A stretch of 64,000 bases of DNA, taken from contig CP147778.1 of the NCBI GenBank assembly GCA_037305845.1, positions 1,216,001-1,280,000 of the forward strand, read 5' to 3'. This DNA is from Candidatus Freyarchaeum deiterrae. GTDB taxonomy: Archaea > Asgardarchaeota > Jordiarchaeia > Jordiarchaeales > Jordiarchaeaceae. The translations under genes were made by a program, and so were the position numbers. Shown here in pieces: positions 1-64,000 of this stretch. Within the stretch, counting starts at the first letter, position 1. Each line of letters starts with the position of its first letter. The notes under the pieces were generated by a model, which saw only the letters and a list, made by a program, of their open reading frames with translations, ran no database searches and was not told the origin of the DNA.

Positions 1-110
1 TTCGTATTATCTGTGGATTTAGCGTAGTTTTTGATTCGGTCTCCTGTTACTTCAAAAGTTACAGGCGAAAAAGTCATGCCAATATATTTATCGTATTTGT
101 TTTCGCTCAA
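1..110 (-). CDS. N-terminal part of a probable MaoC-like (hot-dog) dehydratase; runs off the window edge
   Basis: Manual translation from TTG at 110: MSENKYDKYIGMTFSPVTFEVTGDRIKNYAKSTDNT, resembling the MaoC_dehydrat_N pattern; GGAGGCGG RBS upstream on the minus strand. Confidence 0.5.
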   Translation of the reverse strand, partial: MSENKYDKYIGMTFSPVTFEVTGDRIKNYAKSTDNT

Positions 111-599
111 AATTTTCCGCCTCCAAAAATAATCAATTGATTAGTTTCTGTTTGTGTAAAATAGCTTTCTGAGCGTTTTTTTCAGTTATCTGCTATTTTT
201 TTGTATTTTGTATTAAACTTTTATGGTGTTATGGCTTTGGGACAAAAGTAGTAACTTTCTCTTCTTAAAGGGCTTGCTCATCTCTGGGGGTTAGGTTAAA
301 ACGGTGCCCCCTTTATACACATCCAGTTCTACATCGCATACTTATAAAAACCACTACTATTACCAATACCACTACTCCACAGTTTCACAGCCCCACCATA
401 CAACCACATTACCACCACGATGACCATACTCATAATCTCCACTCACTCAAAAGAACTTCAAGCAACCCCCTCTTAAAAGAAGAGGAAGGAGAAGCAACTC
501 TACCACAGACCAGAAAGAAAGACAAAAATGCGCTTCTCTCTCCGTGTATGTTTAAACGAAGGATTAACATCAATTAGGCTTAAAAAACCGGATTTTTCT

Positions 600-1910
600 A
601 TAAAGAGTTGATAACCACCACCGAGAAGATGGAAAACGCGGGGTGCACAAGCAGTGCCGGAATCAATCGTGGTCACCAGAACTGAGCAAATCCACATTCA
701 GCCAAACAGCAACAACAACAGTCTGAGCAGGCTATGCCACCACTCCAAGAACCTCTACAATCAGGCAAACTACATAGTTAGGCAAACTCTCCTCAAAACC
801 GGAAAATGGGTAAAGTACAGGGAGCTTGCGGGAACGCTCAAAAACTCGGAGAGCTACAGAGCTCTCCCAGCACAAACCGCCCAGCAAACACTGAAAACAC
901 TGGACCGAAGCTGGAACGCGTTCTTCAGAGCAATCCGAGAATGGAAGAGGAAACCGGACAAGTTCCTTGGGAGACCGAAAATGCCCGGGTACAAGGAGAA
1001 GAATGGAGAACACCTTCTAATCTTCACAAACCAGCAGTGCCGAATAATAAAGGGCGGAGAAATAAAATTCCCAAGAAAGGTGGACTTGACTAAAGTTAAG
1101 ACGCGGCTGGGAGACGAAACCCGCCTACGGGAAATCCGAATAGTGCCAAGGGGCGCAGGCTACGTCCTTGAAGTGGTTTACCAAAAAACCGTGGAGCCGC
1201 AAAAACTGAACTATGAGAGAATGGTGGGCTTGGATTTGGGGCTGAGGAACACCGTAACCATCGCAAACAACATCGGGGAAAAACCGATTGCTGTTAAGGG
1301 CGGTGTACTAAAGTCCATAAACCAGTACTATAATAAGGAGAGGGCGTGGTTGCAGAGCGTCTACGACCGGCAGAAGGTTAATAATGGCTCCAAGCTGCTG
1401 AGATTGACCCAGAAGAGGAACCGGAAGATACACGACTTCTTCCACAAGCTGAGCCGCAGAATAGTGGATTGGTGCACCGAGCACGATGTGGGCGTCATAG
1501 TGGTTGGCTATAACCGAGACTGGAAGCAGAGCCTGAACCTTGGGAGGAGGACCAACCAGAACTTCGTTCAGATACCCTTTCAGAAGCTGGTGCAGCAAAT
1601 CCGGTACAAGGCTGAGGAAGCGGGAATAACCGTATTGATGCGGGAGGAGAACCACACCTCAAAGTGCAGCTTCCTTGACCTCGAACCTCTGGAACACCGT
1701 GAAGAGTACTCGGGGAAGAGGATAAGCCGGGGATTGTTCCGGTCGAGTGAAGGTGTGTTGATTAACGCGGATGTGAACGCCGCCTACAACATTATAAGGA
1801 AGGCATTCCCGGAAGCTTTTGCGGACGGGATAGAGGGTGTAGGGCTTCACCCGGTTAGAATGGATTTAAACATGTTCTAGCGAAGGGCTTTTAAGAAAGA
1901 GCAACTAATT
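600..1910 (+). mobile_element. Solo tnpB (IS1341-like) element without tnpA; ends approximate
   Basis: tnpB with no adjacent transposase, visibly GC-richer than the flanks; hairpins at the 3' end (GGGTG-TAGGGCTT-CACCC) fit a right end/omegaRNA. Confidence 0.6.
654..1880 (+). CDS. tnpB: IS200/IS605-family RNA-guided endonuclease TnpB
   Basis: N-terminal SKNLYNQANY helix; RuvC motifs GLDLG, EENHTSKCS and NADVNAAYNI; C-terminal EGVGLHPV tail. Confidence 0.93.
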   Translation: MPESIVVTRTEQIHIQPNSNNNSLSRLCHHSKNLYNQANYIVRQTLLKTGKWVKYRELAGTLKNSESYRALPAQTAQQTLKTLDRSWNAFFRAIREWKRKPDKFLGRPKMPGYKEKNGEHLLIFTNQQCRIIKGGEIKFPRKVDLTKVKTRLGDETRLREIRIVPRGAGYVLEVVYQKTVEPQKLNYERMVGLDLGLRNTVTIANNIGEKPIAVKGGVLKSINQYYNKERAWLQSVYDRQKVNNGSKLLRLTQKRNRKIHDFFHKLSRRIVDWCTEHDVGVIVVGYNRDWKQSLNLGRRTNQNFVQIPFQKLVQQIRYKAEEAGITVLMREENHTSKCSFLDLEPLEHREEYSGKRISRGLFRSSEGVLINADVNAAYNIIRKAFPEAFADGIEGVGLHPVRMDLNMF

Positions 1911-2017
1911 TTGTCCCTAAGCCTGTTCATTTATTGTAGAATATACTTTATAAGGAAAGTTTACGTAAATCATTAAGATAAAAAACCAAGAAACTTCATC
2001 CAATGGAGAAATTCGAA

Positions 2018-2365
2018 ATGTCTGAGATTACGTCTCACCTCAAAAAAATGGAAGAGGTTGCTGCAAGAAGTGAAGATGTAGCAGCCGAACTGGAAGGATG
2101 GGAGCGAGTCATTCAATTTCAAGGTGAAGGAGTGGATCCCTTCTATATCACCATAAAAGATGGTAAACTATCAGTCTCCGAAGGCACGTACGAAAACCCA
2201 GACTTAACAATGGAAGCAAACCATGATACAGTATTGGGCATGATAACCGGAGAAATTGACGCTACTTCTGCCTATATGAGCGGAGACTTGAAAGTTATAG
2301 GCGCACTTCCAGACGCTGTAAAATTCAGAACTTTAATAGAGATAATTAGAGACGAAATGGAGTGA
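2018..2365 (+). CDS. SCP2 sterol/lipid carrier domain protein
   Basis: FYITIKDGKLSVSEG, PDLTM and GEIDATSAYMSGDLKVIG match the SCP2 signature. Confidence 0.85.
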   Translation: MSEITSHLKKMEEVAARSEDVAAELEGWERVIQFQGEGVDPFYITIKDGKLSVSEGTYENPDLTMEANHDTVLGMITGEIDATSAYMSGDLKVIGALPDAVKFRTLIEIIRDEME

Positions 2366-2573
2366 TTATTTCTACCTCCTCTACTTTTTTAGATAGCTTG
2401 TTCTCAAAGATAAACGATTCCAAAAGATACATCATTTATTACATCTCTCCATCAAAAACCAAAAATTGAAACCAGTTTTTAAGAAATTCACTGGAATAAA
2501 GATTCAGTGATAATTTATAACAAAAGGTTAATAATGTGAAAAGCAAATATTTCAAAGGGCAGTTAAGAGAGAT

Positions 2574-2996
2574 ATGAGGGCTTTAATAATGTCTGTGGAT
2601 GAACTGACTCTGGCGGAAATGGTACAACTCAAAGAGGGGAGAATAGCGTTACCAAAAAAGTTTATTGAGGTAATTGGTAAGCCATATGCCATCATGATAG
2701 TTTCAAGAACTAATGGTGAGATCCGCCTGATTCCCACCGACACTTCTGAAGTGGTCAAACTCTCCGTAGAGATTGATAAGCTTTCTCAGAGATTTCTTAG
2801 AGATCTCGGGTTGATTATAGTAAGGGATAAAATAGAGTTTATACACACCACTGGTCTTTGCCGAAAGGGGAAGCAATGTTTTTACGAAGGTTATATAGAA
2901 AAGGATAAATTATCTCAAAAAATTGAGGATTTAAAATTTCAAGTTTCTCAAATAGAAGGCGTCATGAATGTGGATATTACTATAATAAAATTATAA
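2574..2996 (+). CDS. Hypothetical protein, possible AbrB-like N-terminus with ACT-like C-terminus
   Basis: EGRIALPKKF is AbrB-like; the C-terminus has a beta-alpha-beta-beta-alpha-beta pattern ending QIEGVMNVDI. Confidence 0.5.
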   Translation: MRALIMSVDELTLAEMVQLKEGRIALPKKFIEVIGKPYAIMIVSRTNGEIRLIPTDTSEVVKLSVEIDKLSQRFLRDLGLIIVRDKIEFIHTTGLCRKGKQCFYEGYIEKDKLSQKIEDLKFQVSQIEGVMNVDITIIKL

Positions 2997-3073
2997 ATTT
3001 CTAAATATTGACCCAAAATTAATAAAATTATCTTCAAAAATTGGTCAAAATATTGTGAATTTTTCAAAATTTA

Positions 3074-3110
3074 CCAAATATTTGGATACTTTTACCATAA
3101 GGTTTATAAG
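3074..3110 (+). promoter_or_regulatory. Perfect palindrome CCAAATATTTGG upstream of a TATA-like TTTATAAG in the long tfb leader
   Basis: 12-bp palindrome at 3074-3085 and TATA-like box near 3104-3111 seen directly; function inferred. Confidence 0.3.
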
Positions 3111-3428
3111 GGGAAAAGCGTTGTAATAAATTGTGCGGGGGACAAAACCGAAAGATATATAAGTACAAAAAACTTAAATAGCATCCTTTAAAAGGAGCAG
3201 ATTCCAACAAAAAGTCTCCCGTAGAAAAAAAAGAGGAACAAAAATAAAAGAAAAAATGTTGTAAAAGTTCCGATTCATCACGGAAAGATGAATGTATATC
3301 ATAGATATGAGTAAAATAAAAACTTTATCCGAAAAAATATTTGTTATTAATTTTTGAGGATTAAAGTTCGATTCGGAACATGTCCTCAATGTTTTATTTA
3401 TAAATTTTATAGTTTGAGGTGAAAATAT

Positions 3429-4370
3429 TTGGCAAAAACCGAAGGAAAGGAAGAATCGCTCAAAGAGGTCACGCAGTGCCCAGAATGTGGCAGCAAGAGA
3501 ATTCTCAGAGATTATACTAGAGGCGATACCATCTGTGGTGATTGCGGTCTAATAATCAACGATTTGATGATAGACAGCGGCCCAGAATGGAGAGCATTCA
3601 CAGCAGAAGAGAAGAGAGATCGAAGCAGAGTAGGTTCACCTATGACCTATCGAATGCCGGATAAGGGACTCAGTACCACAATCAGTAGAAGTGACCGAGA
3701 CGCTTATGGCAGAAAGCTTTCACCTAAGAGAAGAGCTCAGATTTACCGATTAAGAAAATGGCAAATAAGAACTAGAGTACACAGTTCGATAGCAAGAAAC
3801 TTAGCTCAAGCAATGCCAGAACTTAACCGAATTGCAAGCCAAATCGGCATCCCAAGAGATATCCGTGAAACCGCAGCGGTAGTGTACCGACGAGCTCTAG
3901 AAAAAGGACTCGTTAGAGGAAGATCTATAGAGTCAATGGTGGCAGCAGCAGTCTACCTCGCCTGCAGACTCCATAAGATTCCACGCCCTCTGGACGAAGT
4001 TGAGAGTGTGGCTCGAGTTAACAGGAAGGAACTAGCACACTGCGTAAGACTCATACTCAGAGGATTGGATATGAAAATCCCTAGACCGAGCGCGACAGAC
4101 TTTATCTCAAGATTTGCAAATGAACTAAGCATGTCCGGAGAAAGCCAGAAACGCGCAATGCAAGTGATTGAAAGAGCGAGCGAAATAGGGATAACTGGGG
4201 GAAAAGACCCCACGGGACTAGCAGCAGCGGCTTTATACATTGCGGGAATTCTGGCGGGTGAAAGAAGAGCACAAAGAGAAATCGCTGAAGTGGCACACGT
4301 AACAGAGGTTACAATTAGAAACAGATACAAAGAGATTGTCAGAAAACTAAAAATGGATCTCGAAGTTTAA
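3429..4370 (+). CDS. tfb: Transcription initiation factor IIB (TFB)
   Basis: Zn ribbon CPECGS...CGDCG, B-reader GPEWRAF, RVGSP, two cyclin repeats (RGRSIES, GKDPTGLAAAALYI), VTEVTIRNRYKE. Confidence 0.97.
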   Translation: MAKTEGKEESLKEVTQCPECGSKRILRDYTRGDTICGDCGLIINDLMIDSGPEWRAFTAEEKRDRSRVGSPMTYRMPDKGLSTTISRSDRDAYGRKLSPKRRAQIYRLRKWQIRTRVHSSIARNLAQAMPELNRIASQIGIPRDIRETAAVVYRRALEKGLVRGRSIESMVAAAVYLACRLHKIPRPLDEVESVARVNRKELAHCVRLILRGLDMKIPRPSATDFISRFANELSMSGESQKRAMQVIERASEIGITGGKDPTGLAAAALYIAGILAGERRAQREIAEVAHVTEVTIRNRYKEIVRKLKMDLEV

Positions 4371-4523
4371 GAGAGTTAGCCAAAGCTCTCTATTCTTTAT
4401 TTATTCCCAATCTTAACTATTACCCAGAAACCGGATTTTTAATTTATTAGTCAAAACCAACCTGAATGAGTTATATCTTCGTAAATGTTCTTACTTTTCT
4501 TTATTTTTTTTATACAATATATT

Positions 4524-4742
4524 TTATGGCCTGGAAGCTTTTTTTATTAGCAGTGCACACGATGCGATTATGAGAATAGACCAAGCATACGTTAATGTTG
4601 GCCCTGTCCATAAAATTGAGGAAAATGTAAACGCGAATAGAGTTTCTTGGAATGTTGTTATTTCTAGAATGTGTATTCCAGTGAGCTGTTTAGTAACTAA
4701 AAATGTAACCGCAAGTAATGCGAACATTCCATCTCGTACCAT
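4524..4742 (-). CDS. Possible small membrane protein
   Basis: 72-aa hydrophobic ORF directly downstream of, and co-oriented with, the roadblock gene; no family recognised. Confidence 0.3.
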   Translation of the reverse strand: MVRDGMFALLAVTFLVTKQLTGIHILEITTFQETLFAFTFSSILWTGPTLTYAWSILIIASCALLIKKASRP

Positions 4743-4790
4743 TAATGGGAGTATTAGTTTTGGAAAAAAGATCCGTTTGAAGCTAGTTGA

Positions 4791-5180
4791 TTATGTTGGC
4801 TTATTTTCCTCAGATGCTTCAACTGCTTTGTCAAATTTTTCATCATACTTCTTAGTTAGAGAAGACATCATAGTCAAGACAACGCCAACCCTTTGGTCGC
4901 TGAAAATAGCCAAAACCATTCTCTCAGAAACACGCATAATTAAGAGAGCCTTATCGCCGATATTCACGGTTATATTAGAGCCCACGGTCAGAACAGGGAA
5001 GCTTGGAATGAATACATTCAACCGTGCACGTATATCCTCAGTCATATCCAAATAGAGAAGCCTGCCATCAATAGCGAAGAGAGCCAGCCCCCTGGCTGTG
5101 ATAGACCCGAGTACTCTAAGTTCGTTTCTAATCTCATTGACTAAGTTCTTGATTAGGCTCTCTTGTCCTATAAAAAACAC
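4791..5180 (-). CDS. Roadblock/LC7-like protein
   Basis: Helix, GLALFAIDGRLLY hairpin, helix, three strands (ITVNIG/ALLIMRVS/MVLAIFS), then VGVVL helix: roadblock topology. Confidence 0.7.
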   Translation of the reverse strand: MFFIGQESLIKNLVNEIRNELRVLGSITARGLALFAIDGRLLYLDMTEDIRARLNVFIPSFPVLTVGSNITVNIGDKALLIMRVSERMVLAIFSDQRVGVVLTMMSSLTKKYDEKFDKAVEASEENKPT

Positions 5181-5300
5181 CCGCCTTTGCTCCGTTATTA
5201 TTAAAAAACTGATTATTAAATATTATGCTTCATTATGCAACCCTAGAACTGAAGAATAAAAGGGGTCTAAAACAAAAGGAAATAAAAATAGAAAAGAGAA

Positions 5301-6449
5301 TCAACGAGTTAAAATATGAACACAACTAACAGAGCCAGTGTTATCACGCCCCACACCAATATTGTGGGTCAGACCCACTCCCGCATCTTTGACTTGAATC
5401 TTACCCGCCTCACCTCTGAGCTGCTCGTAAATCTCAGCGATTTGAGCTACTCCTGTGGCTCCGATGGGGTGGCCTTTTGCGAGAAGACCTCCGCTTGGAT
5501 TCATGGGTTTTTCTCCGTCTAACGCAGTTACTCCTTCTTGAATTAGTTTGTGGCCCTGACCTTTTTCACAAAAACCAATGTCTTCGTAGTTTAGAATCTC
5601 GGTGACCGAAAAGCAATCGTGTATTTCTCCTACATCGATATCCTTAGGTTCGAGACCAGCCATTTCGAAAGCTTGTCTACTGGCCTCTTTGCTTGCTGGA
5701 AAACCAGCCAGAGACTCCGCTTCCCCAAGTATCCAACTATCCACGGATAAACCGCTGCCGGCAACGTAGACGGGGGTATCGGTGTAATTTTTGGCCAGAT
5801 CAGCCTTACAAACTATGACAGCGGCAGCGCCGTCGGTCGTGGGGCAGCAATCAAATAGTCCAAGGGGCCATGATATTATGGGTGCTTTCATTACTTGTTC
5901 GAATGTTACTTCTTTTTTGAAGTGAGCATGAGGGTATAGTGATCCGTTGTGGCGGTTTTTTACGGATACTAGTGCGAAATCTTCTTTTGTGGATCCGTAC
6001 TGGTGCATATGGCGTGTGCCTCTTAAGGCGAAGAAGGACGGCATGCTTCGTGCTCTTCTCATCCAGATGTCTTTGATTGCTGCTAGTTTTATAAGTCCTC
6101 CTTTTTCGTCATGCATTTTTTCGTAACCAATTACTATTGCTTTGTCATATACTCCTGCGGCTATAGCGAAGCATGCATGGCGAAATGCATCGTTGCCCGT
6201 GGCGCAGGCATTTTCCACTCGTGATACTGGGATATTGAATAGCCCCGTGGGGTGGGCTAGCGTTACTCCTGTGAATCTACCTCTGAGGGTTCCTAGCCAA
6301 GCTGCTTGTATTTCTTGAGGTTCAATCCCATTGTCTACGCTTTGTAGCGCGTTTATGTAGGCTTCTTCCATCATCATGTCTGGGCTTTTGTCGTATAGTA
6401 CGCCGAAATCTATTAATCCTGCTCCAACTACTGCGACCTTATTCTTCAT
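5301..6449 (-). CDS. Thiolase family protein (archaeal/SCP-x type acetyl-CoA C-acyltransferase)
   Basis: Catalytic Cys in VENACATG, DGAAA, EIHDCF, NPSGGLLAKGHPIGATG. Confidence 0.93.
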   Translation of the reverse strand: MKNKVAVVGAGLIDFGVLYDKSPDMMMEEAYINALQSVDNGIEPQEIQAAWLGTLRGRFTGVTLAHPTGLFNIPVSRVENACATGNDAFRHACFAIAAGVYDKAIVIGYEKMHDEKGGLIKLAAIKDIWMRRARSMPSFFALRGTRHMHQYGSTKEDFALVSVKNRHNGSLYPHAHFKKEVTFEQVMKAPIISWPLGLFDCCPTTDGAAAVIVCKADLAKNYTDTPVYVAGSGLSVDSWILGEAESLAGFPASKEASRQAFEMAGLEPKDIDVGEIHDCFSVTEILNYEDIGFCEKGQGHKLIQEGVTALDGEKPMNPSGGLLAKGHPIGATGVAQIAEIYEQLRGEAGKIQVKDAGVGLTHNIGVGRDNTGSVSCVHILTR

Positions 6450-6455
6450 TTCAGC

Positions 6456-6860
6456 TCAACTCTTTTTTACTGGTTTTACCTTGAATGATTGTACGCGGTA
6501 TCCGTCCTCTTGGAAAATTTCTCGATAGTCAAGTTCCACTTCCATTCCGATTTTGATTTGGTCGGGTTTGCAATCGGATACCATGGCGTATATTCTTCCC
6601 CCGCCGTCCAATTCCACTATTGCTAGGGGTATCGGTGGTTCGAATTCTGCGGGTAGTGCGTGGGCTACTGTGTAGGTTAATATCTTGCCCCTGGGTCCCA
6701 GTGTAATTGTTTCGAATTCTGAAGGGGCCTTTTTACAATTAGGGCATACTCTCCTTTTTTCGGGATAGCTCACGTAGCCACAGTTTTTACATTTATAAGC
6801 TTCCATCCTATTATTCTGTCTATAGTCTCTCCATAATGGAGGTGTTATCATTCTGCTCAT
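6456..6860 (-). CDS. DUF35 Zn-ribbon/OB-fold thiolase partner
   Basis: CKNCG...CPNC zinc ribbon, GKILTYT, OB-fold IGMEVE; lies between thiolase and HMGS-like genes. Confidence 0.9.
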   Translation of the reverse strand: MSRMITPPLWRDYRQNNRMEAYKCKNCGYVSYPEKRRVCPNCKKAPSEFETITLGPRGKILTYTVAHALPAEFEPPIPLAIVELDGGGRIYAMVSDCKPDQIKIGMEVELDYREIFQEDGYRVQSFKVKPVKKS

Positions 6861-6876
6861 CTCCCAAAGTCTTTTA

Positions 6877-7902
6877 CTACTCGGTCCGGGATATTATTCT
6901 GTTTTGCCTGAGGTGTGTGAAGTAGTCTATGTACTCTTTGTTTTCCTTAAAACTTTTAACGGGAGTTGAATTGTCCCTTTTATCATATATTTTTTCATTT
7001 ACTTTAAAGCTCAGGGCGTCGCTTGAACCCGAGCCGTAGGAAACAGCTAATATTCTCTGTCCTTGTTCCGCTTGGTCGAGAATTGCGGATAACCCTATGA
7101 GAATAGATGCGGAACCAGTGTCACCAAAGTTATCAATGGTCATGCCAGCTTTAAGCTGTTCAGGCGTAAAGCCTAAGCTTTTAGATGATTCGGATATCAG
7201 TCTATTCTCTTGTTGTTGAAGTACCACATGGTTGAAGTTTCCTGCTGAATCTCCAAGTTTTTCCATAAGGCCTTTTGCAGCCCTTATTACGTGTTCTGTG
7301 TATCCGTATTTCCTTATGAACCCGGAATCTCCATATGAAGGATATTTTGATTCAACATTTTTCCATTTGTCGGCAAAGCCTGTGGTATAAAAAGAGCTGC
7401 CTTCATATTCAGCTATCACACCATCACCACTTAGTATACAAGCAGCCGCTCCAGATCCTGCAGTGTATTCAAAACTAGTTCCAGGCGCTCCTACAAGGAC
7501 ATCGCTTCCTGCAACCAAAATGTTATCAAGCCTTTCAGATTTTACGGCATCTAAACCAGCTTGCAGTGCAGCTATACTGGCTCTGGGTGAAGCCCCGAAA
7601 TCCACGGCTTCAGCATTTTGAGGTAAGCTGAGGGCGTTTGCCAAAGGTGCTGCTAACGACGCTTCAGCATAGGAGCTGGACACCGTTCCCAGATACAATG
7701 CGTTGATATCTCTAGGTTCCACAGCCGCGTGTTTTATGGCGTTTCTACAAGCGCTGTAAGCTAGTGTTGATACATTCTCATCAAAATAGGCTACAGCTTT
7801 TTCCCCAGAAAGCTGCGAGTCCTCCTTCCAGGCAGCTGCGATTTCTCTTAGTTTTACTCGATGTAAAGGAATATAAACCCCGTATCCGCTTATTCCCAAC
7901 AA
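6877..7902 (-). CDS. HMG-CoA synthase-like protein with degenerate active site
   Basis: GISGYGVYIP start, EYTAGSGAA, GDTGSAS and VSYGSG motifs; catalytic Glu/Cys/His positions substituted. Confidence 0.85.
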   Translation of the reverse strand: MLGISGYGVYIPLHRVKLREIAAAWKEDSQLSGEKAVAYFDENVSTLAYSACRNAIKHAAVEPRDINALYLGTVSSSYAEASLAAPLANALSLPQNAEAVDFGASPRASIAALQAGLDAVKSERLDNILVAGSDVLVGAPGTSFEYTAGSGAAACILSGDGVIAEYEGSSFYTTGFADKWKNVESKYPSYGDSGFIRKYGYTEHVIRAAKGLMEKLGDSAGNFNHVVLQQQENRLISESSKSLGFTPEQLKAGMTIDNFGDTGSASILIGLSAILDQAEQGQRILAVSYGSGSSDALSFKVNEKIYDKRDNSTPVKSFKENKEYIDYFTHLRQNRIISRTE

Positions 7903-8134
7903 TGTTTTGTACCTTCCAATTTTTGTAATATTAATATTATAAAGACATCAGTCGACCAATTTAAAAACACTTTCGCAAAATTGAAAAAAGAATTAACCAA
8001 AAAACTTGTTTTATATAAGAGGTTTCTTAAAATGCGGGGTCTTCGCAAAAAAGTGAAGTTGGAGAACATCTTAAAGCGGTATTGGAGCTAATAGTTGAGA
8101 AATAAAAAATGAATTTGTTCGGAAATTTTAGTAT

Positions 8135-9837
<1,703 letters not shown>

Positions 9838-9967
9838 CTTTGAACGCGTAATTAAAATGTAAAAAATTTACAATAATGGGATTCAAAGAGTTATATTGCA
9901 TTTTTTAAACAAGAATTTTGCAATCGAATAATGATATTTGGATTCCAAGTAAAGTGCATTTATCTAT

Positions 9968-11098
9968 CTACATTGTTTCTATTGGAAGTTTGTTTAGAAC
10001 TTGGTTACCTTCTTCTGTTATTAGTATAGTATTTTCTATTTTTAGACCGCCGAATTCGGGTATGTAGAGTGCGGGTTCTAGGTTTATGATTAGACCATCT
10101 CTAATTTTATCCGTGTTATTTAATGAGATTATGGGAGGCTCGTATTGGTCTAAACCTATCCCGTGTCCAATGGGGTGGATAAAGAACGGTTCGTAACCCT
10201 TTTCTTTTATCACATTTCTAGCCACTAGGTCTAATTGGCTTAGGGGAATCCCCGGTTTAGCGTATTGTAGGGCGTCACCGAGAGCTTGCTTTACAACCTC
10301 AAAAATCTCTTTATGCTTTTTGTGTGGGCTGCCTGTGAAAATGGTTCTTGACACGTCGGCGCAATATTCGTTATAAGAAGCAGCCACATTTATCGTTACA
10401 AGCTCATTTTCTTCGATCTTTTTATTCCCTGCGATTGCATATGGATAAGCAGATTTTGAACCCGACACTACCACGCTCTCAAATAGAGCTTTCTGAGAAC
10501 CTGCCCTACGCAGAGCACTCTCCACCTCTACAGCAACCTGTATTTCTGTTGATCCAGGGCTGATAATTTCTATAGCAGTTCTCAATCCTTTTTCAGCAAT
10601 CTCTATCGCTCTCTGCATATTTTCGATTTCCGAAATATCTTTATACATACGCATTTCCCAGACATTCTTTGAAACGTCTTTGAATCCCACCTTAGGCAAC
10701 TTTTTCTTTAGAGCTTCAAATGTTAAGACAGGGAGTCGGGAGAGTTCAACACCTATTATACTCTCCGTCAAACTTTTCTCTTCAATTATAGCACTAATTG
10801 AATCGATGACGCTATCCACTTTCTCATTTTTCTCATCGGTCTTGAGAGGATACGGGTAATAACATCGAACATCCTTAATCCATGAGGACTCTGCTGCTCT
10901 ATCCAATTCTATACGTGAAACAGTGAGGGTTGCTTCATTATCTCCGGAAAATATAACCGCGCTGGGAACATCAAGTGAATGGCTGTAGAATCCCGTTAAA
11001 TAGTAAATATTTTTGGGTTCCAATAGTAGTAGAGCGTTTATTCCTTCACTGACAAGTATTCTTTTGGCCTTATCAAAACGAGTGGAATTCACTCTCAT
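9968..11098 (-). CDS. Xaa-Pro peptidase family (M24B)
   Basis: Creatinase-like N-domain (NIYYLTGF), YCADVSRT, HPIGHGIGL, EP and KIEN metal-ligand motifs. Confidence 0.9.
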   Translation of the reverse strand: MRVNSTRFDKAKRILVSEGINALLLLEPKNIYYLTGFYSHSLDVPSAVIFSGDNEATLTVSRIELDRAAESSWIKDVRCYYPYPLKTDEKNEKVDSVIDSISAIIEEKSLTESIIGVELSRLPVLTFEALKKKLPKVGFKDVSKNVWEMRMYKDISEIENMQRAIEIAEKGLRTAIEIISPGSTEIQVAVEVESALRRAGSQKALFESVVVSGSKSAYPYAIAGNKKIEENELVTINVAASYNEYCADVSRTIFTGSPHKKHKEIFEVVKQALGDALQYAKPGIPLSQLDLVARNVIKEKGYEPFFIHPIGHGIGLDQYEPPIISLNNTDKIRDGLIINLEPALYIPEFGGLKIENTILITEEGNQVLNKLPIETM

Positions 11099-11352
11099 TG
11101 GTAACCACCCAACATCTGATAAGTTATTTACTAGTTAACAGTTAAATCCACACGTAATGTTCAAAAACCTTACGGCTATTACTCAAACTTAATAAGTTAA
11201 TACAAATAAAAACCTAACCGCTTAAAGACTTTGAATTAGGCAAAAAACGCTAAAACTCAGAGAATCAATGATTTAAGAAAGATGGTTGGTTGATTCAATT
11301 TCAAAATCAGAAAGCCAGTTAAACCCTACGGAGGGGAAACAAAATAGGAAAA

Positions 11353-11856
11353 ATGATAGTTTTAACCATAAAAATCCCGGAGCAAATATTAGAAGAATTG
11401 GATAAAAGAGTCAGCCGTGGTAAACGTTCCGCGTTTATAAAGGAGGCCATAATAGAAAAGCTGGAGAAAGTACCGGACGATAAAGAAAAAGGTTTGAAAA
11501 ACGAAATCGACCAACTCAGATCCAGAGTCATAAAAATTGAGAGAGTCATTAAAAAAGAAGAATCAATTAATGACACCGAATCAGAGGAAGAGGATCTAGA
11601 ACAACTTCTTAATAAATCATGCAACGATGAGACAGACAGACGAATAATAAGTAATCTCTTAGAATTAGGTGGCGCCACAACCAAGGAGTTAGAATCGGTA
11701 ACCGGCCTTAAGCGGCGGCAGATTCTCACCCGAATTAAAAGTATAGCGATTAGAACAGAAGAAAAATTTGGAAAAAAAATAATCCAGTTCAAAGGCTCCA
11801 TGAATAAAGGGAAAAAACAAGCCTGGTGGATTGAAACAGACCAAATTGTCGAGTAA
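11353..11856 (+). CDS. Putative DNA-binding protein (ribbon-helix-helix, coiled coil, winged HTH)
   Basis: LTIKIPEQILEELD...RSAFIKEAI is CopG/RHH-like; ATTKELESVTGLKRRQI is an HTH. Confidence 0.65.
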   Translation: MIVLTIKIPEQILEELDKRVSRGKRSAFIKEAIIEKLEKVPDDKEKGLKNEIDQLRSRVIKIERVIKKEESINDTESEEEDLEQLLNKSCNDETDRRIISNLLELGGATTKELESVTGLKRRQILTRIKSIAIRTEEKFGKKIIQFKGSMNKGKKQAWWIETDQIVE

Positions 11857-11915
11857 CCAAAATATCTAAAAATATAAAATCTAGTTCTTCACCTAATCAA
11901 ACTTGACCAAAACGC

Positions 11916-12043
11916 GGGCCTGTAGTCTAGTGGATAGGGCGCCGGCCTCCGGATAAACATAATGTTTAGAAGAAAGCCGGATATTCAGGGGTTCGAAGAA
12001 GTACTCCAATCGAAGTAATTCGAAAGTCCCTTCAGGCCCGCCA
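11916..12043 (+). tRNA. tRNA-Arg(CCG) with two introns (37/38: 11953-11974; 59/60: 11998-12026), encoded CCA
   Basis: Acceptor GGGCCTG/CAGGCCC, anticodon stem CCGGC/GCCGG with CCG at 11949-11951, T-loop TTCGAAT restored after removing BHB-type introns. Confidence 0.9.
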
Positions 12044-12144
12044 TTCAATTTCAAATTTAAAAAAATGGATAAAAGCATAATGGAATATCTTTTATTGTAT
12101 TGTATACACCGCAGTTTTGGTAAATAGAGTAAATCTGAAAGTGG

Positions 12145-14055
12145 TTGGTAGACTTTATGCTCACAGAAACGAGAGAAAAAATTATAGAGGCAATATACAG
12201 TGCCCTCGAATCACTGGGAATTGATAACGCAGTCTCAACAGAAGAGGTTAGTTTAAGTCTAGAACAGCCCCCAGATCCCAAACTAGGGAACCTTTCATCC
12301 TCGATAGCCTTTCGCGTTGCAAAGATCCTCAAGCGTAAACCGATAGAAACCGCCCAGCAGGTAGCAGAACAACTAAAAGTTCAGGAACTGCCCCTTGTCG
12401 AGAGAATAGAAGTTGCAAACCCGGGTTATATTAACTTTTACTTCGACGATTTAAAACTCGCAGAGATGACCATAAAAAAGGTTTTTACTGAGGGTCAGGC
12501 CTATGGGCAGATGAATCTGGGAAAGGGTGATAAAGTATTAGTTGAGCACACAGCGGTTAATCCAACTAAACCTTTACACATTGGTCACCTAAGGAACGCC
12601 GTCTTGGGTGATGTGGTAGCAAACCTGCATAGAAATGTTGGATGGAAAGTTGAGGTGGAGAATTTCATAGATGATTTGGGAAGACAGGTTGGAGTGCTAG
12701 TCTGGGCTTTTCTGAACAATATACACTTAGAGATGCCCAGGGAAAAGGATACCAAACTAGACTTTTGGTACGGATTAATATATGCCAGAGCTGCGCAGCT
12801 TCTTAAAGAAAAACCGGAATTGGAAAAAGATGTGGATGCAGTAATGAAGGAGATGGAAAAGGGGGGAAACGAAGTTGCGGATTTCAGCCGACATTTATCC
12901 GAGATGTGTGTTGAGTCAAATCTTGAGACAACAACCAGAGCAAATATCCCATACAACCTACTGGTTTGGGAAAGTGATATTGCGCGGTCTAAAATATGGG
13001 CGGAGACTCTCAAAAAACTGGAAAAATCTGAAAACTTCGTCTGGGAAACAGAGGGTGAGTATAAAGGTTGCTTTATAGCGAAATTCGGTAGATTGGAAGA
13101 GTTCCAGGACAAGAAAAATCCAGACAAGGTAATAATACGCTCTAACCAGGTACCCACCTATATAGCACACGACATAGCCTACCAGTTATGGAAATTTGGG
13201 AAGCTCAGCACTAAAATGAAATACCGTCCGTGGAACACTCAGTTCAACCAACAGGTATTATGGACTACATCTCCCACATTAAGCAACCCCAACGATGAAT
13301 TTGCTAATGCGAAAAAGGTAATAAACGTGATAGGATACGAGCAGGAATACTTACAGCAAGGTCTTAAAGCAATCATTAAACTTCTCGGTTATGATGAGGA
13401 AGAGAAAAACTCAATCCACCTCTCCTATAAACATGTCAAACTTGCAGAGGAAAGATTCAGCGGACGAGAGGGAAATTGGGTGGGATATCATGCAGATGCA
13501 GTAATCAATCAGACCTCCATCCGAGCATACACACAAATAAGCAAAAACCTGCCAGATATTTCCGAACTCGAAAAGAGAGAACTAGCGGATATAATAGCCA
13601 TAGGGGCAGTAAGATTCTGGCTTATAAAGTTCAGCACCGAGCAAACCATAGTATTCGATTTTGACAAAGTAACAAACTTCGACGGAGAAACCGGACCCTA
13701 CATACAATACGCAGGAGTCAGGGCCAGAAGTATACTAGAAAAGGCTGGTATAAAACCAAAACCAAAAATAAAACCAGAAAAACTAAGCGATGAGAGAGAA
13801 AAAGCCCTAATACAGCACATAGCACAGTTTCCCGAAATAATAAAAGCAGCAGCCGAGCAACTCAAACCCCACCTACTAGCAGAATACACTTACCAACTTG
13901 CCCTAAAATTCAGCAAATTCTACGAATCCCAACCCGTCCTCACAGCGGAAGACGAAGAAACAAAAAACGCCAGACTCACACTAGTCTACATAACAAAACA
14001 AACCATAGACAACGCACTAAGCATATTAGGAATACAAGTACCAGTAAAAATGTAG
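12145..14055 (+). CDS. argS: Arginyl-tRNA synthetase
   Basis: EHTAVNPTKPLHIGHLRN (HIGH), FSGREG, GETGPYIQYA and DALR-type C-terminal domain. Confidence 0.96.
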   Translation: MVDFMLTETREKIIEAIYSALESLGIDNAVSTEEVSLSLEQPPDPKLGNLSSSIAFRVAKILKRKPIETAQQVAEQLKVQELPLVERIEVANPGYINFYFDDLKLAEMTIKKVFTEGQAYGQMNLGKGDKVLVEHTAVNPTKPLHIGHLRNAVLGDVVANLHRNVGWKVEVENFIDDLGRQVGVLVWAFLNNIHLEMPREKDTKLDFWYGLIYARAAQLLKEKPELEKDVDAVMKEMEKGGNEVADFSRHLSEMCVESNLETTTRANIPYNLLVWESDIARSKIWAETLKKLEKSENFVWETEGEYKGCFIAKFGRLEEFQDKKNPDKVIIRSNQVPTYIAHDIAYQLWKFGKLSTKMKYRPWNTQFNQQVLWTTSPTLSNPNDEFANAKKVINVIGYEQEYLQQGLKAIIKLLGYDEEEKNSIHLSYKHVKLAEERFSGREGNWVGYHADAVINQTSIRAYTQISKNLPDISELEKRELADIIAIGAVRFWLIKFSTEQTIVFDFDKVTNFDGETGPYIQYAGVRARSILEKAGIKPKPKIKPEKLSDEREKALIQHIAQFPEIIKAAAEQLKPHLLAEYTYQLALKFSKFYESQPVLTAEDEETKNARLTLVYITKQTIDNALSILGIQVPVKM

Positions 14056-14065
14056 AAAAGGTGTT

Positions 14066-14205
14066 TGGCGGGCTCAGCGGGATTTGAATTCGTGAATCCA
14101 CCTCAAGGATGGATTTCCCACGATCACAGGCTCCGCAGGCATACGCACCAATCAAATATGGTTCTGCGCCCTTTCAGGAGCCTATCCTGACTAGGCCATG
14201 AGCCC
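14066..14205 (-). tRNA. tRNA-Arg(GCG) with three introns (D-loop 14173-14183; 29/30 14141-14163; 53/54 14089-14116), encoded CCA
   Basis: Reverse complement gives acceptor GGGCTCA/TGAGCCC, anticodon stem CAGGC/GCCTG with GCG, T arm GTGGG-TTCAAAT-CCCGC after removing three BHB/BHL inserts; mature length 78 nt. Confidence 0.88.
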
Positions 14206-14404
14206 GCAAAGTGCTACTCGTATTAGGCATTTAACAGAATAAAAATTTTATGTAGTCGAACATTTTCATGATTAGTGGTGGATTGATGGCCCTTTTTCTT
14301 CTGAGATTATAATTTTTCCAAATAAGCTGGGTTTTTAAGAAGACTTGGGAAAATTACTGTGAACCTACTCAAATTATCGAAGACTATATTGTGGAAGAGA
14401 GATT

Positions 14405-14917
14405 ATGCAACGTAGTCAGCTCGTGGAAAAATTACTGGAAGATGTAGAGAGGAATAAGGGTAACTGGAATTCTAAGGGAGTAGCAATACTAGACCTGAAT
14501 AGTTCCGTTATTGGTTTTAAGGGTGATGTCCCAAAGGATTACATTGAATACTACCTCAAGTTTCCCATCTCGGAGATGCATGAGGGAGACACCATACACA
14601 ACCGGAACAGTTTCCTCATGAGAGTCTCGGAAAAAACGGCAGTGCTGGTAGTTCTTAGCGAAGAGCATTTTGCTAGACTAGCGGCAATAAATCTGCGGGG
14701 CAGAATATCAGCTCTCCATGACTTCTATCTGCTGGATTTGGATGGTGAAGATGGAGAGAGAATACTCAAAGGTAAAATCATCGAGGGAGAGACTTCAATT
14801 CTTGATGATGTGTTAGAAAAAATAAAATGCGGCGAAACAGCAGCAGATATAGCAATAAACGACTGGATGAATAACTTCATAAGCAAAATCAAAAACACCA
14901 CCCAAATTAGAATATAA
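14405..14917 (+). CDS. Roadblock/profilin-like domain protein with C-terminal extension
   Basis: GVAILDLNSSVIG hairpin and FLMRVSEKTAVLVVL, similar to the 4791-5180 protein. Confidence 0.5.
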   Translation: MQRSQLVEKLLEDVERNKGNWNSKGVAILDLNSSVIGFKGDVPKDYIEYYLKFPISEMHEGDTIHNRNSFLMRVSEKTAVLVVLSEEHFARLAAINLRGRISALHDFYLLDLDGEDGERILKGKIIEGETSILDDVLEKIKCGETAADIAINDWMNNFISKIKNTTQIRI

Positions 14918-15102
14918 AAGGCACCCCGTAAGCCATTAGATCATGTTAGTATAGCTTCTCGGTATTTTTTATTCTGGTTTAAACTCTGAATTTGGCTTCG
15001 AAAATATTTTTTATTAACTTAAATATAAGAATACAGGACTAGATTCAACGAGCCTTGAATTCGTTCTGGCTCGAAAACAGAGCCTTTTTAAAGGGTGGTT
15101 TT

Positions 15103-16167
15103 ATGAAGTTAGGGTTGATTTCCCATAAGGCTTTCGAAGAGTTACATAATCCTGAGTTGACTAGACCATGGATGGAAGCATTTGAGAACCCGAATCGAAT
15201 AAAGCTTACGCGTGAATATTTGCATAATTCCGGTCTGCTGGATAACCCGAATTTGAAAAGTTTTGAATGCAAACCCGCTACTAGAGAGGATATCATACGT
15301 GTACATAATCCCTACCTTTTTGATGTAGTTAATGAACTATCCAGCCTAGGCAGTGGAGAAGTGGGTTCTTCAAGCGTCGTAGTTAAGGATACGTTTAGAG
15401 CTGCTTGCTTATCGGCTGGCGGCGCCATATCAACAGTTGATGAGGTTAACAAAGGCAGTGTAGAGACAGCCTTCGCTCTCATCCGCCCACCTGGACACCA
15501 CGCGGGAATAGGGCACTCGGAGGGAATGTGTTACTTCAACAACTGCGCCATAGCTGTAAGATGGTTGCAAGAGAAGAAAAAAGTGAAACGTGTTCTCATT
15601 CTAGACTTAGACGCACATGCCTGCGACGGAACCACCCAGATATTCTACACCGACCCCACGGTTTTTTGCTTATCTTTTCATGAATATGGTATGGAGGCAA
15701 TAGAGAGGGGATGGTTAGAGGAAGTAGGAAGTGGGGAAGGCGAGGGATACAACATTAATGTGCCACTACCATTTGGAACTTGGGGAAATGCTTATCGATG
15801 GGCTTTCGAGCAAATTTTTCCCGAGATACTCCGAGACTTCAAACCCGAAATGCTTGTAGTTTCCTTCGGCTTTGACACACACTACAGCGACCCTGTAGGA
15901 AACATGAATCTACAGGCTGAAGATTACGCTCAACTAACCCGGATAATTCTCCAGTTGGGAAAAGAGGTCTGCGGAGGAAAAACAGCCTTCATACTGGAAG
16001 GAGGATATAGCCTCTTAGCCCTACCCCTAAGCATCGGAGCAGTCATATCAACGATACTGGATACAGAAATAAAATATTTTGACAAAATCCCTGAACCGGA
16101 AAAAATCCCTAAAATAGTTAGAGACGTTACTGAGGAAATCCAAAACATAAGAAAGCAATACCTCTAA
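15103..16167 (+). CDS. Zn-dependent histone deacetylase family (class I/II-like) deacetylase
   Basis: ENPNRI, RPPGHHA, GMCYFNN, DLDAHACDGT, NINVPL, GFDTHYSDP, LEGGY. Confidence 0.92.
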   Translation: MKLGLISHKAFEELHNPELTRPWMEAFENPNRIKLTREYLHNSGLLDNPNLKSFECKPATREDIIRVHNPYLFDVVNELSSLGSGEVGSSSVVVKDTFRAACLSAGGAISTVDEVNKGSVETAFALIRPPGHHAGIGHSEGMCYFNNCAIAVRWLQEKKKVKRVLILDLDAHACDGTTQIFYTDPTVFCLSFHEYGMEAIERGWLEEVGSGEGEGYNINVPLPFGTWGNAYRWAFEQIFPEILRDFKPEMLVVSFGFDTHYSDPVGNMNLQAEDYAQLTRIILQLGKEVCGGKTAFILEGGYSLLALPLSIGAVISTILDTEIKYFDKIPEPEKIPKIVRDVTEEIQNIRKQYL

Positions 16168-16487
16168 AAACGTTCTGTCGGTGCCCTCGCTTTATAGTAA
16201 GTTTTTGTTTGGCTAAGCTAAGTGCCCAATGTGTTAACAGAAATTCCCTTCCGGTCTAACTGAAGATTTTGTATTCTTTGTAAATAATGGAGCTGTAAGA
16301 AATATGGAAGTATACCTCTGAAATAAATTTAGCTGTGTGGACAATTTAGAGGTCGTTGCACTAATTAAACATGCACTCGGTGGGTGGGAGCGTTATAGTC
16401 TCATATGCAGGTGATTAAATGTTATACACATTCTAAACAGTTATGAAAATGACTATTGCCATAGAAAGGAGAGGAAGGCTGGGGGTT

Positions 16488-17171
16488 TTAAGGTTTGACA
16501 CTGCCCTGTTTGACTTGTAGCTTTTGGTCACGTATTCGCTGATAATGTGGTGTGATAAACAGAAAGTTAATTGAACCGGTAATACCAAAAAACATTAAGA
16601 GTGCTACCATCAGACCGGGGTCCTGGCGTATTATATAGAATCCTGAAAGCAACATGAGTAGTATTAGCACACAGTATATCGCGTCCAAGGTCATCATAGA
16701 GATGACTGTTCTTTTTCCCTCTTTTGTACTCCATATCAGAGATTTGAATCCTTTCACTGCTTCTCCCAGATTTTCGTAGCCGTTAACTCTGCTCAGAGGT
16801 GTAAAAAGCCTAATGGGTGTGAGCAGAAAACACACCGTGAGGGGCACCAGCAGAAGCAACTCCAACGTTAACATGAAGCCGGGATTCGTAGAAACTACTA
16901 ACCATCCTTCCCAAATCAGACCAAGAGTAGTGTAGTCTATTGAAAGCAACAAGCCAATAGTTAGAGGTCCTAGACTCAAGAGATGGGACCAGCCCGCGGG
17001 AAAAAGATAGAGCAAGCCTACGAGTAGTTTCACTCGGCTGAAAAAGAAAATATACATTAAGACAAAAAAACTGGTTACCGAAACTAGTAGAAGGACTATC
17101 AAAATTTTTTTAAATACACCACCCAGAGTTTTTGTTCTCATTTTTATCTCATCCAAACATTTATTTATCAT
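16488..17171 (-). CDS. Multi-pass membrane protein, paralog of 17847-18407 (candidate immunity protein B)
   Basis: Several TM segments; LLLVP and P.S...GYE..G...KRT motifs shared with 17847-18407. Confidence 0.7.
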   Translation of the reverse strand: MINKCLDEIKMRTKTLGGVFKKILIVLLLVSVTSFFVLMYIFFFSRVKLLVGLLYLFPAGWSHLLSLGPLTIGLLLSIDYTTLGLIWEGWLVVSTNPGFMLTLELLLLVPLTVCFLLTPIRLFTPLSRVNGYENLGEAVKGFKSLIWSTKEGKRTVISMMTLDAIYCVLILLMLLSGFYIIRQDPGLMVALLMFFGITGSINFLFITPHYQRIRDQKLQVKQGSVKP

Positions 17172-17295
17172 TTAACCCTCCAAAAAAGGGAGGGAAGACC
17201 TAAACGCTCCCAATGAGGATTAGGCCTATCTGGAAAAGCGTTTTAGTTTTAAAGGGCGAATACTCATATTTCAACGTTCTTGAGAGTTACGTGGG

Positions 17296-17667
17296 TTAAG
17301 GCGGCGGCGAATTTGTAGGGAAGGGCCCTACCCAAACCCAAGTATCGAAGCCAATAGTGTTACCCCAGACAGTAACGAGATTAGTGTACTCATTCCACAA
17401 TTGACTATAATTATCAACGTTTACGGAATAAGGCCAAGGTAATTTATAGTACCAGTTATCTACGCGAATATAGTAGGGAGTGACATACGGTTGCGTATCA
17501 TAGTACGATGGGTAGGCATTCATCGGAGGAGTGAGTGGGTCGTGGAAATACTCAACTTCCCTGAAACCGAAATTTGGATCACGGGCCCAATTATAGGCTT
17601 CGGTAATAACAAAACTGTCCCAAGCAGCGGCCATAAAAGTATTAGCGACAACATAAACAAGATTCCA
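17296..17667 (-). pseudogene. Orphan C-terminal fragment homologous to the C-terminus of 18606-19970
   Basis: AYNWARD, YFHDPLTPP, PYYIRVD, YTNLVT, GFDTWVWVG and SPPP align with the 454-aa protein; the frame is open 11 codons upstream of ATG 17634 to a TAA at 17668-17670. Confidence 0.7.
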
Positions 17668-17846
17668 TTAGATAACACCTTTTTGATAGTCATTCCAAAA
17701 GTTGTTGGGTATGAGTTCCCAGCGATGACGAGAATGTTAGTTTTTTATTGCTGTGAATGCCTTCATTGTAATAGGTTCCTTAGTGTAGAATCTGAAGCTT
17801 TAGGAACATCTCTAGCGCGCCAAGAGTATAATAACCCGTTTTCCGT

Positions 17847-18407
17847 CTATTGAATTGTTTTACGAATCTTTTGTAGTCGCATCCACGCAATAGTTAAACC
17901 CAATACACCGTCTATAAATAGTTCTAAAATAATTAGAGGGAAATTAAGTATTGTTTTGGAACTTGCAACAAAGGGAACCACCGCTACCGCGTAGAAGACT
18001 ATAATGATTAGAATCCCACTAATAATTAATGTTCTTTGCTTGCCTGTATTCTTAGTGATCATGAACCGAATTTTGTTCATCACATCACCGAATTTTTCAT
18101 AACCAGCGATTCCGCTAAAAGGTGAGATGAAAACATAGATGAGTCCTGTGACGAGAATTGCTAGCGTATAGGGAACTAGGAAAAGCAAATCTAAAATGAA
18201 CTTCGTGGTAAAATTCGTTACATATAAGGGTTGCTCAAAAAACACCACGCCGAGAAGATTAACCTTTATTATGGTTATGGGAAACACAAATACTGTGACA
18301 CTAAGCCCGTTAATCAGATACCACTGATAAACAAGAAAAGTAAGACTCACTGCCAAAAGTATGACAGTCAGTACTCCTATTATTTTAGCTAATACTTCCG
18401 TCTTCAT
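17847..18407 (-). CDS. Multi-pass membrane protein (candidate immunity protein A)
   Basis: 4-5 TM segments, GGAGG RBS, next gene downstream of the 454-aa protein; paralog of 16488-17171. Confidence 0.7.
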   Translation of the reverse strand: MKTEVLAKIIGVLTVILLAVSLTFLVYQWYLINGLSVTVFVFPITIIKVNLLGVVFFEQPLYVTNFTTKFILDLLFLVPYTLAILVTGLIYVFISPFSGIAGYEKFGDVMNKIRFMITKNTGKQRTLIISGILIIIVFYAVAVVPFVASSKTILNFPLIILELFIDGVLGLTIAWMRLQKIRKTIQ

Positions 18408-18605
18408 GGAATACCTCCAAAAAACTTTTGAAACAAATTAACATAAGAAAAATTTCGTTAATTCAAGTTATTAAATCACCTATCCATAATAGTTTTTTAC
18501 TATGAAAAAGGGGGAAATGAAAGGATTTAAGATTTCATTAATTGGTGCAATTCATTTTTAGGCTTTTGATGTACCTATGCAAAACTGCCATCAAGATACT
18601 TTGCA

Positions 18606-19970
18606 TTATGATGGGGGTGGTGAAGGTGCGGAACCCGTACCAAGCCATACCCAGTTACCGAAGCCATATAAACTACCAAAAGCGGTAACCAAATTTATGT
18701 AACTGTAATATATCGGCTCTCCAATTAGGAAATAGGCATCTCCAAGCGTCTTGGGCCAAAAAGCTCCGTCTACGCTGACGAGATAAGGCACTATTTTATT
18801 CCATTCATCATAGCAAGGTGGATTAGCTGTCTTTGGAGGGAGCATTGGGTTATGCCAATAGTCGCACTCCATCCAACCCCAGTCCCAGTCTCTAGCTTCA
18901 TTGTACGCCAGCACTTCCTTATACCTATCAAGTGTATACGCCTGTGCATAATGCCCAATAATACCCACTACAGCAAGTGCGAGCCCTACAGCACTAAGAA
19001 CAGTGGCTGCTGCTGATGTCACAGTACCAGCAACTGCCGCACCAACACCATATAAACCACCAGCGAAGCTAGCTATTGTACTTGCCCAGGTGAAAGCGTC
19101 CATGCTAGCGAGAGGTAGGTTTAGATATACATTTGCTAAATAAGCAGAAGCCTCCAATCCAGGTGTAAAAAATATGCACATGTACCAGTCGTATCCGTAG
19201 AGTACCACTGTAGGCCACCATCCAATGTAATAGGGCCACCAAAATACCCACACATAGCAAGGCCAGAGCAGTTGCGCCTGGTTGATGCGGAAGTAGGGGT
19301 CCATAATTACTGTTCCATCATCCGTAGTTACTGTTATTTTGGTTACGTTTTGTGTGGTTCCGTTTATTGTTAGTGAGTATTCTCTAGTCACAATGTAATA
19401 GGTTGTTCCATTAATGGTTTTAGTTTCGTTCAATTCGCTTGTTATTTTACCCTGCTGCACGATGTAGTTTACTTGTTGAAGTGATTGTATAGATTCATTC
19501 ACTATTTCGGGTGTTCGAAGCTCGTTTTCTCTGGAGAGCATTTGATCATACTGTGCGAAGCGTTCTGCGCAGTCCAGTCTTTCGGACAGGAACTGGAAGA
19601 ACAGCGCTCTGACTGATTCATTGTTTGGTGGTGATGTGAATGGTTTGAGTTCTCCGCTTTCTATTTTCTGCATCTGCCAATTCATGAAAGCATTGTTTAC
19701 AGCATCTTCAATGCTATGTTTCGCAACTTTGATTTGGTCCAGTGTTAATGCTTCTATGTCCAAGTTGGTAGAGAAATTCAGACTGTTGGAGATGTTTAGG
19801 TTTGAGCTTTTCGTTTGCTGTTCAAAATTTAGGGCATATAGTCCAAGAGGGGAGTAATTGTTATTCGCAAGTGCGCCGGCTCCAAACATCAGATAACCTG
19901 TTCCCAAGCTGATACTAAGCACTATGAAAACACTAGCCGCAAATATCCTTAACTTTGCTTTCATTCTCAT
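18606..19970 (-). CDS. Exported protein with Gly/Ala-rich hydrophobic hairpin and Trp/Tyr-rich C-terminal domain (candidate toxin precursor)
   Basis: Basic plus hydrophobic N-terminal signal/TM, Thr/Asn-rich middle, segment FAGGLYGVGAAVAGTVTSAAATVLSAVGLALAVVGIIG; function inferred. Confidence 0.65.
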   Translation of the reverse strand: MRMKAKLRIFAASVFIVLSISLGTGYLMFGAGALANNNYSPLGLYALNFEQQTKSSNLNISNSLNFSTNLDIEALTLDQIKVAKHSIEDAVNNAFMNWQMQKIESGELKPFTSPPNNESVRALFFQFLSERLDCAERFAQYDQMLSRENELRTPEIVNESIQSLQQVNYIVQQGKITSELNETKTINGTTYYIVTREYSLTINGTTQNVTKITVTTDDGTVIMDPYFRINQAQLLWPCYVWVFWWPYYIGWWPTVVLYGYDWYMCIFFTPGLEASAYLANVYLNLPLASMDAFTWASTIASFAGGLYGVGAAVAGTVTSAAATVLSAVGLALAVVGIIGHYAQAYTLDRYKEVLAYNEARDWDWGWMECDYWHNPMLPPKTANPPCYDEWNKIVPYLVSVDGAFWPKTLGDAYFLIGEPIYYSYINLVTAFGSLYGFGNWVWLGTGSAPSPPPS

Positions 19971-20369
19971 CCTCCCAAATTTTTTAACATTTATTTTGGA
20001 AAAACTTGTATATATATATCGGAAATTCAGAAAGTATAACGGCGTTATTGAATTTAGTTTCTTGTTTCGGCGATTATTTTAATTTGGCAAAGGTCTTACA
20101 ATGTAAGTGAAAAGCTAAGATTTTCGTGCTGCTAGAAAAAGGTACGACTGCAAAATTTGTAAAAGAAAAAACATCAAATAGTACCATTTTTTCATTCTCT
20201 TTGGCACTCTGGTCACATATAGTCAGTATTGGAGCCGAAGAAAACCGCAAGAGTCAACTCAGTTCAACAAGTACACCGCAAATCATAAGCAAACCACCAA
20301 ACAAAAAATCACAAACAAAACGAGTATTATACTAGAACATTCTGGAAAGAAGGCTTAAAAGTTTAGAGA

Positions 20370-20759
20370 TCATGTGAGATTTTTAATCCTCTTTATGATT
20401 TTTTGAGTAACACGCCGCGAATTTTCCAACAACGTTTCAATCTCCATTTTCGAGGCATTTTCCGTATGAACACCCGCGGTCACTGTAACTACCCTATTAG
20501 TTTCCCTAGCTATACTATCCGCAGCCTCACGGGCCACAATATCGTCCTTATGGCTGAGTAGAGTAATCACGGAAGAAGTGGAAGATATAACACCCGGCTT
20601 ATCTCTGCTCGGACGGGGTTCCGCCACAGCCAAGGCACCCACATGCGATTTCTCTCCCCCACCAATTCCAACTACCAAATCATCTCCAATGAGAAAGAAA
20701 AACGCCCAGACACGACTTCTACCTTTTCCTTCCTCCTCATAAAAAACCCTAGACAACAT
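20370..20759 (-). CDS. LpdD / proteasome-assembly-chaperone-like family protein
   Basis: GDDLVVGIGGGEKSHVGA, SVITLLSHKDD and VTAGVH match the LpdD-like family. Confidence 0.65.
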   Translation of the reverse strand: MLSRVFYEEEGKGRSRVWAFFFLIGDDLVVGIGGGEKSHVGALAVAEPRPSRDKPGVISSTSSVITLLSHKDDIVAREAADSIARETNRVVTVTAGVHTENASKMEIETLLENSRRVTQKIIKRIKNLT

Positions 20760-20786
20760 AACGTTACCTCTAAAAAATGTATTTTT

Positions 20787-21032
20787 TTAGCTTTCTTCTT
20801 CAACAAAGATACTCATTTCAGGGCAGTATAATTCGCATTGACGGCATGCCTTGCAGCGCTTAATATTAACCGGTATTGGGGTATAGTAACCTTGCTCGTT
20901 TGGTGTTTTGGATTTTTCCAGTACGTTCTGCGGACAAAATTTGATGCATAGCTCGCAACCTTTACAGAGCTTTGGGTCAATGTGGATTGCTTTTACTCTT
21001 TTTTTAGGCTCCTGATTTTCTTTTTCTTCCAA
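20787..21032 (-). CDS. 2x[4Fe-4S] ferredoxin (2-oxoacid oxidoreductase delta-subunit-like)
   Basis: CKGCELCIKFCP, NEQGYY, CKACRQCELYCP. Confidence 0.9.
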   Translation of the reverse strand: MEEKENQEPKKRVKAIHIDPKLCKGCELCIKFCPQNVLEKSKTPNEQGYYTPIPVNIKRCKACRQCELYCPEMSIFVEEES

Positions 21033-21375
21033 GTCTAATCGTCCCTTCCACGCTTATAGGCGAGGATTCATCCAATTTTTCTGTTATTTTCGAGTTTGTT
21101 CTGGTTTTCGGATTTTCCGTGACCTGAAGTTCTACTTTTAGTTTAGGAAATATTTCTTTGACTGACTCAAGAATTTCTGTGGTTGATTTTTCAGCTTCCG
21201 GCGTCTTGGTACTGGTGAATAGTACTTGATTCCAATTGGGAAACAGTGAGAGAACACCTACGAATTGGTTGTTTCTGATTAAAAAATATTCGCAGCAGTG
21301 TTGTCTTACCCTAAAGCCCTTTTCAGCCAGAAGACTTCTCAAATCTTGCAGTTTATTCGAAGTGACCACATACAT
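21004..21375 (-). CDS. Hypothetical protein
   Basis: 123-aa ORF with upstream GAGGG, overlapping the ferredoxin start. Confidence 0.5.
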   Translation of the reverse strand: MYVVTSNKLQDLRSLLAEKGFRVRQHCCEYFLIRNNQFVGVLSLFPNWNQVLFTSTKTPEAEKSTTEILESVKEIFPKLKVELQVTENPKTRTNSKITEKLDESSPISVEGTIRLGRKRKSGA

Positions 21376-21555
21376 GGTAGGGTTCCCTCAAATTTTAATA
21401 TTCTTTTAATATTACAGTTTAAAAGAAATGGTTGGTGGCGTATTAAGTTTTTGAAGAGTAATAGTAAGGTTCTCCATAAATACTTTAAAAAGATTAAAAA
21501 AATACAAATAATAGAGAATTAAAAACATTATGAACGCTAGAAGCTTTGGGGTTGC

Positions 21556-22332
21556 GTGGACATGATAAGCAACAAAACCAAAAAGACGTTAGAGGACATC
21601 GGGCTCACCAAGTACGAGATTGAGGTTTATTTAACGCTTGTGAATTCCGGCTCTCTTACCGCGATTGAATTGAGTAAAAAAAGTGGTGTGCCCTATTCTA
21701 GGATATACGAGGTAGCTGAAAGGCTTGAGAAGAAGGGTTGGGTGAGGTCGGATAGAGGAAGACCTAACAGGTACATGCCCAGACCTCCGCTGGAGGCGAT
21801 GAGGAATCTTAAGCTTCAAATGCAGAAGGAGTTAGAGGAAAACGAGGGGCAGATTGTTAACGAGCTTCAACCGCTTTATGAAAAAAGTGGAGAGTCTGAA
21901 CGACCGGACATCTGGATAATTCACGGAGAGGATAATCTCTTAGAAAAAGTCAGAGAGATGGTGGATAAAACAAAGAAGAACATATTAATCGCTTTTCCGA
22001 AAATAACGGATGAGAACTTGGATACTCTGCAACAGATTTTGGATAAACTGAGAGGCAAAGATGCAGAAATAAAATTCATGACCTCGAATGTTGGAGATCA
22101 GATTTTGAACAAATTGTTTAAATACTCTGGAGAGATAAGAACTCGAGACGTATTATATGGCGGCGGTATAATAGTAGATAACCGTGAGGCAATCATTATA
22201 TTTCCAGAAATCACTCATGAAGGGGAAATTATTTTCTCCTTGGGAATATGGTCGGATCATCTGGGACTCGCCGCATTAGCAGCCGATTACTTTGGGTACC
22301 TTTGGAATACATCCAAGGTGATTAAAAGATGA
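21556..22332 (+). CDS. TrmB family transcriptional regulator
   Basis: GLTKYEIEVYLTL...SGVPYSRIYEVAERLEKKGWV...GRP wHTH plus effector domain. Confidence 0.92.
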   Translation: MDMISNKTKKTLEDIGLTKYEIEVYLTLVNSGSLTAIELSKKSGVPYSRIYEVAERLEKKGWVRSDRGRPNRYMPRPPLEAMRNLKLQMQKELEENEGQIVNELQPLYEKSGESERPDIWIIHGEDNLLEKVREMVDKTKKNILIAFPKITDENLDTLQQILDKLRGKDAEIKFMTSNVGDQILNKLFKYSGEIRTRDVLYGGGIIVDNREAIIIFPEITHEGEIIFSLGIWSDHLGLAALAADYFGYLWNTSKVIKR

Positions 22333-22352
22333 AAATTATGGAGGCTTACTGA

Positions 22353-23159
22353 TTGTTTAGAAAGCCGATAATAGGCCGCTTCCTATCCTATCACAGACAC
22401 GAAAATCCAAGCCCCGCAGTAATAGCCTTTAGAGAATTGATTTACCGAACCATAGGACACCCCTACCTACTCGACGTGATAAGGGCCGAGAGAGTCTTTA
22501 AGGCACTAGATCCTAAACCCAAGCAGAAAGTTCTGGATCTGGGATGCGGTTGGGGCGTCTGGAGTGTCGCGCTAATGGAGAATGGTTTAAAGATGGTTGC
22601 CGTGGACTTGCCCAACGAAGATTTCTTCGAGGCTCATAAATCCGCCCAAATAAATGATTTACCAATAGACTTCTTAATAGCGGATGGCCAAGCCCTTCCC
22701 TTTAGGGAAGATATCTTTGACGGTATTATAATGCTGGATGTTTTGGAACACATTCCCGATGACACTAAGGCGATGCAGGAGTCAAAAAGAGTGATAAAAG
22801 AAGGTGGAGCTGTAGTAGGAACGGTTCCCACCGTCGAGAGAGAGAAGATAATCATAAAGGAAAAATTAGTGAGGAACGAGCTGACAAGAGAGGATCTTAA
22901 CCTCGGACACCACAGAAGATACACTCTCAAGAGAATATTGAAGCTAATAAAGAGTGTGGGCATGAAAGCCGCTGCCTATGGTTACTACAATCAGCAGTTC
23001 AGCGAGGTTGCCGAGGAAATAAGAGAATTTCTCAGGCGTCACAAGATTCCTGATTACGTAGTATTTACCTTCCTCTACCCAATAGCCAAGATAGACGATT
23101 ACATTATAGCAGAGGGAGTAAAAGGCAGTGGATGCTATTTCAAGGCTGTTAAAACCTAG
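22353..23159 (+). CDS. Class I SAM-dependent methyltransferase
   Basis: VLDLGCGWG, ADGQALPF, DVLEHI, HHRRY. Confidence 0.9.
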   Translation: MFRKPIIGRFLSYHRHENPSPAVIAFRELIYRTIGHPYLLDVIRAERVFKALDPKPKQKVLDLGCGWGVWSVALMENGLKMVAVDLPNEDFFEAHKSAQINDLPIDFLIADGQALPFREDIFDGIIMLDVLEHIPDDTKAMQESKRVIKEGGAVVGTVPTVEREKIIIKEKLVRNELTREDLNLGHHRRYTLKRILKLIKSVGMKAAAYGYYNQQFSEVAEEIREFLRRHKIPDYVVFTFLYPIAKIDDYIIAEGVKGSGCYFKAVKT

Positions 23160-23228
23160 AAGTATGAAGAATACTTATCTAGGATTTTTGTATGAAGCCC
23201 CACGAGCATTCACTTTTTCTTAATTCTT

Positions 23229-23978
23229 CTAGCTGGAGACATGTTTTTTTATAGTATTTATGGAAGCCCGGTAGTTATTTATAAGTAGCTTAAGGTAGGC
23301 TTCGGTTTTCTTGGCGTTTTCAACTTCACCCGAAGTATCCAAATTCGTATTAACATGTTTTATAGCGCTTTCTAGATATTGAACAGATTCTTCAAGGTAT
23401 TGAACAGCTTTTCTAAAATTTTTCTCAAGAACCGCTACAAGAGAGTTGAAAAAGGAGATTTTAGCCTTCAGGATATTCACTCCTCCGCCTAATACTGAAA
23501 CCAGATCTTGATCCTTAGCTTCCGACACTTTTTTCAGTGCAGTCTCCAGTTCGGGCAGAATTGGTTTAATGTGCTCCAAAGCTTTCGAGAAAGCCTCCTT
23601 TATTTTTTGTGTACCGTGCACAGAAGCAGTATCTAAAATCATGTTTCCAAATTGAATCTTATTAAGAGAAATCTTGTCCACAAAACTAAACAGTGAATCG
23701 TTAAGTTCCATCATAAAAAGTTGGTTTGAAACTTCTATGATGCATCTCTGAGATTTGAAAAAAAGACGTATCGCTTCCATCAAGGGGGAATAGTAGTTAT
23801 TTGCGCTTCTTGTTTTATTTTCATAATTCTGTTCAAGTTCTTTTGAAAGAGAGATAATTTCTTTTGTCACCTCTACTCCCTTAACATAGTTGAAAGCATC
23901 ATCTCCATACAATTCCCGATAAGCATCCACAAGTGACTCATACTTCTTAAGCTTATTATAACTCAAAACAATCACCAT
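23229..23978 (-). CDS. Hypothetical all-helical (TPR-like) protein
   Basis: Amphipathic helical repeats such as AVQYLEESVQYLESA. Confidence 0.55.
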   Translation of the reverse strand: MVIVLSYNKLKKYESLVDAYRELYGDDAFNYVKGVEVTKEIISLSKELEQNYENKTRSANNYYSPLMEAIRLFFKSQRCIIEVSNQLFMMELNDSLFSFVDKISLNKIQFGNMILDTASVHGTQKIKEAFSKALEHIKPILPELETALKKVSEAKDQDLVSVLGGGVNILKAKISFFNSLVAVLEKNFRKAVQYLEESVQYLESAIKHVNTNLDTSGEVENAKKTEAYLKLLINNYRASINTIKKHVSS

Positions 23979-24099
23979 AATTTGAATTACATTAAACCGA
24001 TTCAGAAATGTTTTAATCGATTTGGAAAGATGACAGGGTCAATAAAACCTTTCGCCTCTAGAAGCTAAGAGAAGGAATATCTAATCAAGGTTCGGAACC

Positions 24100-25395
24100 T
24101 CAAGGCAATAGTCTGTTAATGAATCTGGGAAACAGTGTAGCCTCACGAATATGCTCTAGGCGGAAAATCCATTCTATAGTCCGCTCAATACCTAGTCCGT
24201 AACCGCCGTGGGGAACAGAGCCGTACTTCCTAAAGTCCGTGTACCAGCGATAATCTTCCAGATTTGCATTTATCTCTCCCAACCGCGAAATAATTTTATT
24301 GTAATCATCCTCTCTCATCCCGCCGCCGATAATCTCACCCACAGTAGGTACCAGCAAATCCACAGCCTGAGCCAGGGTTTCATCTGATTCTTTTCTCTTA
24401 AAGTAAAAAGCCTTCTGAATAACTGGAAATTCTGTAAGGAAAATAGGCACCCCAAAGTGATCGACAAGCATCCTCTCCTTAGACTCCTCTATATCCATTC
24501 CCGGCTCAATGCTGACGCCCCTAGACTTGAAGAACTCTAAAGCCTCGGCATAGGTCATCCGTTTAAAAGGCTGTTTAGGCACCTCAAGGTCGGTAACGCC
24601 GAACAGCTCCAAAATTTTATAATCTTCCTCTAAGGTTCTTTTGACGATGTGTACGATGGTGTCTTCAGCAAATCTAATCAAGTCTTCAAAATCGATAAAC
24701 GCTAGTTCCGGCTCAAAGTGGTAATACTCTAGAAGATGTCTCCTAGTTCTATGGTGTTCAGCTCGAAAAGATTTTTGAATACAGTAAACGTTGCCAAGAG
24801 CGGGGAGAACCGCCTCTAAATAAAGTTGGGAAGATTGTGTTAGGTAGGCGGTATCATCAAAATATTTCACGGGGAAGAGCGTAGCTCCTCCCTCACAAGC
24901 CGCCTTTGTTAGTGCGGGAGGAATTACCTCTGTTAAACCTCTCTCGACACAGAATTCTCTCAAATACCTAAGTAATTTATCAGTATAGCGCAGCACAGCT
25001 GAAGCTTTTTCTCCACGGACAACCAGATGCCTCTTATCCAACAATAGCTCAACTGAGGAGTCAGGCTGAATCTCCTCCTCTATACTTGACTGTGAAGGAG
25101 AAATTACCTTAGCACCATTCGCCCTTATTTCATAACCATAAGGAGACCTCTCATCTTCCGATACGTCACCCGTAACAATTAAAGAGGCTTCTCTATAACT
25201 ATTAAAGACCTCATTATAACCCTGAACGTTATCTCTCAATACCACTTGAACGAAACCAGTCCCATCTCTTACCACCAAAAAAAGCATATGCTTCCCATGC
25301 TCTCTTTTAAGGTGCATCCAACCACGAATTTGAACGGTTTCACCTACATGGTTTTGCATGTCAGAGATACGTACAACCTTTTCCATAGAAATCAT
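24100..25395 (-). CDS. asnS: Asparaginyl-tRNA synthetase
   Basis: OB anticodon domain RDGTGFVQ, CEGGATLF, YLTQSSQLYLE, FRAE..RTRRHL, WYTDFRKYGSVPHGGYGLGIER. Confidence 0.92.
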   Translation of the reverse strand: MISMEKVVRISDMQNHVGETVQIRGWMHLKREHGKHMLFLVVRDGTGFVQVVLRDNVQGYNEVFNSYREASLIVTGDVSEDERSPYGYEIRANGAKVISPSQSSIEEEIQPDSSVELLLDKRHLVVRGEKASAVLRYTDKLLRYLREFCVERGLTEVIPPALTKAACEGGATLFPVKYFDDTAYLTQSSQLYLEAVLPALGNVYCIQKSFRAEHHRTRRHLLEYYHFEPELAFIDFEDLIRFAEDTIVHIVKRTLEEDYKILELFGVTDLEVPKQPFKRMTYAEALEFFKSRGVSIEPGMDIEESKERMLVDHFGVPIFLTEFPVIQKAFYFKRKESDETLAQAVDLLVPTVGEIIGGGMREDDYNKIISRLGEINANLEDYRWYTDFRKYGSVPHGGYGLGIERTIEWIFRLEHIREATLFPRFINRLLP

Positions 25396-25494
25396 CTGTT
25401 TGTCATTTCTAAGAACAGGCCCTTTTTAAGGCTAATTAGAGACTAGGGGCATCGTATGAAAAATATATCCGAGTTTTAATAATTTGAATATTTT

Positions 25495-26424
25495 TCACAG
25501 GGGAGCCGCGCAATTGGAACAGAATTTTGCAGTTGGTGGGCTCGCTTTTCCGCATTTGTAACAGTACTTCCAGCCACAATTTGAGCAAATGACTGGCTGG
25601 TTAGATTTTTTGCCGCAGTTTGGACATTTGAATCCTTGAGAGGTAGGTTGCGTTTTTACCGAAGACTTCGGTGTAACATCCGAATATAACTCTTTTATCC
25701 ATTTGGTGATTTGACTAAGGTCGGGTGAGGATAACGCTAGGTTTTTTCCACCCGTTATGTCAGCGGCTTCTTTAAACAGGTCGTGGTGCGCGTTTTTGCC
25801 TATGCTGATACAGTTGAGGTGAATATCTCGTCTGTCTCCTAGTGTATCTTTGACGGTCTTTAGAAATTTTTCAGGAGAATCTCCAGATTTCTCGTATGGC
25901 GCTGCATCCGAGATAAGTACGAAGAATACTGGCTTCACTTGGTTCTCTTTAATCATCATTTCTGCTAGCTCCACTCCCCTCTCTATGGCTCCGCTAAGGT
26001 TGCTTCCACCCTTACAGTTCAGCCCAAAGTCCAGCATGGCGATTATAGCTTCAGGAGCGTCCTCCTCTGTAGTTTTGAAAATGGCTAGTTCTCTATTCTC
26101 ACGGTCCGGCCAAACATCGTCGTTAAAGAAGAAAACCGAGAAGAGGTTTCCGATTTTACGTCTAAGCATGTCATCAAAGGTCAGAATACCCGCAGTCACA
26201 GCCCCGGCGCATCTCTTAACTAGTTTGTCGGGAACATTCAGCATCTCTTTTAATCGGTTAACGCTTTCCGAGGATAGGGGAACATAGTATTTTTCCAAGA
26301 TTTTTGATAGGCTTTCTTCCCCGGGCGCCCAAACATTCGACGAGACGCGTACATCATTATACCTGATCATGCTGAAACTGTTATCCATTCCTATGACAAT
26401 GTTTTTCCCCTTAACTTGAGCCAT
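25495..26424 (-). CDS. vWA domain protein with C-terminal zinc ribbons
   Basis: MIDAS DNSFS, GSNLSGAI, VLISD; C-terminal CPNC/CSNC/CYKC/CSNC. Confidence 0.8.
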   Translation of the reverse strand: MAQVKGKNIVIGMDNSFSMIRYNDVRVSSNVWAPGEESLSKILEKYYVPLSSESVNRLKEMLNVPDKLVKRCAGAVTAGILTFDDMLRRKIGNLFSVFFFNDDVWPDRENRELAIFKTTEEDAPEAIIAMLDFGLNCKGGSNLSGAIERGVELAEMMIKENQVKPVFFVLISDAAPYEKSGDSPEKFLKTVKDTLGDRRDIHLNCISIGKNAHHDLFKEAADITGGKNLALSSPDLSQITKWIKELYSDVTPKSSVKTQPTSQGFKCPNCGKKSNQPVICSNCGWKYCYKCGKASPPTAKFCSNCAAPL

Positions 26425-26564
26425 CAAAAACCCTCTTTCAAAACTCTTTAGGTACCAAAACAACCAGACACTAACTAATTATTAATAAAACTTAGGCTAA
26501 AAACTATTCCCTCTAAGCAAACGCAATAAATTAAATCAACAACTCAAAATAATAGGAATAAACT

Positions 26565-26996
26565 TTAACGAGCGATGAAAACAGGTCTTTTGCTCGAGCG
26601 TAAAATCTTCATAGCATGACTGCCCACTACTACTCTTTGAGTTCCAGTAGTTCCACGTATACCGACAACTATCAAGTCTACACCTTCTCTCTCAGCTTGG
26701 TCGCAAACTAATTTCCCAGGGTCGCCCTCCAAAACATATTTGGCAATCTTTATACTTTTGCTTTTTGCTTTTTTCTCAGCTTCGTCCACAAATTGCTTCG
26801 CCTTCGCCTTCATCTGTTCTTTTATCTCTTGTATACCTTCTTTCGCGTAGGGTTCCAGACGTTCCAATTGAGCCATTTCCACTACGCTTAGAACAACGAG
26901 TTCGGCTCCGAAGGCCTCTGCCAACGCAACAGCATAATCCACGGCCTTTTCAGCATACTTCGATCCGTCTGTTGCTACTAGAATCTTCTTAAACAT
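26565..26996 (-). CDS. Universal stress protein (UspA family)
   Basis: KKILVATDGS, DLIVVGIRG, GS..MKIL...PV. Confidence 0.93.
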   Translation of the reverse strand: MFKKILVATDGSKYAEKAVDYAVALAEAFGAELVVLSVVEMAQLERLEPYAKEGIQEIKEQMKAKAKQFVDEAEKKAKSKSIKIAKYVLEGDPGKLVCDQAEREGVDLIVVGIRGTTGTQRVVVGSHAMKILRSSKRPVFIAR

Positions 26997-27145
26997 GACA
27001 AGACACCGATTATGAAATACACTATTAATCTACTTTAAAACTTAGTGTTAGTAAATTTGAATCTGAAAAAGCAATTTTAGGAATTGGTTTAAGTAATAAT
27101 TTTTCATTCAGATTTGATACTTAGTGTATAACTTACAAAAACAAA

Positions 27146-28141
27146 ATGAATTTAAATCCTAGAACTTACGTTCTCACAGCAAATATGGAGTTGTTTGTTT
27201 TGTCCCAGGGAAATAGTATCAAGGAATTACAGGAAGAGATTTTAAAACTTAAGAAGAGAGAGAACATATTTCTTCCCGCCCATAACTATCAAAGGCCCGA
27301 GATTCAAGAAATCGCAGACGTTCTAGGCGACAGTCTCGAATTAGCAAGATTGGCTCAAAAAGAGATCAAAGCAGACACAATCGTTTTCTGCGGAGTCGAC
27401 TTTATGGCGGAAACAATGTCAATTCTCAATCCAGACGCCGAGATTTACGTCCCTGATACAAAAGCCAGATGCCCCATGGCAATGATGTGCCCAAAAAATA
27501 TTCTCTTAAAGGCGAAAGCAGAACACCCAGACCTACCGGTAGTATTGTATGTTAACACCCTTGCTGAAGCGAAGGCGGAAGCCGATGTCATATGCACATC
27601 CGCAAATGCGGCAAAAGTAGTAAAAGCCTTAGGCGTTGACAAGGTTCTCTTCGGACCGGATAAAAATCTTGCAGCCTATGCGGAAAAAAAGACCGGGGTT
27701 AAGACCATTCCAGTACCGGAGGATGGATACTGTATCGTGCACGTAAGATTCACACCTGAAATGATTCTGGAACTGAAAAACAAGTACCCTAATGCGGTTG
27801 CACTCGTTCACCCTGAGTGTGAAATGGAGGTTCAGAACGTAGCGGATATAGTTGGATCCACAAGTTACATGTTCAACTATGTCAAAGAATCAAAAGAGAA
27901 GGAATTCATCATCGGAACAGAGATAGGTCTTATAGAACGTATGAAAAGGGAAATCGGAGGAAGCAAAATACTTATCCCCGCGTCGGAAAAAGCTATCTGC
28001 AGGAACATGAAGTTAAACACTCTAGAAAAAATACGAGATGTAATCATTAATAAACCCAAGGAGAATGTGGTAAAGGTTCCCGAAAAGGTGGCAGAGAAGG
28101 CAAGAGATGCGCTTGAAAAAATGTTCCAACTAACCAAATAA
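27146..28141 (+). CDS. nadA: Quinolinate synthase
   Basis: AHNYQ, GDSL, FCGVDFMAE, CPMA, LYVNT, CTSAN, CIVH, VHPEC, GST, GTE, C.NMK; true start may be slightly downstream. Confidence 0.96.
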   Translation: MNLNPRTYVLTANMELFVLSQGNSIKELQEEILKLKKRENIFLPAHNYQRPEIQEIADVLGDSLELARLAQKEIKADTIVFCGVDFMAETMSILNPDAEIYVPDTKARCPMAMMCPKNILLKAKAEHPDLPVVLYVNTLAEAKAEADVICTSANAAKVVKALGVDKVLFGPDKNLAAYAEKKTGVKTIPVPEDGYCIVHVRFTPEMILELKNKYPNAVALVHPECEMEVQNVADIVGSTSYMFNYVKESKEKEFIIGTEIGLIERMKREIGGSKILIPASEKAICRNMKLNTLEKIRDVIINKPKENVVKVPEKVAEKARDALEKMFQLTK

Positions 28142-28196
28142 TTCTGCCGATTCGCAGCATTTTGAATTTTAATAGTTCAACCAAAAATAGTTAAGC

Positions 28197-28478
28197 TCAA
28201 CCACCGTGAACCGCTGAAAGGAGAAAAACAGTATCTCCGTCCTGTAATTTTGTGTTTAATCCCTGAAGTACTTCTATGTCTTTTTTGTTTACCAGAATGA
28301 TTATGCCTGAATTCAACTCCCCCTCATGATCCAAAATAGAATTAAAAAGCTTCTTGTCGACTGCAAGTATGGAATTAAGAAGAGAAAGAACCGTTGCTTC
28401 ATTATCCATATTAAAAGACATTTTACTCTTTTTCGCGATGTATTTGAGAGACGACATAACTTGAACCTCAACCTTCAT
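28197..28478 (-). CDS. Ubiquitin-like sulfur carrier (Urm1/SAMP/MoaD family)
   Basis: Beta-grasp pattern, GIIILVNKKDIEVL..L.TKLQDGD and C-terminal VHGG. Confidence 0.85.
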   Translation of the reverse strand: MKVEVQVMSSLKYIAKKSKMSFNMDNEATVLSLLNSILAVDKKLFNSILDHEGELNSGIIILVNKKDIEVLQGLNTKLQDGDTVFLLSAVHGG

Positions 28479-28791
28479 AGAGTCACCCATAAAAAGCTGA
28501 ATTTTTTGAATGCAAAAAGTTTCGAAGCCCATTTTATCCCTAAAATTGGTCTATTAATTTATGAGCCTTAGATTTTATAGTATTTTCCCATGATGTAAAC
28601 CTGCCTTTTCTAAAGGTGCTTTCAGTAAAAAGAATTAGCGTTTGGGAAAAAGAAAGTTTGATAGAAAACTGAATGTTGATCAAAATAGGTGCATTTCCTC
28701 ATTGCTTGATGGGCTCAGTGCAGGTCAGTTCTATCATCTATGTCCCCTATTCGTATTCCCTCTTTTTAGAGTTTCTGTCGACTGAACTCTA

Positions 28792-29961
28792 CTATTTCTT
28801 AATTTTGCTTTTTAGCCAGTAAGGAGCAGCTTGAACCAGTATTCTATTATAGGATTTTCTCCCAAGTAAAAGGTCGCCTATCAGTTTCTGCATGCTTTTA
28901 TCGGACATGATCCCGCTTCCCGCTTTTGAGGACTGCCCCTTTAAGAAATAATTTTTGAGCCACACTCCCCATTTCAAATCGCTGCCAATTTGTTTTTTTA
29001 ATTTTTTCTGATAATCTGACAAAACTTTCTCGCCGTAATTATTTTTTTGAAACGCGTTATTGATAACTTCGGCAGCGATTTCTCCGCTCTTCATAGAGTA
29101 ATACATACCTTCTCCAGTGATTGGAGATACCGTGCCTGCCGCATCTCCCAAAAGAACTATTCTGTCGGAATAGATTTTAGAGGTTAGACCTGAAAGCGGA
29201 ACTAAGGCAGCGTCGAACCGAATTACTTTGGCTCCTTCCAGTTTCTTAGAAGCGACGGGATGTTTATTGACAAAATTTTCGAGGTAGTTTTTCAGATTTT
29301 CTTCAACTTTTGACAAAAGTGCCCCCACACCCACCGCGATACAGTCTCTCTTTGGAAATATCCAAGCGTAGCCGAAGGGAGAGACATCGCCGCCGTAGTA
29401 GAACTCGTTTCTTCTTCCAAATCTTTCATCTATTAATTCGGGCTTCATGCTCATTAAATATTGTACACAGAAACCAAGAGACGAACGGTCTTCAGTTGGA
29501 TTCAATAAATTTTTGATAAAAGAATTTGCACCATCTGCTCCTACAACCATTTTTGTTTTTACCGTTTCAGATATCGATAGCTCCACATAGTCTTGTTGCA
29601 CCTTTAATTTTTTAACGCGTTCTTTTGACCTCACTTCCGCACCAGCAGAAATCGCCTTTTGAGCTAAATATTTTCCGAGTTTTGTGCGATGAACGTTGCC
29701 CCCCACTCTCTCATTGTAGTCTATGTTAAAAGATTCTCCCTCTCTATAAGCCACTCTAACCCCCCAAATTTCCCTTTCCAAGATACTATCATCCAAAGCA
29801 AACTCATGTAAAGCTCTCTCTGTCAGCATACCTCCGCAGGGCTTATCTATATTGGGCTCGGCTCTATCATCTAAAACGAGTACATTAAGACCGTATGAAG
29901 ACAATTTTTCTGAACAAATAAGTCCAGCTGGTCCCCCGCCCACAACAATTATATCCATCAT
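28792..29961 (-). CDS. Geranylgeranyl reductase family flavoprotein
   Basis: GGGPAG, KPCGG, GADG, GYAWIFPK, LGDAAG...PITGEG. Confidence 0.88.
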   Translation of the reverse strand: MMDIIVVGGGPAGLICSEKLSSYGLNVLVLDDRAEPNIDKPCGGMLTERALHEFALDDSILEREIWGVRVAYREGESFNIDYNERVGGNVHRTKLGKYLAQKAISAGAEVRSKERVKKLKVQQDYVELSISETVKTKMVVGADGANSFIKNLLNPTEDRSSLGFCVQYLMSMKPELIDERFGRRNEFYYGGDVSPFGYAWIFPKRDCIAVGVGALLSKVEENLKNYLENFVNKHPVASKKLEGAKVIRFDAALVPLSGLTSKIYSDRIVLLGDAAGTVSPITGEGMYYSMKSGEIAAEVINNAFQKNNYGEKVLSDYQKKLKKQIGSDLKWGVWLKNYFLKGQSSKAGSGIMSDKSMQKLIGDLLLGRKSYNRILVQAAPYWLKSKIKK

Positions 29962-30049
29962 AATTTAGATCCTCCAAAAGTATGCCTTTACAAACTACGA
30001 TAACAACAGGAAATTCATTTCTATCCAAATAATTTATGCTGTAAATGTT

Positions 30050-30835
30050 TTATTTTATACTTTTTATAGTGTTGAGGGAGATTTTTATGGCGTCGTCTAA
30101 TCCTTGTATTAATTCTGATGCGAACTTTTCGATGCCAGAAAAAATAAATCCTGTTGTAGGATTATCGCTTACTACCATAATCGCTGCGGTCTTTATGTTG
30201 TAGATTTTGCCCAGAGTAAAAATTGCTGAGCACTCCATATCTATTCCCACGCATCCCTTTTCGACAGCCTTTTTGAATAGTTCTGGAGTTTCTCGAAATA
30301 GAGCGTCAGTTGTCCAAACCGGACCTATGTGGACATTCTTTCCATACTCTTTGGATTTTTGGATCAGCAGATTTGTTAATTCCGAATTAGCTTCTACTCT
30401 CTCGCCTTCCATATAATGTCTGGTGGTGCCGTCTCCCTTAAAGGCTGAATCTGCGATAATTATGTCGCCAATCTTAATATCGTCCCTTAGACTGCCTAGG
30501 AAGTCTACTCTAATCGCGGTCTTCACATCGGCATGGTGTAATGCCTCAAGAACAATAGCAGCCGCAGGGCACCCAATTCCAGTAGAAACCACGGAGACGC
30601 TTAATGAATCCACTTTTCCTAGGTGTGTTTGACCCTTGGTCTCGAGGTTTTTTATGTATCCTAAGATTACGTTGGTGACCGTGGAAGTTGCTGGAAGTAG
30701 CACTGTTTTCGCAATTGCATTCGGCCCGCAACCGAGTAAGAAATACACGATTCGAGAATCTTGAGACAACAACCTCATCCCTATAGATTTAGGCATAGCT
30801 TCAATGTTGTATTTTAAATTTTTCAGGAACCGCAT
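30050..30835 (-). CDS. Nucleoside phosphorylase (PNP/UDP family 1)
   Basis: STGIGCPAA, GDGTT, VWTTDALFRET, IDME, VVSD. Confidence 0.85.
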   Translation of the reverse strand: MRFLKNLKYNIEAMPKSIGMRLLSQDSRIVYFLLGCGPNAIAKTVLLPATSTVTNVILGYIKNLETKGQTHLGKVDSLSVSVVSTGIGCPAAAIVLEALHHADVKTAIRVDFLGSLRDDIKIGDIIIADSAFKGDGTTRHYMEGERVEANSELTNLLIQKSKEYGKNVHIGPVWTTDALFRETPELFKKAVEKGCVGIDMECSAIFTLGKIYNIKTAAIMVVSDNPTTGFIFSGIEKFASELIQGLDDAIKISLNTIKSIK

Positions 30836-31247
30836 AATTTAATGTACTATCTATTAAGAGATATCTTTTTACCAAAATGGGTTTCAAGAGCGGTTTCTTC
30901 TATGCCAGTTTTAAAATAAAATAAGGAAAAAGGAATGTTATAAAAGTATGGCTGAGTGAAAGTAAAGACTCCGATGTTCATTTAATATAAAGCATATATA
31001 GAGTATGTAACTGCCATTTTTAAGACTCCGCCTCCCTGCACTTCGAAACCTGTTTCTAAAAATCCAAGCCCTATTAATAACCATGGCTTTAATTGATACT
31101 ATTTTGAAAGCTTCACGGAAATGGGAGCACTTTTGCGCTAAATTTATTAAACTAATCTTGAGTTGTGTCTCGGAGAAAGTAATCTTGTCCACCGCGTAGA
31201 TAACTGTACGCTCACCTATTTGAAAAAGAATAACTGGTGCTGATGAA

Positions 31248-31457
31248 ATGAGTAAGAAAATAGAGCTAAGTGAGAATGAAGAAATCCTAGTAAAAGAAGT
31301 AATGGAAGAATTGGGCTTGAAAGGCGGCAAGGACAAGAGGCTAGTGTCAACAATAGGTAAGAGAACGAATTTTGACAGGCGAAGAATGATAGTTACGATC
31401 AAACGAGCGTTAATTGGAAGGGAAGAAGCCAATAATAGTAGCCCAATTCCAGAATAG
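31248..31457 (+). CDS. Small hypothetical protein at the head of the hdrA operon
   Basis: 69-aa ORF with GGTG upstream, ending 16 nt before the hdrA start. Confidence 0.5.
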   Translation: MSKKIELSENEEILVKEVMEELGLKGGKDKRLVSTIGKRTNFDRRRMIVTIKRALIGREEANNSSPIPE

Positions 31458-31473
31458 GAGGTGGTAACCTCAG

Positions 31474-33426
31474 ATGAGTGAAAATGAGAAAAAAGCATCG
31501 GAAGTTGCTATCGGTGTCTACGTTTGCGAATGAGGCATTAACATAAAAAGCGTCGTTAACTGCGAAGAGGTAGCAGAATTCGCCAGTAAACTACCCAACG
31601 TAAAAACAGCGAAAACCTATTCATTCTTCTGCTCAGACCCCGGACAGAACATAATAAAGAAAGACGTTGAAACTCTAGGAATAAACAGAGTTGTAGTAGC
31701 ATCCTGCACACCAAAAATACATGAGCCGACCTACAGAGCCCTACTCGAAAGAGCGGGGATAAGCCCCTACTACTTCCAGATGGTTAACATCAGGGAACAG
31801 TGCTCTTGGGTACACTACAAGGATCCTAAGGAAGCCACGGAGAAAGCAAAGCAACTGGTCGCTGCCGGAGTAGCTAGAGCACGACTACTTGAGGATGTTC
31901 CTCAAAGGAAAGTGAAGGTCGAACCGGCGGTGCTTGTTGTCGGAGGCGGAATAGCGGGAATAAGCGCGGCGCTTACCATCGCAAATCACGGGCTGAAAGT
32001 GTATCTCGTTGAAAGGAAACCCACCATAGGAGGCCTAGCAGCTCAGCTTGACAGAACCTTCGCTACCGACGATTGTGCTATCTGAATATTGGCCCCGAAA
32101 ATGGTTGAAGCCTCTAAACACCCAAACATTAAACTTTACACCTACACCGAAATCAAAAAGGTAGCCGGAAGCCCAGGTGAGTTCGTGGTCACACTGCTTA
32201 AGAAACCAAGGTACGTAGACGAAACCAAATGCACGGGCTGCGGATCATGCACTGAGAAATGCCCCGTTGAGGTGCCCGACGAGTTTAACTATGGACTCGG
32301 AACCAGAAAAGCGATTTACATACCCTTCTCCCAAGCTGTGCCAAAAATTGCTCTAATATCAATGGAAGACTGCAGTCAGTGTAAATCCTGCCAACGCCAG
32401 TGTCTCGCGGGTGCAATAAACTACGACCAGAAACCTGAGGAGATCGATATCAAAGTGGGAGCAATAGTGGTAGCATCAGGAACAGAGGTATATGATGCAG
32501 CGAAGTATGGAGACTATGGCTACGGCATCTATGAGGATGTCATAACGCAAGCTGAGCTTGAGCGAATGCTGAACCCCACAGGTCCCACAAGCGGACGGAT
32601 CCTCAGAGTGTCCGACAGAAAAACGCCTAAACGCATAGTCATGATCCAATGTGTTGGATCAAGGGACGTGAAAAAGAACGCCTACTGCTCAGAAGTTTGC
32701 TGCATGGTAGCTTTAAAAAACGCCAAACTCATAAAACAGGAACACCCCGAAGCCGAGGTGACAATTTGGTACATAGATATACGAGCGGTAGATGAAGGCC
32801 ACGAAGAGTACTATAGAAGAACCAGAGAATACGGAATAAATTTCATCAGGGGAATGCCCGAAGTCTCATTCAACGGTAAAAGCCTAGTGGTTGAAGGTGA
32901 AAACACACTCACAAATGAATTCGTGAGCATGGAGGTCGACCTAATCGTTCTCTCCACGGCAATGGTCCCATCAAAAGCGGGAACAGAACTCGGTAAAATC
33001 TTAGGCCTTGATAAGGCTGCCAGCGGTTTCCTGAAACCGTTGCACACAGGACTCAGTCCTCAAGAGACAAAGACCCGCGCAATCTTTATCTGCGGTACGG
33101 CACAGGGCCCGAAAGACATATCCTACTCTGTCTCCTCAGCCAGAGCAGCAGCCTCAGCAGCAACAGCTTGGTGTCTAGCTGGCGAGGCCAGTCTTGAGCT
33201 AATAACCCCTGTGATCATAGAGGAACTATGCGTTGGTTGCAAGAGGTGCGAGAGAAGCTGTCCCTTTGGAGCCATAAAGGTTATCGACGGTGTCGCAAAA
33301 GTGGATGAAACGATGTGCAAGGGTTGTGGAATCTGTGTCGCTTCCTGCCCCGCACACGCATTGGATCTCAGATATTATCGCGATAAACAAATACGAGAAG
33401 AGGTAGCAGCTACTATAAAAACTTAA
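31474..33426 (+). CDS. hdrA: Heterodisulfide reductase subunit A, selenoprotein with two Sec (TGA 31531-31533 and 32083-32085), 650 aa
   Basis: GGAGGTGG RBS and ATG 31474; single frame GVYVCE-U-GINI...CSDPGQ...SCTP...NIREQCSW...GGGIAG...DDCAI-U-ILAPKM, ferredoxin motifs, QCVGSRD, CSEVCCM; both TGAs fall at conserved Cys positions. Confidence 0.93.
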
Positions 33427-33427
33427 G

Positions 33428-33503
33428 CGTCCTTATGCCTAATGAGTCCATCAGCAAAAGCCCTGCCTGGTGGATGAAAGCTCTGGTAGCAACCAGAAGG
33501 ACG
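33428..33503 (+). promoter_or_regulatory. Eukaryote-like SECIS element for hdrA
   Basis: AUGA 33442-45, 9-bp helix GUCCAUCAG/CUGGUGGAU, apical AAAA, GA 33476-77, enclosing helix CGUCCU/AGGACG, extra hairpin UCUGGU/ACCAGA. Confidence 0.82.
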
Positions 33504-33545
33504 AAAAACAATTATTTAAAAAAAGTGTATGTTGGAGGAAAACAG

Positions 33546-33974
33546 TTGACCTATCAAGTTGTGATGTATGCGTGTTGGAAATGAGGTTATGGAGCAGCCG
33601 ATCTGACAGGTGTTTCCAGACTATCGTACGATACCGCTATTAGAATTGTCCGTTTAAGGTGCACCGGACGACTTGACAGCTCACTACTGCTTGAGCCAAT
33701 TTGCAATGGCGCAGATGGTGTAATGGTAGTCGGATGCCATATCGGCGAGTGTGACTTTGAAAAAGGAAACATTATGGCAGAAAAACACGTCAAATTTGTT
33801 AAAAGAATACTTGAGAGACGCGGACTCGGCGGAGATAGAGTAAACATATACTATTGTTCAGCAGCTGAAGTCGGCCGATTCAAAGAATCCATTGATGACA
33901 TGATGAAGAAACTTGAGAAGCTTGGACCCAACCCCATACGCGAGCAAAAAATAATTACGGTTACCCCTGAATGA
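33546..33974 (+). CDS. mvhD: MvhD/VhuD [2Fe-2S] subunit, selenoprotein (TGA 33582-33584)
   Basis: GGAGG RBS and TTG 33546; MTYQVVMYACWK-U-GYGAADLTG...RCTGRLD...GADGVMVVGCHIGEC..EKGN...SAAE..F. Confidence 0.92.
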
Positions 33975-34039
33975 TTCCGAATCAGTAAATCTCGAAAGGT
34001 TCGGAGGACAATCCTCGTAAGCGGAGGATTAGGTAACTG
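33958..34039 (+). promoter_or_regulatory. Eukaryote-like SECIS element for mvhD, overlapping its stop codon
   Basis: AUGA 33971-74, 9-bp helix UUCCGAAUC/GGUUCGGAG, apical AAA, GA 34007-08, enclosing helix CGGUUACC/GGUAACUG, extra hairpin AAUCCUC/GAGGAUU. Confidence 0.8.
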
Positions 34040-34071
34040 TACTGCAAGTTATTTGAACGGAGGATAAACAA

Positions 34072-35520
34072 TTGGTAAAAAATTTGAAGGACGAACTGGA
34101 TGCAACATTAGAAGCCGTAAACAGTTTCAGGGTACGCGCATGGTTAGAAGGAGAAAAAGAAATTCTTGAGTGCGGCAAATTAACACATGAGGAATGGGAA
34201 AAACTCCTAGATTATTTTGTAGACGATGAAACAGAGCGAAGAAAAGTTTTGATAACTCTAAAAAAGTTAGGGAATGCGACTTTACCCCAACTAGAACAAG
34301 AATTAGGAATACCTAATTTTAATATTAGAAAGCACCTCCGACTTTTGGAATACGAAAAGTTAGTTGAAAGAAGTGATGAAAGTAAGGGTGATTCTGAAAC
34401 AGTCTATAAACCCGCTTTAAAGTCGGAACTGTCAAAAACCCCTTATGAAAAAATCAAGTTTATTGTGGATGAAAAGCTCTGCGCAGACTGTGGAGCTTGC
34501 GTAAGCTTTTGTCCGGTTAATGCAATAACAATTGTGGATGAAGCCCCCGTAATTGATGAGAACAAATGTATTGGATGTGGAATTTGCAACTATGTAGCCT
34601 GCCCCAGAACTTTCCTTTTTCTGGACCTTATGAGAGATTATATAAAGGGGGCGTCCTGCAATCTGGAGCAGGAACCTATAGCATCTTATAAAAACGCGTT
34701 CTCAGCCCAAACTAAAAGGGAAGAAATAAGAAAGGTTTGCCAAGATGGAGGCATAGTCACATCTCTCCTAACCTACCTTTTTGATCATAAATTGATAGAT
34801 GGTGTTTTAGCAGTTAAAAAGACGGGAGAAAACTGGGTATCGGAACCCGTCGTCATAACAAACAAAGAGGAACTGCTTCAAACAGCAGGTACAAAGTACG
34901 AGGTTACCCCCACGCTTGTTGGACTTGAAAAAGCCAAAAAAATGGGGCTTAAAAAAATTGCTGTAGCGGGAACCCCCTGCCAAATTCAAGCGGTTAGAAA
35001 GTCCCAAGTCTTTTCAGACAGGTTACAAGAACTCATGGGTGACATCGCATTTATAATAGGAATATTCTGTATGGAAAACTTTGCGTATCAGACTATGAAG
35101 AAAATTTCTGAGGAGTACTGCAAGGTTAGCCTAGAAAACGCCCGTAAGATGGACATAAACAAGGGGCAATTCTCAGTACATTCCAAAACAGGCGAAAAGA
35201 CATCGGTACCAGTTAAAGAGGTAACAAGCCTAGCGAGAGAAGCTTGCCACATATGCCCAGACCTTACAAACGAGCTCGCAGACATATCAGTGGGCTCCAT
35301 TGGATCGCCACCCGGCTGGTCAACTGTCCTCATTAGAACAGAAAGAGGAAAGGAAGTTTTTCAAAAGGCTCAGGATGAGGGATACCTGACCTCAAAGCCA
35401 TTGGAGGAAGCGGAAACAGGATTACCCATGGTGATAAAACTAGCAAAAGGGAAAAGAAAAAGAAACCTGGAAAAACTAGAATCTAAAAGAGCAGAGGGAA
35501 AATATGCCACCTGCTTTTAA
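34072..35520 (+). CDS. FrhB/FdhB-family F420-binding oxidoreductase with N-terminal wHTH and ferredoxin domains
   Basis: CADCGACVSFCP, CIGCGICNYVACP, QDGGIVTSLL, AGTKY, GTPCQ, GIFCMENF, CHICPD..NELADISVGSIG. Confidence 0.9.
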   Translation: MVKNLKDELDATLEAVNSFRVRAWLEGEKEILECGKLTHEEWEKLLDYFVDDETERRKVLITLKKLGNATLPQLEQELGIPNFNIRKHLRLLEYEKLVERSDESKGDSETVYKPALKSELSKTPYEKIKFIVDEKLCADCGACVSFCPVNAITIVDEAPVIDENKCIGCGICNYVACPRTFLFLDLMRDYIKGASCNLEQEPIASYKNAFSAQTKREEIRKVCQDGGIVTSLLTYLFDHKLIDGVLAVKKTGENWVSEPVVITNKEELLQTAGTKYEVTPTLVGLEKAKKMGLKKIAVAGTPCQIQAVRKSQVFSDRLQELMGDIAFIIGIFCMENFAYQTMKKISEEYCKVSLENARKMDINKGQFSVHSKTGEKTSVPVKEVTSLAREACHICPDLTNELADISVGSIGSPPGWSTVLIRTERGKEVFQKAQDEGYLTSKPLEEAETGLPMVIKLAKGKRKRNLEKLESKRAEGKYATCF

Positions 35521-35567
35521 TTCTATCTTTCAATAATAAGATATGCCTCGGAGGGCACTCTCGTCGT

Positions 35568-36839
35568 TTATTTTAGTTCTACTTCAAATTCGCAGTATTC
35601 GTCTCCCTTTGCTATGCACTTTGTTTCTCTGCACTTCCACTCCTTCTTTGTGGCTACCTGAAGAGTTCCGGCAAGAGCCCCCTCAATAAAAGTGCATACC
35701 GGATAATCCGAGTGACCGTATGATAAAGCGATCGTAGAAATAAAGGTTAATTTTAGTTTGCCCTCGTCAATACTTCCTTCCATTGAAAACGGTCTACCCC
35801 ATCCTGTGACCGTGATATATTTTATAACTTCTTCTAAGAGTTTTTTGTTGTTTATCTGGCGTTCAGATTCAATAAAACTGGATACGCTTATTCCCACACG
35901 TAAACCCGAATCGAAAATTATTCGTCGATACTCTTCATAGATGAGTAAACTTTTCATGGTTTCAAGAGGTAATGTGAAAACCTGTATTGGAGCGATGACA
36001 TGATTCCAACCGAACAACGAAACTTGTCCTAATTCGTTAAACGACATACCTTCTTTCAACTCATCAAAAGAGTCGTACAATGGGAATAGTGTGATGAAGT
36101 TGTCATGGGTGAATAAATACGCAAGTCTCTGATTCAGAATTTTATGAGCTTCACTCACTAAAGGAGTTCTTGAAACATGTACGTATGATTGCTTTTTATC
36201 ACCGATTGTTTCAAATCCAAGGTTTATTGCATAATCAACAAGGTGATTTAATGTGTTAATTACCTGTGGTTCATGAACATCACGATTTGCTATTCCTAAA
36301 AGTATACCGCCTTCTCTTTTAGTATCCATGGTTAGTTTTCGAATCATCTTTAAAACAGTTTTCGAATCGAAGTCAATAATTGAAGAACTTATATTTGCAT
36401 AAATAACAAGTATTGTTAGGTCTGGAAACAGCTGTTTGATTTGGTTTTTTGCGCCGTTTATTTCATAAATAATGCTATTTAGGTCATTCGCTATCCCTCT
36501 AATATTTTTAATACTACTATAGGTAGCGTTGGTTTTATTTTCGCCTGAAACCAAATCCAAGTAATAGAACCTGCCATCGTTTATAGAATTTTGAAATGCT
36601 GCATTCTTCTCATCGGAATAATTCTTCTTAAACTGCCTCTGAACTATATTGAAGGGCAAATTTGTATTAATAGTTATAACCGCCCCACCCTTCTCCACAA
36701 AATTCAAAGCAAGTAAGCCCGCAAGCCTATTTGCATCGTTTAGTGAAAAGGAATCAGAAGCCAACAAAATTGACAAACCATCATACAGGCGCCCTAAAGT
36801 TTTATCAATGTAATCAATTCCCGTTTTACGAATCTTCAA
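35568..36839 (-). CDS. Inactive KaiC/RecA-like domain fused to V4R domain (paralog 4 in transcription order)
   Basis: KTGIDYIDKTLG start, LNHLVDYAINL; V4R GWG...PVC...ETKCIAKGDEYCEF. Confidence 0.8.
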   Translation of the reverse strand: MKIRKTGIDYIDKTLGRLYDGLSILLASDSFSLNDANRLAGLLALNFVEKGGAVITINTNLPFNIVQRQFKKNYSDEKNAAFQNSINDGRFYYLDLVSGENKTNATYSSIKNIRGIANDLNSIIYEINGAKNQIKQLFPDLTILVIYANISSSIIDFDSKTVLKMIRKLTMDTKREGGILLGIANRDVHEPQVINTLNHLVDYAINLGFETIGDKKQSYVHVSRTPLVSEAHKILNQRLAYLFTHDNFITLFPLYDSFDELKEGMSFNELGQVSLFGWNHVIAPIQVFTLPLETMKSLLIYEEYRRIIFDSGLRVGISVSSFIESERQINNKKLLEEVIKYITVTGWGRPFSMEGSIDEGKLKLTFISTIALSYGHSDYPVCTFIEGALAGTLQVATKKEWKCRETKCIAKGDEYCEFEVELK

Positions 36840-36937
36840 AACTAATCCCTCTCTCAATCCATTAAAAAACAAGTAATATAAATATTATCTTTTTTCCATT
36901 GGTAGATAAATAGATAGAACACCAAATTCGCGAATAC

Positions 36938-38209
36938 TTATTTTTCAACTTCTGCTTCAAATTCACATAACTCATCACCAGTCGCTATACAGTTTGTTTC
37001 TCTGCAAAACCACTTGTTTCCTGTAACGCCTTCTAAAATACCTGCCATAATGCTCTCAAATATCAGACTAACTTTATGATCAGATTTTCCGTAGTAAAGT
37101 GCAAATGTTTCAAAATAAGATATTTTGAGTCTACCAGACTCTAGACTTCCCTCCTTTTTGATTAGTCTTCCCCACCCTCGAATTAGTATATGGTTTATTG
37201 CTGCGTCTAGCAATTCATTTCCCTCTAGGCCATATTCTGATCTAAATAATTTTGTAATTTCCAGACCCACCGCTTTACCGAAATTTTTTATGAATTCTCC
37301 GCATTCATTTATTTCCAAATTTTTCTCAAGCTCTTTATACAATAATAAGAAAGTGTTTAGAGGTATAATCAAATATTCTATATTATGGATTGAAAGTGCT
37401 CCGCTCTCCCGATAAGAAATACTTCTTTTCAACTCATCAAAAACTGGAGCCAGAGAGGGAATTGTTGAGAAATTATTTTCAGAAATGGTATAAGCATATC
37501 TTTGTTGTAAATTTGTTATATTTGACTCTAAAATTGGGGATTTCAACACTTGAATATATGGTTGTTTTACTCCTCCATTTTCTACCGAACTGAGTTCTAC
37601 TACAAAGTCCGCAAAGTGCATTAATGTGTTTATTACGCGGTAATCATGCAAGTCGCGATTAACGAAGCCAGTGATAAGATATCCTTTTTGCTTTGCATTT
37701 GTTGTCAGCTTTCTAAACATTTTTAAAACGGGTCCTGGGCCAAAATCAATGATGGAGGAACTAAAATTCTGGTACGAAACCAAAACGGGGGTTTCTGGAA
37801 AACTTTTTTTGATCTGATCCCTTAAAAAAAGAATTTCGTACATGATTTTATTCTGATCGTTATTTATTCTGATTATACCTTTAAGATTATTCAAATCCTC
37901 CTTGGAAGCTTCCTCCGAAGCGATATCTACATAGTAAAACCTACCTTCATCCAAACTTTTTTCTAAAAAAGGAAGTTCTTCCGCCGCAAACCTACTTTTA
38001 GTATCATCAAAAAGCATGGAAAATGGTAGGCTTGTACTTACAAAGATACAACCTGCTCCTTGTTTAATGTGGTTTAGATTAATTAAATCGCAGAGAGTTA
38101 TCGTATCGTTGAGAGTCAAAGAATCGCATATGAACAATATTGAAGTACATTCATCTAGATTGCCCAGAGCCTCGTCTATAAAATTTATTAAAGTTTTTTC
38201 TATCTTCAA
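36938..38209 (-). CDS. Inactive KaiC/RecA-like domain fused to V4R domain (paralog 3)
   Basis: LMHFADFVVEL, PYIQVLKSP; V4R GWG...ETNCIATGDELCEF. Confidence 0.8.
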   Translation of the reverse strand: MKIEKTLINFIDEALGNLDECTSILFICDSLTLNDTITLCDLINLNHIKQGAGCIFVSTSLPFSMLFDDTKSRFAAEELPFLEKSLDEGRFYYVDIASEEASKEDLNNLKGIIRINNDQNKIMYEILFLRDQIKKSFPETPVLVSYQNFSSSIIDFGPGPVLKMFRKLTTNAKQKGYLITGFVNRDLHDYRVINTLMHFADFVVELSSVENGGVKQPYIQVLKSPILESNITNLQQRYAYTISENNFSTIPSLAPVFDELKRSISYRESGALSIHNIEYLIIPLNTFLLLYKELEKNLEINECGEFIKNFGKAVGLEITKLFRSEYGLEGNELLDAAINHILIRGWGRLIKKEGSLESGRLKISYFETFALYYGKSDHKVSLIFESIMAGILEGVTGNKWFCRETNCIATGDELCEFEAEVEK

Positions 38210-38244
38210 ACATATACCTCATTAAGTTTCAATTCATGAATAGT

Positions 38245-39531
38245 TCACTGATTTTCAATAAGCTTCAATTCAAATTTGCATTTTTTGTTTCCCATGGCGA
38301 TACATTCCTTTTCCGTACAACTCCAACTGAGTGAAGTAATTTCTTTCAAGATTCCTTGAAGAATTCCTCCTTCCAACACGCAAACAGGATAATCGGATTC
38401 TCCATAATTAGCCGCAAATATAGAAAAGGCTTCTAAAGTTATCCTTTTGGATTTAATATTTCCCTCCAAAATGTTGAACTTACCCCAACCGGTAATTGAG
38501 AGGTGATTTAATGCAGCTTTAAAAAGTTCTTCGGCGTTTAGATCAAATTGGGGGGATAATGCTTTTATGATAAGTGTTCCTATCGAACCACCTACCCTTC
38601 CAATTATTTTAGTGTATTCGCTTTTTCCAAGTTTTTTTTCAGACTCTTTTAAGAGATGTAGTAAACTCCATATTTCGATAATAACATAATTTGTACCGTA
38701 AGCGGTGACCTCTCCTCTTTCAAGATAGGAAATATTTTCCTTTAACTCTTCGAAGGTTGTAGGAAGAGAGGGGATTGTATAAAAGTTATCTTCCGAAATT
38801 TCATAAGCGATTTTTTTGTAAAGGCTTTTTTCGGTGTCCTTCAACAGGGGAGTTCTATTTACTGACACGTAGGGTTGCTTTTTACCGCCGAGTATATCTA
38901 TTCCAAATTCAAGTATATAATCGGTAAAGTGAGTGATGGAATTGGTTACATTCTGCTCTTGCATTTCTCGATTCAAGATACCAAGAAATAAATCACTCCC
39001 TTGCTTAACATTCAAAATCAGTTTTCTTATCATGTTTAATACGACTTGAGGCTCAAAATCCACAATCAGGGAACTGATATTTGTGTGTAAAATTAGAACG
39101 GGGGCGTCTGAAAAGATTTTTTTGATTTGATTCTTTGCATTTAAAATTTCATACACTATTCGAGGAGGATCATTTACAACTTCCGTTATAAACTCTGAAT
39201 AATTGAACTTCTGGGTACTAACGGTTTCCTCTACAACAATATTAAGAAAATGCAATCTCCCTTCATTCATAGCCTTCTGAAGAATAAGCCTTTTCGCGGG
39301 CGATTGAAAATATAATGTTTCATTTACCGCCAAAGAGAAGGGAAGATTTTCATAAATAAGAACGCACCCCCCACCCTTTTCCAAAATGTTCAACGCTATT
39401 AAACTTCCAAGCTTCTGAGCATCATCTGCCGTAGCTGAGTCCGTGGAAAACATTATGGGTAAACCATCATAAAGAACACCGAGGGTTTGATCCACAAATT
39501 CTATTCCAATGTTTTGAATTTTCAATTCCAC
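38245..39531 (-). CDS. Inactive KaiC/RecA-like domain fused to V4R domain (paralog 2)
   Basis: GIEFVDQTLG, ITHFTDYILEF; V4R GWG...PVC...EKECIAMGNKKCKF. Confidence 0.8.
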   Translation of the reverse strand: MELKIQNIGIEFVDQTLGVLYDGLPIMFSTDSATADDAQKLGSLIALNILEKGGGCVLIYENLPFSLAVNETLYFQSPAKRLILQKAMNEGRLHFLNIVVEETVSTQKFNYSEFITEVVNDPPRIVYEILNAKNQIKKIFSDAPVLILHTNISSLIVDFEPQVVLNMIRKLILNVKQGSDLFLGILNREMQEQNVTNSITHFTDYILEFGIDILGGKKQPYVSVNRTPLLKDTEKSLYKKIAYEISEDNFYTIPSLPTTFEELKENISYLERGEVTAYGTNYVIIEIWSLLHLLKESEKKLGKSEYTKIIGRVGGSIGTLIIKALSPQFDLNAEELFKAALNHLSITGWGKFNILEGNIKSKRITLEAFSIFAANYGESDYPVCVLEGGILQGILKEITSLSWSCTEKECIAMGNKKCKFELKLIENQ

Positions 39532-39591
39532 ATCTCCTCAGAATAGGCAATAAAAGATAATCTGAAGTTGTTAAAAAAAATTAATGTTTGT

Positions 39592-40863
39592 TCAGGATTC
39601 TATCTGAGCCAATTCAAACTCGCAGTAATCATCGCCCATAGCTATGCACTTTGTTTCCTTACAAACCCATTTTTTCCCCGTGATTTCTTCAACAAGTCCC
39701 AGCAGGCTGCCCTCTATCAATACATCCACGGGCTTGTTTGATTTATCCCATTTTTCAGCTAGTGACGAATGGACCCGAATTTTTATTTTACCAGATTCAA
39801 GAGTTCCCTCAATACTTAATAGCCTACCATAGCCTCTAGCACCGCCGTACTTAATAGTTAACAGCAGTAAGCGATCATCTTTTATTTTGAATTCAGATTC
39901 AACCGCTCTAACGTTTTTGACCACAAATTCTCTACCTAGTTCTAAAATCGTTTTTCTATATAGTTCGTAATCAATATTTTTTTCCATGGCTTTTAGAAGT
40001 TCCGTTGTAAATTGGACTGGAAGTACAAGGTTTTGGGTTCCTAGTATTGAAACCTCTCCTTTTTGATAAAAAACCTGCCCATCTTCTAATTCATCTAGGT
40101 AGAAAGATATGGGTGAAAAGGTTTCAAACTTGTTCCCAGAAATGTAATATGTAAGTTTTTTAAACAGAATTCTTTTAGAAAATCCCACTATTGGTGTTTT
40201 AGTGACTTGAAAATAAGGACGCGGTGAATCGCCCTTTAATTCTAATCCAAACTCACCAGTATAGCTCGAAAATTGTTTCAGGATATTTGTTATTTCCGAT
40301 TCATGAACATCTCTGTTTACCAGCCCGATAAAGATGTCACTGTCCTGTTTTATTTTCGCAATCAGTTTTCGTAACATCTTTAAAACAGCTTTTGAATCAA
40401 AATCAATTATGGAAGAGCTTATATTATGATACAAGACAATAATTTTAGAATCAGGAAACTTCTCCTTAGTTCTATCCATTGCTTGGCTAGCTTCGTACAA
40501 TATCATATCCAAATCGTTTTTAACCAGTTTAACGCCACTAACTTCAGTTTTACCGGATTGCCCTTTATTAGATGTTAAATCTAGATAAGTGAAACGCCCT
40601 TCATTCATTGCTTTTACTAAAGCAGGAAATTTCTCAGGCAGAAAAAGTTGTTTAAATTTTTGACGACCTAAAAAATAGGGTTCATCTGTTTGAACTGCCA
40701 CGCAGGACATCCCCTGATCTATCAAATTAAGGGTAACTGACAGACTAAGCATCATCGCGTCGTTTAGCGTAGAAGAGTCTGCAGTAAAAAGCAGCACCTG
40801 CCCTCCGGAAATTTTACCCAAAGAAAAGTCTATAACGGGTATCTTAGTATCAATTACCTCCAA
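39592..40863 (-). CDS. Inactive KaiC/RecA-like domain fused to V4R domain (paralog 1)
   Basis: TKIPVIDFSLG, NRDVHE; V4R GYG...ETKCIAMGDDYCEF. Confidence 0.8.
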   Translation of the reverse strand: MEVIDTKIPVIDFSLGKISGGQVLLFTADSSTLNDAMMLSLSVTLNLIDQGMSCVAVQTDEPYFLGRQKFKQLFLPEKFPALVKAMNEGRFTYLDLTSNKGQSGKTEVSGVKLVKNDLDMILYEASQAMDRTKEKFPDSKIIVLYHNISSSIIDFDSKAVLKMLRKLIAKIKQDSDIFIGLVNRDVHESEITNILKQFSSYTGEFGLELKGDSPRPYFQVTKTPIVGFSKRILFKKLTYYISGNKFETFSPISFYLDELEDGQVFYQKGEVSILGTQNLVLPVQFTTELLKAMEKNIDYELYRKTILELGREFVVKNVRAVESEFKIKDDRLLLLTIKYGGARGYGRLLSIEGTLESGKIKIRVHSSLAEKWDKSNKPVDVLIEGSLLGLVEEITGKKWVCKETKCIAMGDDYCEFELAQIES

Positions 40864-41068
40864 AATGCCACCATCTCAGACATTTTAATTATATATATTA
40901 TGTGAAATTATATATGTACTATTATCATTTTCATTATAAAAAATTTGAGTATAGCGCATAATAATTTGAGGAGATGTATTATTATGAGTTGATAGAGTGA
41001 TTTTTAAAATATCTTATTAAAAATAAAGCACGGAGAGGTAAAGATAAAACTATTTGGGAATTGTTGAC

Positions 41069-42241
41069 TTAGCTAGATTTTTTATAAGCAGTTTGACTCA
41101 TCTTGATTCTCTTATTTATGGTATTTCCTTCGTTATCTTCGAAGACCAATTGGAAACTTTGAACATTTTTTTCACGTAATTCATAGTTTAATTCTACTTC
41201 TTTTCCTTCAGGCACCTTTTTGATTCCCAGCATGAAAGGAGCGGTTTCGAATAGTTCCTCTTTTATTCCCACTACTTTTATGGTGACTCCTTTGAGTTCT
41301 TGTTTTGCGTTATTAGTCACAGACATACTTAAGTTGTCTTTATCTTTTTGTTCTACTGAAACCTCTAATGATTGTGGTAATATCTTCCCTTTCAAGATAC
41401 CCTGAGCTTTTGATTCCTCAAACAATCCTTCTTCTTTGACTGGCGGTAATATTATGTTTATGGGTATCTGGAATTTAATACTTTCACCAGTAATCTTTGT
41501 ACATGTGATGTCAAGGTACCAGTAGGAGTAAGCTCCGAATGTTTGGGACCATTGAGTTCTTTCGGTGGGCTCCCACAAATAGTTGTAGCTATGCTCGGCG
41601 TACTGCGGTACCCTAATAGATAGATAGCCCTGTGTGGGGTTCTTTTCCTCAACGGTAGTTAAAGTCTCCGGAGGGTTCTTTTTAATATGAACACAAACGT
41701 TTGCGTATTTTGGGCAAGAACAATTAATGTTCGAGTCGTTAACCAGATCTACTGTTAATAGCTTTAGTCCCTCGGTTTTATAATTCAGTTTAATTACCTC
41801 ACCGGGTAGAACTGCATCCTTTTCGATGCTGAAGCCCATACCCTTTATAGTGATAGAAACAGGATTAGGTTCAAATTTTTGTTCCGATCTTATCTTTATT
41901 GGTTCTTCTGTGACAATTTTGAATGCTTCACCGTGTTTATCTGGGTGTCCCACTGATAGAGTTGCTCTGATAAGGTAGTGCACATTTTTTCGAATAAGTG
42001 TGGGGACAGCTCTTCTGCTTATGGTGAGTTCACGTTCTCGAAGGTAAGTTCCGTTTTCAAAAAGGCCTTCACAGAATATTTCACTTGTGGATAAGGGAAG
42101 TTCATTTCCACAAGGTAGGTTAGTGAGGAGTGTCACCCCACCCCACCAAACCTTTGTATCCTCTGCGAAGTCAAACTTTGCTATGGTCCTTATGTTGGAA
42201 CCAGCCGCTGCAGACTCTTTTGCGCGCACCTCTATTGACAT
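41069..42241 (-). CDS. Arrestin/Vps26-like beta-sandwich protein with extra C-terminal domain
   Basis: GTY...LTI....PT....VHYLIRATL (arrestin-N-like); IEKDAVLPGEVIKL...YWYLDI...FQIPINI (arrestin-C-like). Confidence 0.65.
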   Translation of the reverse strand: MSIEVRAKESAAAGSNIRTIAKFDFAEDTKVWWGGVTLLTNLPCGNELPLSTSEIFCEGLFENGTYLRERELTISRRAVPTLIRKNVHYLIRATLSVGHPDKHGEAFKIVTEEPIKIRSEQKFEPNPVSITIKGMGFSIEKDAVLPGEVIKLNYKTEGLKLLTVDLVNDSNINCSCPKYANVCVHIKKNPPETLTTVEEKNPTQGYLSIRVPQYAEHSYNYLWEPTERTQWSQTFGAYSYWYLDITCTKITGESIKFQIPINIILPPVKEEGLFEESKAQGILKGKILPQSLEVSVEQKDKDNLSMSVTNNAKQELKGVTIKVVGIKEELFETAPFMLGIKKVPEGKEVELNYELREKNVQSFQLVFEDNEGNTINKRIKMSQTAYKKSS

Positions 42242-42277
42242 TAATAACTACCCTAAAGATTGAATTATTAATATTTT

Positions 42278-43195
42278 TTATCCACCCTCGGAGTGGGCTC
42301 TAACTACAAGGTCAGCAAACATAGACATGTCAGATAGCAGTGAGTCGATTTTCTCCTGCGCGCTCTTGTCCAGCTCTTGAGTTTTCATTATTAGTACAGC
42401 TATTATGAATTTGAATACGTGTAAGGAAATCTCTTTATCTCCTTCTAATCCGTGCCCAGAAAATTCAGCGGATTCGGACATGAAGAAGTTTTCCCTAAGA
42501 TTATTACACGCGCTTATGAAATCTCTCAAGTCACCTCTCAGCTGCAATCCTGTGCTAATTCCCTGAACGTTGTGTACAATCACGTTACCCGAAGTATCGC
42601 TGATGATAATTCTGGCAGGAATTTCACTCAACTGTTTCTGAGCAGTCTCAACATGCTTTTCCAGAGACTTGTAACTAGATACCATTATGTCACGAAAGAT
42701 TTCGGCGAGCCTTTCCTGCTCATAAATGGAGGTAACATGATAAACAGGATTCCATTCGGCGAACAAATCTAGGAATACGCCCTTAGCCATTTCGAGATTG
42801 GTATCAAGAAGTTCTTTCTCGTAGTCTTGTATGTCATACTTGTGGAAGAAAATATGTACTGCTGGTTTAATCTTATTCTTCTTAAAGAGGTTCATTATAT
42901 CGGTAAAGTATTTCTTTGCCTCATCGAAACTCTCAGGCTCATGAAGATCTATAATGGGAATTAGAATATCAGTTCCTGAAAATACCTTTGGATCATTCAT
43001 GTAAGATTCTCGGTACTGTTCCTGACCTCCGAAATCAAATATCGAAACTTCCAAACCTAGGAAGGGGTGTCTTCTTATCTCATACATTATAGTCGGCGCT
43101 GCACCTTTGGTTTGTTCTGGTTTTCTGCCAGCAAATGTAGCCATGTATATGCTTGTTTTCCCACATCCTGATAAACCAACTAATGAGATTTTCAA
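42278..43195 (-). CDS. Rag/Gtr-like small GTPase with C-terminal roadblock-like domain
   Basis: G1 GLSGCGKTS, G2 PTI, G3 DFGGQ, Rag-type G4 HKYD and G5 TSIY; C-terminal IIISDTSGNVIV; TTG start downstream of GGAGGT. Confidence 0.85.
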   Translation of the reverse strand: MKISLVGLSGCGKTSIYMATFAGRKPEQTKGAAPTIMYEIRRHPFLGLEVSIFDFGGQEQYRESYMNDPKVFSGTDILIPIIDLHEPESFDEAKKYFTDIMNLFKKNKIKPAVHIFFHKYDIQDYEKELLDTNLEMAKGVFLDLFAEWNPVYHVTSIYEQERLAEIFRDIMVSSYKSLEKHVETAQKQLSEIPARIIISDTSGNVIVHNVQGISTGLQLRGDLRDFISACNNLRENFFMSESAEFSGHGLEGDKEISLHVFKFIIAVLIMKTQELDKSAQEKIDSLLSDMSMFADLVVRAHSEGG

Positions 43196-43240
43196 TGCTT
43201 CTACCTCCGCACACATTAGATTCAAATTCATATTTAACGT

Positions 43241-44743
43241 TTATTCTTCCGATTTTTTACCTTCAATTTCTTTTACACTAAGCTTTTGCGACAGAATAGT
43301 TCCCTGCCTGTCAGAAATAACTAACAGGTATTCCTTATCATCCTTAGCCCTTGGATAAGTAAATTCGAGCTCTTCAAACGGATACCATGTTTCAATATCC
43401 GTTTCCCAAGCGTTGGTCTCAAATAAATCTTCCAAGTGAGTAATCCTCACTTTCACATTACTTATCGTCTTTCCCGAATTATTCGCTAAAGTTAATTGAA
43501 GCATAGTATTGCCATCGACAAACTGAGCCTCTGAAACCTTTAGCAGCTTTTTAAGAGCACGCTCAACTACATTTTCCTTTTCTGGAGGCGTATCCTCAGC
43601 TAAAGGTATAGCTCCCTTTCGTTCCACAGGTTCTGGAACCCCTGCTGTTGTTTGAACATACTTCAGAACATAGGTGTGACGCCGTTTCTCAGTATACATT
43701 TGTACCTTTTTTAACCTCGCAAGGTTCAGAACCTTTTGAAGACCTTCCCTGTCTAAAGGCTTTAGAGTCAAGTAGCCGTTTTCCACAGCGTCCTCCAGAA
43801 GCTCATTAGCCACGCCTGTCCGAACTAGTATCGTTGAGTACCCCTCAGAAGAGCCCACGCTACCAACTGATATATCCGCCATTTCTGAAGTAAGATCTCG
43901 ACAGTAGTGACAACTCGTCGAACGAAACTTATCAAGCTCCTTAACAGGCCAACCACTAGTCTTATCAGAATCATAAAATATGTTAAACTTCCCAGAAGCG
44001 ATACTCATCTTATGAATAGAACTCAGAGGAATCCCCTGTTCTCCCTCAAAAAAGTCCTTAATCCCCTCATAAGTGAAGGAGTCCATACAAAACAGCCCAA
44101 CTTTAAGAATCTTAGACTTCATGAACAATTGAAGCAAGCCAAAGGGTTGGGACTGCATCTTAGCAACAGCATCAATATTACAAGGAGTACCGACAAATGC
44201 TATGGAACGATATCCCTTGTTTATCGCATCTACCATGGCTTCAACCGTCTGACTGTGAGAATAAACACTACCCGAAGACTTTAGAAGCTCCTCAGAACTG
44301 GTAACAATCCTCGCAACAGGCTTCCAAGGCTCCTCCTCACTCTTCATAGTAACAATCGCCGCATCTATTAAACCTTTATCCAGAGCGTACGACAAAAGAG
44401 AAGTAACAACACCACCATCTTGACCCTTCACCTTATCCAAAGCAGACTTGCCAACAAAAGCCGCAACATAGTCACCAACCAAAGACTTAATCGAAGTAAT
44501 CGTACGAGGGCAGTGTCTGTAGCATATGCCACAAGCCGTGCATTTTCCGACTAGCTTTGGCGTCTCATCCTCCATTACGAGGGCATGTTCCGGGCAAATG
44601 CTGATGCAGGTTCCGCAGCATGTGCAAACGCCGCTTCTTATTACTTCTTGGCTTAAGCGTCCGAAGTTTTCGAGTTTTTTTACTTTTAAAAGCCTTTCAG
44701 GAAATGTGTAGCTTATGTACCCTTTTTCCTCCTCATTTATCAT
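43241..44743 (-). CDS. FrhB-family F420-binding oxidoreductase with ferredoxin domain and C-terminal non-enzymatic domain
   Basis: CTCCGTCISICP, CTACGICYRHCP, QDGGVVTSLL, GTPCN, GLFCMDSF, CHYCRD..SEMADISVGSVG; ~100-aa extra C-terminal domain. Confidence 0.88.
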   Translation of the reverse strand: MINEEEKGYISYTFPERLLKVKKLENFGRLSQEVIRSGVCTCCGTCISICPEHALVMEDETPKLVGKCTACGICYRHCPRTITSIKSLVGDYVAAFVGKSALDKVKGQDGGVVTSLLSYALDKGLIDAAIVTMKSEEEPWKPVARIVTSSEELLKSSGSVYSHSQTVEAMVDAINKGYRSIAFVGTPCNIDAVAKMQSQPFGLLQLFMKSKILKVGLFCMDSFTYEGIKDFFEGEQGIPLSSIHKMSIASGKFNIFYDSDKTSGWPVKELDKFRSTSCHYCRDLTSEMADISVGSVGSSEGYSTILVRTGVANELLEDAVENGYLTLKPLDREGLQKVLNLARLKKVQMYTEKRRHTYVLKYVQTTAGVPEPVERKGAIPLAEDTPPEKENVVERALKKLLKVSEAQFVDGNTMLQLTLANNSGKTISNVKVRITHLEDLFETNAWETDIETWYPFEELEFTYPRAKDDKEYLLVISDRQGTILSQKLSVKEIEGKKSEE

Positions 44744-45057
44744 ATTTTTCTCTCTCCTTTCACTAGTTTTCTCCGCTTTTTTCAAACGTAAATCCAGTCT
44801 TGCGATAACAATCTGTTGAGATTTGAGTATAGTTTTAATTCATTCCCACTATAGTTTGAATTGTATTATCGTCCAGTATATAAATTTTTTAGAAGACCCT
44901 TAGATTTACGTCGAAGAAGTTTGTAAATTTCAATATTACACATTTTTTCGTACTTAATACCTTTTCGATTGCCCAAAAAGGCTTAAAAAATGGTTTGTTT
45001 AGGGCGGAATTCGTCTATTTTTAGAACAAATTCATGTTTTAGAATGGAATTAGAAGG

Positions 45058-47079
45058 CTACTGTTCTTTAGATGGCCAAATAAAAACAGCCACAACCGCG
45101 CAGATGAGGAAAGGAGTTAATAAAAGCATAGTTCCCAGAGAAAAGAGGGAATTCTCCGTAGGAATCATTGTTATAGCCAAGATTATGGGAGTTACGGCTG
45201 GTGTTTGAACGCTTACGCTTTGGGCGTCTGAGAAGGTTTGATAGCCCTGTGAATCTGTTGCGCTGGCATAGAATACCATACTATTATTATTGAAGTAGGA
45301 GGAATCAATAACGAAGCTATAAGAGCCGTTAAGCAGGGGTATCGAATCAACGATTACTTTGTGATAATCGGTTACGACGAGTTCTAAGCTAATTACCCCT
45401 TGAGGATTACTGCAACATACATTGATGGTGAATTGATCTCCGGGGTTAATTTTACTGGGAGCATTTATGATGAAAGTTGTAGGTTGGTCTGTTGTCGTGC
45501 CCACGGTCAGAACAGTTGTGTTATACAGAAAATTGGGCTTTGTCACTATAATGCTATAATTCCCAGTCTGGGGTGCAGGGATTCTTATATTACCATTCGA
45601 GTCGGTAAGGTATGTGTGGTAATAACCCGTTCCCTGAATGCTAACCAAAGCTCCATTTACTGGGCTTCCCCCGTTACTCTGAATACTGATTTGCATTAAC
45701 TTTCCGGGGATTGGTGTAGATTCGGATATAATGCTCATATTTTGGGGGGTGCTGGTCCAGATTGGAAGTTCTGGGTCTCCCAGGAGATTGTAATCTAGGA
45801 ACTCTTGTCGGTACTCATAGTTTTGAGCCAGATTTGTTAAACCAACATCCTGATAGTATTGATACTTGCTCTGGTACAATGTATATCCTGGACGCTGGGA
45901 AAATAAGCCGTCGTTAGTTTTGAGAAGTGTTCCAAAGAATAACGCGTCTAAAAGAGAATCCGACAGGTCATTAATGTTATCCCCGCCAAAGCTTGTTCTC
46001 GCGGCCCCAATGTACGATACCGCTCCACCATTTGGATTTTTTAGCATGGCGCTTCCTATACTGTTCCCTGCATCCAGCTGTGCAGTTTCACAAGCTGAAG
46101 CAAAAACCATAGGCAATTCATAACCATTACTTGAACTCGCAGCATCCGTAGATGTATAGTAACTAGTGCCATATTCATCCCTTGAAACTGCTGTGGCTGA
46201 ACCGTGGGAGCAGAAGTTAACTATCGCGCTCCCATCATTTATTGCAGTAATAAAGTTGGCCTCAGTTAAATTATTATAATAATAAGGTGGATTATTGTCC
46301 CAAAATAGACTAGTAAAGGTCATGTTTAGTTCGGGAGGGATGACATAGTCACGGATATAACTTTCGATTCTCCACCCCTGGATATCACTACTTATTTCTC
46401 CTCCCGCAAAAACTGCTGTTTGCATCCAGTTCCCTGTGATATTTCCTAGGTCCTCTTCGTAGGTGAGCGTCTTGTTTATCATGGTTCCAAGTTCATTCGT
46501 GTTTGAGGCGGGCAGTCTTCCAACATATAGTTCCGGAATCCAATCCATACTACCGAACGCCCCATAGTTCCCGTCTCCATTATTGTCAAAGGTTCCATTC
46601 AAAGCCGCATAGTAATAATCGCTGGGAATAAGACCGTCTGGCGATCCGATATTGAAATATCTTGTTGGGATTAAAGTTGTATCTCCTGCTAATAGAACCC
46701 ATTGAATATTCCAATGGTTATATGCGTCTATCAGAAAGTTACGTATTTTTTCGGGTAGGTCTCTTCCAGTGTAGTTGTTGTTGATATAGGTTGTGTTAAA
46801 TATGGCGGTAGGTATGCCTTTCTGGGTTTTCCATTCCGCGAACTGTAAGAGATTAGTGTTGTTATCCCAGCCCGGCGGAGTTATTATTACGTATTGTGTG
46901 GTGTTTGTTTTCAGAATGATTGGCGTGGGAATGTTTTGTATTTGCTTATTTTGTTGATTTTGTGAAGTAGCCAGCGGAACCCAAGAATTAGGAGTAGGAA
47001 GGAATAGCAGGGGAACTGCTATAGTTATCAGAACTAATATGAAAGCTAGTTTTACGTAGGAAAATTTCAAGCCAATCAC
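45058..47079 (-). CDS. Membrane-anchored gingipain-like cysteine peptidase (family C25)
   Basis: Signal/TM N-terminus, WVLLAGD, SDYYYA, VGRLP, catalytic SHG and SAC, NLLGDPELP, Ig-like tail, C-terminal TM. Confidence 0.88.
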   Translation of the reverse strand: MIGLKFSYVKLAFILVLITIAVPLLFLPTPNSWVPLATSQNQQNKQIQNIPTPIILKTNTTQYVIITPPGWDNNTNLLQFAEWKTQKGIPTAIFNTTYINNNYTGRDLPEKIRNFLIDAYNHWNIQWVLLAGDTTLIPTRYFNIGSPDGLIPSDYYYAALNGTFDNNGDGNYGAFGSMDWIPELYVGRLPASNTNELGTMINKTLTYEEDLGNITGNWMQTAVFAGGEISSDIQGWRIESYIRDYVIPPELNMTFTSLFWDNNPPYYYNNLTEANFITAINDGSAIVNFCSHGSATAVSRDEYGTSYYTSTDAASSSNGYELPMVFASACETAQLDAGNSIGSAMLKNPNGGAVSYIGAARTSFGGDNINDLSDSLLDALFFGTLLKTNDGLFSQRPGYTLYQSKYQYYQDVGLTNLAQNYEYRQEFLDYNLLGDPELPIWTSTPQNMSIISESTPIPGKLMQISIQSNGGSPVNGALVSIQGTGYYHTYLTDSNGNIRIPAPQTGNYSIIVTKPNFLYNTTVLTVGTTTDQPTTFIINAPSKINPGDQFTINVCCSNPQGVISLELVVTDYHKVIVDSIPLLNGSYSFVIDSSYFNNNSMVFYASATDSQGYQTFSDAQSVSVQTPAVTPIILAITMIPTENSLFSLGTMLLLTPFLICAVVAVFIWPSKEQ

Positions 47080-47207
47080 TCTTGTTTTTATAAAAAAAAC
47101 AACGCATCAGGGGTAATTTAATTTTGTGTTGTAAGCATTTGATGAATTTTCATGAAGTTTTACGAGATTATTATGTTTTTGGTTTTTTGATAATTTTTGG
47201 TGGCTTT

Positions 47208-48257
47208 TTATTTCATTTCTTTTATTGAGATTCTTTTTACTAGTAGTTTTTGGGCTCCTTCTTCGATTTTTAGAATGTATTCGCCGTCATTGTCAACGCG
47301 AGGGTACTGGAAAACTAGTTCTTCGTAGGGGAACCAGATTTCGACCATTGTGTCCCAGGAGTATGTTTCGAAGAATTCTTCGATATGTGCTATGGATATT
47401 TTAATGCTATCTAAGCTTTTTTCGGAGTTGTTTTTGACAGTTATTTTCAGTTTTTTCTTGTTGTCAGCGAATTCAACACCTACCAGTTCTACGGGGCTTT
47501 CAGGAATGTGTTCAACGGCTCTCGTCTCTATTGCGCTTTTTCCGGATAATTCAACAGACCTTGCCTGTGGGCCGGTGACGCCGTACATATTGTTAAGAAG
47601 GAAGTATACTAGATTTTTCTGTTTCTCTACATCACTCTGTAGAGCATCCATTAATTCGGTGGATATTACGGGTATGGAAATGTCACATAGGTTTGAGAGA
47701 GTGTTTTCTACTTCTTCCCCGTCTTTGATATTTTTATGGTCTTCTTCGTTTTTTATGGGTTTGGTGCAGGCTAGGTCTTTCTCTATGAGTAAGTAGAGTT
47801 TGTCCTTCACATTTTCTTTGATTTTTTTGAGCAAAACGCTGAGTAGCATATCTCCTAATGGTTTGGCTACGCCAACTGGTACACTAACTATGAGGACGAA
47901 GACCTCTTCTGTTTCTGGGGACATGCCCGCTCTTTGTTTTTCTCTAGCTGATTTCGCCTTGAACTTTGTGGCGGCGTACACCTTCCCCCCAAATTCTAGG
48001 TCAACTCGATTCAGTCCCTCTTCTTTGAAGTCCTCTGCGCCAAGCCACCACACAGGATGCTTTTGGATTATCCTCAGTGTTTCTGTGTCATTCTTCAGGT
48101 TCTCTGGGCATGTAAACAAAGCGAGGTGCCCTTTGGCCTCATGGAAGTAGCATAGGTAAATTCCTATCAAACCCTCAAAAGTGTTGGTAGGAGGCTCTTC
48201 CCTCTTGCGCTCTAGTTCAAGGTCGTCGATTTCATTACTATTCGGATTTTTAGACAT
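47208..48257 (-). CDS. Longin/uDENN-like protein with C-terminal beta-rich domain
   Basis: GIYLCYFHEAKGHLALFTCP matches the uDENN/NPRL2/FLCN-type first hairpin; C-terminal domain shared with 43241-44743. Confidence 0.65.
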   Translation of the reverse strand: MSKNPNSNEIDDLELERKREEPPTNTFEGLIGIYLCYFHEAKGHLALFTCPENLKNDTETLRIIQKHPVWWLGAEDFKEEGLNRVDLEFGGKVYAATKFKAKSAREKQRAGMSPETEEVFVLIVSVPVGVAKPLGDMLLSVLLKKIKENVKDKLYLLIEKDLACTKPIKNEEDHKNIKDGEEVENTLSNLCDISIPVISTELMDALQSDVEKQKNLVYFLLNNMYGVTGPQARSVELSGKSAIETRAVEHIPESPVELVGVEFADNKKKLKITVKNNSEKSLDSIKISIAHIEEFFETYSWDTMVEIWFPYEELVFQYPRVDNDGEYILKIEEGAQKLLVKRISIKEMK

Positions 48258-48368
48258 TTTAATGCACCAGAGGTAAATAGTGAATTAATGATAGCGGATT
48301 CATTTCTTGTATTATACGCTTCCCCATTTCTTAATTCTCGAGTTATGGAGTTTAGATTGTTTTTTATT

Positions 48369-48836
48369 TTAGGTGTCTGTTTCGGGGGTTTGTTTTTCCG
48401 TTGAATCCTTTGGTTGTAACTCGATTTCGTAATATCTTGTGTATTTCTTAAATTTGTCGACCCATCTTTTACTGATGACTCCTATGATTTTGCCTTCATT
48501 GTCTACCACTCCAACACGCTTCACCTTTGTTTTTTCAAATAGAGTTCTTAACTCCTCAATCGAAGCGTTGGGGCCCACTGTTATAATGTCCTTAACCATT
48601 ACATCTCCTGCTTTATAACGCCTAGGATCTTTTTCTTTAGCCACCAGTCGGAATACAATGCCGTCCGTGATTAAGCCGACAACCCTTTCTTCATCATCTT
48701 TTACGAATACCGAGCTGATCCAGTTATCCACCATCAGCTGCGCCACTTTGGGAAGGGAGTCGGAAACATGGCAGGTTACCACTTCACGGCTCATGGCATT
48801 GACTATTGAAAACTTGTCTTTATCATCAGTCGACAA
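48369..48836 (-). CDS. CBS-pair protein
   Basis: AMSREVVT, VVGLITDG, DVMVKDIITV, GKIIGVIS. Confidence 0.9.
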   Translation of the reverse strand: MSTDDKDKFSIVNAMSREVVTCHVSDSLPKVAQLMVDNWISSVFVKDDEERVVGLITDGIVFRLVAKEKDPRRYKAGDVMVKDIITVGPNASIEELRTLFEKTKVKRVGVVDNEGKIIGVISKRWVDKFKKYTRYYEIELQPKDSTEKQTPETDT

Positions 48837-49071
48837 TCTAAGACCACCAAGACCTTTGTGAATACATGAATACAACTATAAATTTAGCTTTTTATACCTT
48901 TTTAAGGCGACAGCATAAACTACTCTGTGCCTCGCACATGTTTTTGCAAATAGGGGGAATATAAATGTTTATCAATTCGTATTCTTCCTTTAGGTTGAAA
49001 AATTGAGGATAGAGTTAAAATCTGATTAGGTTTGTTAAATTAATTAAAATCCTGTTTTGGAGGGCGAAGTA

Positions 49072-50451
49072 ATGGTATTTAAACACCAGTACATACCAGC
49101 AACCGAAGATGACAAAAAGACAATGTTAGATGAGCTTGGAATCAAAAGTGTGGATGAGTTATACAGGGATATTCCGCATAAAATAAGGTTGAATAAGCGA
49201 CTTGATCTCCCTGAACCACTTGTAGAAGTTGATTTGAAGCGAAGTATTGAAAGTTTAGTGAACAGGAATGTTACTCATAAGGATATTCCTGTTTTTCTGG
49301 GTTCGGGTGTATGGCTCCATTATGTACCAGCGGTTGTGAAGACGCTTACGTTTCTTCCCGAGTTTCAAACTTCTTACACTCCTTATCAGTCGGAGGTGTC
49401 TCAGGGGATTCTTCAGGCACTCTTTGAGTATCAGAGCATGATATGCGAGATAACGGGTATGGACATAGCGAATGCTTCAATGTACGATTGGGCGTCTGCA
49501 CTCGGTGAGGCTGCACTGATGGCGGGAAGAGTGACAAAGAGGGAGGAGTTTCTAGTTCCGAGAATAATCCATCCTGAAAGAAAAGCCGCTCTCGAAACAT
49601 ACACCTATAAAATAATGAATGTTAGAGAGGTTCCCTATGTAAGCGAGACTGGAGTTATCGATATCAACGCCTTGGAAAGCATGGTTTCTAAAAAAACTGC
49701 GGGAATATACATAGAGAACCCCAATTATCTCGGAGTAATAGAGTTTGAAGTTGCCGAAATAGGCAGAATAGCTCGTGAAAACGACACACTGTTCGTTGTG
49801 GGGGTCGATCCAACATCTTTGGGTGTTCTAGCTCCTCCGGGAGAGTATGGAGCGGACATTGTGATAGGCGAGGGACAACCGCTTGGTATTGATCCGTCTT
49901 TTGGGGGGCCCCTAATCGGCTTATTCGCGTGCCGAGAGGACAAGACGTTGATGAGGAATATGCCAGGGAGGCTTATCGGTATGACCGAGGATGCGGAGGG
50001 AAATCGCTGTTATACAATAACGCTGCAAACCAGAGAGCAGCACATCCGTAGGGAAAGAGCTACGAGTAACATTTGCTCCAATGAGGCACTCTGTGCGGTT
50101 CAGGTGGCAATATATCTTGCTTGTGTAGGCCCTTGTGGATTGACTCAGCTGGGGGAAACTTGTATGGCAAATTCGAGATACGTAATGCGAAGGATAAATG
50201 AAATCGATGGATTTAAAGCGCCCCTTTTTGATTCAACTCATTTTAAGGAGTTCACAGTTAGCTCTCAGAAACCCGTTGATGAGGTTCATAAAAAGCTGTT
50301 GGAAATGGGAGTCCACGGGGGTAAAATTATTAAAGGTGAATTTCCGGAGCTCGGTGAAACAAGTCTATACTGCGTAACAGAGATTCACACCGTTGAAGAG
50401 ATGGACAAATTAGTTGAAGCGCTGACAGAAATTTCTCGCAACCCGGGATAG
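49072..50451 (+). CDS. gcvPA: Glycine dehydrogenase subunit 1
   Basis: YTPYQSEVSQG.LQALFEYQ, NASMYD, FGGP, LQTREQHIRRERATSNICSN. Confidence 0.96.
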   Translation: MVFKHQYIPATEDDKKTMLDELGIKSVDELYRDIPHKIRLNKRLDLPEPLVEVDLKRSIESLVNRNVTHKDIPVFLGSGVWLHYVPAVVKTLTFLPEFQTSYTPYQSEVSQGILQALFEYQSMICEITGMDIANASMYDWASALGEAALMAGRVTKREEFLVPRIIHPERKAALETYTYKIMNVREVPYVSETGVIDINALESMVSKKTAGIYIENPNYLGVIEFEVAEIGRIARENDTLFVVGVDPTSLGVLAPPGEYGADIVIGEGQPLGIDPSFGGPLIGLFACREDKTLMRNMPGRLIGMTEDAEGNRCYTITLQTREQHIRRERATSNICSNEALCAVQVAIYLACVGPCGLTQLGETCMANSRYVMRRINEIDGFKAPLFDSTHFKEFTVSSQKPVDEVHKKLLEMGVHGGKIIKGEFPELGETSLYCVTEIHTVEEMDKLVEALTEISRNPG

Positions 50452-50495
50452 GCAGCTAAAATTAGTAACTGCCAAAAGTTAGAGGAGATTAAAAA

Positions 50496-52043
50496 ATGGT
50501 TGATGCATTTAATCAGGCTACTTGGAAAGAAAAAGAAAAAGTTTTGGAACCGCTTGTCTTTGAAATAAGCGTGCAGGGTAGAGTAGGACATATCTTACCG
50601 AAACCATGCGAGAAAGTTACGGTAGAAGTTGGAGACGTGTTAAAGGATATACCTGAAAAAATCAGGAGAAAAAACCCTATCGGTCTACCGGAAGTCTCGG
50701 AACCTCAACTGATGAGGCACTATCTCCATCTCGCCCAGATGAATTACGCTGTAGACTTGGGATTTTATCCTCTAGGTTCGTGTACAATGAAATACAATCC
50801 AAAAATAAACGAAGAGATAGCTAAAATGGATAAAATTTCTAGACTTCACCCGTACCAAGATGTATCCACAATTCAGGGTGCTTTGGAGCTACTCTACAAT
50901 TTTGAAAAAATGCTCGCAGAGATTTCGGGAATGGGGCGAGTCACCTTACAGCCGTCAGCAGGAGCTCACGGTGAATTTACCGGTCTCTGTATTATAAGAA
51001 AATACCACGAGGAAAAAGGAGAATTAGAGAATAGAAGAGAGATAATTGTGCCTGATTCAGCTCATGGAACGAACCCAGCAAGCGTGAGTATGGCGGGCTT
51101 CAACGTTGTAACCATCCCCTCATCCACAGATGGGTGTGTTGACCTAGAAGCGTTAAGAAGCGCGACCGGAGAACAAACGGCTGGCCTAATGCTCACCAAC
51201 CCAAACACACTCGGCATATTCGAAGAAGACATACTAGAAATTTCCAACATTATTCATAATAGCGGCGGTCTCCTGTATTATGATGGAGCCAATCTGAATG
51301 GAGTCCTCAATAAGGTTCGACCGGGAGACATGGGATTTGACATTGTTCACTTTAACCTACACAAAACCTTTTCCACACCACACGGAGGAGGAGGGCCCGG
51401 CGCAGGCCCTGTGGGAGTAAAAAATGAACTAGTCTCATACCTACCAGTACCAACAGTTGAGTATGACGAAGAAAAGGGTGCCTATTATTTGGATTATAAC
51501 AGGCCTAAGTCGGTGGGGAAGGTAAAAGGATTCTACGGGAACTTCGGAGTCATTGTTAAAGCCTACTCATATATTCTTTCTCTTGGAACCGAGGGGTTGA
51601 ATGAGGTTGCTGAGGTTGCGGTTCTCAATGCCAATTATTTGGCAGAAAAAATCAAAGAAATACCGGGATTCAGCCTTCCCTATGCCACAAATAAACCCCG
51701 CAAACACGAGTGTGTAATAAGCGCGGCGCAGTTAAAGGCCGAAACAGGTGTCACCGCCTTAGATGTAGCAAAGAGAATACTGGATTTTGGAATACATGCA
51801 CCAGTTGTTTATTTTCCACAGATAGTTGAGGAGGCGCTGATGATAGAACCAACAGAAAGCGAAACCAAAGAAACACTTGACAGATTCATATCAATAATGA
51901 AGAAAATATCCGACGAGGCCTACAATACACCAGAAAAGATTTTGAGCGCCCCACATCACACCTCAGTGAGGAGAGTAAATGAAGTTATGGCGGCAAGAAA
52001 ACCAATCCTGAGTTGGAGAATGTATCAAAAATATAAGGAGTAA
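50496..52043 (+). CDS. gcvPB: Glycine dehydrogenase subunit 2
   Basis: PLGSCTMKYNP, AGAHGE, SAHGTNPAS, YDGAN, PLP Lys in NLHKTFSTPHGGGGPG, MIEPTESE. Confidence 0.96.
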   Translation: MVDAFNQATWKEKEKVLEPLVFEISVQGRVGHILPKPCEKVTVEVGDVLKDIPEKIRRKNPIGLPEVSEPQLMRHYLHLAQMNYAVDLGFYPLGSCTMKYNPKINEEIAKMDKISRLHPYQDVSTIQGALELLYNFEKMLAEISGMGRVTLQPSAGAHGEFTGLCIIRKYHEEKGELENRREIIVPDSAHGTNPASVSMAGFNVVTIPSSTDGCVDLEALRSATGEQTAGLMLTNPNTLGIFEEDILEISNIIHNSGGLLYYDGANLNGVLNKVRPGDMGFDIVHFNLHKTFSTPHGGGGPGAGPVGVKNELVSYLPVPTVEYDEEKGAYYLDYNRPKSVGKVKGFYGNFGVIVKAYSYILSLGTEGLNEVAEVAVLNANYLAEKIKEIPGFSLPYATNKPRKHECVISAAQLKAETGVTALDVAKRILDFGIHAPVVYFPQIVEEALMIEPTESETKETLDRFISIMKKISDEAYNTPEKILSAPHHTSVRRVNEVMAARKPILSWRMYQKYKE

Positions 52044-52088
52044 TTGTATCGCTACTATAAACAGCTAGGCATACAGTTATCCAAGACT

Positions 52089-53234
52089 CTAGATGCTCTT
52101 GCTTTTTAACTCTTGGAGTAACTTCATCAGATCCACTGCTCTAGCCAGTCTAGCTTTTTCTTTTATCACTACCTCCAACCTTGTGCCAGGCTCGGAGAAC
52201 TCTGGATTCACATATCCCATTCCTATGCCCATTTTTCCGTGAGTTATTGTTATGCCACCACTCGTGACTACACCTATTTCCTTGCCTTCGTGGAGAATCT
52301 TGTAGTGAGGCCGAGGAATACCCTTCTCGTCCATAGCTATTCCAATCCTTATTCGGGGGAGTGGTAGATCTTTAAGCTTCATCAATTTTCTTTTTCCAAC
52401 AAAATTTTCTTTTTCAAGATTTACGAACTGTCCTAGTTTTGCTTCAAAGGGATTTGTTTTCTCGTCCATGTCGTTTCCGTAGAGAGGCAAACCAGCCTCC
52501 AGCCTCAAGCTGTCTCTAGCTCCCAATCCGCAGGGTAAAATTTCAAACTCTTTCCCCGCCTCCAGAATACTATTCCAGAGATCAAAAGCTTTCCGAGGAT
52601 TGTTTAGGGGTACATTGTACTGAATAATTTCAAAACCATCTTCACCAGTGTATCCAGTTCTTGAAACCATACATGCTTGATTTGAAACCTCAGTATTAAT
52701 GAAATTAAAACGCTTCAATGTGGAAATGTCTGAGTGAAACAGTTTCTGTAAGGTTTTTTGTGCTGAGGGACCCTGAACAGCGAACATGGGTGTTAGTTCA
52801 GAAGTATCATTTATTTTTACCTTAAAGCCCTCAGATTTTTTAAGGAGCCAATTAAAATCCTTCTCTCTATTTCCAGCGTTCACCACTAGAAGGCTTTTCT
52901 CATCATCAAAATAGTTTGTTATAATGTCGTCAATTATCCCCCCATTCTCGTTAAGCAGAAGACTATACTTGCAAGTGCCCCTATTTAGCCCCTTCAAATT
53001 TCTCGATGTAACATACTCAAGAAAATTCACAGAATCAGATCCCAAAACCTCGAATCTACCCATATGGGTCACGTCAAAAACACCAACACTGTTCCTAACC
53101 GCCAAGTGCTCCTTTATGATACCGTATTGCTTGTACTCAACAGGCATTTCGAAGCCAGAAAAGCTGGTCATATACGCCCTTTCAATATGCCAACCATACA
53201 GATGGGTTCTTCTAAGATTTCCTTCCTCACTCAT
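52089..53234 (-). CDS. gcvT: Glycine cleavage aminomethyltransferase T
   Basis: EHLAVR, FDVTHMG, GGIIDD, VVNAGN, SRTGYTGEDGFEI, GLGARDSLRLEAGLPLYGND. Confidence 0.96.
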   Translation of the reverse strand: MSEEGNLRRTHLYGWHIERAYMTSFSGFEMPVEYKQYGIIKEHLAVRNSVGVFDVTHMGRFEVLGSDSVNFLEYVTSRNLKGLNRGTCKYSLLLNENGGIIDDIITNYFDDEKSLLVVNAGNREKDFNWLLKKSEGFKVKINDTSELTPMFAVQGPSAQKTLQKLFHSDISTLKRFNFINTEVSNQACMVSRTGYTGEDGFEIIQYNVPLNNPRKAFDLWNSILEAGKEFEILPCGLGARDSLRLEAGLPLYGNDMDEKTNPFEAKLGQFVNLEKENFVGKRKLMKLKDLPLPRIRIGIAMDEKGIPRPHYKILHEGKEIGVVTSGGITITHGKMGIGMGYVNPEFSEPGTRLEVVIKEKARLARAVDLMKLLQELKSKSI

Positions 53235-53426
53235 AAAACCACCTTTAGAAAAATTTAGCCATTTTTTCACTATTTTGATGTAATTTTACAAGATAAGTAA
53301 CATATTCTATAATAGAATAAGTTATTCCAAGATATAAGACTTAAAAATCATGAAATACATAGTTGGACTGTAAAATATTCGTCGAGTAATATTCTTATCT
53401 CGTCTAATCTAAAAGAGGTAGTCAAA

Positions 53427-54419
53427 TTGAACTTTTTGGAAATGGCAGAGTTCTACGAAAAACTTGCAAAGAAGAGCGTATCGTTCCGGAAAAAAGATTT
53501 CATGAACGCGGGCTATTGGTACAGTAGCGCGGCTGATTGTTACCAAGTTGAGGGAGACGACGAAAAACTTCGTGCATTAAAGGATTTAGCGCTAAAATGT
53601 TTCTTGAGCTATTTAGAGGAATCCAGAAAAAGTAACATAAGAACCGAGACCGGTCAAGTTTACTTATGGATTTCCGGTATTTACAGATCATTGGAACAAC
53701 CAGATAAGTTTCACAACTATGCAACCAAAGCGGCGGAAGCTTTTTCTCTAACAGCTGATATTCTGGCAAAAAATAACAAAACGGCTCTCCAAGCCATCGT
53801 ATGCTATTATGATTCCGCCAACTGCTATTGGCTAGCCGGAGACAAGAAAACTTTCGTAAAAAAGTATGGAAAAGCGTTAAACGTTTACCGTCAGAAAAGC
53901 AGAAGCAGCAAAATTGGATTCTCCCCCGTACTGCTAGCCTGCTGTTATTATAGAATGGGTGAGTACAAAAAGGCTATTGACATCTTGGAAAAGGAGCTTG
54001 AAAACGAGAACCTTTCCTGCCTGGTATTCTCAAACATTCACTTAATTTTGGGGTGTTATTATCTGGAAAATATGGATAAAAAAAAGGCTAAAGAACACTT
54101 TGAGGGAGCAAAAATTTCTCCTGATGCTGAAAAATTATCGGCTATAGAACTGGTTACACAAGCCCTCTGCCAATTGATGTTGAATAATAGTGAAAACGCC
54201 ACGGAACTAGCGGAATTATCGGTGAAAATCACGTCCAAAATGCGGGATTACAATATGAAACAGTTGATACAAGAAATAGGGGGAATCGTAGTATACCTAG
54301 CAGGAAAAAAGCACTCCACAGTTGAAAAAATTATGGCCAGCTTGGAGTGGCAACACCTCGACCTTCCGCTCTACGATGCTCTAAGAATAATAACTGAAAA
54401 TAGAATAGGAAAGCGTTAA
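53427..54419 (+). CDS. TPR-like (alpha-SNAP-like) helical repeat protein
   Basis: Repeated A..Y..AA.CY helices and YYRMGEYKKAIDIL TPR. Confidence 0.65.
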   Translation: MNFLEMAEFYEKLAKKSVSFRKKDFMNAGYWYSSAADCYQVEGDDEKLRALKDLALKCFLSYLEESRKSNIRTETGQVYLWISGIYRSLEQPDKFHNYATKAAEAFSLTADILAKNNKTALQAIVCYYDSANCYWLAGDKKTFVKKYGKALNVYRQKSRSSKIGFSPVLLACCYYRMGEYKKAIDILEKELENENLSCLVFSNIHLILGCYYLENMDKKKAKEHFEGAKISPDAEKLSAIELVTQALCQLMLNNSENATELAELSVKITSKMRDYNMKQLIQEIGGIVVYLAGKKHSTVEKIMASLEWQHLDLPLYDALRIITENRIGKR

Positions 54420-54446
54420 CAGAATCCTAGCATTTCTAGTTTTGCA

Positions 54447-54953
54447 TTAAGCGTAGTATCTTGTGGTTTCTTGGCTGAAATTTTTAACTATTTCAATTTT
54501 CATATCGGAAGCATCAATCTCCGGTGTCGGGTAAGTTATGTACGGGAAGAAGTAGCTGATGCCTTTATCTCCCATCTGTGTTGCGGGATGATCCTCTCCT
54601 AGGAGTTCCCTGCTTATCTCAATAGTTAGGTAACGAACGGTGTTCTCGTCAAGCACACCCAAACTGTGAAGATACTCATGAAGCAATAGATGAAAAACGT
54701 AAGCATTGTAATATTCGGGTGATTGTTCTTTTACCCGTCTTAGAGGAGTTTTATTTAAAACAATTAATTCGGAACCCACTGGATGGAAGGCGCCCACAAG
54801 ATAGCTTCCCTGAGCCCCCAAGTCGCTTAGTCCTAACATTACGGCTCTGCGTGACTTGTACTTGCTCATAACGGCGGCCTCAACCAAGCTGAAGATTTCG
54901 GTAAAGGATTTAGAATTATTTAACCTATTAACAAATTCTTCTTGTTTGACCAA
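54447..54953 (-). CDS. Small putative zinc metalloprotease
   Basis: LLHEYLHSLG..DE HEXXH motif. Confidence 0.75.
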   Translation of the reverse strand: MVKQEEFVNRLNNSKSFTEIFSLVEAAVMSKYKSRRAVMLGLSDLGAQGSYLVGAFHPVGSELIVLNKTPLRRVKEQSPEYYNAYVFHLLLHEYLHSLGVLDENTVRYLTIEISRELLGEDHPATQMGDKGISYFFPYITYPTPEIDASDMKIEIVKNFSQETTRYYA

Positions 54954-55219
54954 AAGAAAGCATCTCCTCTTTTAATGTTTATTAAAAATTAATCACTCGA
55001 CCTAATTATATATTCCAAATTTTTGCTTATATTGACTAAGTTTCCTATTACATAAAAAAACAACCTAAAATCTCAAAAATTACAAATTTATACTTGATGT
55101 GAAGAACTGCTCCTTAACAGATGAAGATAAGTTTCAAAAAGAGTAATAAGCTACTTTATTTAAAAGATTAAACTCAAATATTCTGACAAGATTAATTTTC
55201 AACTCTTACTTAGCAGAAT

Positions 55220-56017
55220 TTGGAGCGTGAAGATATGAAGAAAGACCAGAAGCTTGAAGAATTTAAAAAAAGATACGAAAGTAAAGGCGCCCCCAAACTA
55301 TTGCTACGTTTAGTAGCGTACCTTTCTGTAGCCTCGATAATTGCCATGATCCCTATTGTAGGGATATCATACCTGCTTTTAGAAATTGTACCTCTAATTA
55401 TTAAAATGGATATTCCTTGGTACCTCTTAATCTCTCTAGCCCCGGTTTACGTAGTTCTAGCGAGATGGGTTTTTAACTGGGTTCTCATTGCCATCGGGCG
55501 ATTAACGTTAAAACCAGTGGAAGAAGGAGAATACGAGATGGACGTAAGCAATAAAAACGTTAAAAACTGGTTAATTAACGGTTTAGGAACCACACTCGCC
55601 CTACACTATGTTGGATTCCAACCTTTCGGCATGCCCGCCTTTAGCAAATATGTACTTGGATTTCTGGGAGCAAAGATGGGCTATGCAACACAGGCGGACT
55701 TTTTTGCAGATCCTTACCTAGCGGAATTCGGAGACACAACCATGATCGGCGGAGGAGCAATTTCATCAGGACACGCCTTTACTAGTGGCCGACTGCTTAT
55801 AGGAAAAATAAAACTCGGAAGAAATGTGACAATCGGCGCGAATTCAGTAGTATTTCCAGGCGTAGAAATTGGGGATAACAGCATCGTAGCTACGGTATCG
55901 AGTGTAGCATACAAAACAAAAATTCCACCAAATCAGCTGTGGGCTGGAAATCCTGCGCATCAGATAGGGACAATAACCAAAGACGGAAAAATAAAGATGC
56001 TAGAAAAAGAAAAATAA
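55220..56017 (+). CDS. Membrane-associated hexapeptide-repeat (left-handed beta-helix) acyltransferase
   Basis: Two TM helices, then LGAKMG, IKLGRNVTIGANSVVFPGVEIGDNSIV, WAGNPA. Confidence 0.8.
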   Translation: MEREDMKKDQKLEEFKKRYESKGAPKLLLRLVAYLSVASIIAMIPIVGISYLLLEIVPLIIKMDIPWYLLISLAPVYVVLARWVFNWVLIAIGRLTLKPVEEGEYEMDVSNKNVKNWLINGLGTTLALHYVGFQPFGMPAFSKYVLGFLGAKMGYATQADFFADPYLAEFGDTTMIGGGAISSGHAFTSGRLLIGKIKLGRNVTIGANSVVFPGVEIGDNSIVATVSSVAYKTKIPPNQLWAGNPAHQIGTITKDGKIKMLEKEK

Positions 56018-56212
56018 CATCTTCCCATATTTAACCTTCTACACAGAACTAGTAAAAAACGCTGTTTTTTTTAGCGGTTATTCTTTCTTTTATTCATTTG
56101 TAATGGGTGAGATTAGACGATTGTTTTTAATTTTAGTTGAAAGCTAGTCAATTTTTCACCATAAAGAATTTAACCTCTTTTGTAAATAGTCCATAGCATT
56201 GGTGTATGGTTA

Positions 56213-57646
56213 ATGCCAGATTCGAAGGTTATAATCTTAGACTCAACTCTACGTGAGGGAGAACAAACTCCCGGCGTTTCTTTTAAAATAGACGAGAAAT
56301 TGGATATTGCTAGGAAGTTAGATGAGATAGGCGTTGGAATGATAGAGGCAGGCTCCCCTATAGTATCAGAGGGAGTGAAAGAAGCCGTAAAAAGAATAGG
56401 GAAAGAAGATCTAAAGGCTGAGGTAATAAGTCACATAAGACCTGTGCTGAGCGACATAGACTTGTCTCTAGAGTGTGACGTAGACAGAGTCGCCATTTTC
56501 ATTGGTACATCACAGAGCCATCGTGAAGCCAAGTTAAAAATGAGCAAGGAGCAGATCGTGGATAAGGTTTTGGAAGCAATCGTCTATGCTAGAGATCACG
56601 GCTTAAAGGTACGCTTCACCCCAGAAGACGCTACACGAACAGAGTTCGATTACCTTCTGCGTATCTGCAGGAAAGCCGCTGAGGCCGGAGCCGACCGGAT
56701 AAGTGTAGCGGACACTGTAGGCATCATGACACCCACTCAGATGTACGACCTAGTCTCAAAGATTCATGGAAAAATAAAGGCAGAATTAGACGTACACTGC
56801 CATAATGACTTGGGGTTGGCTGTGGCGAATTGTTTAGCAGGAGTACAGGCTGGAGCTACCGCGGTGCATACAACGGTAAATGGGCTGGGGGAGAGAACTG
56901 GAATCGCTTCTCTTTCGGAAGTTCCCGTCGCACTGAAGGTGCTCTTGGGTATTGATACTGGAATCAAATTCGAACTTCTCTCTGAGTTATCCACTATGGT
57001 TGAGAGGTACAGCGGTGTTTACATTTCCCCGACTACTCCCATCATAGGTTCAAACGCCTTTTCACACAAGGCAGGAATCCACACCTCTGCGGTGCTTGTA
57101 AACCCGCAGACCTACGAAGCGTTCGACCCAGCTTTGATAGGTAGAGGAAGAAAAATAATTGTGGATAAGTATGCGGGTAGACACGCTGTGAAAGCTATGC
57201 TAGACGAAATGGGGATAATAGTTAATGATGACCAGCTCAATCAAGTAACCAAGGAAATAAAAAATGTAGCGGACAAAAAGAAGCGCATAGAAGACTCAGA
57301 CATCATAGCAATAGCAGAAAAAATTCTGGGACACAAAGTAAGTGGAGAAGCTCCGGAACAGCTTACCGGAATAGTCTCCATCAAAACAGAACCCCACATC
57401 TACACCACAAATATTATCAGAAGAATAGTCGGTATCAACGGAGTTTTTGAAGCCTTTGAAACCAGTGGAGATTACGACATAATCACATACGTTCAAGCGA
57501 AAGACGTGGCAGCACTAAACGAATGCCTAGAAGCTATTAGAAACACAAAAGGAGTGGAAGCCACAACCACAAGGGTAGTACTAAAACGATTCCAAGGAAA
57601 CGGAAAACAAAAAGATGAAAACAAAAAACCATGGAAAATCTTCTAA
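56213..57646 (+). CDS. Homocitrate synthase-like (DRE-TIM) with C-terminal Lrp/AsnC (RAM) regulatory domain
   Basis: DSTLREGEQ, EDATR, ADTVG, HCHNDLG, GLGERTG, HKAGIH; C-terminal ETSGDYDII. Confidence 0.85.
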   Translation: MPDSKVIILDSTLREGEQTPGVSFKIDEKLDIARKLDEIGVGMIEAGSPIVSEGVKEAVKRIGKEDLKAEVISHIRPVLSDIDLSLECDVDRVAIFIGTSQSHREAKLKMSKEQIVDKVLEAIVYARDHGLKVRFTPEDATRTEFDYLLRICRKAAEAGADRISVADTVGIMTPTQMYDLVSKIHGKIKAELDVHCHNDLGLAVANCLAGVQAGATAVHTTVNGLGERTGIASLSEVPVALKVLLGIDTGIKFELLSELSTMVERYSGVYISPTTPIIGSNAFSHKAGIHTSAVLVNPQTYEAFDPALIGRGRKIIVDKYAGRHAVKAMLDEMGIIVNDDQLNQVTKEIKNVADKKKRIEDSDIIAIAEKILGHKVSGEAPEQLTGIVSIKTEPHIYTTNIIRRIVGINGVFEAFETSGDYDIITYVQAKDVAALNECLEAIRNTKGVEATTTRVVLKRFQGNGKQKDENKKPWKIF

Positions 57647-57945
57647 AAACATAACATCGAAAAACCCAACTCAAAAACATCAAGAGAGAACACGCCCCAA
57701 TATTAAAAGAGAGACAGCAACCAAAGATCAAAATAGTACTAGAGCTGAACTTTTTGTGTCTGGAAAAACAAAAAGAAATAAATATCCCTCTGTGTCACTT
57801 TTCTTTACCTATTGGAGGTATATTAACGATGGGGTATTACCTTCCGAATAAATCAGGAAAATGATTCTAAATCCGAAAAGACTTTTGAGTTGACATACCT
57901 TTACCCCATGACATACCTACTAATTTTTCATCGAGGCAATAAACA

Positions 57946-58194
57946 TTGCAGAAACGAATAGGTATCAATGCATCTAAGTGTAGTACATGTAGAATATGCG
58001 AAATTTTCTGCGCTGTGTGGAATACAGGAACTGCGAATCCAAAGAAGGCTCACATAAGAGTGGTAAACATGTTTCCCACACCCAAAATCGAGTTTCTTGA
58101 AAGCTGTGATCTGTGTGAATCATTAGACGTTGAAACTCCGATTTGTGTAAGGTATTGCAATAGAAAAGCACTAGTGTTAAAGGAGGAAGACTGA
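57946..58194 (+). CDS. 4Fe-4S ferredoxin-like subunit associated with AOR
   Basis: CSTCRICEIFC, CDLC...PICVRYC; abuts the aor start. Confidence 0.8.
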   Translation: MQKRIGINASKCSTCRICEIFCAVWNTGTANPKKAHIRVVNMFPTPKIEFLESCDLCESLDVETPICVRYCNRKALVLKEED

Positions 58195-60015
58195 ATGCAA
58201 CTCGGAGGATATACTGGTACAAACTTACTAATAGACATAACAAACAAGAGCTTCAAAACAATCGATTGGCTTGAGCAGAAAAACGACTGGCTAAAGCTCG
58301 TTGGAGGAAGAGGATTCGGTGCAAAAATAATAGGGGAAAGCACAAACGCTGACACCAACCCTCTCAGTCCAGATAGCATAATAACACTTAACACCGGTCC
58401 ACTCACAGGTCTACCCATCCCCGGAGCTGGCAGAATATCAATGTGCGCAATTAGCCCTCTAACAGGAATTTGGGCTGACAGCAGTGTCGGAGGATCTGCG
58501 GGAGCAGAAATCAAACAAAGCGGATACGACTCGATTATCATAAAGGGAAGAAGCAAAAACCCAATTTATCTATACATTCATGATGAAGGCGTAGACTTCG
58601 AGAAGGCTAAACACCTGTGGGGTAAAGGAAGTTACGAAACAGAAACCATAATCAAAGATGAGTTAAACAACGACGCAAGAGTCCTAACCATAGGCCCCGC
58701 TGGAGAAAACCTTGTACTCTTTGCGTGTATCACAACAGACTACGGGCGTCAAGCGGGAAGAACAGGAATGGGAACAATCCTCGGATCAAAGAGAATCAAA
58801 GCCATTGCTATAAACGGAACAAAAGACGTACCGGTTTCGGATTTGAAAAAAGTTGTAGAAATCACTGACCAAGCCACAGAATTCATGAAAAAAGATGACC
58901 CCGAACGCTACAATATTTTCACCCGTCACGGCACAACCATGTCCCTAGAATGGGCCCAAGAGGTCGCTGTTTTACCAACCCGTAACTTTCAAGAGAACGT
59001 TTTTGAGCAATCGGAAAACATAAACGCGGAAAGCATAGAAGAAAAAATCAAAATAGCGGACAGAGGCTGCTACTGCTGCCCACTCGCCTGCGGAAAATTG
59101 ACAAGAACCCACGTCGACGGAGAACAGGTTTACGTTGAAGGACCTGAGTACGAGACCCTCGCTCTTCTCGGATCAAACTTAGGACTCGGAAACTTGGAAG
59201 CAATAGCAGCTGCGAACTATCTTTGCGACTACTATGGGATGGACACCATCTCAACAGGCGTAGTCATAGGATTCGCCATTGAATGCGCACAGCGTGGATT
59301 AATATCCCTAGACGGTTTAAAAGCCGAGTGGGGAAACACTGAAACCATACTAAACCTAATAGAAAAAATAGCGTATCGCAAGGGTTTGGGAAAAATATTG
59401 GCTCAGGGTGTAAAAAAGGCTGCGGAGAGCTTTGGTGGCGGCTGCCAATCCATAGCCATGCATGTAAAGGGGCTGGAACAATCAGGCTATGAAACAAGGT
59501 CCACACCGGGCATGTCCCTAGCGTACGGCACTTCAGATCTGGGAGCTCATCACAGCCGTTCCACAATTGTGGGATGGGAGACAAGAACTGATCGCTTTGG
59601 TATAACTAAGGAGAAAGTAGAAACACAGATACTGCTCCAGCATCAGCGCAGTCTATTTGATGCTTTGGGAACATGCCGATTTCAATGGTGTGAGTGCAAG
59701 CTCCCCTTCGAAGTCTATCCCAGATACTATGTTGCAGCCACAGGAATAGATGCGACTCAGGATGAATTGCTTCTTGGTTCAGAGCGAATATTTAATCTCA
59801 CCCGAATGATTAATGCCAGAAAGGGTATCTCAAGGAGGGACGATTATCCAGCAGCTAGGGTGTTCGAGGAATCACTGCCAAGTGGTCCATACAAGGGTAA
59901 AAAGATGGAGATGGAAGACTACGACAGACTATTAGATATGTACTATGAACTGCGAGGATGGGACAAGAACGGAATCCCCACCAAAGAAAAACTAGCAGCA
60001 CTAGGTCTTCTATAG
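58195..60015 (+). CDS. aor: Tungsten-dependent aldehyde:ferredoxin oxidoreductase family
   Basis: GGRGFG, SPLTG, GYDSIIIKG, IGPAGEN, AGRTGMG, GCYCCPLAC, GPEYET, GMDTISTG, YYELRGWD.NGIP. Confidence 0.93.
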   Translation: MQLGGYTGTNLLIDITNKSFKTIDWLEQKNDWLKLVGGRGFGAKIIGESTNADTNPLSPDSIITLNTGPLTGLPIPGAGRISMCAISPLTGIWADSSVGGSAGAEIKQSGYDSIIIKGRSKNPIYLYIHDEGVDFEKAKHLWGKGSYETETIIKDELNNDARVLTIGPAGENLVLFACITTDYGRQAGRTGMGTILGSKRIKAIAINGTKDVPVSDLKKVVEITDQATEFMKKDDPERYNIFTRHGTTMSLEWAQEVAVLPTRNFQENVFEQSENINAESIEEKIKIADRGCYCCPLACGKLTRTHVDGEQVYVEGPEYETLALLGSNLGLGNLEAIAAANYLCDYYGMDTISTGVVIGFAIECAQRGLISLDGLKAEWGNTETILNLIEKIAYRKGLGKILAQGVKKAAESFGGGCQSIAMHVKGLEQSGYETRSTPGMSLAYGTSDLGAHHSRSTIVGWETRTDRFGITKEKVETQILLQHQRSLFDALGTCRFQWCECKLPFEVYPRYYVAATGIDATQDELLLGSERIFNLTRMINARKGISRRDDYPAARVFEESLPSGPYKGKKMEMEDYDRLLDMYYELRGWDKNGIPTKEKLAALGLL

Positions 60016-60119
60016 GATCCCCATTGATATAAGAATCCTGACAGCTGCTCTCTACTTATTTTTCATTTATGGATAAAAACAAGTTTGAAAACAAAAAAAG
60101 AATAGAGGAATTTTCAGTG

Positions 60120-61739
60120 TTATTCCAGTTTTCTCGCTCTCGCTAGGTTCTCCCGTAGGGGTCTTGAGAGTTCTTCTATATATCCTTCCATGGCGCTTAC
60201 AACAGCCACCGCTTGCTTAGCTTTTGGGGATATTGGGGCTAGGAGGATTTCTTCTCTGTCTCGTATCAGTCCGATTAGGTTTTCTGTCTCCGAAATTTTT
60301 ACCGTGATATTGGATCTTGAGGAGAGGTTTTTGAGGATGTTTAGGTTTCCTGTAGCGGATAGATCCACTTTAACTCTTGGATTTATGGAAAAGATTGCTT
60401 CCGCGTCTTTTTCGTCTAGGTTTGGTATAACAAGCAATATGTTTGTCTTGGTGTTCACCATGGATTTTCTAATAAACCCTTTAATGTTGTCCCATCCGGA
60501 GATAACTCCGGTACCCACAACCTCAGAGAAGGCTATGTCCCTAACCTGTTTCAAACTGGAGAGTGATTTTTGTTTGGCGTCTGAAATCTGACTCCCAACC
60601 TCTGTTTTTACAGGTTTAATAGTGTTGTCAACACTCCTAACGATTTCTACTGTTTGCTCCTTTATGGTGTTTGAAACACCTGAGAGAAAGTTCTCCACTC
60701 TTCCCTTAGTATTTGTAACGGTGGCTTTTCTCTTTCCACTTTCCTTAGTCACTTGGTCTTGTATAGTCTTTGAGGCGCTAAGTAAACCTTTAGACGCGTT
60801 ATTGCGTGTGGCATCCAGTGTGGAGCTTATATCGGACTTCGTCTTATCGAAATTATCATTAACATCGCTGGTTGTTCCATCTATAGAGGCGGTTATTTGT
60901 GACTCCAAACTTGTAGAAAAGCTACCAAGACCGGATTCGATGGATTCTCGAAGTTTTGTGATATCTTTATCTGTATTATCAGAGGATGAATCTATAACCT
61001 CATCGGCCTTCGTTTTTGCGTATTCAAACGATTGCGAAACGTTCGATTCTGTCTCACTCAAAGAACCTTCTAACTTTTCCTTCACGGATAACACATGTTT
61101 ATTCAGGGTCTCCAACTGATTAGCCACATCAGAAAGAACGCTATCGATACTATTTCTAGCACGTACAAGCGAATCCTGGGAGGATGAAGAGGAAGCATCA
61201 ATGCTTGAACCTATTTCGTTTTTCAATCCGCTTATACCTGTCTGGAAATTTCTTAAACTCTCATTTAGAGTAGACGAAACTCTTGTGTTTAAATCATTCA
61301 CTCTCTCACCGAGTAGCGTCTGCAAACCGCTTTTAAGCTTTAAATTTTTAGAAGCAAAATTAGTGTTAATGCCATCTAGGTCCTCACCGACTTTTTCATT
61401 TAGCTGCGAAATCGCCGTAGAAAAGTTTTTTTCCTCAGTAGAAAAGCCGCCAGAAATGCTTCCAATAATTGTTTTAAGTACAGATTCATCTGAGGCAAGT
61501 AAATCCTCCAAGTTTTTAATTAACTCTGTTCTATAATTGGAGAACATCCCTATCAAATCGGCAGTGTGCTGCTCAAGGTTCTCTCTGGTCTCTTGATCAA
61601 CCCCCGTTAGCTTATCACTGATAAAGCCTGTTAAATTATCGAGTTGCCCCGAAATTTCCGCAGCGTTCTTATCTAATTTTTTGCTCAATTCGTCTAAACT
61701 TTTTTTTAGAGTCTGCACAACAACAATATCTGACATCAA
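60120..61739 (-). CDS. Long amphipathic-helix/coiled-coil protein with C-terminal TrmB-effector-like domain
   Basis: ~400 aa of helical repeats, then VISGWDNIKGFI...NILLVIP...RDREEILLAP. Confidence 0.7.
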   Translation of the reverse strand: MMSDIVVVQTLKKSLDELSKKLDKNAAEISGQLDNLTGFISDKLTGVDQETRENLEQHTADLIGMFSNYRTELIKNLEDLLASDESVLKTIIGSISGGFSTEEKNFSTAISQLNEKVGEDLDGINTNFASKNLKLKSGLQTLLGERVNDLNTRVSSTLNESLRNFQTGISGLKNEIGSSIDASSSSSQDSLVRARNSIDSVLSDVANQLETLNKHVLSVKEKLEGSLSETESNVSQSFEYAKTKADEVIDSSSDNTDKDITKLRESIESGLGSFSTSLESQITASIDGTTSDVNDNFDKTKSDISSTLDATRNNASKGLLSASKTIQDQVTKESGKRKATVTNTKGRVENFLSGVSNTIKEQTVEIVRSVDNTIKPVKTEVGSQISDAKQKSLSSLKQVRDIAFSEVVGTGVISGWDNIKGFIRKSMVNTKTNILLVIPNLDEKDAEAIFSINPRVKVDLSATGNLNILKNLSSRSNITVKISETENLIGLIRDREEILLAPISPKAKQAVAVVSAMEGYIEELSRPLRENLARARKLE

Positions 61740-61953
61740 ATCCCACCTAAAAAATCTGGGTCGCTTACCCCTTTAAAAAGCCATAATTCTCATCGAAAGA
61801 GAACTAAGCCTAATTATATATTTTGACATCAAAGGTAATAAGCTCATTGGAGTCCACACAGATGAAAGAAGTAATAAATGCTAAAAATAGTTTTAATTTT
61901 TTATACAATTTCTTCAAAAAAACAATTTAATTTTAGACAAATAAATAGTTGTA

Positions 61954-62820
61954 CTAGTTTTTTTTCTCCCAATGAACTAGGTCGATGAAATTCTCCAGTA
62001 GAAAATATCCCAGAACCACCTTCACGAAACCAGGGTTAAGCTTCAATCCTTGAGCAATCTCATTCACGGTTCTTTTTCCATCATTTGCAAAGAGAATCTC
62101 CACTCCCTGAACGCCGTATATCTTTTGGATTTTTTCGAGCTGATAAACCCCCTTCGTAAGAGCCTCCCAGGTCCTCGGAGAAATTTGGTACACATCATTC
62201 TCGCGAACCTTAACCTTGAAGCTGATTAGTCCCTGAATTACTAGGCTCCGAATCTCCTCCAAAATCTCGTTAATACTGTAACCGCTCCTATCAGCAATCT
62301 CCTGCAGGTTAGTCTCTGGATCTTCTTGCAAGACTTTTAAAATAGCCGACATTTTGGGGGTCAACTCAACACTTCTGCTGAGTCTTGTAATAAGCTCCGG
62401 AACATACTGGGGTAAAATGGATTGGGCGGGAAAGGCTCTAAAGACGTCATTTCTAAAATCTTCGAAAAGGCCAAGTTCACCCTTCCATTCTACAATCTTT
62501 GTTGAAAACTTTCCTTCGAACTCCGATACCAGATTCTTGAGCTTCGTCCTCACGTCAGGAGTTTCTGTCTCAGCAATAAGCAAACCGTAAACATTATTCC
62601 CCCGCTCTACCACTAATTTGAAACTGCCGCGATCAATAGTTTTTAGCCACTCATCACCCATCTTGGGTAGGAGCTCCTCAGAAAAAGAAACTATAGCAGA
62701 AATAAAACCAGACAGCCTATCCGGATCCACCTCAACGCCGCTAAACTTTTGGTAATACATGCACTTTCCAGAGTCTCTCTCTATGAGATAAAAAGCGAAA
62801 ATATTAGAATCGTAATTCAT
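61954..62820 (-). CDS. Longin domain protein with two winged-helix domains
   Basis: FYLIERDSGKCMYY..F, DPDRLSGFISAIVSFSEEL longin; NLQEIADRSG and DGKRTVNEIA wHTH. Confidence 0.75.
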   Translation of the reverse strand: MNYDSNIFAFYLIERDSGKCMYYQKFSGVEVDPDRLSGFISAIVSFSEELLPKMGDEWLKTIDRGSFKLVVERGNNVYGLLIAETETPDVRTKLKNLVSEFEGKFSTKIVEWKGELGLFEDFRNDVFRAFPAQSILPQYVPELITRLSRSVELTPKMSAILKVLQEDPETNLQEIADRSGYSINEILEEIRSLVIQGLISFKVKVRENDVYQISPRTWEALTKGVYQLEKIQKIYGVQGVEILFANDGKRTVNEIAQGLKLNPGFVKVVLGYFLLENFIDLVHWEKKN

Positions 62821-63143
62821 ATAAAAACCCCATTAAGAATAATTTTGTGAAATACGCCCCTCGAATCATTTTCCTCCCTGCTTTTTAATGCAGACCTCCT
62901 CAATTCACGGTCTAGTAAGTAAATTTGCAAATATCTATGCTCATAGAACATTTCTCTTGAAAGGGGATAATAAATTTATCGTAATAAACAAATACAGTTT
63001 ATAAATTATGTAAATCAAAAATCAAATCATTATCAATAGTTATAAAACGACCAAAAAGTATAGCTCAAACTGAAAATGTAGCAGAAAATTTGGAAACCAG
63101 ACAAATTGTTCTCCATTAAATTACAAAGGCAATCGGCATCCGC

Positions 63144-64000
63144 TCAGGATTTCGTTTTCTTCACCTGCACGGCCGATTTGTTTCTATTTCTTATCCGTGC
63201 AAGCCTCGCTGAAGGCAAAACCAGCAAAATAATCATACACGCCACCTGATCCAGTACGAAAGCCCAAGCAAAACCCACTGCTTGAAATGTTTTACCTAGC
63301 AACAATATACCCACAATATCAACCACGAGTGCCGAAATGTATGCAATCAAAACAATCCTCGGCCTCTCCTCACTAAGGAGCGTCGATGTCTTTATACTAG
63401 CAATGGTCGCGGGAATCACTGCAATAGCAAGCCATCGTGTTGCGTCAATACTATTAGTAAAGTTGGGGAAGAGCCAATTAATAACAGTGGGACTCAGAAG
63501 AATGCCCAAAACTGTAATCCCAACAGCCAAAAGTAGGCTAATAACTTCCACTTCGCGTCTCGGAGCACCACCCGACTTCTCCGGAAGCAGGTAAGAAAGC
63601 ACACTCGCAGGAATAATCAAAAAAATTAGGAGAAACTGATAAGCCAAATTATACAGCCCCAAAAATAGTAAACCAAAAAAGAAACCAATAACAACTTTAT
63701 CAAGTGAACTATGGGAGGCTTGAGCTAAACCTATTCCCCAAGTGTGAAGAGTAAAAGCCATCTTATCACGAATCTCAGAAAAATGAAAAGACGTCCTCTT
63801 GACACTAAAAAGATCCTTGAAGTAATCATAACTAACAAGGAAAAAGGGAGCGATGTAAGCCACTAACATCAACTTATTGAGACTATCGAATGGAAAGACC
63901 GAAATAGCAGAGAGAAAGTAGAAAATCACCACCAAACCAATCTCTAGAACCCGAACAAATGAATTAATAAGAGCATACTTTTTGTATTCTCTCCTACCCA
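63144..64000 (-). CDS. Polysaccharide flippase (Wzx/MOP family), 5' end outside the window
   Basis: Many TM helices, LDKVVIG...LGLYNLA, LLP; frame continues toward the window end. Confidence 0.8.
   Translation of the reverse strand, partial: GRREYKKYALINSFVRVLEIGLVVIFYFLSAISVFPFDSLNKLMLVAYIAPFFLVSYDYFKDLFSVKRTSFHFSEIRDKMAFTLHTWGIGLAQASHSSLDKVVIGFFFGLLFLGLYNLAYQFLLIFLIIPASVLSYLLPEKSGGAPRREVEVISLLLAVGITVLGILLSPTVINWLFPNFTNSIDATRWLAIAVIPATIASIKTSTLLSEERPRIVLIAYISALVVDIVGILLLGKTFQAVGFAWAFVLDQVACMIILLVLPSARLARIRNRNKSAVQVKKTKS

Follow-up and report, generated by a model that had tools for sequence, protein, structure and literature searches.

A polymorphic locus of the Jordarchaeia linking a predicted exported protein to small membrane partners and carrying an orphan C-terminal module

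The window analysed here is a stretch of 64,000 nucleotides from Candidatus Freyarchaeum deiterrae (contig CP147778.1, positions 1,216,001 to 1,280,000 of the forward strand), and all coordinates are counted from its first letter. The locus consists of four open reading frames, all on the minus strand, with coordinates and order as the first-pass annotation had described them: an exported protein, a membrane protein, a fragment resembling the end of the first protein, and a second membrane protein. In transcription order, the features are the following.

18606..19970, minus strand: main gene, 454 aa, predicted exported surface protein anchored by a hairpin (ORF call)
19866..19970, minus strand: signal peptide or signal anchor, aa 1-35 (hydropathy and sequence reading)
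19188..19865, minus strand: N-domain, aa 36-261 (11-sequence alignment, AF2 secondary structure, N-domain HMM)
19188..19199, minus strand: YGYD motif, aa 258-261, boundary between the conserved and variable parts
18939..19187, minus strand: hypervariable H region, aa 262-344 (sliding identity)
18609..18938, minus strand: C-domain type 1, aa 345-454 (alignment and AF2 model)
17847..18407, minus strand: membrane partner A, 186 aa, about 5 predicted TM helices (ORF call, family HMM, hydropathy)
17635..17846, minus strand: spacer between partner A and the orphan (translations and blastn breakpoints)
17296..17634, minus strand: orphan C-domain type 2, 112 codons (BLASTP-type match and C-domain HMM)
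16488..17171, minus strand: membrane partner B, 227 aa, 4-5 predicted TM helices (ORF call, family HMM)

The sequence GGAGG lies 5' of the partner A ATG and GGAGGG 5' of the partner B ATG. The locus is flanked by syntenic housekeeping genes, and the only export or delivery feature seen is the N-terminal Sec-type signal of the main protein. A repeat search at the locus gave short repeats at chance level, with neither flanking repeats nor recombinase sites. An origin from a provirus or mobile element is unlikely, given these housekeeping flanks and a published genome analysis that found no integrated elements.

The 454-aa protein has a basic start, followed by about 21 hydrophobic residues (the hydrophobic part lying at residues 5-34) and then by A-L-A, and its signal may be cleaved. 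The N-domain is the conserved part of the family; in the AF2 model of the whole protein (pLDDT 72.5, pTM 0.70) it is composed of helices and then of a long beta-sheet, the last hairpin of which is Trp-rich, and it carries several N-x-S/T sequons and is probably glycosylated. At its end, Y258, G259 and D261 of the YGYD motif are invariant or nearly so in the alignments of 11 and of 31 sequences. The H region begins with an acidic amphipathic stretch and continues with 45-55 uncharged residues around a central Gly/Pro turn, a plan that is common to all members despite the turnover of the sequence and that is predicted to form a transmembrane helical hairpin. The type 1 C-domain (AF2 pLDDT 77) is small and of alpha-beta-alpha type; its conserved residues are N, D-P, G, H, G and W, and it ends in a Pro run. 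All C-domains, including those of a distant subfamily, align as one family sharing these positions, with an invariant His and near-invariant Asn and Asp.

The main and partner families were found only in Jordarchaeia/Freyarchaeia. The 454-aa protein has 11 close homologs, all from Jordarchaeia/Freyarchaeota; a profile search gave 44 clusters for the main family among 1.84 billion representative proteins, and a search for related loci with the 11-homolog alignment led to one locus, that of the sister strain L050. Pfam gave nothing above noise for the four locus proteins, 31 main-family members and 22 partners, nor an Ig domain in the 454-aa protein. PDB fold searches (Foldseek, VIA-align) with models of the whole protein and of the C-domain gave no match (best E 0.04; Z 4.6 and 3.6), and the ESM Atlas, queried with the main protein and partner B, returned sub-threshold rows only. 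No family or fold of a toxin, nuclease, peptidase or pore-former was detected by Pfam and the PDB fold searches.

Each genome has 5-10 hits for the main gene versus 7-18 for the partner, and a sister family also carries a main/partner pair, apparently in single copy. About half of the main-gene copies are split or truncated, and the database repeatedly shows forms of ~220 aa that begin shortly before YGYD. Together with its C-domain, the entire module forms the N-terminal base of an 1854-aa protein encoded in the window's own genome, a copy that has no partner gene, and of a 915-aa protein; both contain Ig-like repeats, and the Pro run that ends the short form is a linker in these long forms. 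It was the profile search that yielded these long forms; a search of a 5.8-billion-protein collection for longer fused relatives found none, which is weak evidence. In G007:C14, the ortholog of the main gene is intact (462 aa), and only a 39-aa remnant of a deleted partner gene lies downstream.

Several of these observations favor a strong rival to a role in strain discrimination, which is that of an ordinary surface complex: the module would be an anchor or base, the membrane protein a structural or assembly subunit, the fast evolution would result from relaxed constraint or from virus pressure on exposed receptors, and the fragments would be decaying tandem duplicates. The use of the module as the base of giant Ig-repeat proteins, the Pro run acting as their linker, the conservation of the pair across two families of the order, the tolerated deletion of the partner in G007, the frequency of split or truncated main copies and the lack of a toxin signature in the Pfam and fold searches are all in agreement with this explanation, which we consider quite possible. 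The data on alleles and partners are those that it leaves unexplained.

The window, L050 and G007:C14 represent three alleles at one syntenic locus. Their N-domain DNA is 69-77% identical up to window nt 19187-19189, that is, directly after YGYD; further on, no DNA similarity remains by blastn, and the downstream gene set differs in each of the three. The same pattern is seen in proteins: P0004 and P0006 share 97-100% identity along some 255 aa and then drop to 21-45%, and P0007 and P0013 are >93% identical on either side of a stretch at 24-47%. The most variable part between alleles is the hydrophobic hairpin, not the C-domain, and its fall to about 25% identity between alleles otherwise >93% identical is difficult to reconcile with a simple surface complex. 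Between the window and G007, the N-domain has a dS of 0.72, whereas the flanking genes range from 1.4 to saturated; between the window and L050, residues 131-261 of the N-domain have a dS of 1.1-2.0, against a baseline of 0.32-0.44. Since synonymous divergence departs from the flank and baseline values in this way, gene segments have been exchanged between species, and this import of foreign segments is also not accounted for by the surface complex.

Partners A and B each contain 4-5 hydrophobic helices by hydropathy. BLASTP finds only a 34-aa match between them (E 2e-4), whereas both match the family HMM (27 relatives) with E 1e-44 to 1e-48, which bears out the proposal that B is paralogous to A. 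The partner-family alignment contains zero invariant columns, so that a binding partner fits better than an enzyme, and a sortase or protease-like function is unlikely. In the genomes covered by the search, every main-family gene whose downstream region is readable is followed by 1-3 partner genes, except that of G007:C14. An ortholog of partner A (63% identity) lies in G006:C273 downstream of an ortholog of the type 1 C-domain, and partner A is the predicted cognate of the type 1 C-half. Partner B is 74-75% identical to the partner located behind a full-length type 2 gene in L050 (dS 0.44, dN/dS 0.35), and is the predicted cognate of the orphan; with this dN/dS it remains intact although its own main gene is gone. 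Intact partners under purifying selection beside truncated main genes, together with the excess of partners over main genes (e.g., 1 main gene and 3 partners in G006:C519), are further features that a surface complex does not explain. The identities of C-domains and of their adjacent partners are weakly correlated (rho 0.34), and in one pair 81% identity of the C-domain goes with a partner identity of 30%.

The fragment between the two partners had been described as homologous only to the C-terminal end of the first protein, and this is confirmed by its alignment to residues 348-453 of the 454-aa protein (38% identity, E 2e-18) and by its match to the C-domain HMM (E about 1e-26 to 1e-28). It has no N-domain, H region or signal peptide. 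Its description as start-less needs one amendment: an in-frame ATG exists (17634), with no Shine-Dalgarno-like motif before it. Upstream of this ATG, only 12 more codons can be read without a stop, and about 10 of them still resemble the relatives. In L050, the ortholog of the orphan forms the C-end of a full-length gene, the C-domains being 64-67% identical, and the ortholog of partner B comes next downstream. A simple recent duplication of the main gene's own end is therefore rejected, the orphan belonging to the other subtype. Its dS of 0.41 equals the genome baseline, with a dN/dS of 0.56. In G006:C273, the type 1 C-end and partner A are present and the orphan pair is absent. In the best reading, the active pair of the window strain is of type 1, and a displaced or truncated type 2 C-end with an intact partner B lies behind it. 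A second orphan array was found in G008:C149, where a full gene, a partner, a 195-aa truncated copy, a partner, a 118-aa C-domain and a partner follow each other.

In the case where the fragment would be a functional small gene, it would encode a secreted stand-alone C-domain, the hydrophobic ORF 17520-17693 being joined to it by a -1 shift at TTTT near 17640, or by a join hidden behind a homopolymer sequencing error. This ORF, which has a basic start, shares part of its length with the fragment but is read in a different frame; shifting by one base would yield a product of about 132 aa containing an A-A-A motif, and the fragment is free of stops, against a neutral expectation of 4%, with the dN/dS given above. 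Nevertheless, relatives contain nothing that corresponds to the hydrophobic ORF, and the spacer in which it partly lies (right-hand breakpoint ~17623-17665 by blastn) is absent from the sister strain and unique to its own genome. In addition, the G008:C149 orphans begin inside the hairpin or the Trp-rich strand and have no signal peptide, and a Shine-Dalgarno-like motif is missing before both ATGs. We hold this explanation to be very improbable.

The first-pass annotation had interpreted the locus as a toxin (archaeocin)-immunity cassette with an orphan module. Its polymorphic layout, exchangeable C-termini and cognate membrane partners are retained, since in the relatives the N-terminus is conserved and both the C-terminus and the downstream arrays vary; the toxin and immunity functions are not. 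The toxin claim is unsupported because the variable domains are homologous, the C-domain lies inside giant Ig-repeat proteins and the G007 ortholog is intact with its partner deleted; moreover, no toxin family or fold was found in the searches described above. A classical secreted archaeocin, in which the C-terminal domain would be the released killing moiety and A and B the immunity proteins, would account for the layout, the orphan-plus-partner pairs, the partner excess and the polymorphism, and the invariant His and near-invariant Asn and Asp of the C-domain could form an active site. However, in the long paralogs the C-domain has an internal position close to the membrane, the hairpin varies more than the C-domain does, a fold or family match is absent, the predicted hairpin should retain the protein in the membrane of the producer and an intact partnerless ortholog exists. 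This explanation is unlikely.

The explanation that we prefer, and to which we give an even chance, is a Jordarchaeia-specific polymorphic two-gene cassette for strain discrimination, in which a membrane hairpin is the variable element and a membrane protein its cognate partner. Gene 1 would encode a Sec-exported surface protein in which a hypervariable hydrophobic hairpin separates two outward-facing soluble parts, the conserved N-domain and a small C-domain next to the membrane, and gene 2 a 4-5-helix membrane protein acting as its physical binding partner. The hairpin and C-domain would be swapped jointly with the partner gene when strains and species recombine, with the N-domain, conserved as far as YGYD, as the homologous arm. 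The variable hairpin would insert into the membrane, where the TM helices of the cognate partner would recognise it and then neutralise or dock it. The pair could thereby discriminate strains, either (i) as a membrane-acting toxin with its immunity or (ii) as a non-lethal identity pair. Against the cassette we count the pair of a sister family, the apparent single copy of which fits a cellular membrane complex, as well as the homology of the C-domains, the module of the giant proteins, the partnerless G007:C14 ortholog, the low rho, the negative outcome of the Pfam and PDB searches for a toxin family or fold and the lack of an evident delivery apparatus. More tentatively, the two families, unlike known ones, may constitute an independently evolved archaeal analogue of contact-dependent inhibition or kin recognition, with cassettes traded between species and displaced ones retained as orphan immunity or identity modules.

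Asgard archaea are the closest prokaryotic relatives of eukaryotes, and their surface interactions with each other, with partners and with viruses are little known. The locus offers a concrete pair of unannotated protein families with a boundary motif, a variable element, a syntenic allele series and orphan modules. A role of the pair in antagonism or self-recognition, if true, would place it among the first systems of conflict or identity to be described from Asgard archaea, and would make it an independent invention of the polymorphic-cassette logic of bacteria and of the VARTIG modules of Thermococcales. Should the pair be no more than a surface anchor complex, it would nonetheless define the membrane base on which the lineage's giant Ig-repeat surface proteins are built.

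Known polymorphic systems provide several points of comparison. In bacteria, CdiA-CT/CdiI, Rhs-CT/RhsI and MafB/MafI have a conserved N-part and a variable C-part, split by VENN or PxxxxDPxGL. Similarly, YGYD marks a conserved/variable boundary here, a small, predicted cognate gene lies directly downstream, and there are orphan C-end and partner pairs, some with a remnant of the conserved region that may act as a recombination arm, with exchange between strains. The locus differs from these systems by having no sequence or fold relation to them, by a Sec-type signal only, with no T5SS, T6SS or T7SS-type context seen, and by variable parts that are all homologous to one another, not a set of unrelated toxin folds; its protein is also likely to remain in the membrane.

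Pore-forming colicins (A, E1, Ia type) insert a long uncharged helical hairpin into the membrane; these toxins are homologous and their specificity evolves within one fold. Their immunity proteins are small polytopic inner-membrane proteins of 3-4 TM helices that recognise the toxin within the membrane. The hairpin-like 45-55-residue uncharged stretch of all main-family members and the small polytopic membrane partner resemble this arrangement. Unlike colicins, the protein has no receptor or translocation domains and its hairpin would be flanked by two extracellular domains; neither a colicin chain nor a ten-helix bundle was among the PDB fold matches of the models.

In Proteus mirabilis, IdsD is a polymorphic protein with TM segments beside its variable region, is delivered by a type VI system, and is bound allele-specifically by the polytopic IdsE encoded next to it, for recognition and not for killing. 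No homology links the two systems, and what they would share is a polymorphic membrane-associated protein with an adjacently encoded polytopic membrane partner.

An archaeal comparison is offered by the VARTIG modules of Thermococcales (Makarova et al. 2021, PMC8416519). They are lineage-restricted, and recombination among strains and species has made the C-terminal region of their long first gene hypervariable. Their large Ig-domain protein is arCOG07710, the membrane proteins encoded downstream correspond to the subfamily to which the variable protein belongs, and the layout is polymorphic-toxin-like with no identifiable toxin domain (PMC8416519). By this published description, the Asgard locus likewise has a recombining C-half, downstream membrane proteins and a polymorphic-toxin-like layout, and the same three hypotheses apply; it is set apart by its lineage and by its apparently unrelated proteins. 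Instead of an Ig domain, its variable element consists of a hydrophobic hairpin with a small alpha/beta domain, and Ig-like repeats occur in the long paralogs only.

The locus lies in a closed genome of 3,576,204 bp and comprises four ORFs:

18606-19970, minus strand, main protein, 454 aa
17847-18407, minus strand, membrane protein A, 186 aa
17296-17634, minus strand, orphan fragment, 112 codons
16488-17171, minus strand, membrane protein B, 227 aa

The first-pass annotation had proposed that the fragment is homologous only to the C-terminal end of the main protein and that B is a paralog of A. Both proposals are borne out, the alignment of the orphan being confined to residues 348-453 (38% identity, E 2e-18), and A and B, which share a BLASTP match of just 34 residues, falling into one family when scored against a profile of relatives (E 1e-44 to 1e-48 for both). 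The description of the fragment as start-less needs a correction: an in-frame ATG is present, but no Shine-Dalgarno-like motif was seen before it and the frame upstream is open for 12 codons only. An unrelated ORF overlaps the start of the orphan in another frame:

17520-17693, minus strand, hydrophobic ORF with a basic start, 57 codons

Shifting the frame by one base at the TTTT run near 17640 would join this ORF to the orphan, and no counterpart of it was found in relatives.

The main protein begins with an N-terminal signal, first basic and then hydrophobic. The conserved N-domain (residues 36-261) passes from helices to a long beta-sheet with a Trp-rich hairpin last, carries several N-x-S/T sequons and ends with the invariant motif YGYD (aa 258-261). 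Directly after it comes the hypervariable H region of ~90-105 residues, whose plan is the same in all family members, an acidic stretch followed by 45-55 uncharged residues with a Gly/Pro turn in the centre. The last part, a C-domain of ~100 residues, is alpha-beta-alpha with conserved Asn, Asp-Pro, Gly, His, Gly and Trp residues and a proline run at its end. For the uncharged stretch the best reading is a helical hairpin that spans the membrane, the N-domain and the C-domain both being predicted to lie outside the cell; for the C-domain this topology follows from giant paralogs, whose Ig-like repeats must be extracellular. One of them is found in the window's own genome:

G000:C1:116216-123153 (fetched locus L005, 2217-9153), minus strand, giant surface protein, 1854 aa plus 463 aa after a frameshift

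The first ~440 residues of the 1854-aa protein form a complete module (N-domain, hairpin and C-domain); behind it lie a proline linker and then ~20 Ig-like repeats with a high content of N-glycosylation sequons. A 915-aa database protein has the same build, from an N-terminal module including the C-domain through a proline linker to many Ig-like repeats. No partner gene lies near the giant paralog in its genome. A classical toxin, as in the initial polymorphic toxin-immunity reading, fits poorly with a domain that sits at the base of giant surface proteins, partnerless in this genome, and with C-domains that are all homologous to each other.

Five syntenic or partly syntenic versions of the locus were compared, and they vary in rear half (H region plus C-domain) and partner set, the polymorphism that had been predicted. 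The window combines a type 1 cassette (H1, C1 and partner A) with the rear part of a type 2 one (C2 and partner B). The metagenome contig L050 comes from a sister strain with housekeeping proteins ~93% identical to the window's. It has one full-length type 2 gene, and the window orphan is orthologous to the C-domain of that gene (64-67% identity). Downstream come the partner B ortholog (74-75%) and then another copy of this partner, which is split. In the relative G006 (contig C273), a type 1 C-end and the partner A ortholog are joined directly to sequence found downstream of partner B in the window. In the G007 version (C14) the gene is intact, its rear half is of a third kind, and partner B is reduced to a 39-residue remnant downstream; this tolerance of partner loss also speaks against a classical toxin. 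The G008 copy (C23) is heavily pseudogenised. Two type 2 proteins, P0010 (L050 8140-8300) and P0008, carry a ~45-residue insertion near the N-terminus, which, in the alignment of 11 close homologs (A1) and by blastn self-offset, resembles an internal duplication of the segment after it.

N-domain DNA similarity among the window, L050 and G007 stops at window nt 19187-19189, the first base past the codons for YGYD. The comparison of window and L050 has a baseline dS of 0.32-0.44. Values for the orphan (0.41) and for partner B (0.44) lie at this baseline, and both are therefore of vertical descent; N-domain residues 131-261 reach 1.1-2.0. Between window 19188-19970 and G007 (L033 9286-10066), the N-domain dS is 0.72 against 1.4 to saturation in flanking housekeeping genes, and the rear half is saturated at synonymous sites. 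The lower N-domain value implies that only this segment was recently transferred between two species of the genus. Among further alleles, P0004 and P0006 are 97-100% identical over ~255 residues and then 21-45%, while P0007 and P0013 are 24-47% identical in the H region and >93% on either side. Taken together, the dS contrasts and mosaic identities show that segments of the main gene have moved between lineages. The window arrangement may have arisen when an incoming cassette was inserted and displaced the former rear half, or when part of an older tandem pair was deleted; under both routes the conserved N-domain provides the homologous arm.

Orphan modules recur. G008:C149 holds, in order, a full gene, a partner, a 195-aa copy starting 36 residues ahead of the N-domain end, a partner, a 118-aa copy starting within the hairpin (79% identity to the C-end of a longer G007:C150 gene) and a partner; ~220-aa forms beginning just ahead of YGYD are recurrent in the database. 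Since the window orphan has a dN/dS of 0.56 and a stop-free frame (~4% of trials stay stop-free under neutral drift at 0.2 substitutions per site), it was either orphaned recently or is under some constraint. Partner B is intact and under purifying selection (dN/dS 0.35).

In fetched loci with readable downstream sequence, every main-family gene has one to three partner genes downstream of it (three for one main gene at G006:C519), except G007:C14. By rough, non-independent counts, the five other genomes of the genus have 5-10 main-protein and 7-18 partner matches, and about half of the main copies are frameshift-split or 5'-truncated with most partners intact; the window genome has two partners and, of the main family, one full gene, the fragment and the giant paralog. 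In-frame TAG or TGA codons occur in several copies of the family (including G007:C63:2584-3960, G010:C121 and G008:C81), and some of these "pseudogenes" might be read through, since stop-codon recoding is reported for this lineage (PMC9723677).

A Pfam scan of the main family and partners gave no match, and no solved structure matched the AF2 models of the whole main protein (pLDDT 72.5, pTM 0.70) or the C-domain (pLDDT 77). Against 1.84 billion representative proteins, the main-family profile found 44 clusters; the partner profile found 19 clusters. Named matches of both families belong to Jordarchaeia/Freyarchaeota, except one partner match labelled Lokiarchaeia. No description of either family was found in the literature searched. 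The plan is also kept in a distant subfamily and in a sister family, membrane partner and its loop motif included.

We give an even chance to a cognate effector-partner system for strain discrimination, either a membrane-acting toxin with immunity or a non-lethal identity recognition. This reading fits the tight gene pairing, the motif-bounded cassette polymorphism, orphans whose partners remain intact and under purifying selection, the excess of partners over main genes, the lack of invariant residues in the partner family and a hypervariability centred on the membrane hairpin. A true secreted toxin takes the smaller share of it. Further points against a classical toxin are that no toxin signature was found, that C-domain and partner covary weakly, and that in a sister family the pair is apparently single copy. 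An ordinary fast-evolving surface complex is a strong, though less probable, rival explanation.

The layout works like that of CDI/Rhs/MafB loci and of pore-forming colicins with membrane immunity proteins; the locus is no member of these systems and has no homology to them, and the assortment of unrelated toxin domains seen in CDI/Rhs/MafB is absent. The nearest archaeal analogue is VARTIG of Thermococcales, with which it has in common a hypervariable C-terminal region, inter-strain recombination, subfamily-specific downstream membrane proteins and no recognisable toxin (PMC8416519). In other genomes, HEPN- and nucleotidyltransferase-like toxin-antitoxin ORFs, judged by eye, adjoin main-plus-partner modules (L036 7622-8585, L049 4742-5705 and L037 2856-3281), which suggests that these modules are located in variable islands.

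Follow-up and report, generated by a model that had tools for sequence, protein, structure and literature searches.

The closest described relatives of the RNA elements discussed here are the lokiSECIS (PMC4989117), which correspond to the type I eSECIS-like elements of Asgard archaea (PMC11227280). They have an AUGA/GA core with a 9-bp stem and an A-rich apical loop, and the texts of the two papers describe one stem-loop plus a lower stem. The search of Huang, Xiao and Zhang (2024; PMC11227280) used the core, the upper stem and the loop, and its text reports no conserved flanking nucleotides. A 2026 review of SECIS still presents two hairpin models. In methanogens, minimal SECIS hairpins without a side hairpin are active in vivo, and the part essential in vivo is a GAA/A bulge with G-C clamps (PMC11881835). 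A lokiarchaeal SECIS, with a predicted energy of -6.9 kcal/mol, was inactive when tested in M. maripaludis. As for the proteins involved, archaeal SelB does not bind the SECIS and no SBP2 is known in archaea (PMC11881835, PMC9499178); according to published work, this partner of the eukaryotic SECIS has not been found in Asgard archaea. The core, its overlap with stop codons and the presence of eukaryote-like SECIS in Jordarchaeia and Freyarchaeia are already published. What is new is a side hairpin, called P3 below, conserved as a third arm in Asgard groups and methanogens and left out of the published models as their texts give them.

The window, a stretch of 64,000 nucleotides, corresponds to C1:1216001-1280000 of a single-contig genome of 3,576,204 bp from a Jordarchaeia (Freyarchaeia) Asgard archaeon, the SelD of which clusters with those of Ca. 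Jordarchaeum madagascariense and of a Jordarchaeales MAG (tree support 99/97). The order at the locus is hdrA, element 1, mvhD, element 2 and a frhB-like gene. The gene for the heterodisulfide reductase subunit A selenoprotein, hdrA (31474-33426, plus strand), forms a single frame when TGA is read through, ends in UAA and contains in-frame UGA codons at 31531-33 and 32083-85. FAD and Fe-S domains were found in its product, and its paralogues in the same genome are either stop-free at those positions or have the identical UGA. The mvhD/vhuD selenoprotein gene (33546-33974, plus strand; PF02662, E 3e-40) has an inferred TTG start, preceded by a Shine-Dalgarno-like GGAGG read from the sequence (33534-33538, plus strand); relatives retain this motif, and in them an in-frame stop directly precedes the TTG. 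Its Sec codon, the UGA at 33582-84, aligns to residue X (the Sec position) of the Sec-type VhuD chain in PDB 9sfi_K, and its stop codon, the UGA at 33972-74, is the UGA within the AUGA core of SECIS 2. The mvhD frame continues at 33940-33974 through the 5' strand of the closing helix of that element to the core UGA, and the mvhD genes of five same-genus genomes end earlier, at UAG or UAA upstream of SECIS 2. The downstream FrhB/FdhB-family gene (34072-35520, plus strand) has no in-frame UGA. Beyond it, the minus strand of the window (35568-40863) appears to encode four paralogues in tandem, each about 425 aa long, in which the N-terminus is KaiC/RAD55-like and the Cys-rich C-terminus is V4R-like.

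The host genome encodes SelD with a UGA, EFSec, SepSecS, a PSTK-like gene with match scores under the family cut-off, and two L7Ae-family genes. A tRNA-Sec-like gene with a UCA anticodon and an insertion in the T-arm was located by pattern search; neither ARAGORN nor the Rfam tRNA-Sec model gave a match to a tRNA-Sec gene. At the gathering score, the Rfam SECIS model has no match in the window, where only a tRNA match was returned. UGA-containing genes with a conserved Cys/Sec position, elements at their 3' ends and the Sec machinery occur together, which is the context of lokiSECIS and Asgard type I elements. Judged by their position, by this machinery and by their agreement with the published core, both elements are almost certainly SECIS for UGA recoding, one element each for hdrA (two codons) and mvhD (one codon).

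Some other features of the tRNA and selenoprotein genes deserve mention. The window segment 11916-12040 has a tRNA-like Rfam match with two insertions of about 26 and 30 nt, is missed by ARAGORN and is probably a tRNA with two introns. The host selD (C1:2457962-2458894; L001) and loci L053-L061 carry an insert of 30 nt that forms a hairpin, contains an in-frame UAA and has a relaxed bulge-helix-bulge fold; it looks like an mRNA intron. An internal stop or a split match occurs in all 10 of the class genomes having a selD match. A Jordarchaeales mvhD paralogue (L017, L019, L021, L022, L024) has a hairpin insert of 21-22 nt right before the Sec codon with bulge-helix-bulge-like flanking arms, and its 22-nt versions break the frame unless removed; the insert is a candidate intron in a selenoprotein gene. 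Lastly, a decayed mvhD copy lies at C1:2752979-2753245 (minus strand), with TGA, TAG and TAA inside the match.

SECIS 1 (hdrA) spans 33428-33503 on the plus strand, and its predicted fold is kept in six same-genus and five Jordarchaeales genomes. It consists of a closing helix P1 (33428-33/33498-503), a mini-helix (33437-40/33478-81) and an upper stem P2 (33446-54/33467-75). The core is formed by AUGA (33442-45) and GA (33476-77), with a 3-nt bulge at 33441-43 and the G.A/A.G pairs at 33444-45/33476-77, and the apical As lie at 33456-59. The side hairpin P3 (33482-33497, plus strand; stem 33482-87/33492-97) has the loop AGCA, with G-C-A at 33489-91; it is the consensus hairpin of alignment A3, with the loop G and C invariant. 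SECIS 2 (mvhD), at 33956-34041 on the plus strand, overlaps the mvhD stop and is conserved across the class. Its helices are P1 (33956-65/34032-41), the mini-helix (33968-69/34009-10) and P2 (33975-83/33998-34006); the core contains AUGA (33971-74), GA (34007-08), the bulge (33970-72) and the core pairs (33973-74/34007-08), with the apical As at 33987-89. Here P3 (34011-34029, plus strand; stem 34011-16/34024-29) has the loop GUAAGCG, with G-C-G at 34021-23.

In both cases the minimum free energy fold is a three-way junction, at -27.8 kcal/mol for element 1 (z -3.24; equalled by 0 of 200 shuffles) and -26.9 kcal/mol for element 2 (z -2.44; equalled by 2 of 200), and the pair probabilities of P3 are mostly 0.9-1.0. 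The apical loops are of 12 nt, starting CAAAA, and of 14 nt, starting AGUAAA, respectively. The original prediction had assigned to both elements an enclosing helix, AUGA, a 9-bp helix, an apical A-run, GA and a 3' side hairpin, and all of these were located where claimed. It had also stated that the stems differ while pairing is retained, which agrees with the two junction folds and with a stem identity of 10 of 42 positions (24%), about chance level. Two details had to be adjusted. The 9-bp helix has nine positions in both elements, but the first is the 3b-3n position of the kink-turn, which is often non-canonical in relatives (U-U in 23 of 101 Asgard elements); and both elements are present in the span 33428-34039, although element 2 reaches a few bases past its end. 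The mini-helix under the core, the G-Y-R loop of P3 and the identity of the UGA in the AUGA of element 2 with the mvhD stop were missing from it.

To follow these elements in relatives, the 3' ends of mvhD, hdrA and selD genes that contain Sec were collected in the host class and in 220 genomes sampled from the phylum. The groups include Jordarchaeia, Borrarchaeum, Atabeyarchaeia and Helarchaeota; the families f9/f23 and f7 are taken to be Lokiarchaeia and Thorarchaeia on the strength of cores that fit the published accounts (a 9-bp stem with an 11-nt A-rich loop ending in G, and a selD GUGA core). A descriptor and per-family alignments were used in place of an Infernal model, since cross-lineage MAFFT alignments misplace P2 and P1. 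Cores were chosen by the published criteria alone and P3 was scored afterwards, as a hairpin with a loop ending in G-Y-R. Such a P3 accompanies 101 of the 110 automatically parsed Asgard cores (92%) vs 9.4% of dinucleotide shuffles, with 13 further regions without an automatic core left out of the 110. Of the nine misses, four arose from misplaced cores, where a P3 can be seen by eye; in the others the loop is GCU or GCC or the stem is very short. The control selD 3' ends (n = 63, mostly Cys-type) yielded one core and none with P3. In a held-out vhuU set, scored by the same P3 rule at a slightly lower core threshold, P3 was found in 25 of 29 elements, one of the positives (L258) being a misparsed hairpin with a GCU loop. 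Judged from these sequences, the P3 arm is conserved and common to six Asgard groups.

The same arm was recovered from alignments. For the f7 selD family, RNAalifold unaided predicts P1, a 3-bp mini-helix, P2 and P3, that is, the whole four-helix junction; 94% of the cells are paired, vs 31-46% in slid controls, and 15 of 22 pairs show two-sided changes (four of the five in P3). In f9 selD, 98% of the cells are paired and all five P3 pairs have two-sided changes. The whole-structure covariation scores of both families were reached by 0 of 500 shuffles. Alignment A2, a mixed mvhD set that includes element 2, has 91.7% of P3 cells paired and two-sided changes in four of five pairs (0 of 500 shuffles). 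The P3 of f9 mvhD is weakly supported: it has only 2-4 bp, centred on two conserved C-G pairs, and is absent from the RNAalifold prediction. The nine-position upper stem P2 also covaries in relatives, and the loop G of P3 is invariant in four MAFFT alignments built without the motif. The shuffle counts overstate significance and are not probabilities, because the genomes are related and hence dependent, so that P3 is better supported by the recurrence of the arm in different gene families and lineages. Given the compensatory changes, P3 is very probably a selected part of the SECIS element. That the side hairpin would recur behind related selenoprotein genes and that its pairs would covary, as expected from the original prediction, is borne out by the counts given above and by the f7 selD, f9 selD and mixed mvhD alignments.

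Two other groups came up in this survey. Bathyarchaeia-labelled selD genes (L129, L135, L162, L181, L206) have a UGA at the Sec position, and no Asgard-type core with a side hairpin occurs among the parseable ones. A Hodarchaeota-labelled contig has a three-armed element behind a Sec-type selD, yet its protein cluster mixes Helarchaeota and Promethearchaeota labels, and the arm is not claimed for Hodarchaeales.

When the full architecture was used as a descriptor on both strands of the 3.58-Mb host genome, six matches were obtained, five of them directly 3' of UGA-containing selenoprotein genes; the reversed genome gave no match and the complemented genome one. The sites are the two window elements and those of selD, of a HesB-like gene and of an hdrA-mvhD fusion, the sixth being judged false. 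The full descriptor is therefore very specific. A clear P3 was seen in six of the seven Sec-linked elements detected in this genome. The vhuU element has the same three-armed fold with the core UUGA, and the exception belongs to a Sec-peroxiredoxin (C1:583050-583573, minus strand; L124), the 3' element of which has long helices and an A-rich loop, no AUGA/GA core and a vestigial P3 of 2-3 bp. The second hdrA, at C1:6000-8360 on the minus strand, is fused in frame to mvhD and has four in-frame UGAs and one three-armed SECIS. The small HesB-like gene (C1:775968-776420; L123, L259-L269), without a Pfam match, has an in-frame UGA and a three-armed SECIS, and homologues with TGA occur in all 11 class genomes. 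This selenoprotein, recovered by the descriptor, lies outside the seven Asgard families listed in the text of PMC11227280.

The geometry around the core is regular. The G.A/A.G core is followed below by a bulge of 3 nt, usually AAU or GAU, and then by a mini-helix of 2-4 bp; with the bulge taken as 3 nt, the mini-helix has at least 2 bp in 83% of the elements, vs 21-23% with the bulge taken as 2 or 4 nt. In 98 of 101 elements the pair adjoining the bulge forms, with four main pair types. The tandem G.A/A.G core, the 3-nt bulge and the mini-helix together identify a standard kink-turn. P3 branches off the non-bulged strand, with its loop G 7-15 nt from the core. P1 is present in 80 of 101 elements, and in 64 of these 80 the gap between P3 and P1 is 0-1 nt. 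In the remaining 21 of 101 elements P1 was not found, and it was not seen in the mvhD and selD elements of Jordarchaeales or in the majority of those behind Borrarchaeum mvhD. With P1 missing in some lineages, the constant element of the design is P3, and the closed junction is its usual form. The G-Y-R loop variants include GCA, GCG and GUG, and GCU and GCC loops also occur. No partner for this loop was found inside the element, where mutual information over 108 column tests gave small values and no complementary pattern.

The arm extends to methanogens. A pattern scan of metagenomes returned 14 vhuD loci with a protein near-identical to 9sfi_K (E 1e-78) and a SECIS with the GAA/A motif, which on these grounds are treated as Methanococcales. 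Their vhuD elements contain AUGA, a mini-helix with A-U/G-C covariation and a P3 with a GUG, GCA or GUA loop; several have a long P1, with z -6.3 for one. P3 pairing reaches only 77% in the MAFFT register, because the loop lengths differ. Of the distinct hdrA elements of this type, five of seven pass the P3 rule, and a GCA-loop hairpin is present by eye in six of eight vhuU elements, though these lack AUGA. The elements behind a fwuB-like gene at these loci have no P3. A SECIS of its own follows hdrA in the Methanococcales-type loci and likewise in the window, at ten related loci of Jordarchaeia and at three of Borrarchaeum.

The likely explanation for all of this is a three-armed SECIS with P3 as a second recognition surface and an ancestral arm. 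The functional unit would then be larger than the published hairpin, namely a standard kink-turn placed in one arm of a three-way junction, with P3 abutting P1 and probably stacked on it, as in k-junctions. An L7Ae-family protein may bind the kink-turn, and the kink would hold the apical A-run and the G-Y-R loop of P3 in a set arrangement, forming the second surface, to be read by an archaeal SECIS-binding factor or by the ribosome/EFSec complex. Such a putative role for P3 is slightly favoured. P3 would raise recoding efficiency and might be dispensable; because the minimal methanogen elements are active without it, it may tune efficiency, for example in multi-UGA transcripts.

A different role is that P3 and P1 are a folding scaffold only, which stabilizes the kink-turn hairpin and lets it refold once ribosomes terminating there have left, with the loop kept as a stable GNRA-like turn. 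With the junction, the folding energy is about three times that of the core alone (-28 to -30 vs -10 to -12.5 kcal/mol), the stop codon is the core UGA in 33 of 91 non-hdrA elements, and many loops read GCAA or GCGA. However, a plain GNRA tetraloop fits part of the set only, because the base after G-Y-R is A in just 61 of 101 elements and 0-6 extra bases are allowed 5' of the G, and the G-Y-R motif is retained where P1 has been lost, so that a scaffold without a recognized loop is considered unlikely. Alternatively, the loop might pair in trans with an invariant 5'-UGC-3' of rRNA or tRNA-Sec and tether the SECIS to the ribosome. GCA, GCG and GUG are all able to pair with UGC, wobble included, and the triplet always adjoins the 3' strand of P3; but the target is putative, three base pairs are weak, GCU and GCC loops exist, and the variant spectrum is partly circular as the parser required G-Y-R. 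This tether is quite improbable.

Less probable still is that the side hairpin is a separate mRNA signal for 3'-end protection, processing or termination that happens to lie beside the SECIS. It would suit the location at gene ends and the retention of P3 in methanogen vhuU elements with a degenerate kink-turn core, but P3 lies inside P1 in 80 of 101 elements, its distance from the core GA is 7-15 nt, and Cys-type selD genes show no enrichment of it (9 of 211 GA positions). A terminator in particular was rejected, as there is no U-tract and no match in a terminator scan that models bacterial signals only. Finally, short hairpins are common and the false-positive rate of the parser is 9%, and yet a chance fold or a curiosity of one genome is refuted by the 92% occurrence, by compensatory changes in several independent alignments and by the presence in a second phylum, leaving it practically no probability.

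Returning to the three-armed SECIS with an ancestral arm, sequence comparison points to an arm that was probably present in the ancestor of the archaeal hdrA/vhuD/vhuU SECIS and has been retained by Asgard archaea and Methanococcales; the SECIS models for eukaryotes lack it. A more tentative and rather doubtful extension holds that archaeal SECIS began as a kink-turn junction with three arms, the third bearing a sequence-specific loop read by the SECIS factor or the ribosome, that the methanogen SECIS, with GAA/A on top, and the eukaryotic SECIS, which lack the arm and have SBP2, are two reductions of it, and that the failed lokiarchaeal construct was arm-less. The energy of that construct suggests as much, falling in the range modelled for a lone hairpin and far from the full window elements; incompatibility with the host is an equally likely explanation of its inactivity. 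The third arm with its conserved loop represents a new candidate contact for SECIS-to-ribosome signalling in archaea.

Among known systems, the two elements resemble the lokiSECIS and Asgard type I elements most directly: both have AUGA and GA, a 9-bp stem (7-15 in the model), apical As and a loop within the 8-20 nt of the general 2024 model. LokiSECIS themselves have GA or AA, lie near the stop codon, which AUGA sometimes supplies, and serve hdrA, vhuD, vhuU and selD. The strict 2016 form differs, with an 11-nt loop ending in G, whereas the window loops of 12 and 14 nt end in C and A; likewise, Loki hdrA-vhuD pairs share one SECIS and the window hdrA has its own. The texts of PMC4989117, PMC11227280 and PMC13188914 contain no description of P3, its loop motif or the junction, although figures or supplements might show part of them, and none of the arm was found in the texts of open-access papers on SECIS combined with three-way junction, k-junction or lokiSECIS. 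The original prediction had proposed a structurally distinct SECIS variant. The three-way junction is real and covarying, but families matching the published lokiSECIS carry the same arm, and the three-armed form is therefore the fuller form of a known element.

The eukaryotic type I/II SECIS share the AUGA/GA kink-turn core, the apical adenines and the 3' UTR position, and differ in a longer helix 2 and in a plain internal loop in place of the mini-helix and P3. Their models have no such arm, as had been supposed. The k-junctions (PMC4005666, PMC10573300) also have tandem G.A/A.G pairs, a loop on the bulged strand and a third helix on the non-bulged strand that adjoins the closing helix, and the 0-1 nt linker between P3 and P1 is compatible with the coaxial T and C helices of k-junctions, which are further marked by cross-strand hydrogen bonds and a kink induced by ions or protein. 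At the level of secondary structure and covariation, the tandem pairs and the third helix on the non-bulged strand are both found in the Asgard elements; there, however, the three bulge bases are unpaired and a helix of 2-4 bp separates the core from the branch point. The L1/L1.1-paired form of the k-junction leaves two bases unpaired, and in the Asgard set the mini-helix goes with the 3-nt bulge (83%) rather than the 2-nt one (23%). As modelled, the Asgard fold fits best with a standard k-turn beside the branch point, k-junction-like but not a riboswitch-type k-junction.

The Methanococcales vhuD/hdrA eaSECIS (Mariotti 2016; Huang 2024; PMC11881835) have AUGA with GA or AA and a short extra stem, which equals the mini-helix, and to these the present analysis adds P3, often P1, and separate SECIS for hdrA and vhuD. 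They differ in the GAA/A bulge with G-C clamps atop P2, present in the methanogen homologues and absent from both window elements, which have an open A-rich loop there. Relevance to the archaea-to-eukaryote transition, which had been inferred for the window elements, was not upheld: as Methanococcales-type SECIS of hdrA, vhuD and vhuU have this arm too, an old archaeal feature is more likely than a step specific to that transition. The Asgard SECIS would thus be less eukaryote-like than they have been drawn, and closer to the vhuD and hdrA elements of methanogens.

Follow-up and report, generated by a model that had tools for sequence, protein, structure and literature searches.

An Ig-like C-terminal domain shared by proteins encoded around a Rag-like GTPase in Asgard archaea, and its possible role in docking

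Genes of the locus

The window, by which we mean the whole stretch of 64,000 nucleotides analyzed here from the genome of Candidatus Freyarchaeum deiterrae, encodes three different proteins that end in the same domain, hereafter the tail. The carriers are an arrestin-like protein, an iron-sulfur flavoprotein, and a longin protein (Table 1).

Table 1. Genes and features of the locus, with positions in the window.
Feature	Position	Strand	Remarks
Arrestin-like protein with tail, 390 aa	41069..42241	-	two predicted arrestin lobes
Tail copy 1, aa 288-385 of the arrestin-like protein	41087-41380	-	Phe-Glu motif at 41246-41251
Rag/Gtr1-like GTPase with C-terminal roadblock-sized domain, no tail	42278..43231	-	Pfam Gtr1_RagA; start probably TTG at 43195, as suggested by orthologues
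FrhB/FpoF-like iron-sulfur flavoprotein with tail	43241..44785	-	ferredoxin-like N-terminus, FrhB N and C domains; probable start 44743
Tail copy 2, aa 411-508 of the FrhB protein	43262-43555	-	Phe-Glu motif at 43418-43423
C25 peptidase, no tail	45058..47079	-	between tail carriers
Longin protein with tail, 349 aa	47208..48257	-	predicted structure, pLDDT 84
Tail copy 3, aa 252-349 of the longin protein	47211-47504	-	Phe-Glu motif at 47367-47372; copy used for folding
SxRxKxRxG loop between longin strands 4 and 5	47925-47951		conserved; candidate Arg finger
Tandem-CBS protein	48369..48875	-	Pfam CBS

The names that the original prediction gave to the carriers stand, for the arrestin-like protein at the level of the family only. 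The FrhB N and C domains reach 81 and 149 bits against Pfam cut-offs of 22 and 23.3, and the protein stays below the curated equivalog cut-offs of TIGR03289 (207 against 331.5) and NF040616 (145 against 475). Arrestin_C matches 11 of 28 orthologues of the arrestin-like protein (best E 3.4e-5) and not the window's own protein, whose atlas neighbours are arrestin/Vps26 proteins at 0.84-0.88, values that we treat as leads only (<0.9). Four cysteines (44, 174, 176, and 183) are invariant in the alignment of this protein and possibly form a metal site.

The longin protein consists of a longin fold (aa 29-206), a helical hairpin, a disordered linker (aa 226-251), and the tail, and this C-terminal part contains no DENN domain. 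Its longin domain aligns at Z 9.8 over 140-146 residues with NPRL2 (8fw5_B) and with the FLCN complex (6nzd_H), scores that are tied with those of other longins, Sec22 matching at Z 10.0. Sequence searches of the PDB with the longin and arrestin profiles gave no significant match. Of 60 longins, 45 have R105 and 42 have R109 in the loop that may provide an Arg finger; the arginines are absent mostly from second paralogues. At the site of the GP motif, Gly is found in 59 of the 60, the next residue is His in 40, and Pro is outside the four commonest residues.

The GTPase scores 65.9 bits with Gtr1_RagA (cut-off 22), and among named chains its profile is closest to RagA/Gtr1 (E about 1e-21). It has the motifs DFGGQ, HKxD, and TSIY, with H118, K119, and D121 invariant. 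Profile alignments extend into its conserved C-terminal domain of 130 aa (with Gtr2, to position 234), and residues 197-245 contain 18 invariant columns out of 51, three of them Arg. There is as a rule one orthologue per genome; four distant Rag-like genes lie elsewhere in the source genome. The original prediction did not count the GTPase among the partners.

The tandem-CBS protein, presumably an adenine-nucleotide sensor as its family suggests, is probably an accessory member of the module. Its gene adjoins that of the longin in Jordarchaeia and in most loci of Helarchaeales and Hodarchaeales, whereas no such adjacency was seen among the Lokiarchaeial loci covered, and a longin-tail-CBS fusion is known from one protein (P0032). 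The C25 peptidase was rejected as a member, since 8 of 80 loci have it, each of them next to the closest relatives of the window, and four V4R genes were ruled out by the same tally. Rfam had no match in positions 31000-49100. The RNA runs gave five short contigs on the stretch, which have no bearing on expression or co-transcription.

The three tails are homologous

One C-terminal domain had been proposed on three different proteins, and the comparison of the tails bears this out: in every pair the score exceeded all of 2000 shuffles. The FrhB and longin tails score 223 (shuffle maximum 55) in an ungapped local alignment of 88 residues, and their identity of 37% agrees with the earlier hand count of about 36 of 95. 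The arrestin tail is 27% identical to the FrhB tail (score 97, shuffle maximum 58) and 22% to the longin tail; the latter is the weakest pair, with a score of 66 that none of the 2000 shuffles reached (maximum 62). The KRI that had been taken as terminal in the arrestin tail is followed by 11 more residues. A profile search of the 3.58 Mb genome found exactly these three copies, and the three other FrhB paralogues of the genome lack the domain. A tree of 58 tails supports one group of arrestin tails and another of NfnB tails (see below), the remaining branches lacking resolution.

Fold and sequence relationships of the tail

The longin tail was predicted with high confidence (pLDDT 94.6) as a seven-stranded Ig-like sandwich of two sheets, in line with the beta-sandwich proposed originally. 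Ig-like domains align with it along its full length (Z up to 10.5, rmsd 2.2-2.6 over 89-95 residues). The BBS1 GAE/adaptin ear, RhoGDI/PDEdelta/UNC119, the arrestin lobe/Spo0M, and GH2 Ig domains all have this seven-stranded sandwich (Z 8.5-10.5). However, the tail is only 3-19% identical to such appendages, none of which stands out, and it is set apart from them by a long hairpin that bears a distinct Phe-Glu tip. As the original prediction held, it belongs to no named family: Pfam families match at most 4 of 150 tails each (best E 2e-4), database names of tail proteins cover only their FrhB or glutamate-synthase parts, and no ESM Atlas feature of the tail reaches 0.85. The tail thus has a common fold but is a private sequence family.

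These likenesses bear on the idea that the tails bind an outside party (a membrane protein, a lipid, or a scaffold) and co-localize their carriers in the manner of adaptin-ear or GDI-type appendages. Its fold neighbours would fit: BBS1 GAE at Z 8.8, Spo0M at Z 8.5, RhoGDI/UNC119 as the top Foldseek rows (E 7.5e-4, TM about 0.5, rmsd about 4), and a weak profile match (E 0.003, 46 columns) to residues 216-263 of beta-arrestin. Yet none of these stands above unrelated Ig domains, since those of glycosidases score higher (Z about 10), and the GAE_BBS1 profile matches 4 of 150 tails (best E 0.0018) without reaching the family cut-off. A specific kinship to the adaptin-ear, TRAPP, or ASH domains for which a Foldseek check had been suggested found no support other than the common fold. 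Moreover, the genes tallied include no other that accompanies the module constantly, nor any membrane protein. We therefore regard an outside party as quite unlikely. An origin of the tail by duplication of the module's own arrestin lobe found no support (profile probability 1.2% against those lobes).

Distribution of the tail and its partners

Among 1.84 billion representative proteins, the tail has 136 matches, including full-domain matches on 41 longin, 18 arrestin, and 8 FrhB proteins as well as on 36 fragments; of the 2 others, one is a fragment of a longin. All classifiable full-domain matches are on longin, arrestin, FrhB, or NfnB carriers, and among 115 further, longer homologues listed, 79 are arrestin and 36 longin proteins, with no other type. 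Long Ig-repeat proteins score at most 20 bits per domain with the profile, so the tail is not the widespread generic module that would have spoken against a specific role. Five genomes from other families each have one weak match (E 2e-4 to 9e-4); these matches depend on the profile used and were taken as Ig-fold noise.

We then surveyed 301 Asgard genomes, which are kin rather than independent samples, searching separately for the tail, the GTPase C-domain, the longin, and the arrestin. Tail, GTPase C-domain, and longin occur in the same families, one family excepted; the arrestin follows the same families as the tail, except in Hodarchaeales. None of the three partners (GTPase, longin, arrestin) was found in the other 22 families. 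The carriers keep their tails across Jordarchaeia, Lokiarchaeia, Helarchaeales, and Hodarchaeales, even where the genes are scattered, and many Lokiarchaeial genomes have their longin and GTPase genes at a great distance from each other. The FrhB-tail gene lies directly upstream of the GTPase gene in 63 of 65 informative loci.

In five genomes of a Hodarchaeales family, this query finds no FrhB orthologue, and the tail occurs instead on a protein of 577-588 aa in the GTPase locus, which, where tested, is NfnB/GltD-like and unrelated to FrhB. This fourth carrier was absent from the original prediction. Its tails have their best pairwise scores with Jordarchaeia FrhB tails and their best class profile with the first longin, and so point to no single donor.

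These patterns weigh on the simplest account of the tail, a passive appendage for folding, stability, or spacing that spread by local duplication, with no shared interaction. The fold is common, Asn25 and WxPxE look like the structural motif typical of CARDB-type Ig domains, and shuffling is easier between neighbouring genes. Such an appendage would not be expected, however, to persist on all carriers of four lineages, also when the genes are dispersed, or to appear on the enzyme that stands in for FrhB at the GTPase locus and yet be absent from the FrhB paralogues and from the second Nfn-like pair of that Hodarchaeales locus. Together with the loss of the tip motif described below, this makes it very unlikely.

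The hairpin tip and the partners

The tip of the long hairpin carries an acidic-hydrophobic-Phe-Glu motif which, judging from strand lengths rather than coordinates, would protrude and be exposed. Its Phe is present in 44/44 tails of first longins, 71/71 of arrestins, 2/2 of NfnB proteins, and 75/79 of FrhB proteins, as well as in 19/27 of second longins; in second and Hodarchaeales longins, the motif varies, with Glu replaced by Gly or Ser. The four FrhB tails without it all come from one family, in which no GTPase, longin, or arrestin orthologue was found, two single-contig genomes included. The motif is therefore required neither by the fold nor by FrhB itself, and its presence follows that of the partners, although the loss is a single evolutionary event.

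We propose that the tail is a private docking domain that brings its carriers to the Rag-like GTPase of a signalling module, a reading to which we give slightly less than an even chance. The GTPase is the sole constant member without a tail and, encoded between two carriers, is probably the hub of the module. The protruding tip would bind a site on the GTPase, probably on its conserved C-terminal roadblock-type domain, whose conserved patch is, on sequence grounds, a plausible match for an acidic-aromatic tip; the patch may also be the GTPase's own dimer interface. A single motif on every type of carrier is in keeping with a common binding site. The enzyme with flavin and iron-sulfur centres (FrhB-type, replaced in some Hodarchaeales by NfnB-type) would be docked as a redox input or target, the longin protein as a probable GAP, and the arrestin-like protein as an adaptor or effector. 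The evidence is comparative: the tails are homologous and share a fold, their distribution is restricted, they are inherited with the partners in a kept gene order, the enzyme has been swapped, and the motif has been lost once. From this we infer all physical contacts, the binding site, the GAP activity, and the direction of signalling. The swap to NfnB and the motif loss in the partnerless family favour a docking role. The docking tag originally suggested, which would assemble enzyme, regulator, and adaptor, is favoured by these two and by co-inheritance and gene order, but remains conjectural.

The main rival is that the tails bind one another through their hairpin tips, as a pseudo-symmetric hetero-dimer or -trimer, so that enzyme, longin, and arrestin would be united in a single complex meeting the GTPase through the longin domain. 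Most genomes have three tails, and Hodarchaeales, which lost the arrestin, still have this number by virtue of a second longin. The latter usually has no Arg loop and in this recalls the silent member of NPRL2-NPRL3 or FLCN-FNIP. The motif loss is equally compatible with it and cannot separate the two modes of binding, because the single-tail lineage lost both the GTPase and the other tails. On the other hand, Lokiarchaeial genomes have 3 to 5 tails, and the single-tail lineage has lost the motif, although self-binding could have preserved it there in homo-oligomers. Hence, we consider tail-tail binding unlikely. A complex prediction with four chains (the GTPase and the three tails, with the FrhB tail scored) gave 0.00 against a mark of 0.32; it lies outside the calibration of the tool and speaks neither for nor against binding.

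Comparison with known systems

The roles and regulators of Asgard small GTPases are poorly known, largely because genomes seldom reveal which proteins are cognate (PMC10933270). Earlier accounts report Rag-like GTPases in Asgard archaea and, in MK-D1, GTPase genes generally outside operons with regulators, so that cognate pairs are hard to assign (PMC10933270). Asgard longins have been proposed to regulate small GTPases (10.1101/2020.10.19.343400; PMC12290439; PMC10933270), and NPRL2-like longin fusions and an operon of LAMTOR1-like, Rab-like, and DENN genes have been described; unlike the module, this operon combines a non-Rag GTPase with a DENN protein (10.1101/2020.10.19.343400). The available parts of these accounts of longins and GTPases mention neither the tail nor FrhB or the arrestin (10.1101/2020.10.19.343400; PMC12290439; PMC10933270), and we came upon no account of either the domain or the module in the literature, consulted mostly as open-access main texts. 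Here, the restricted domain and the lasting order of the genes give a short list of candidate partners for one Rag-like GTPase, a metabolic redox enzyme included, in lineages that comprise Hodarchaeales. With its 98 residues and a well-folded model, the tail lends itself to binding assays on purified proteins.

The module resembles the eukaryotic Rag/Gtr systems with longin GAPs (GATOR1 NPRL2-NPRL3, FLCN-FNIP, and SMCR8-C9orf72) by its RagA/Gtr1-like GTPase, by the conserved Arg in the strand 4-5 loop of its longin, and, in Hodarchaeales, by tandem longins with and without the Arg loop, which recall the eukaryotic GAP pairs. It differs by a single GTPase gene instead of an A/C pair, and by partners that are a flavin redox enzyme and an arrestin. 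A GP motif before strand 2 marks longin GAPs, and Asgard longins with this motif exist (PMC12290439). In contrast, the longin of the module has G-H at this site and an Ig tail instead of a DENN domain; lacking both GP motif and DENN domain, it is not a member of GATOR1/FLCN. It is tempting, if rather doubtful as a whole, to see here a kinase-free archaeal forerunner of Rag nutrient signalling, in which the portable docking tail would join the lineage's own central electron-transfer enzyme (F420-type or NADPH/ferredoxin-type) to a Rag GTPase under the control of a longin GAP, alongside a CBS energy sensor and an arrestin effector. If so, redox state would directly control the GTPase, or the reverse, and the Hodarchaeales longins would be a catalytic/silent pair.

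The redox enzymes themselves have familiar architectures. The window's flavoprotein shares with the FrhB/FpoF F420 modules the FrhB N and C domains and an N-terminal ferredoxin, and the Hodarchaeales carrier is an NfnB/GltA-type subunit encoded behind an NfnA-type gene, as in the NfnAB transhydrogenase. Both differ from these systems by their C-terminal tail and by being encoded beside a GTPase.

A C-terminal domain common to three unrelated proteins

The original prediction of a common C-terminal domain on three unrelated proteins proved real. A homologous domain of ~98 residues (the tail) stands at the C-terminal end of three minus-strand genes, which encode an FrhB-like, a longin, and an arrestin-like protein. 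An alignment of the FrhB tail with the longin tail spans 88 residues, needs no gap, and scores 223; the maximum in 2000 shuffles was 55. With the same number of shuffles, the arrestin tail scores 97 against that of FrhB (shuffle maximum 58) and 66 against that of the longin (shuffle maximum 62). The respective identities are 37%, 27%, and 22%. A profile search of the 3.58 Mb genome identified exactly three tails, and no Pfam family covers the domain in the window carriers or in the tail homologues searched. The carriers and a neighboring GTPase are called here the module.

Features of the module and its surroundings, in window positions
Feature	Position	Strand	Basis or remark
FrhB/FpoF-like iron-sulfur flavoprotein, with tail	43241-44785	minus	domain profiles
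Longin protein, with tail	47208-48257	minus	model: longin fold (residues 29-206), disordered linker, tail
Arrestin-like protein, with tail	41069-42241	minus	arrestin assignment from family-level evidence
Rag/Gtr1-like GTPase, without tail	42278-43231	minus	profile matches; between FrhB and arrestin-like genes
HdrA	~31450-33426	+	two in-frame TGA codons interrupt the gene in ORF lists
ATGA...AAAA...TGA stretch	~33440-33480		directly after HdrA stop
Second FrhB-like protein, N-terminal helix-turn-helix, no tail	34072-35520	+	after HdrA
Four tandem paralogues (423-434 aa), N-terminal part plus C-terminal V4R domain	35568-40863	minus	Pfam on two

A structure model of the tail, built with 150 homologues (pLDDT 94.6), has seven strands, of which the long strands 31-42 and 45-57 are linked by a two-residue turn. 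This predicted topology and the structural neighbors support the Ig-like beta-sandwich proposed originally. The neighbors are common Ig-like domains only: glycosidase Ig domains (Z ~10), the GAE domain of BBS1 (8.8), and Spo0M (8.5). RhoGDI/UNC119 reached a TM of ~0.5 in the structural search, and the best atlas matches were the module's own Promethearchaeota clusters. Since all neighbors are common Ig-like ones, the fold says little on function. The fold itself is not new, and for the pairing of Rag and longin proteins there is precedent in eukaryotes; in the literature searched, we found no description of the domain family, its four carriers, or the link to a redox enzyme.

Distribution and gene order

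The tail profile matched 136 of 1.84 billion representative proteins. Full-domain matches include 41 longins, 18 arrestins, 8 FrhB, 2 others (one a longin fragment), and 36 fragments too short for carrier classification, while 27 long Ig-repeat proteins match by weak pieces only. Carriers gained in a second search comprised 79 arrestins and 36 longins, with no other type among the matches listed. By source name, carriers belong to Jordarchaeia, Lokiarchaeia, Helarchaeales, and Hodarchaeales; records labelled with other phyla, ~60% identical like the Lokiarchaeial set, were not counted as a wider range. In the 301 genomes examined from the phylum, eight families have the tail; of these, seven have the GTPase C-domain, seven the longin, and six the arrestin. 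None of these three was found in the other 22 families. The gene immediately preceding the GTPase encodes FrhB-tail in 63 of 65 informative loci, and an arrestin-tail gene is within 10 kb of the GTPase in 55 of 80. These locus and family counts come from kin genomes and carry no statistic.

The Hodarchaeales family, in which no arrestin was found (0/21), has two tandem longins, each with a tail. Some of its genomes retain the FrhB-tail gene beside the GTPase. In five others, the FrhB query used found no orthologue; here the third tail belongs to a protein of 577-588 aa, an NfnB/GltA-like flavoenzyme in the genomes where it was typed. This carrier ends a series of GTPase, NuoE-like, NuoF-like, NuoG-like, and NfnA-like genes, and a second Nfn-like pair at the same locus has no tail. 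The tail thus remains linked to the redox enzyme encoded with the GTPase, irrespective of enzyme family. The tail-less pair (L156:6374-9616 and L158:6382-9632 in Hodarchaeales) is divergent from the longin genes and accompanies either tail enzyme.

The hairpin tip

The turn of the long hairpin bears an acidic-hydrophobic-Phe-Glu motif, with Phe in 90% and Glu in 80% of 150 tails. All longin-1 (44/44), arrestin (71/71), and NfnB (2/2) tails have this Phe, as do 75/79 FrhB and 19/27 second-longin tails. The tip would bind the GTPase, probably at its C-domain, where residues 197-245 account for 18 of the 51 invariant columns, three Arg among them. Docking of each carrier on the GTPase, every contact of which we infer, is the preferred if tentative reading. 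Of its rivals, assembly through tail-tail contacts is somewhat unlikely, binding of the tails to a partner outside the module unlikely, and a passive appendage improbable. The four Phe-less FrhB tails, which still match the profile (E ~1e-19), all come from one family with a single tail per genome, where no GTPase, longin, or arrestin orthologue was found (two genomes are single contigs). This loss is one event, yet it is expected if the tip serves a partner within the module. With the docking and tail-tail readings combined, the tail likely joins the module proteins physically.

Carriers and neighboring genes

Structural matches of the longin domain are tied at Z 9-10 (NPRL2, FLCN complex, Sec22, and a longin from Lokiarchaeia). 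The loop between its strands 4 and 5 reads SxRxKxRxG, with R105 in 45 and R109 in 42 of 60 aligned longins, and is a candidate Arg finger site; FLCN, NPRL2, and SMCR8 have their Arg finger in this loop (PMC12290439). Second longin paralogues mostly miss this loop, and the two types recall catalytic/silent longin pairs. The protein may work like a GATOR1/FLCN member; however, it differs from them by a G-H in place of the GP motif and has no DENN domain, and is therefore not classed as one.

In Jordarchaeia, and in most Helarchaeales and Hodarchaeales loci, the longin gene adjoins a CBS gene or is fused to one. A Helarchaeales longin-tail fusion with four CBS domains (locus L150:6251-8182 and protein P0032) is the only example seen with a tail away from the C-terminus. 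In two Lokiarchaeial loci without an adjacent CBS gene, the longin gene is followed by similar genes of ~158 aa (L026:10468-10941, L029:10186-10665). The longin-tail protein P0019 (450 aa) has an unrelated N-terminal extension, lacks the first longin strands, and may be an assembly chimera. In a same-genus genome (L076:634-1731), a TAA divides the longin gene into two ORFs, by sequencing error or as a pseudogene. The arrestin-like family has four invariant Cys (44, 174, 176, and 183), a possible metal or redox-sensing site, and a weak SWIM zinc-finger match.

In 24 of 80 loci, HdrA and the GTPase are no more than 10 kb apart. Its in-frame TGA codons (VYVCE*GIN and DDCAI*ILAPK) are both at probable Cys positions, and the second is kept in three related loci (L022, L023, and L030), so that selenocysteine is probable. 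The stretch that follows may be a eukaryote-type SECIS; Rfam gave no match over 31000-49100, this stretch included. The V4R paralogues, directly downstream of the arrestin gene, were otherwise encountered only among the closest relatives of the window.
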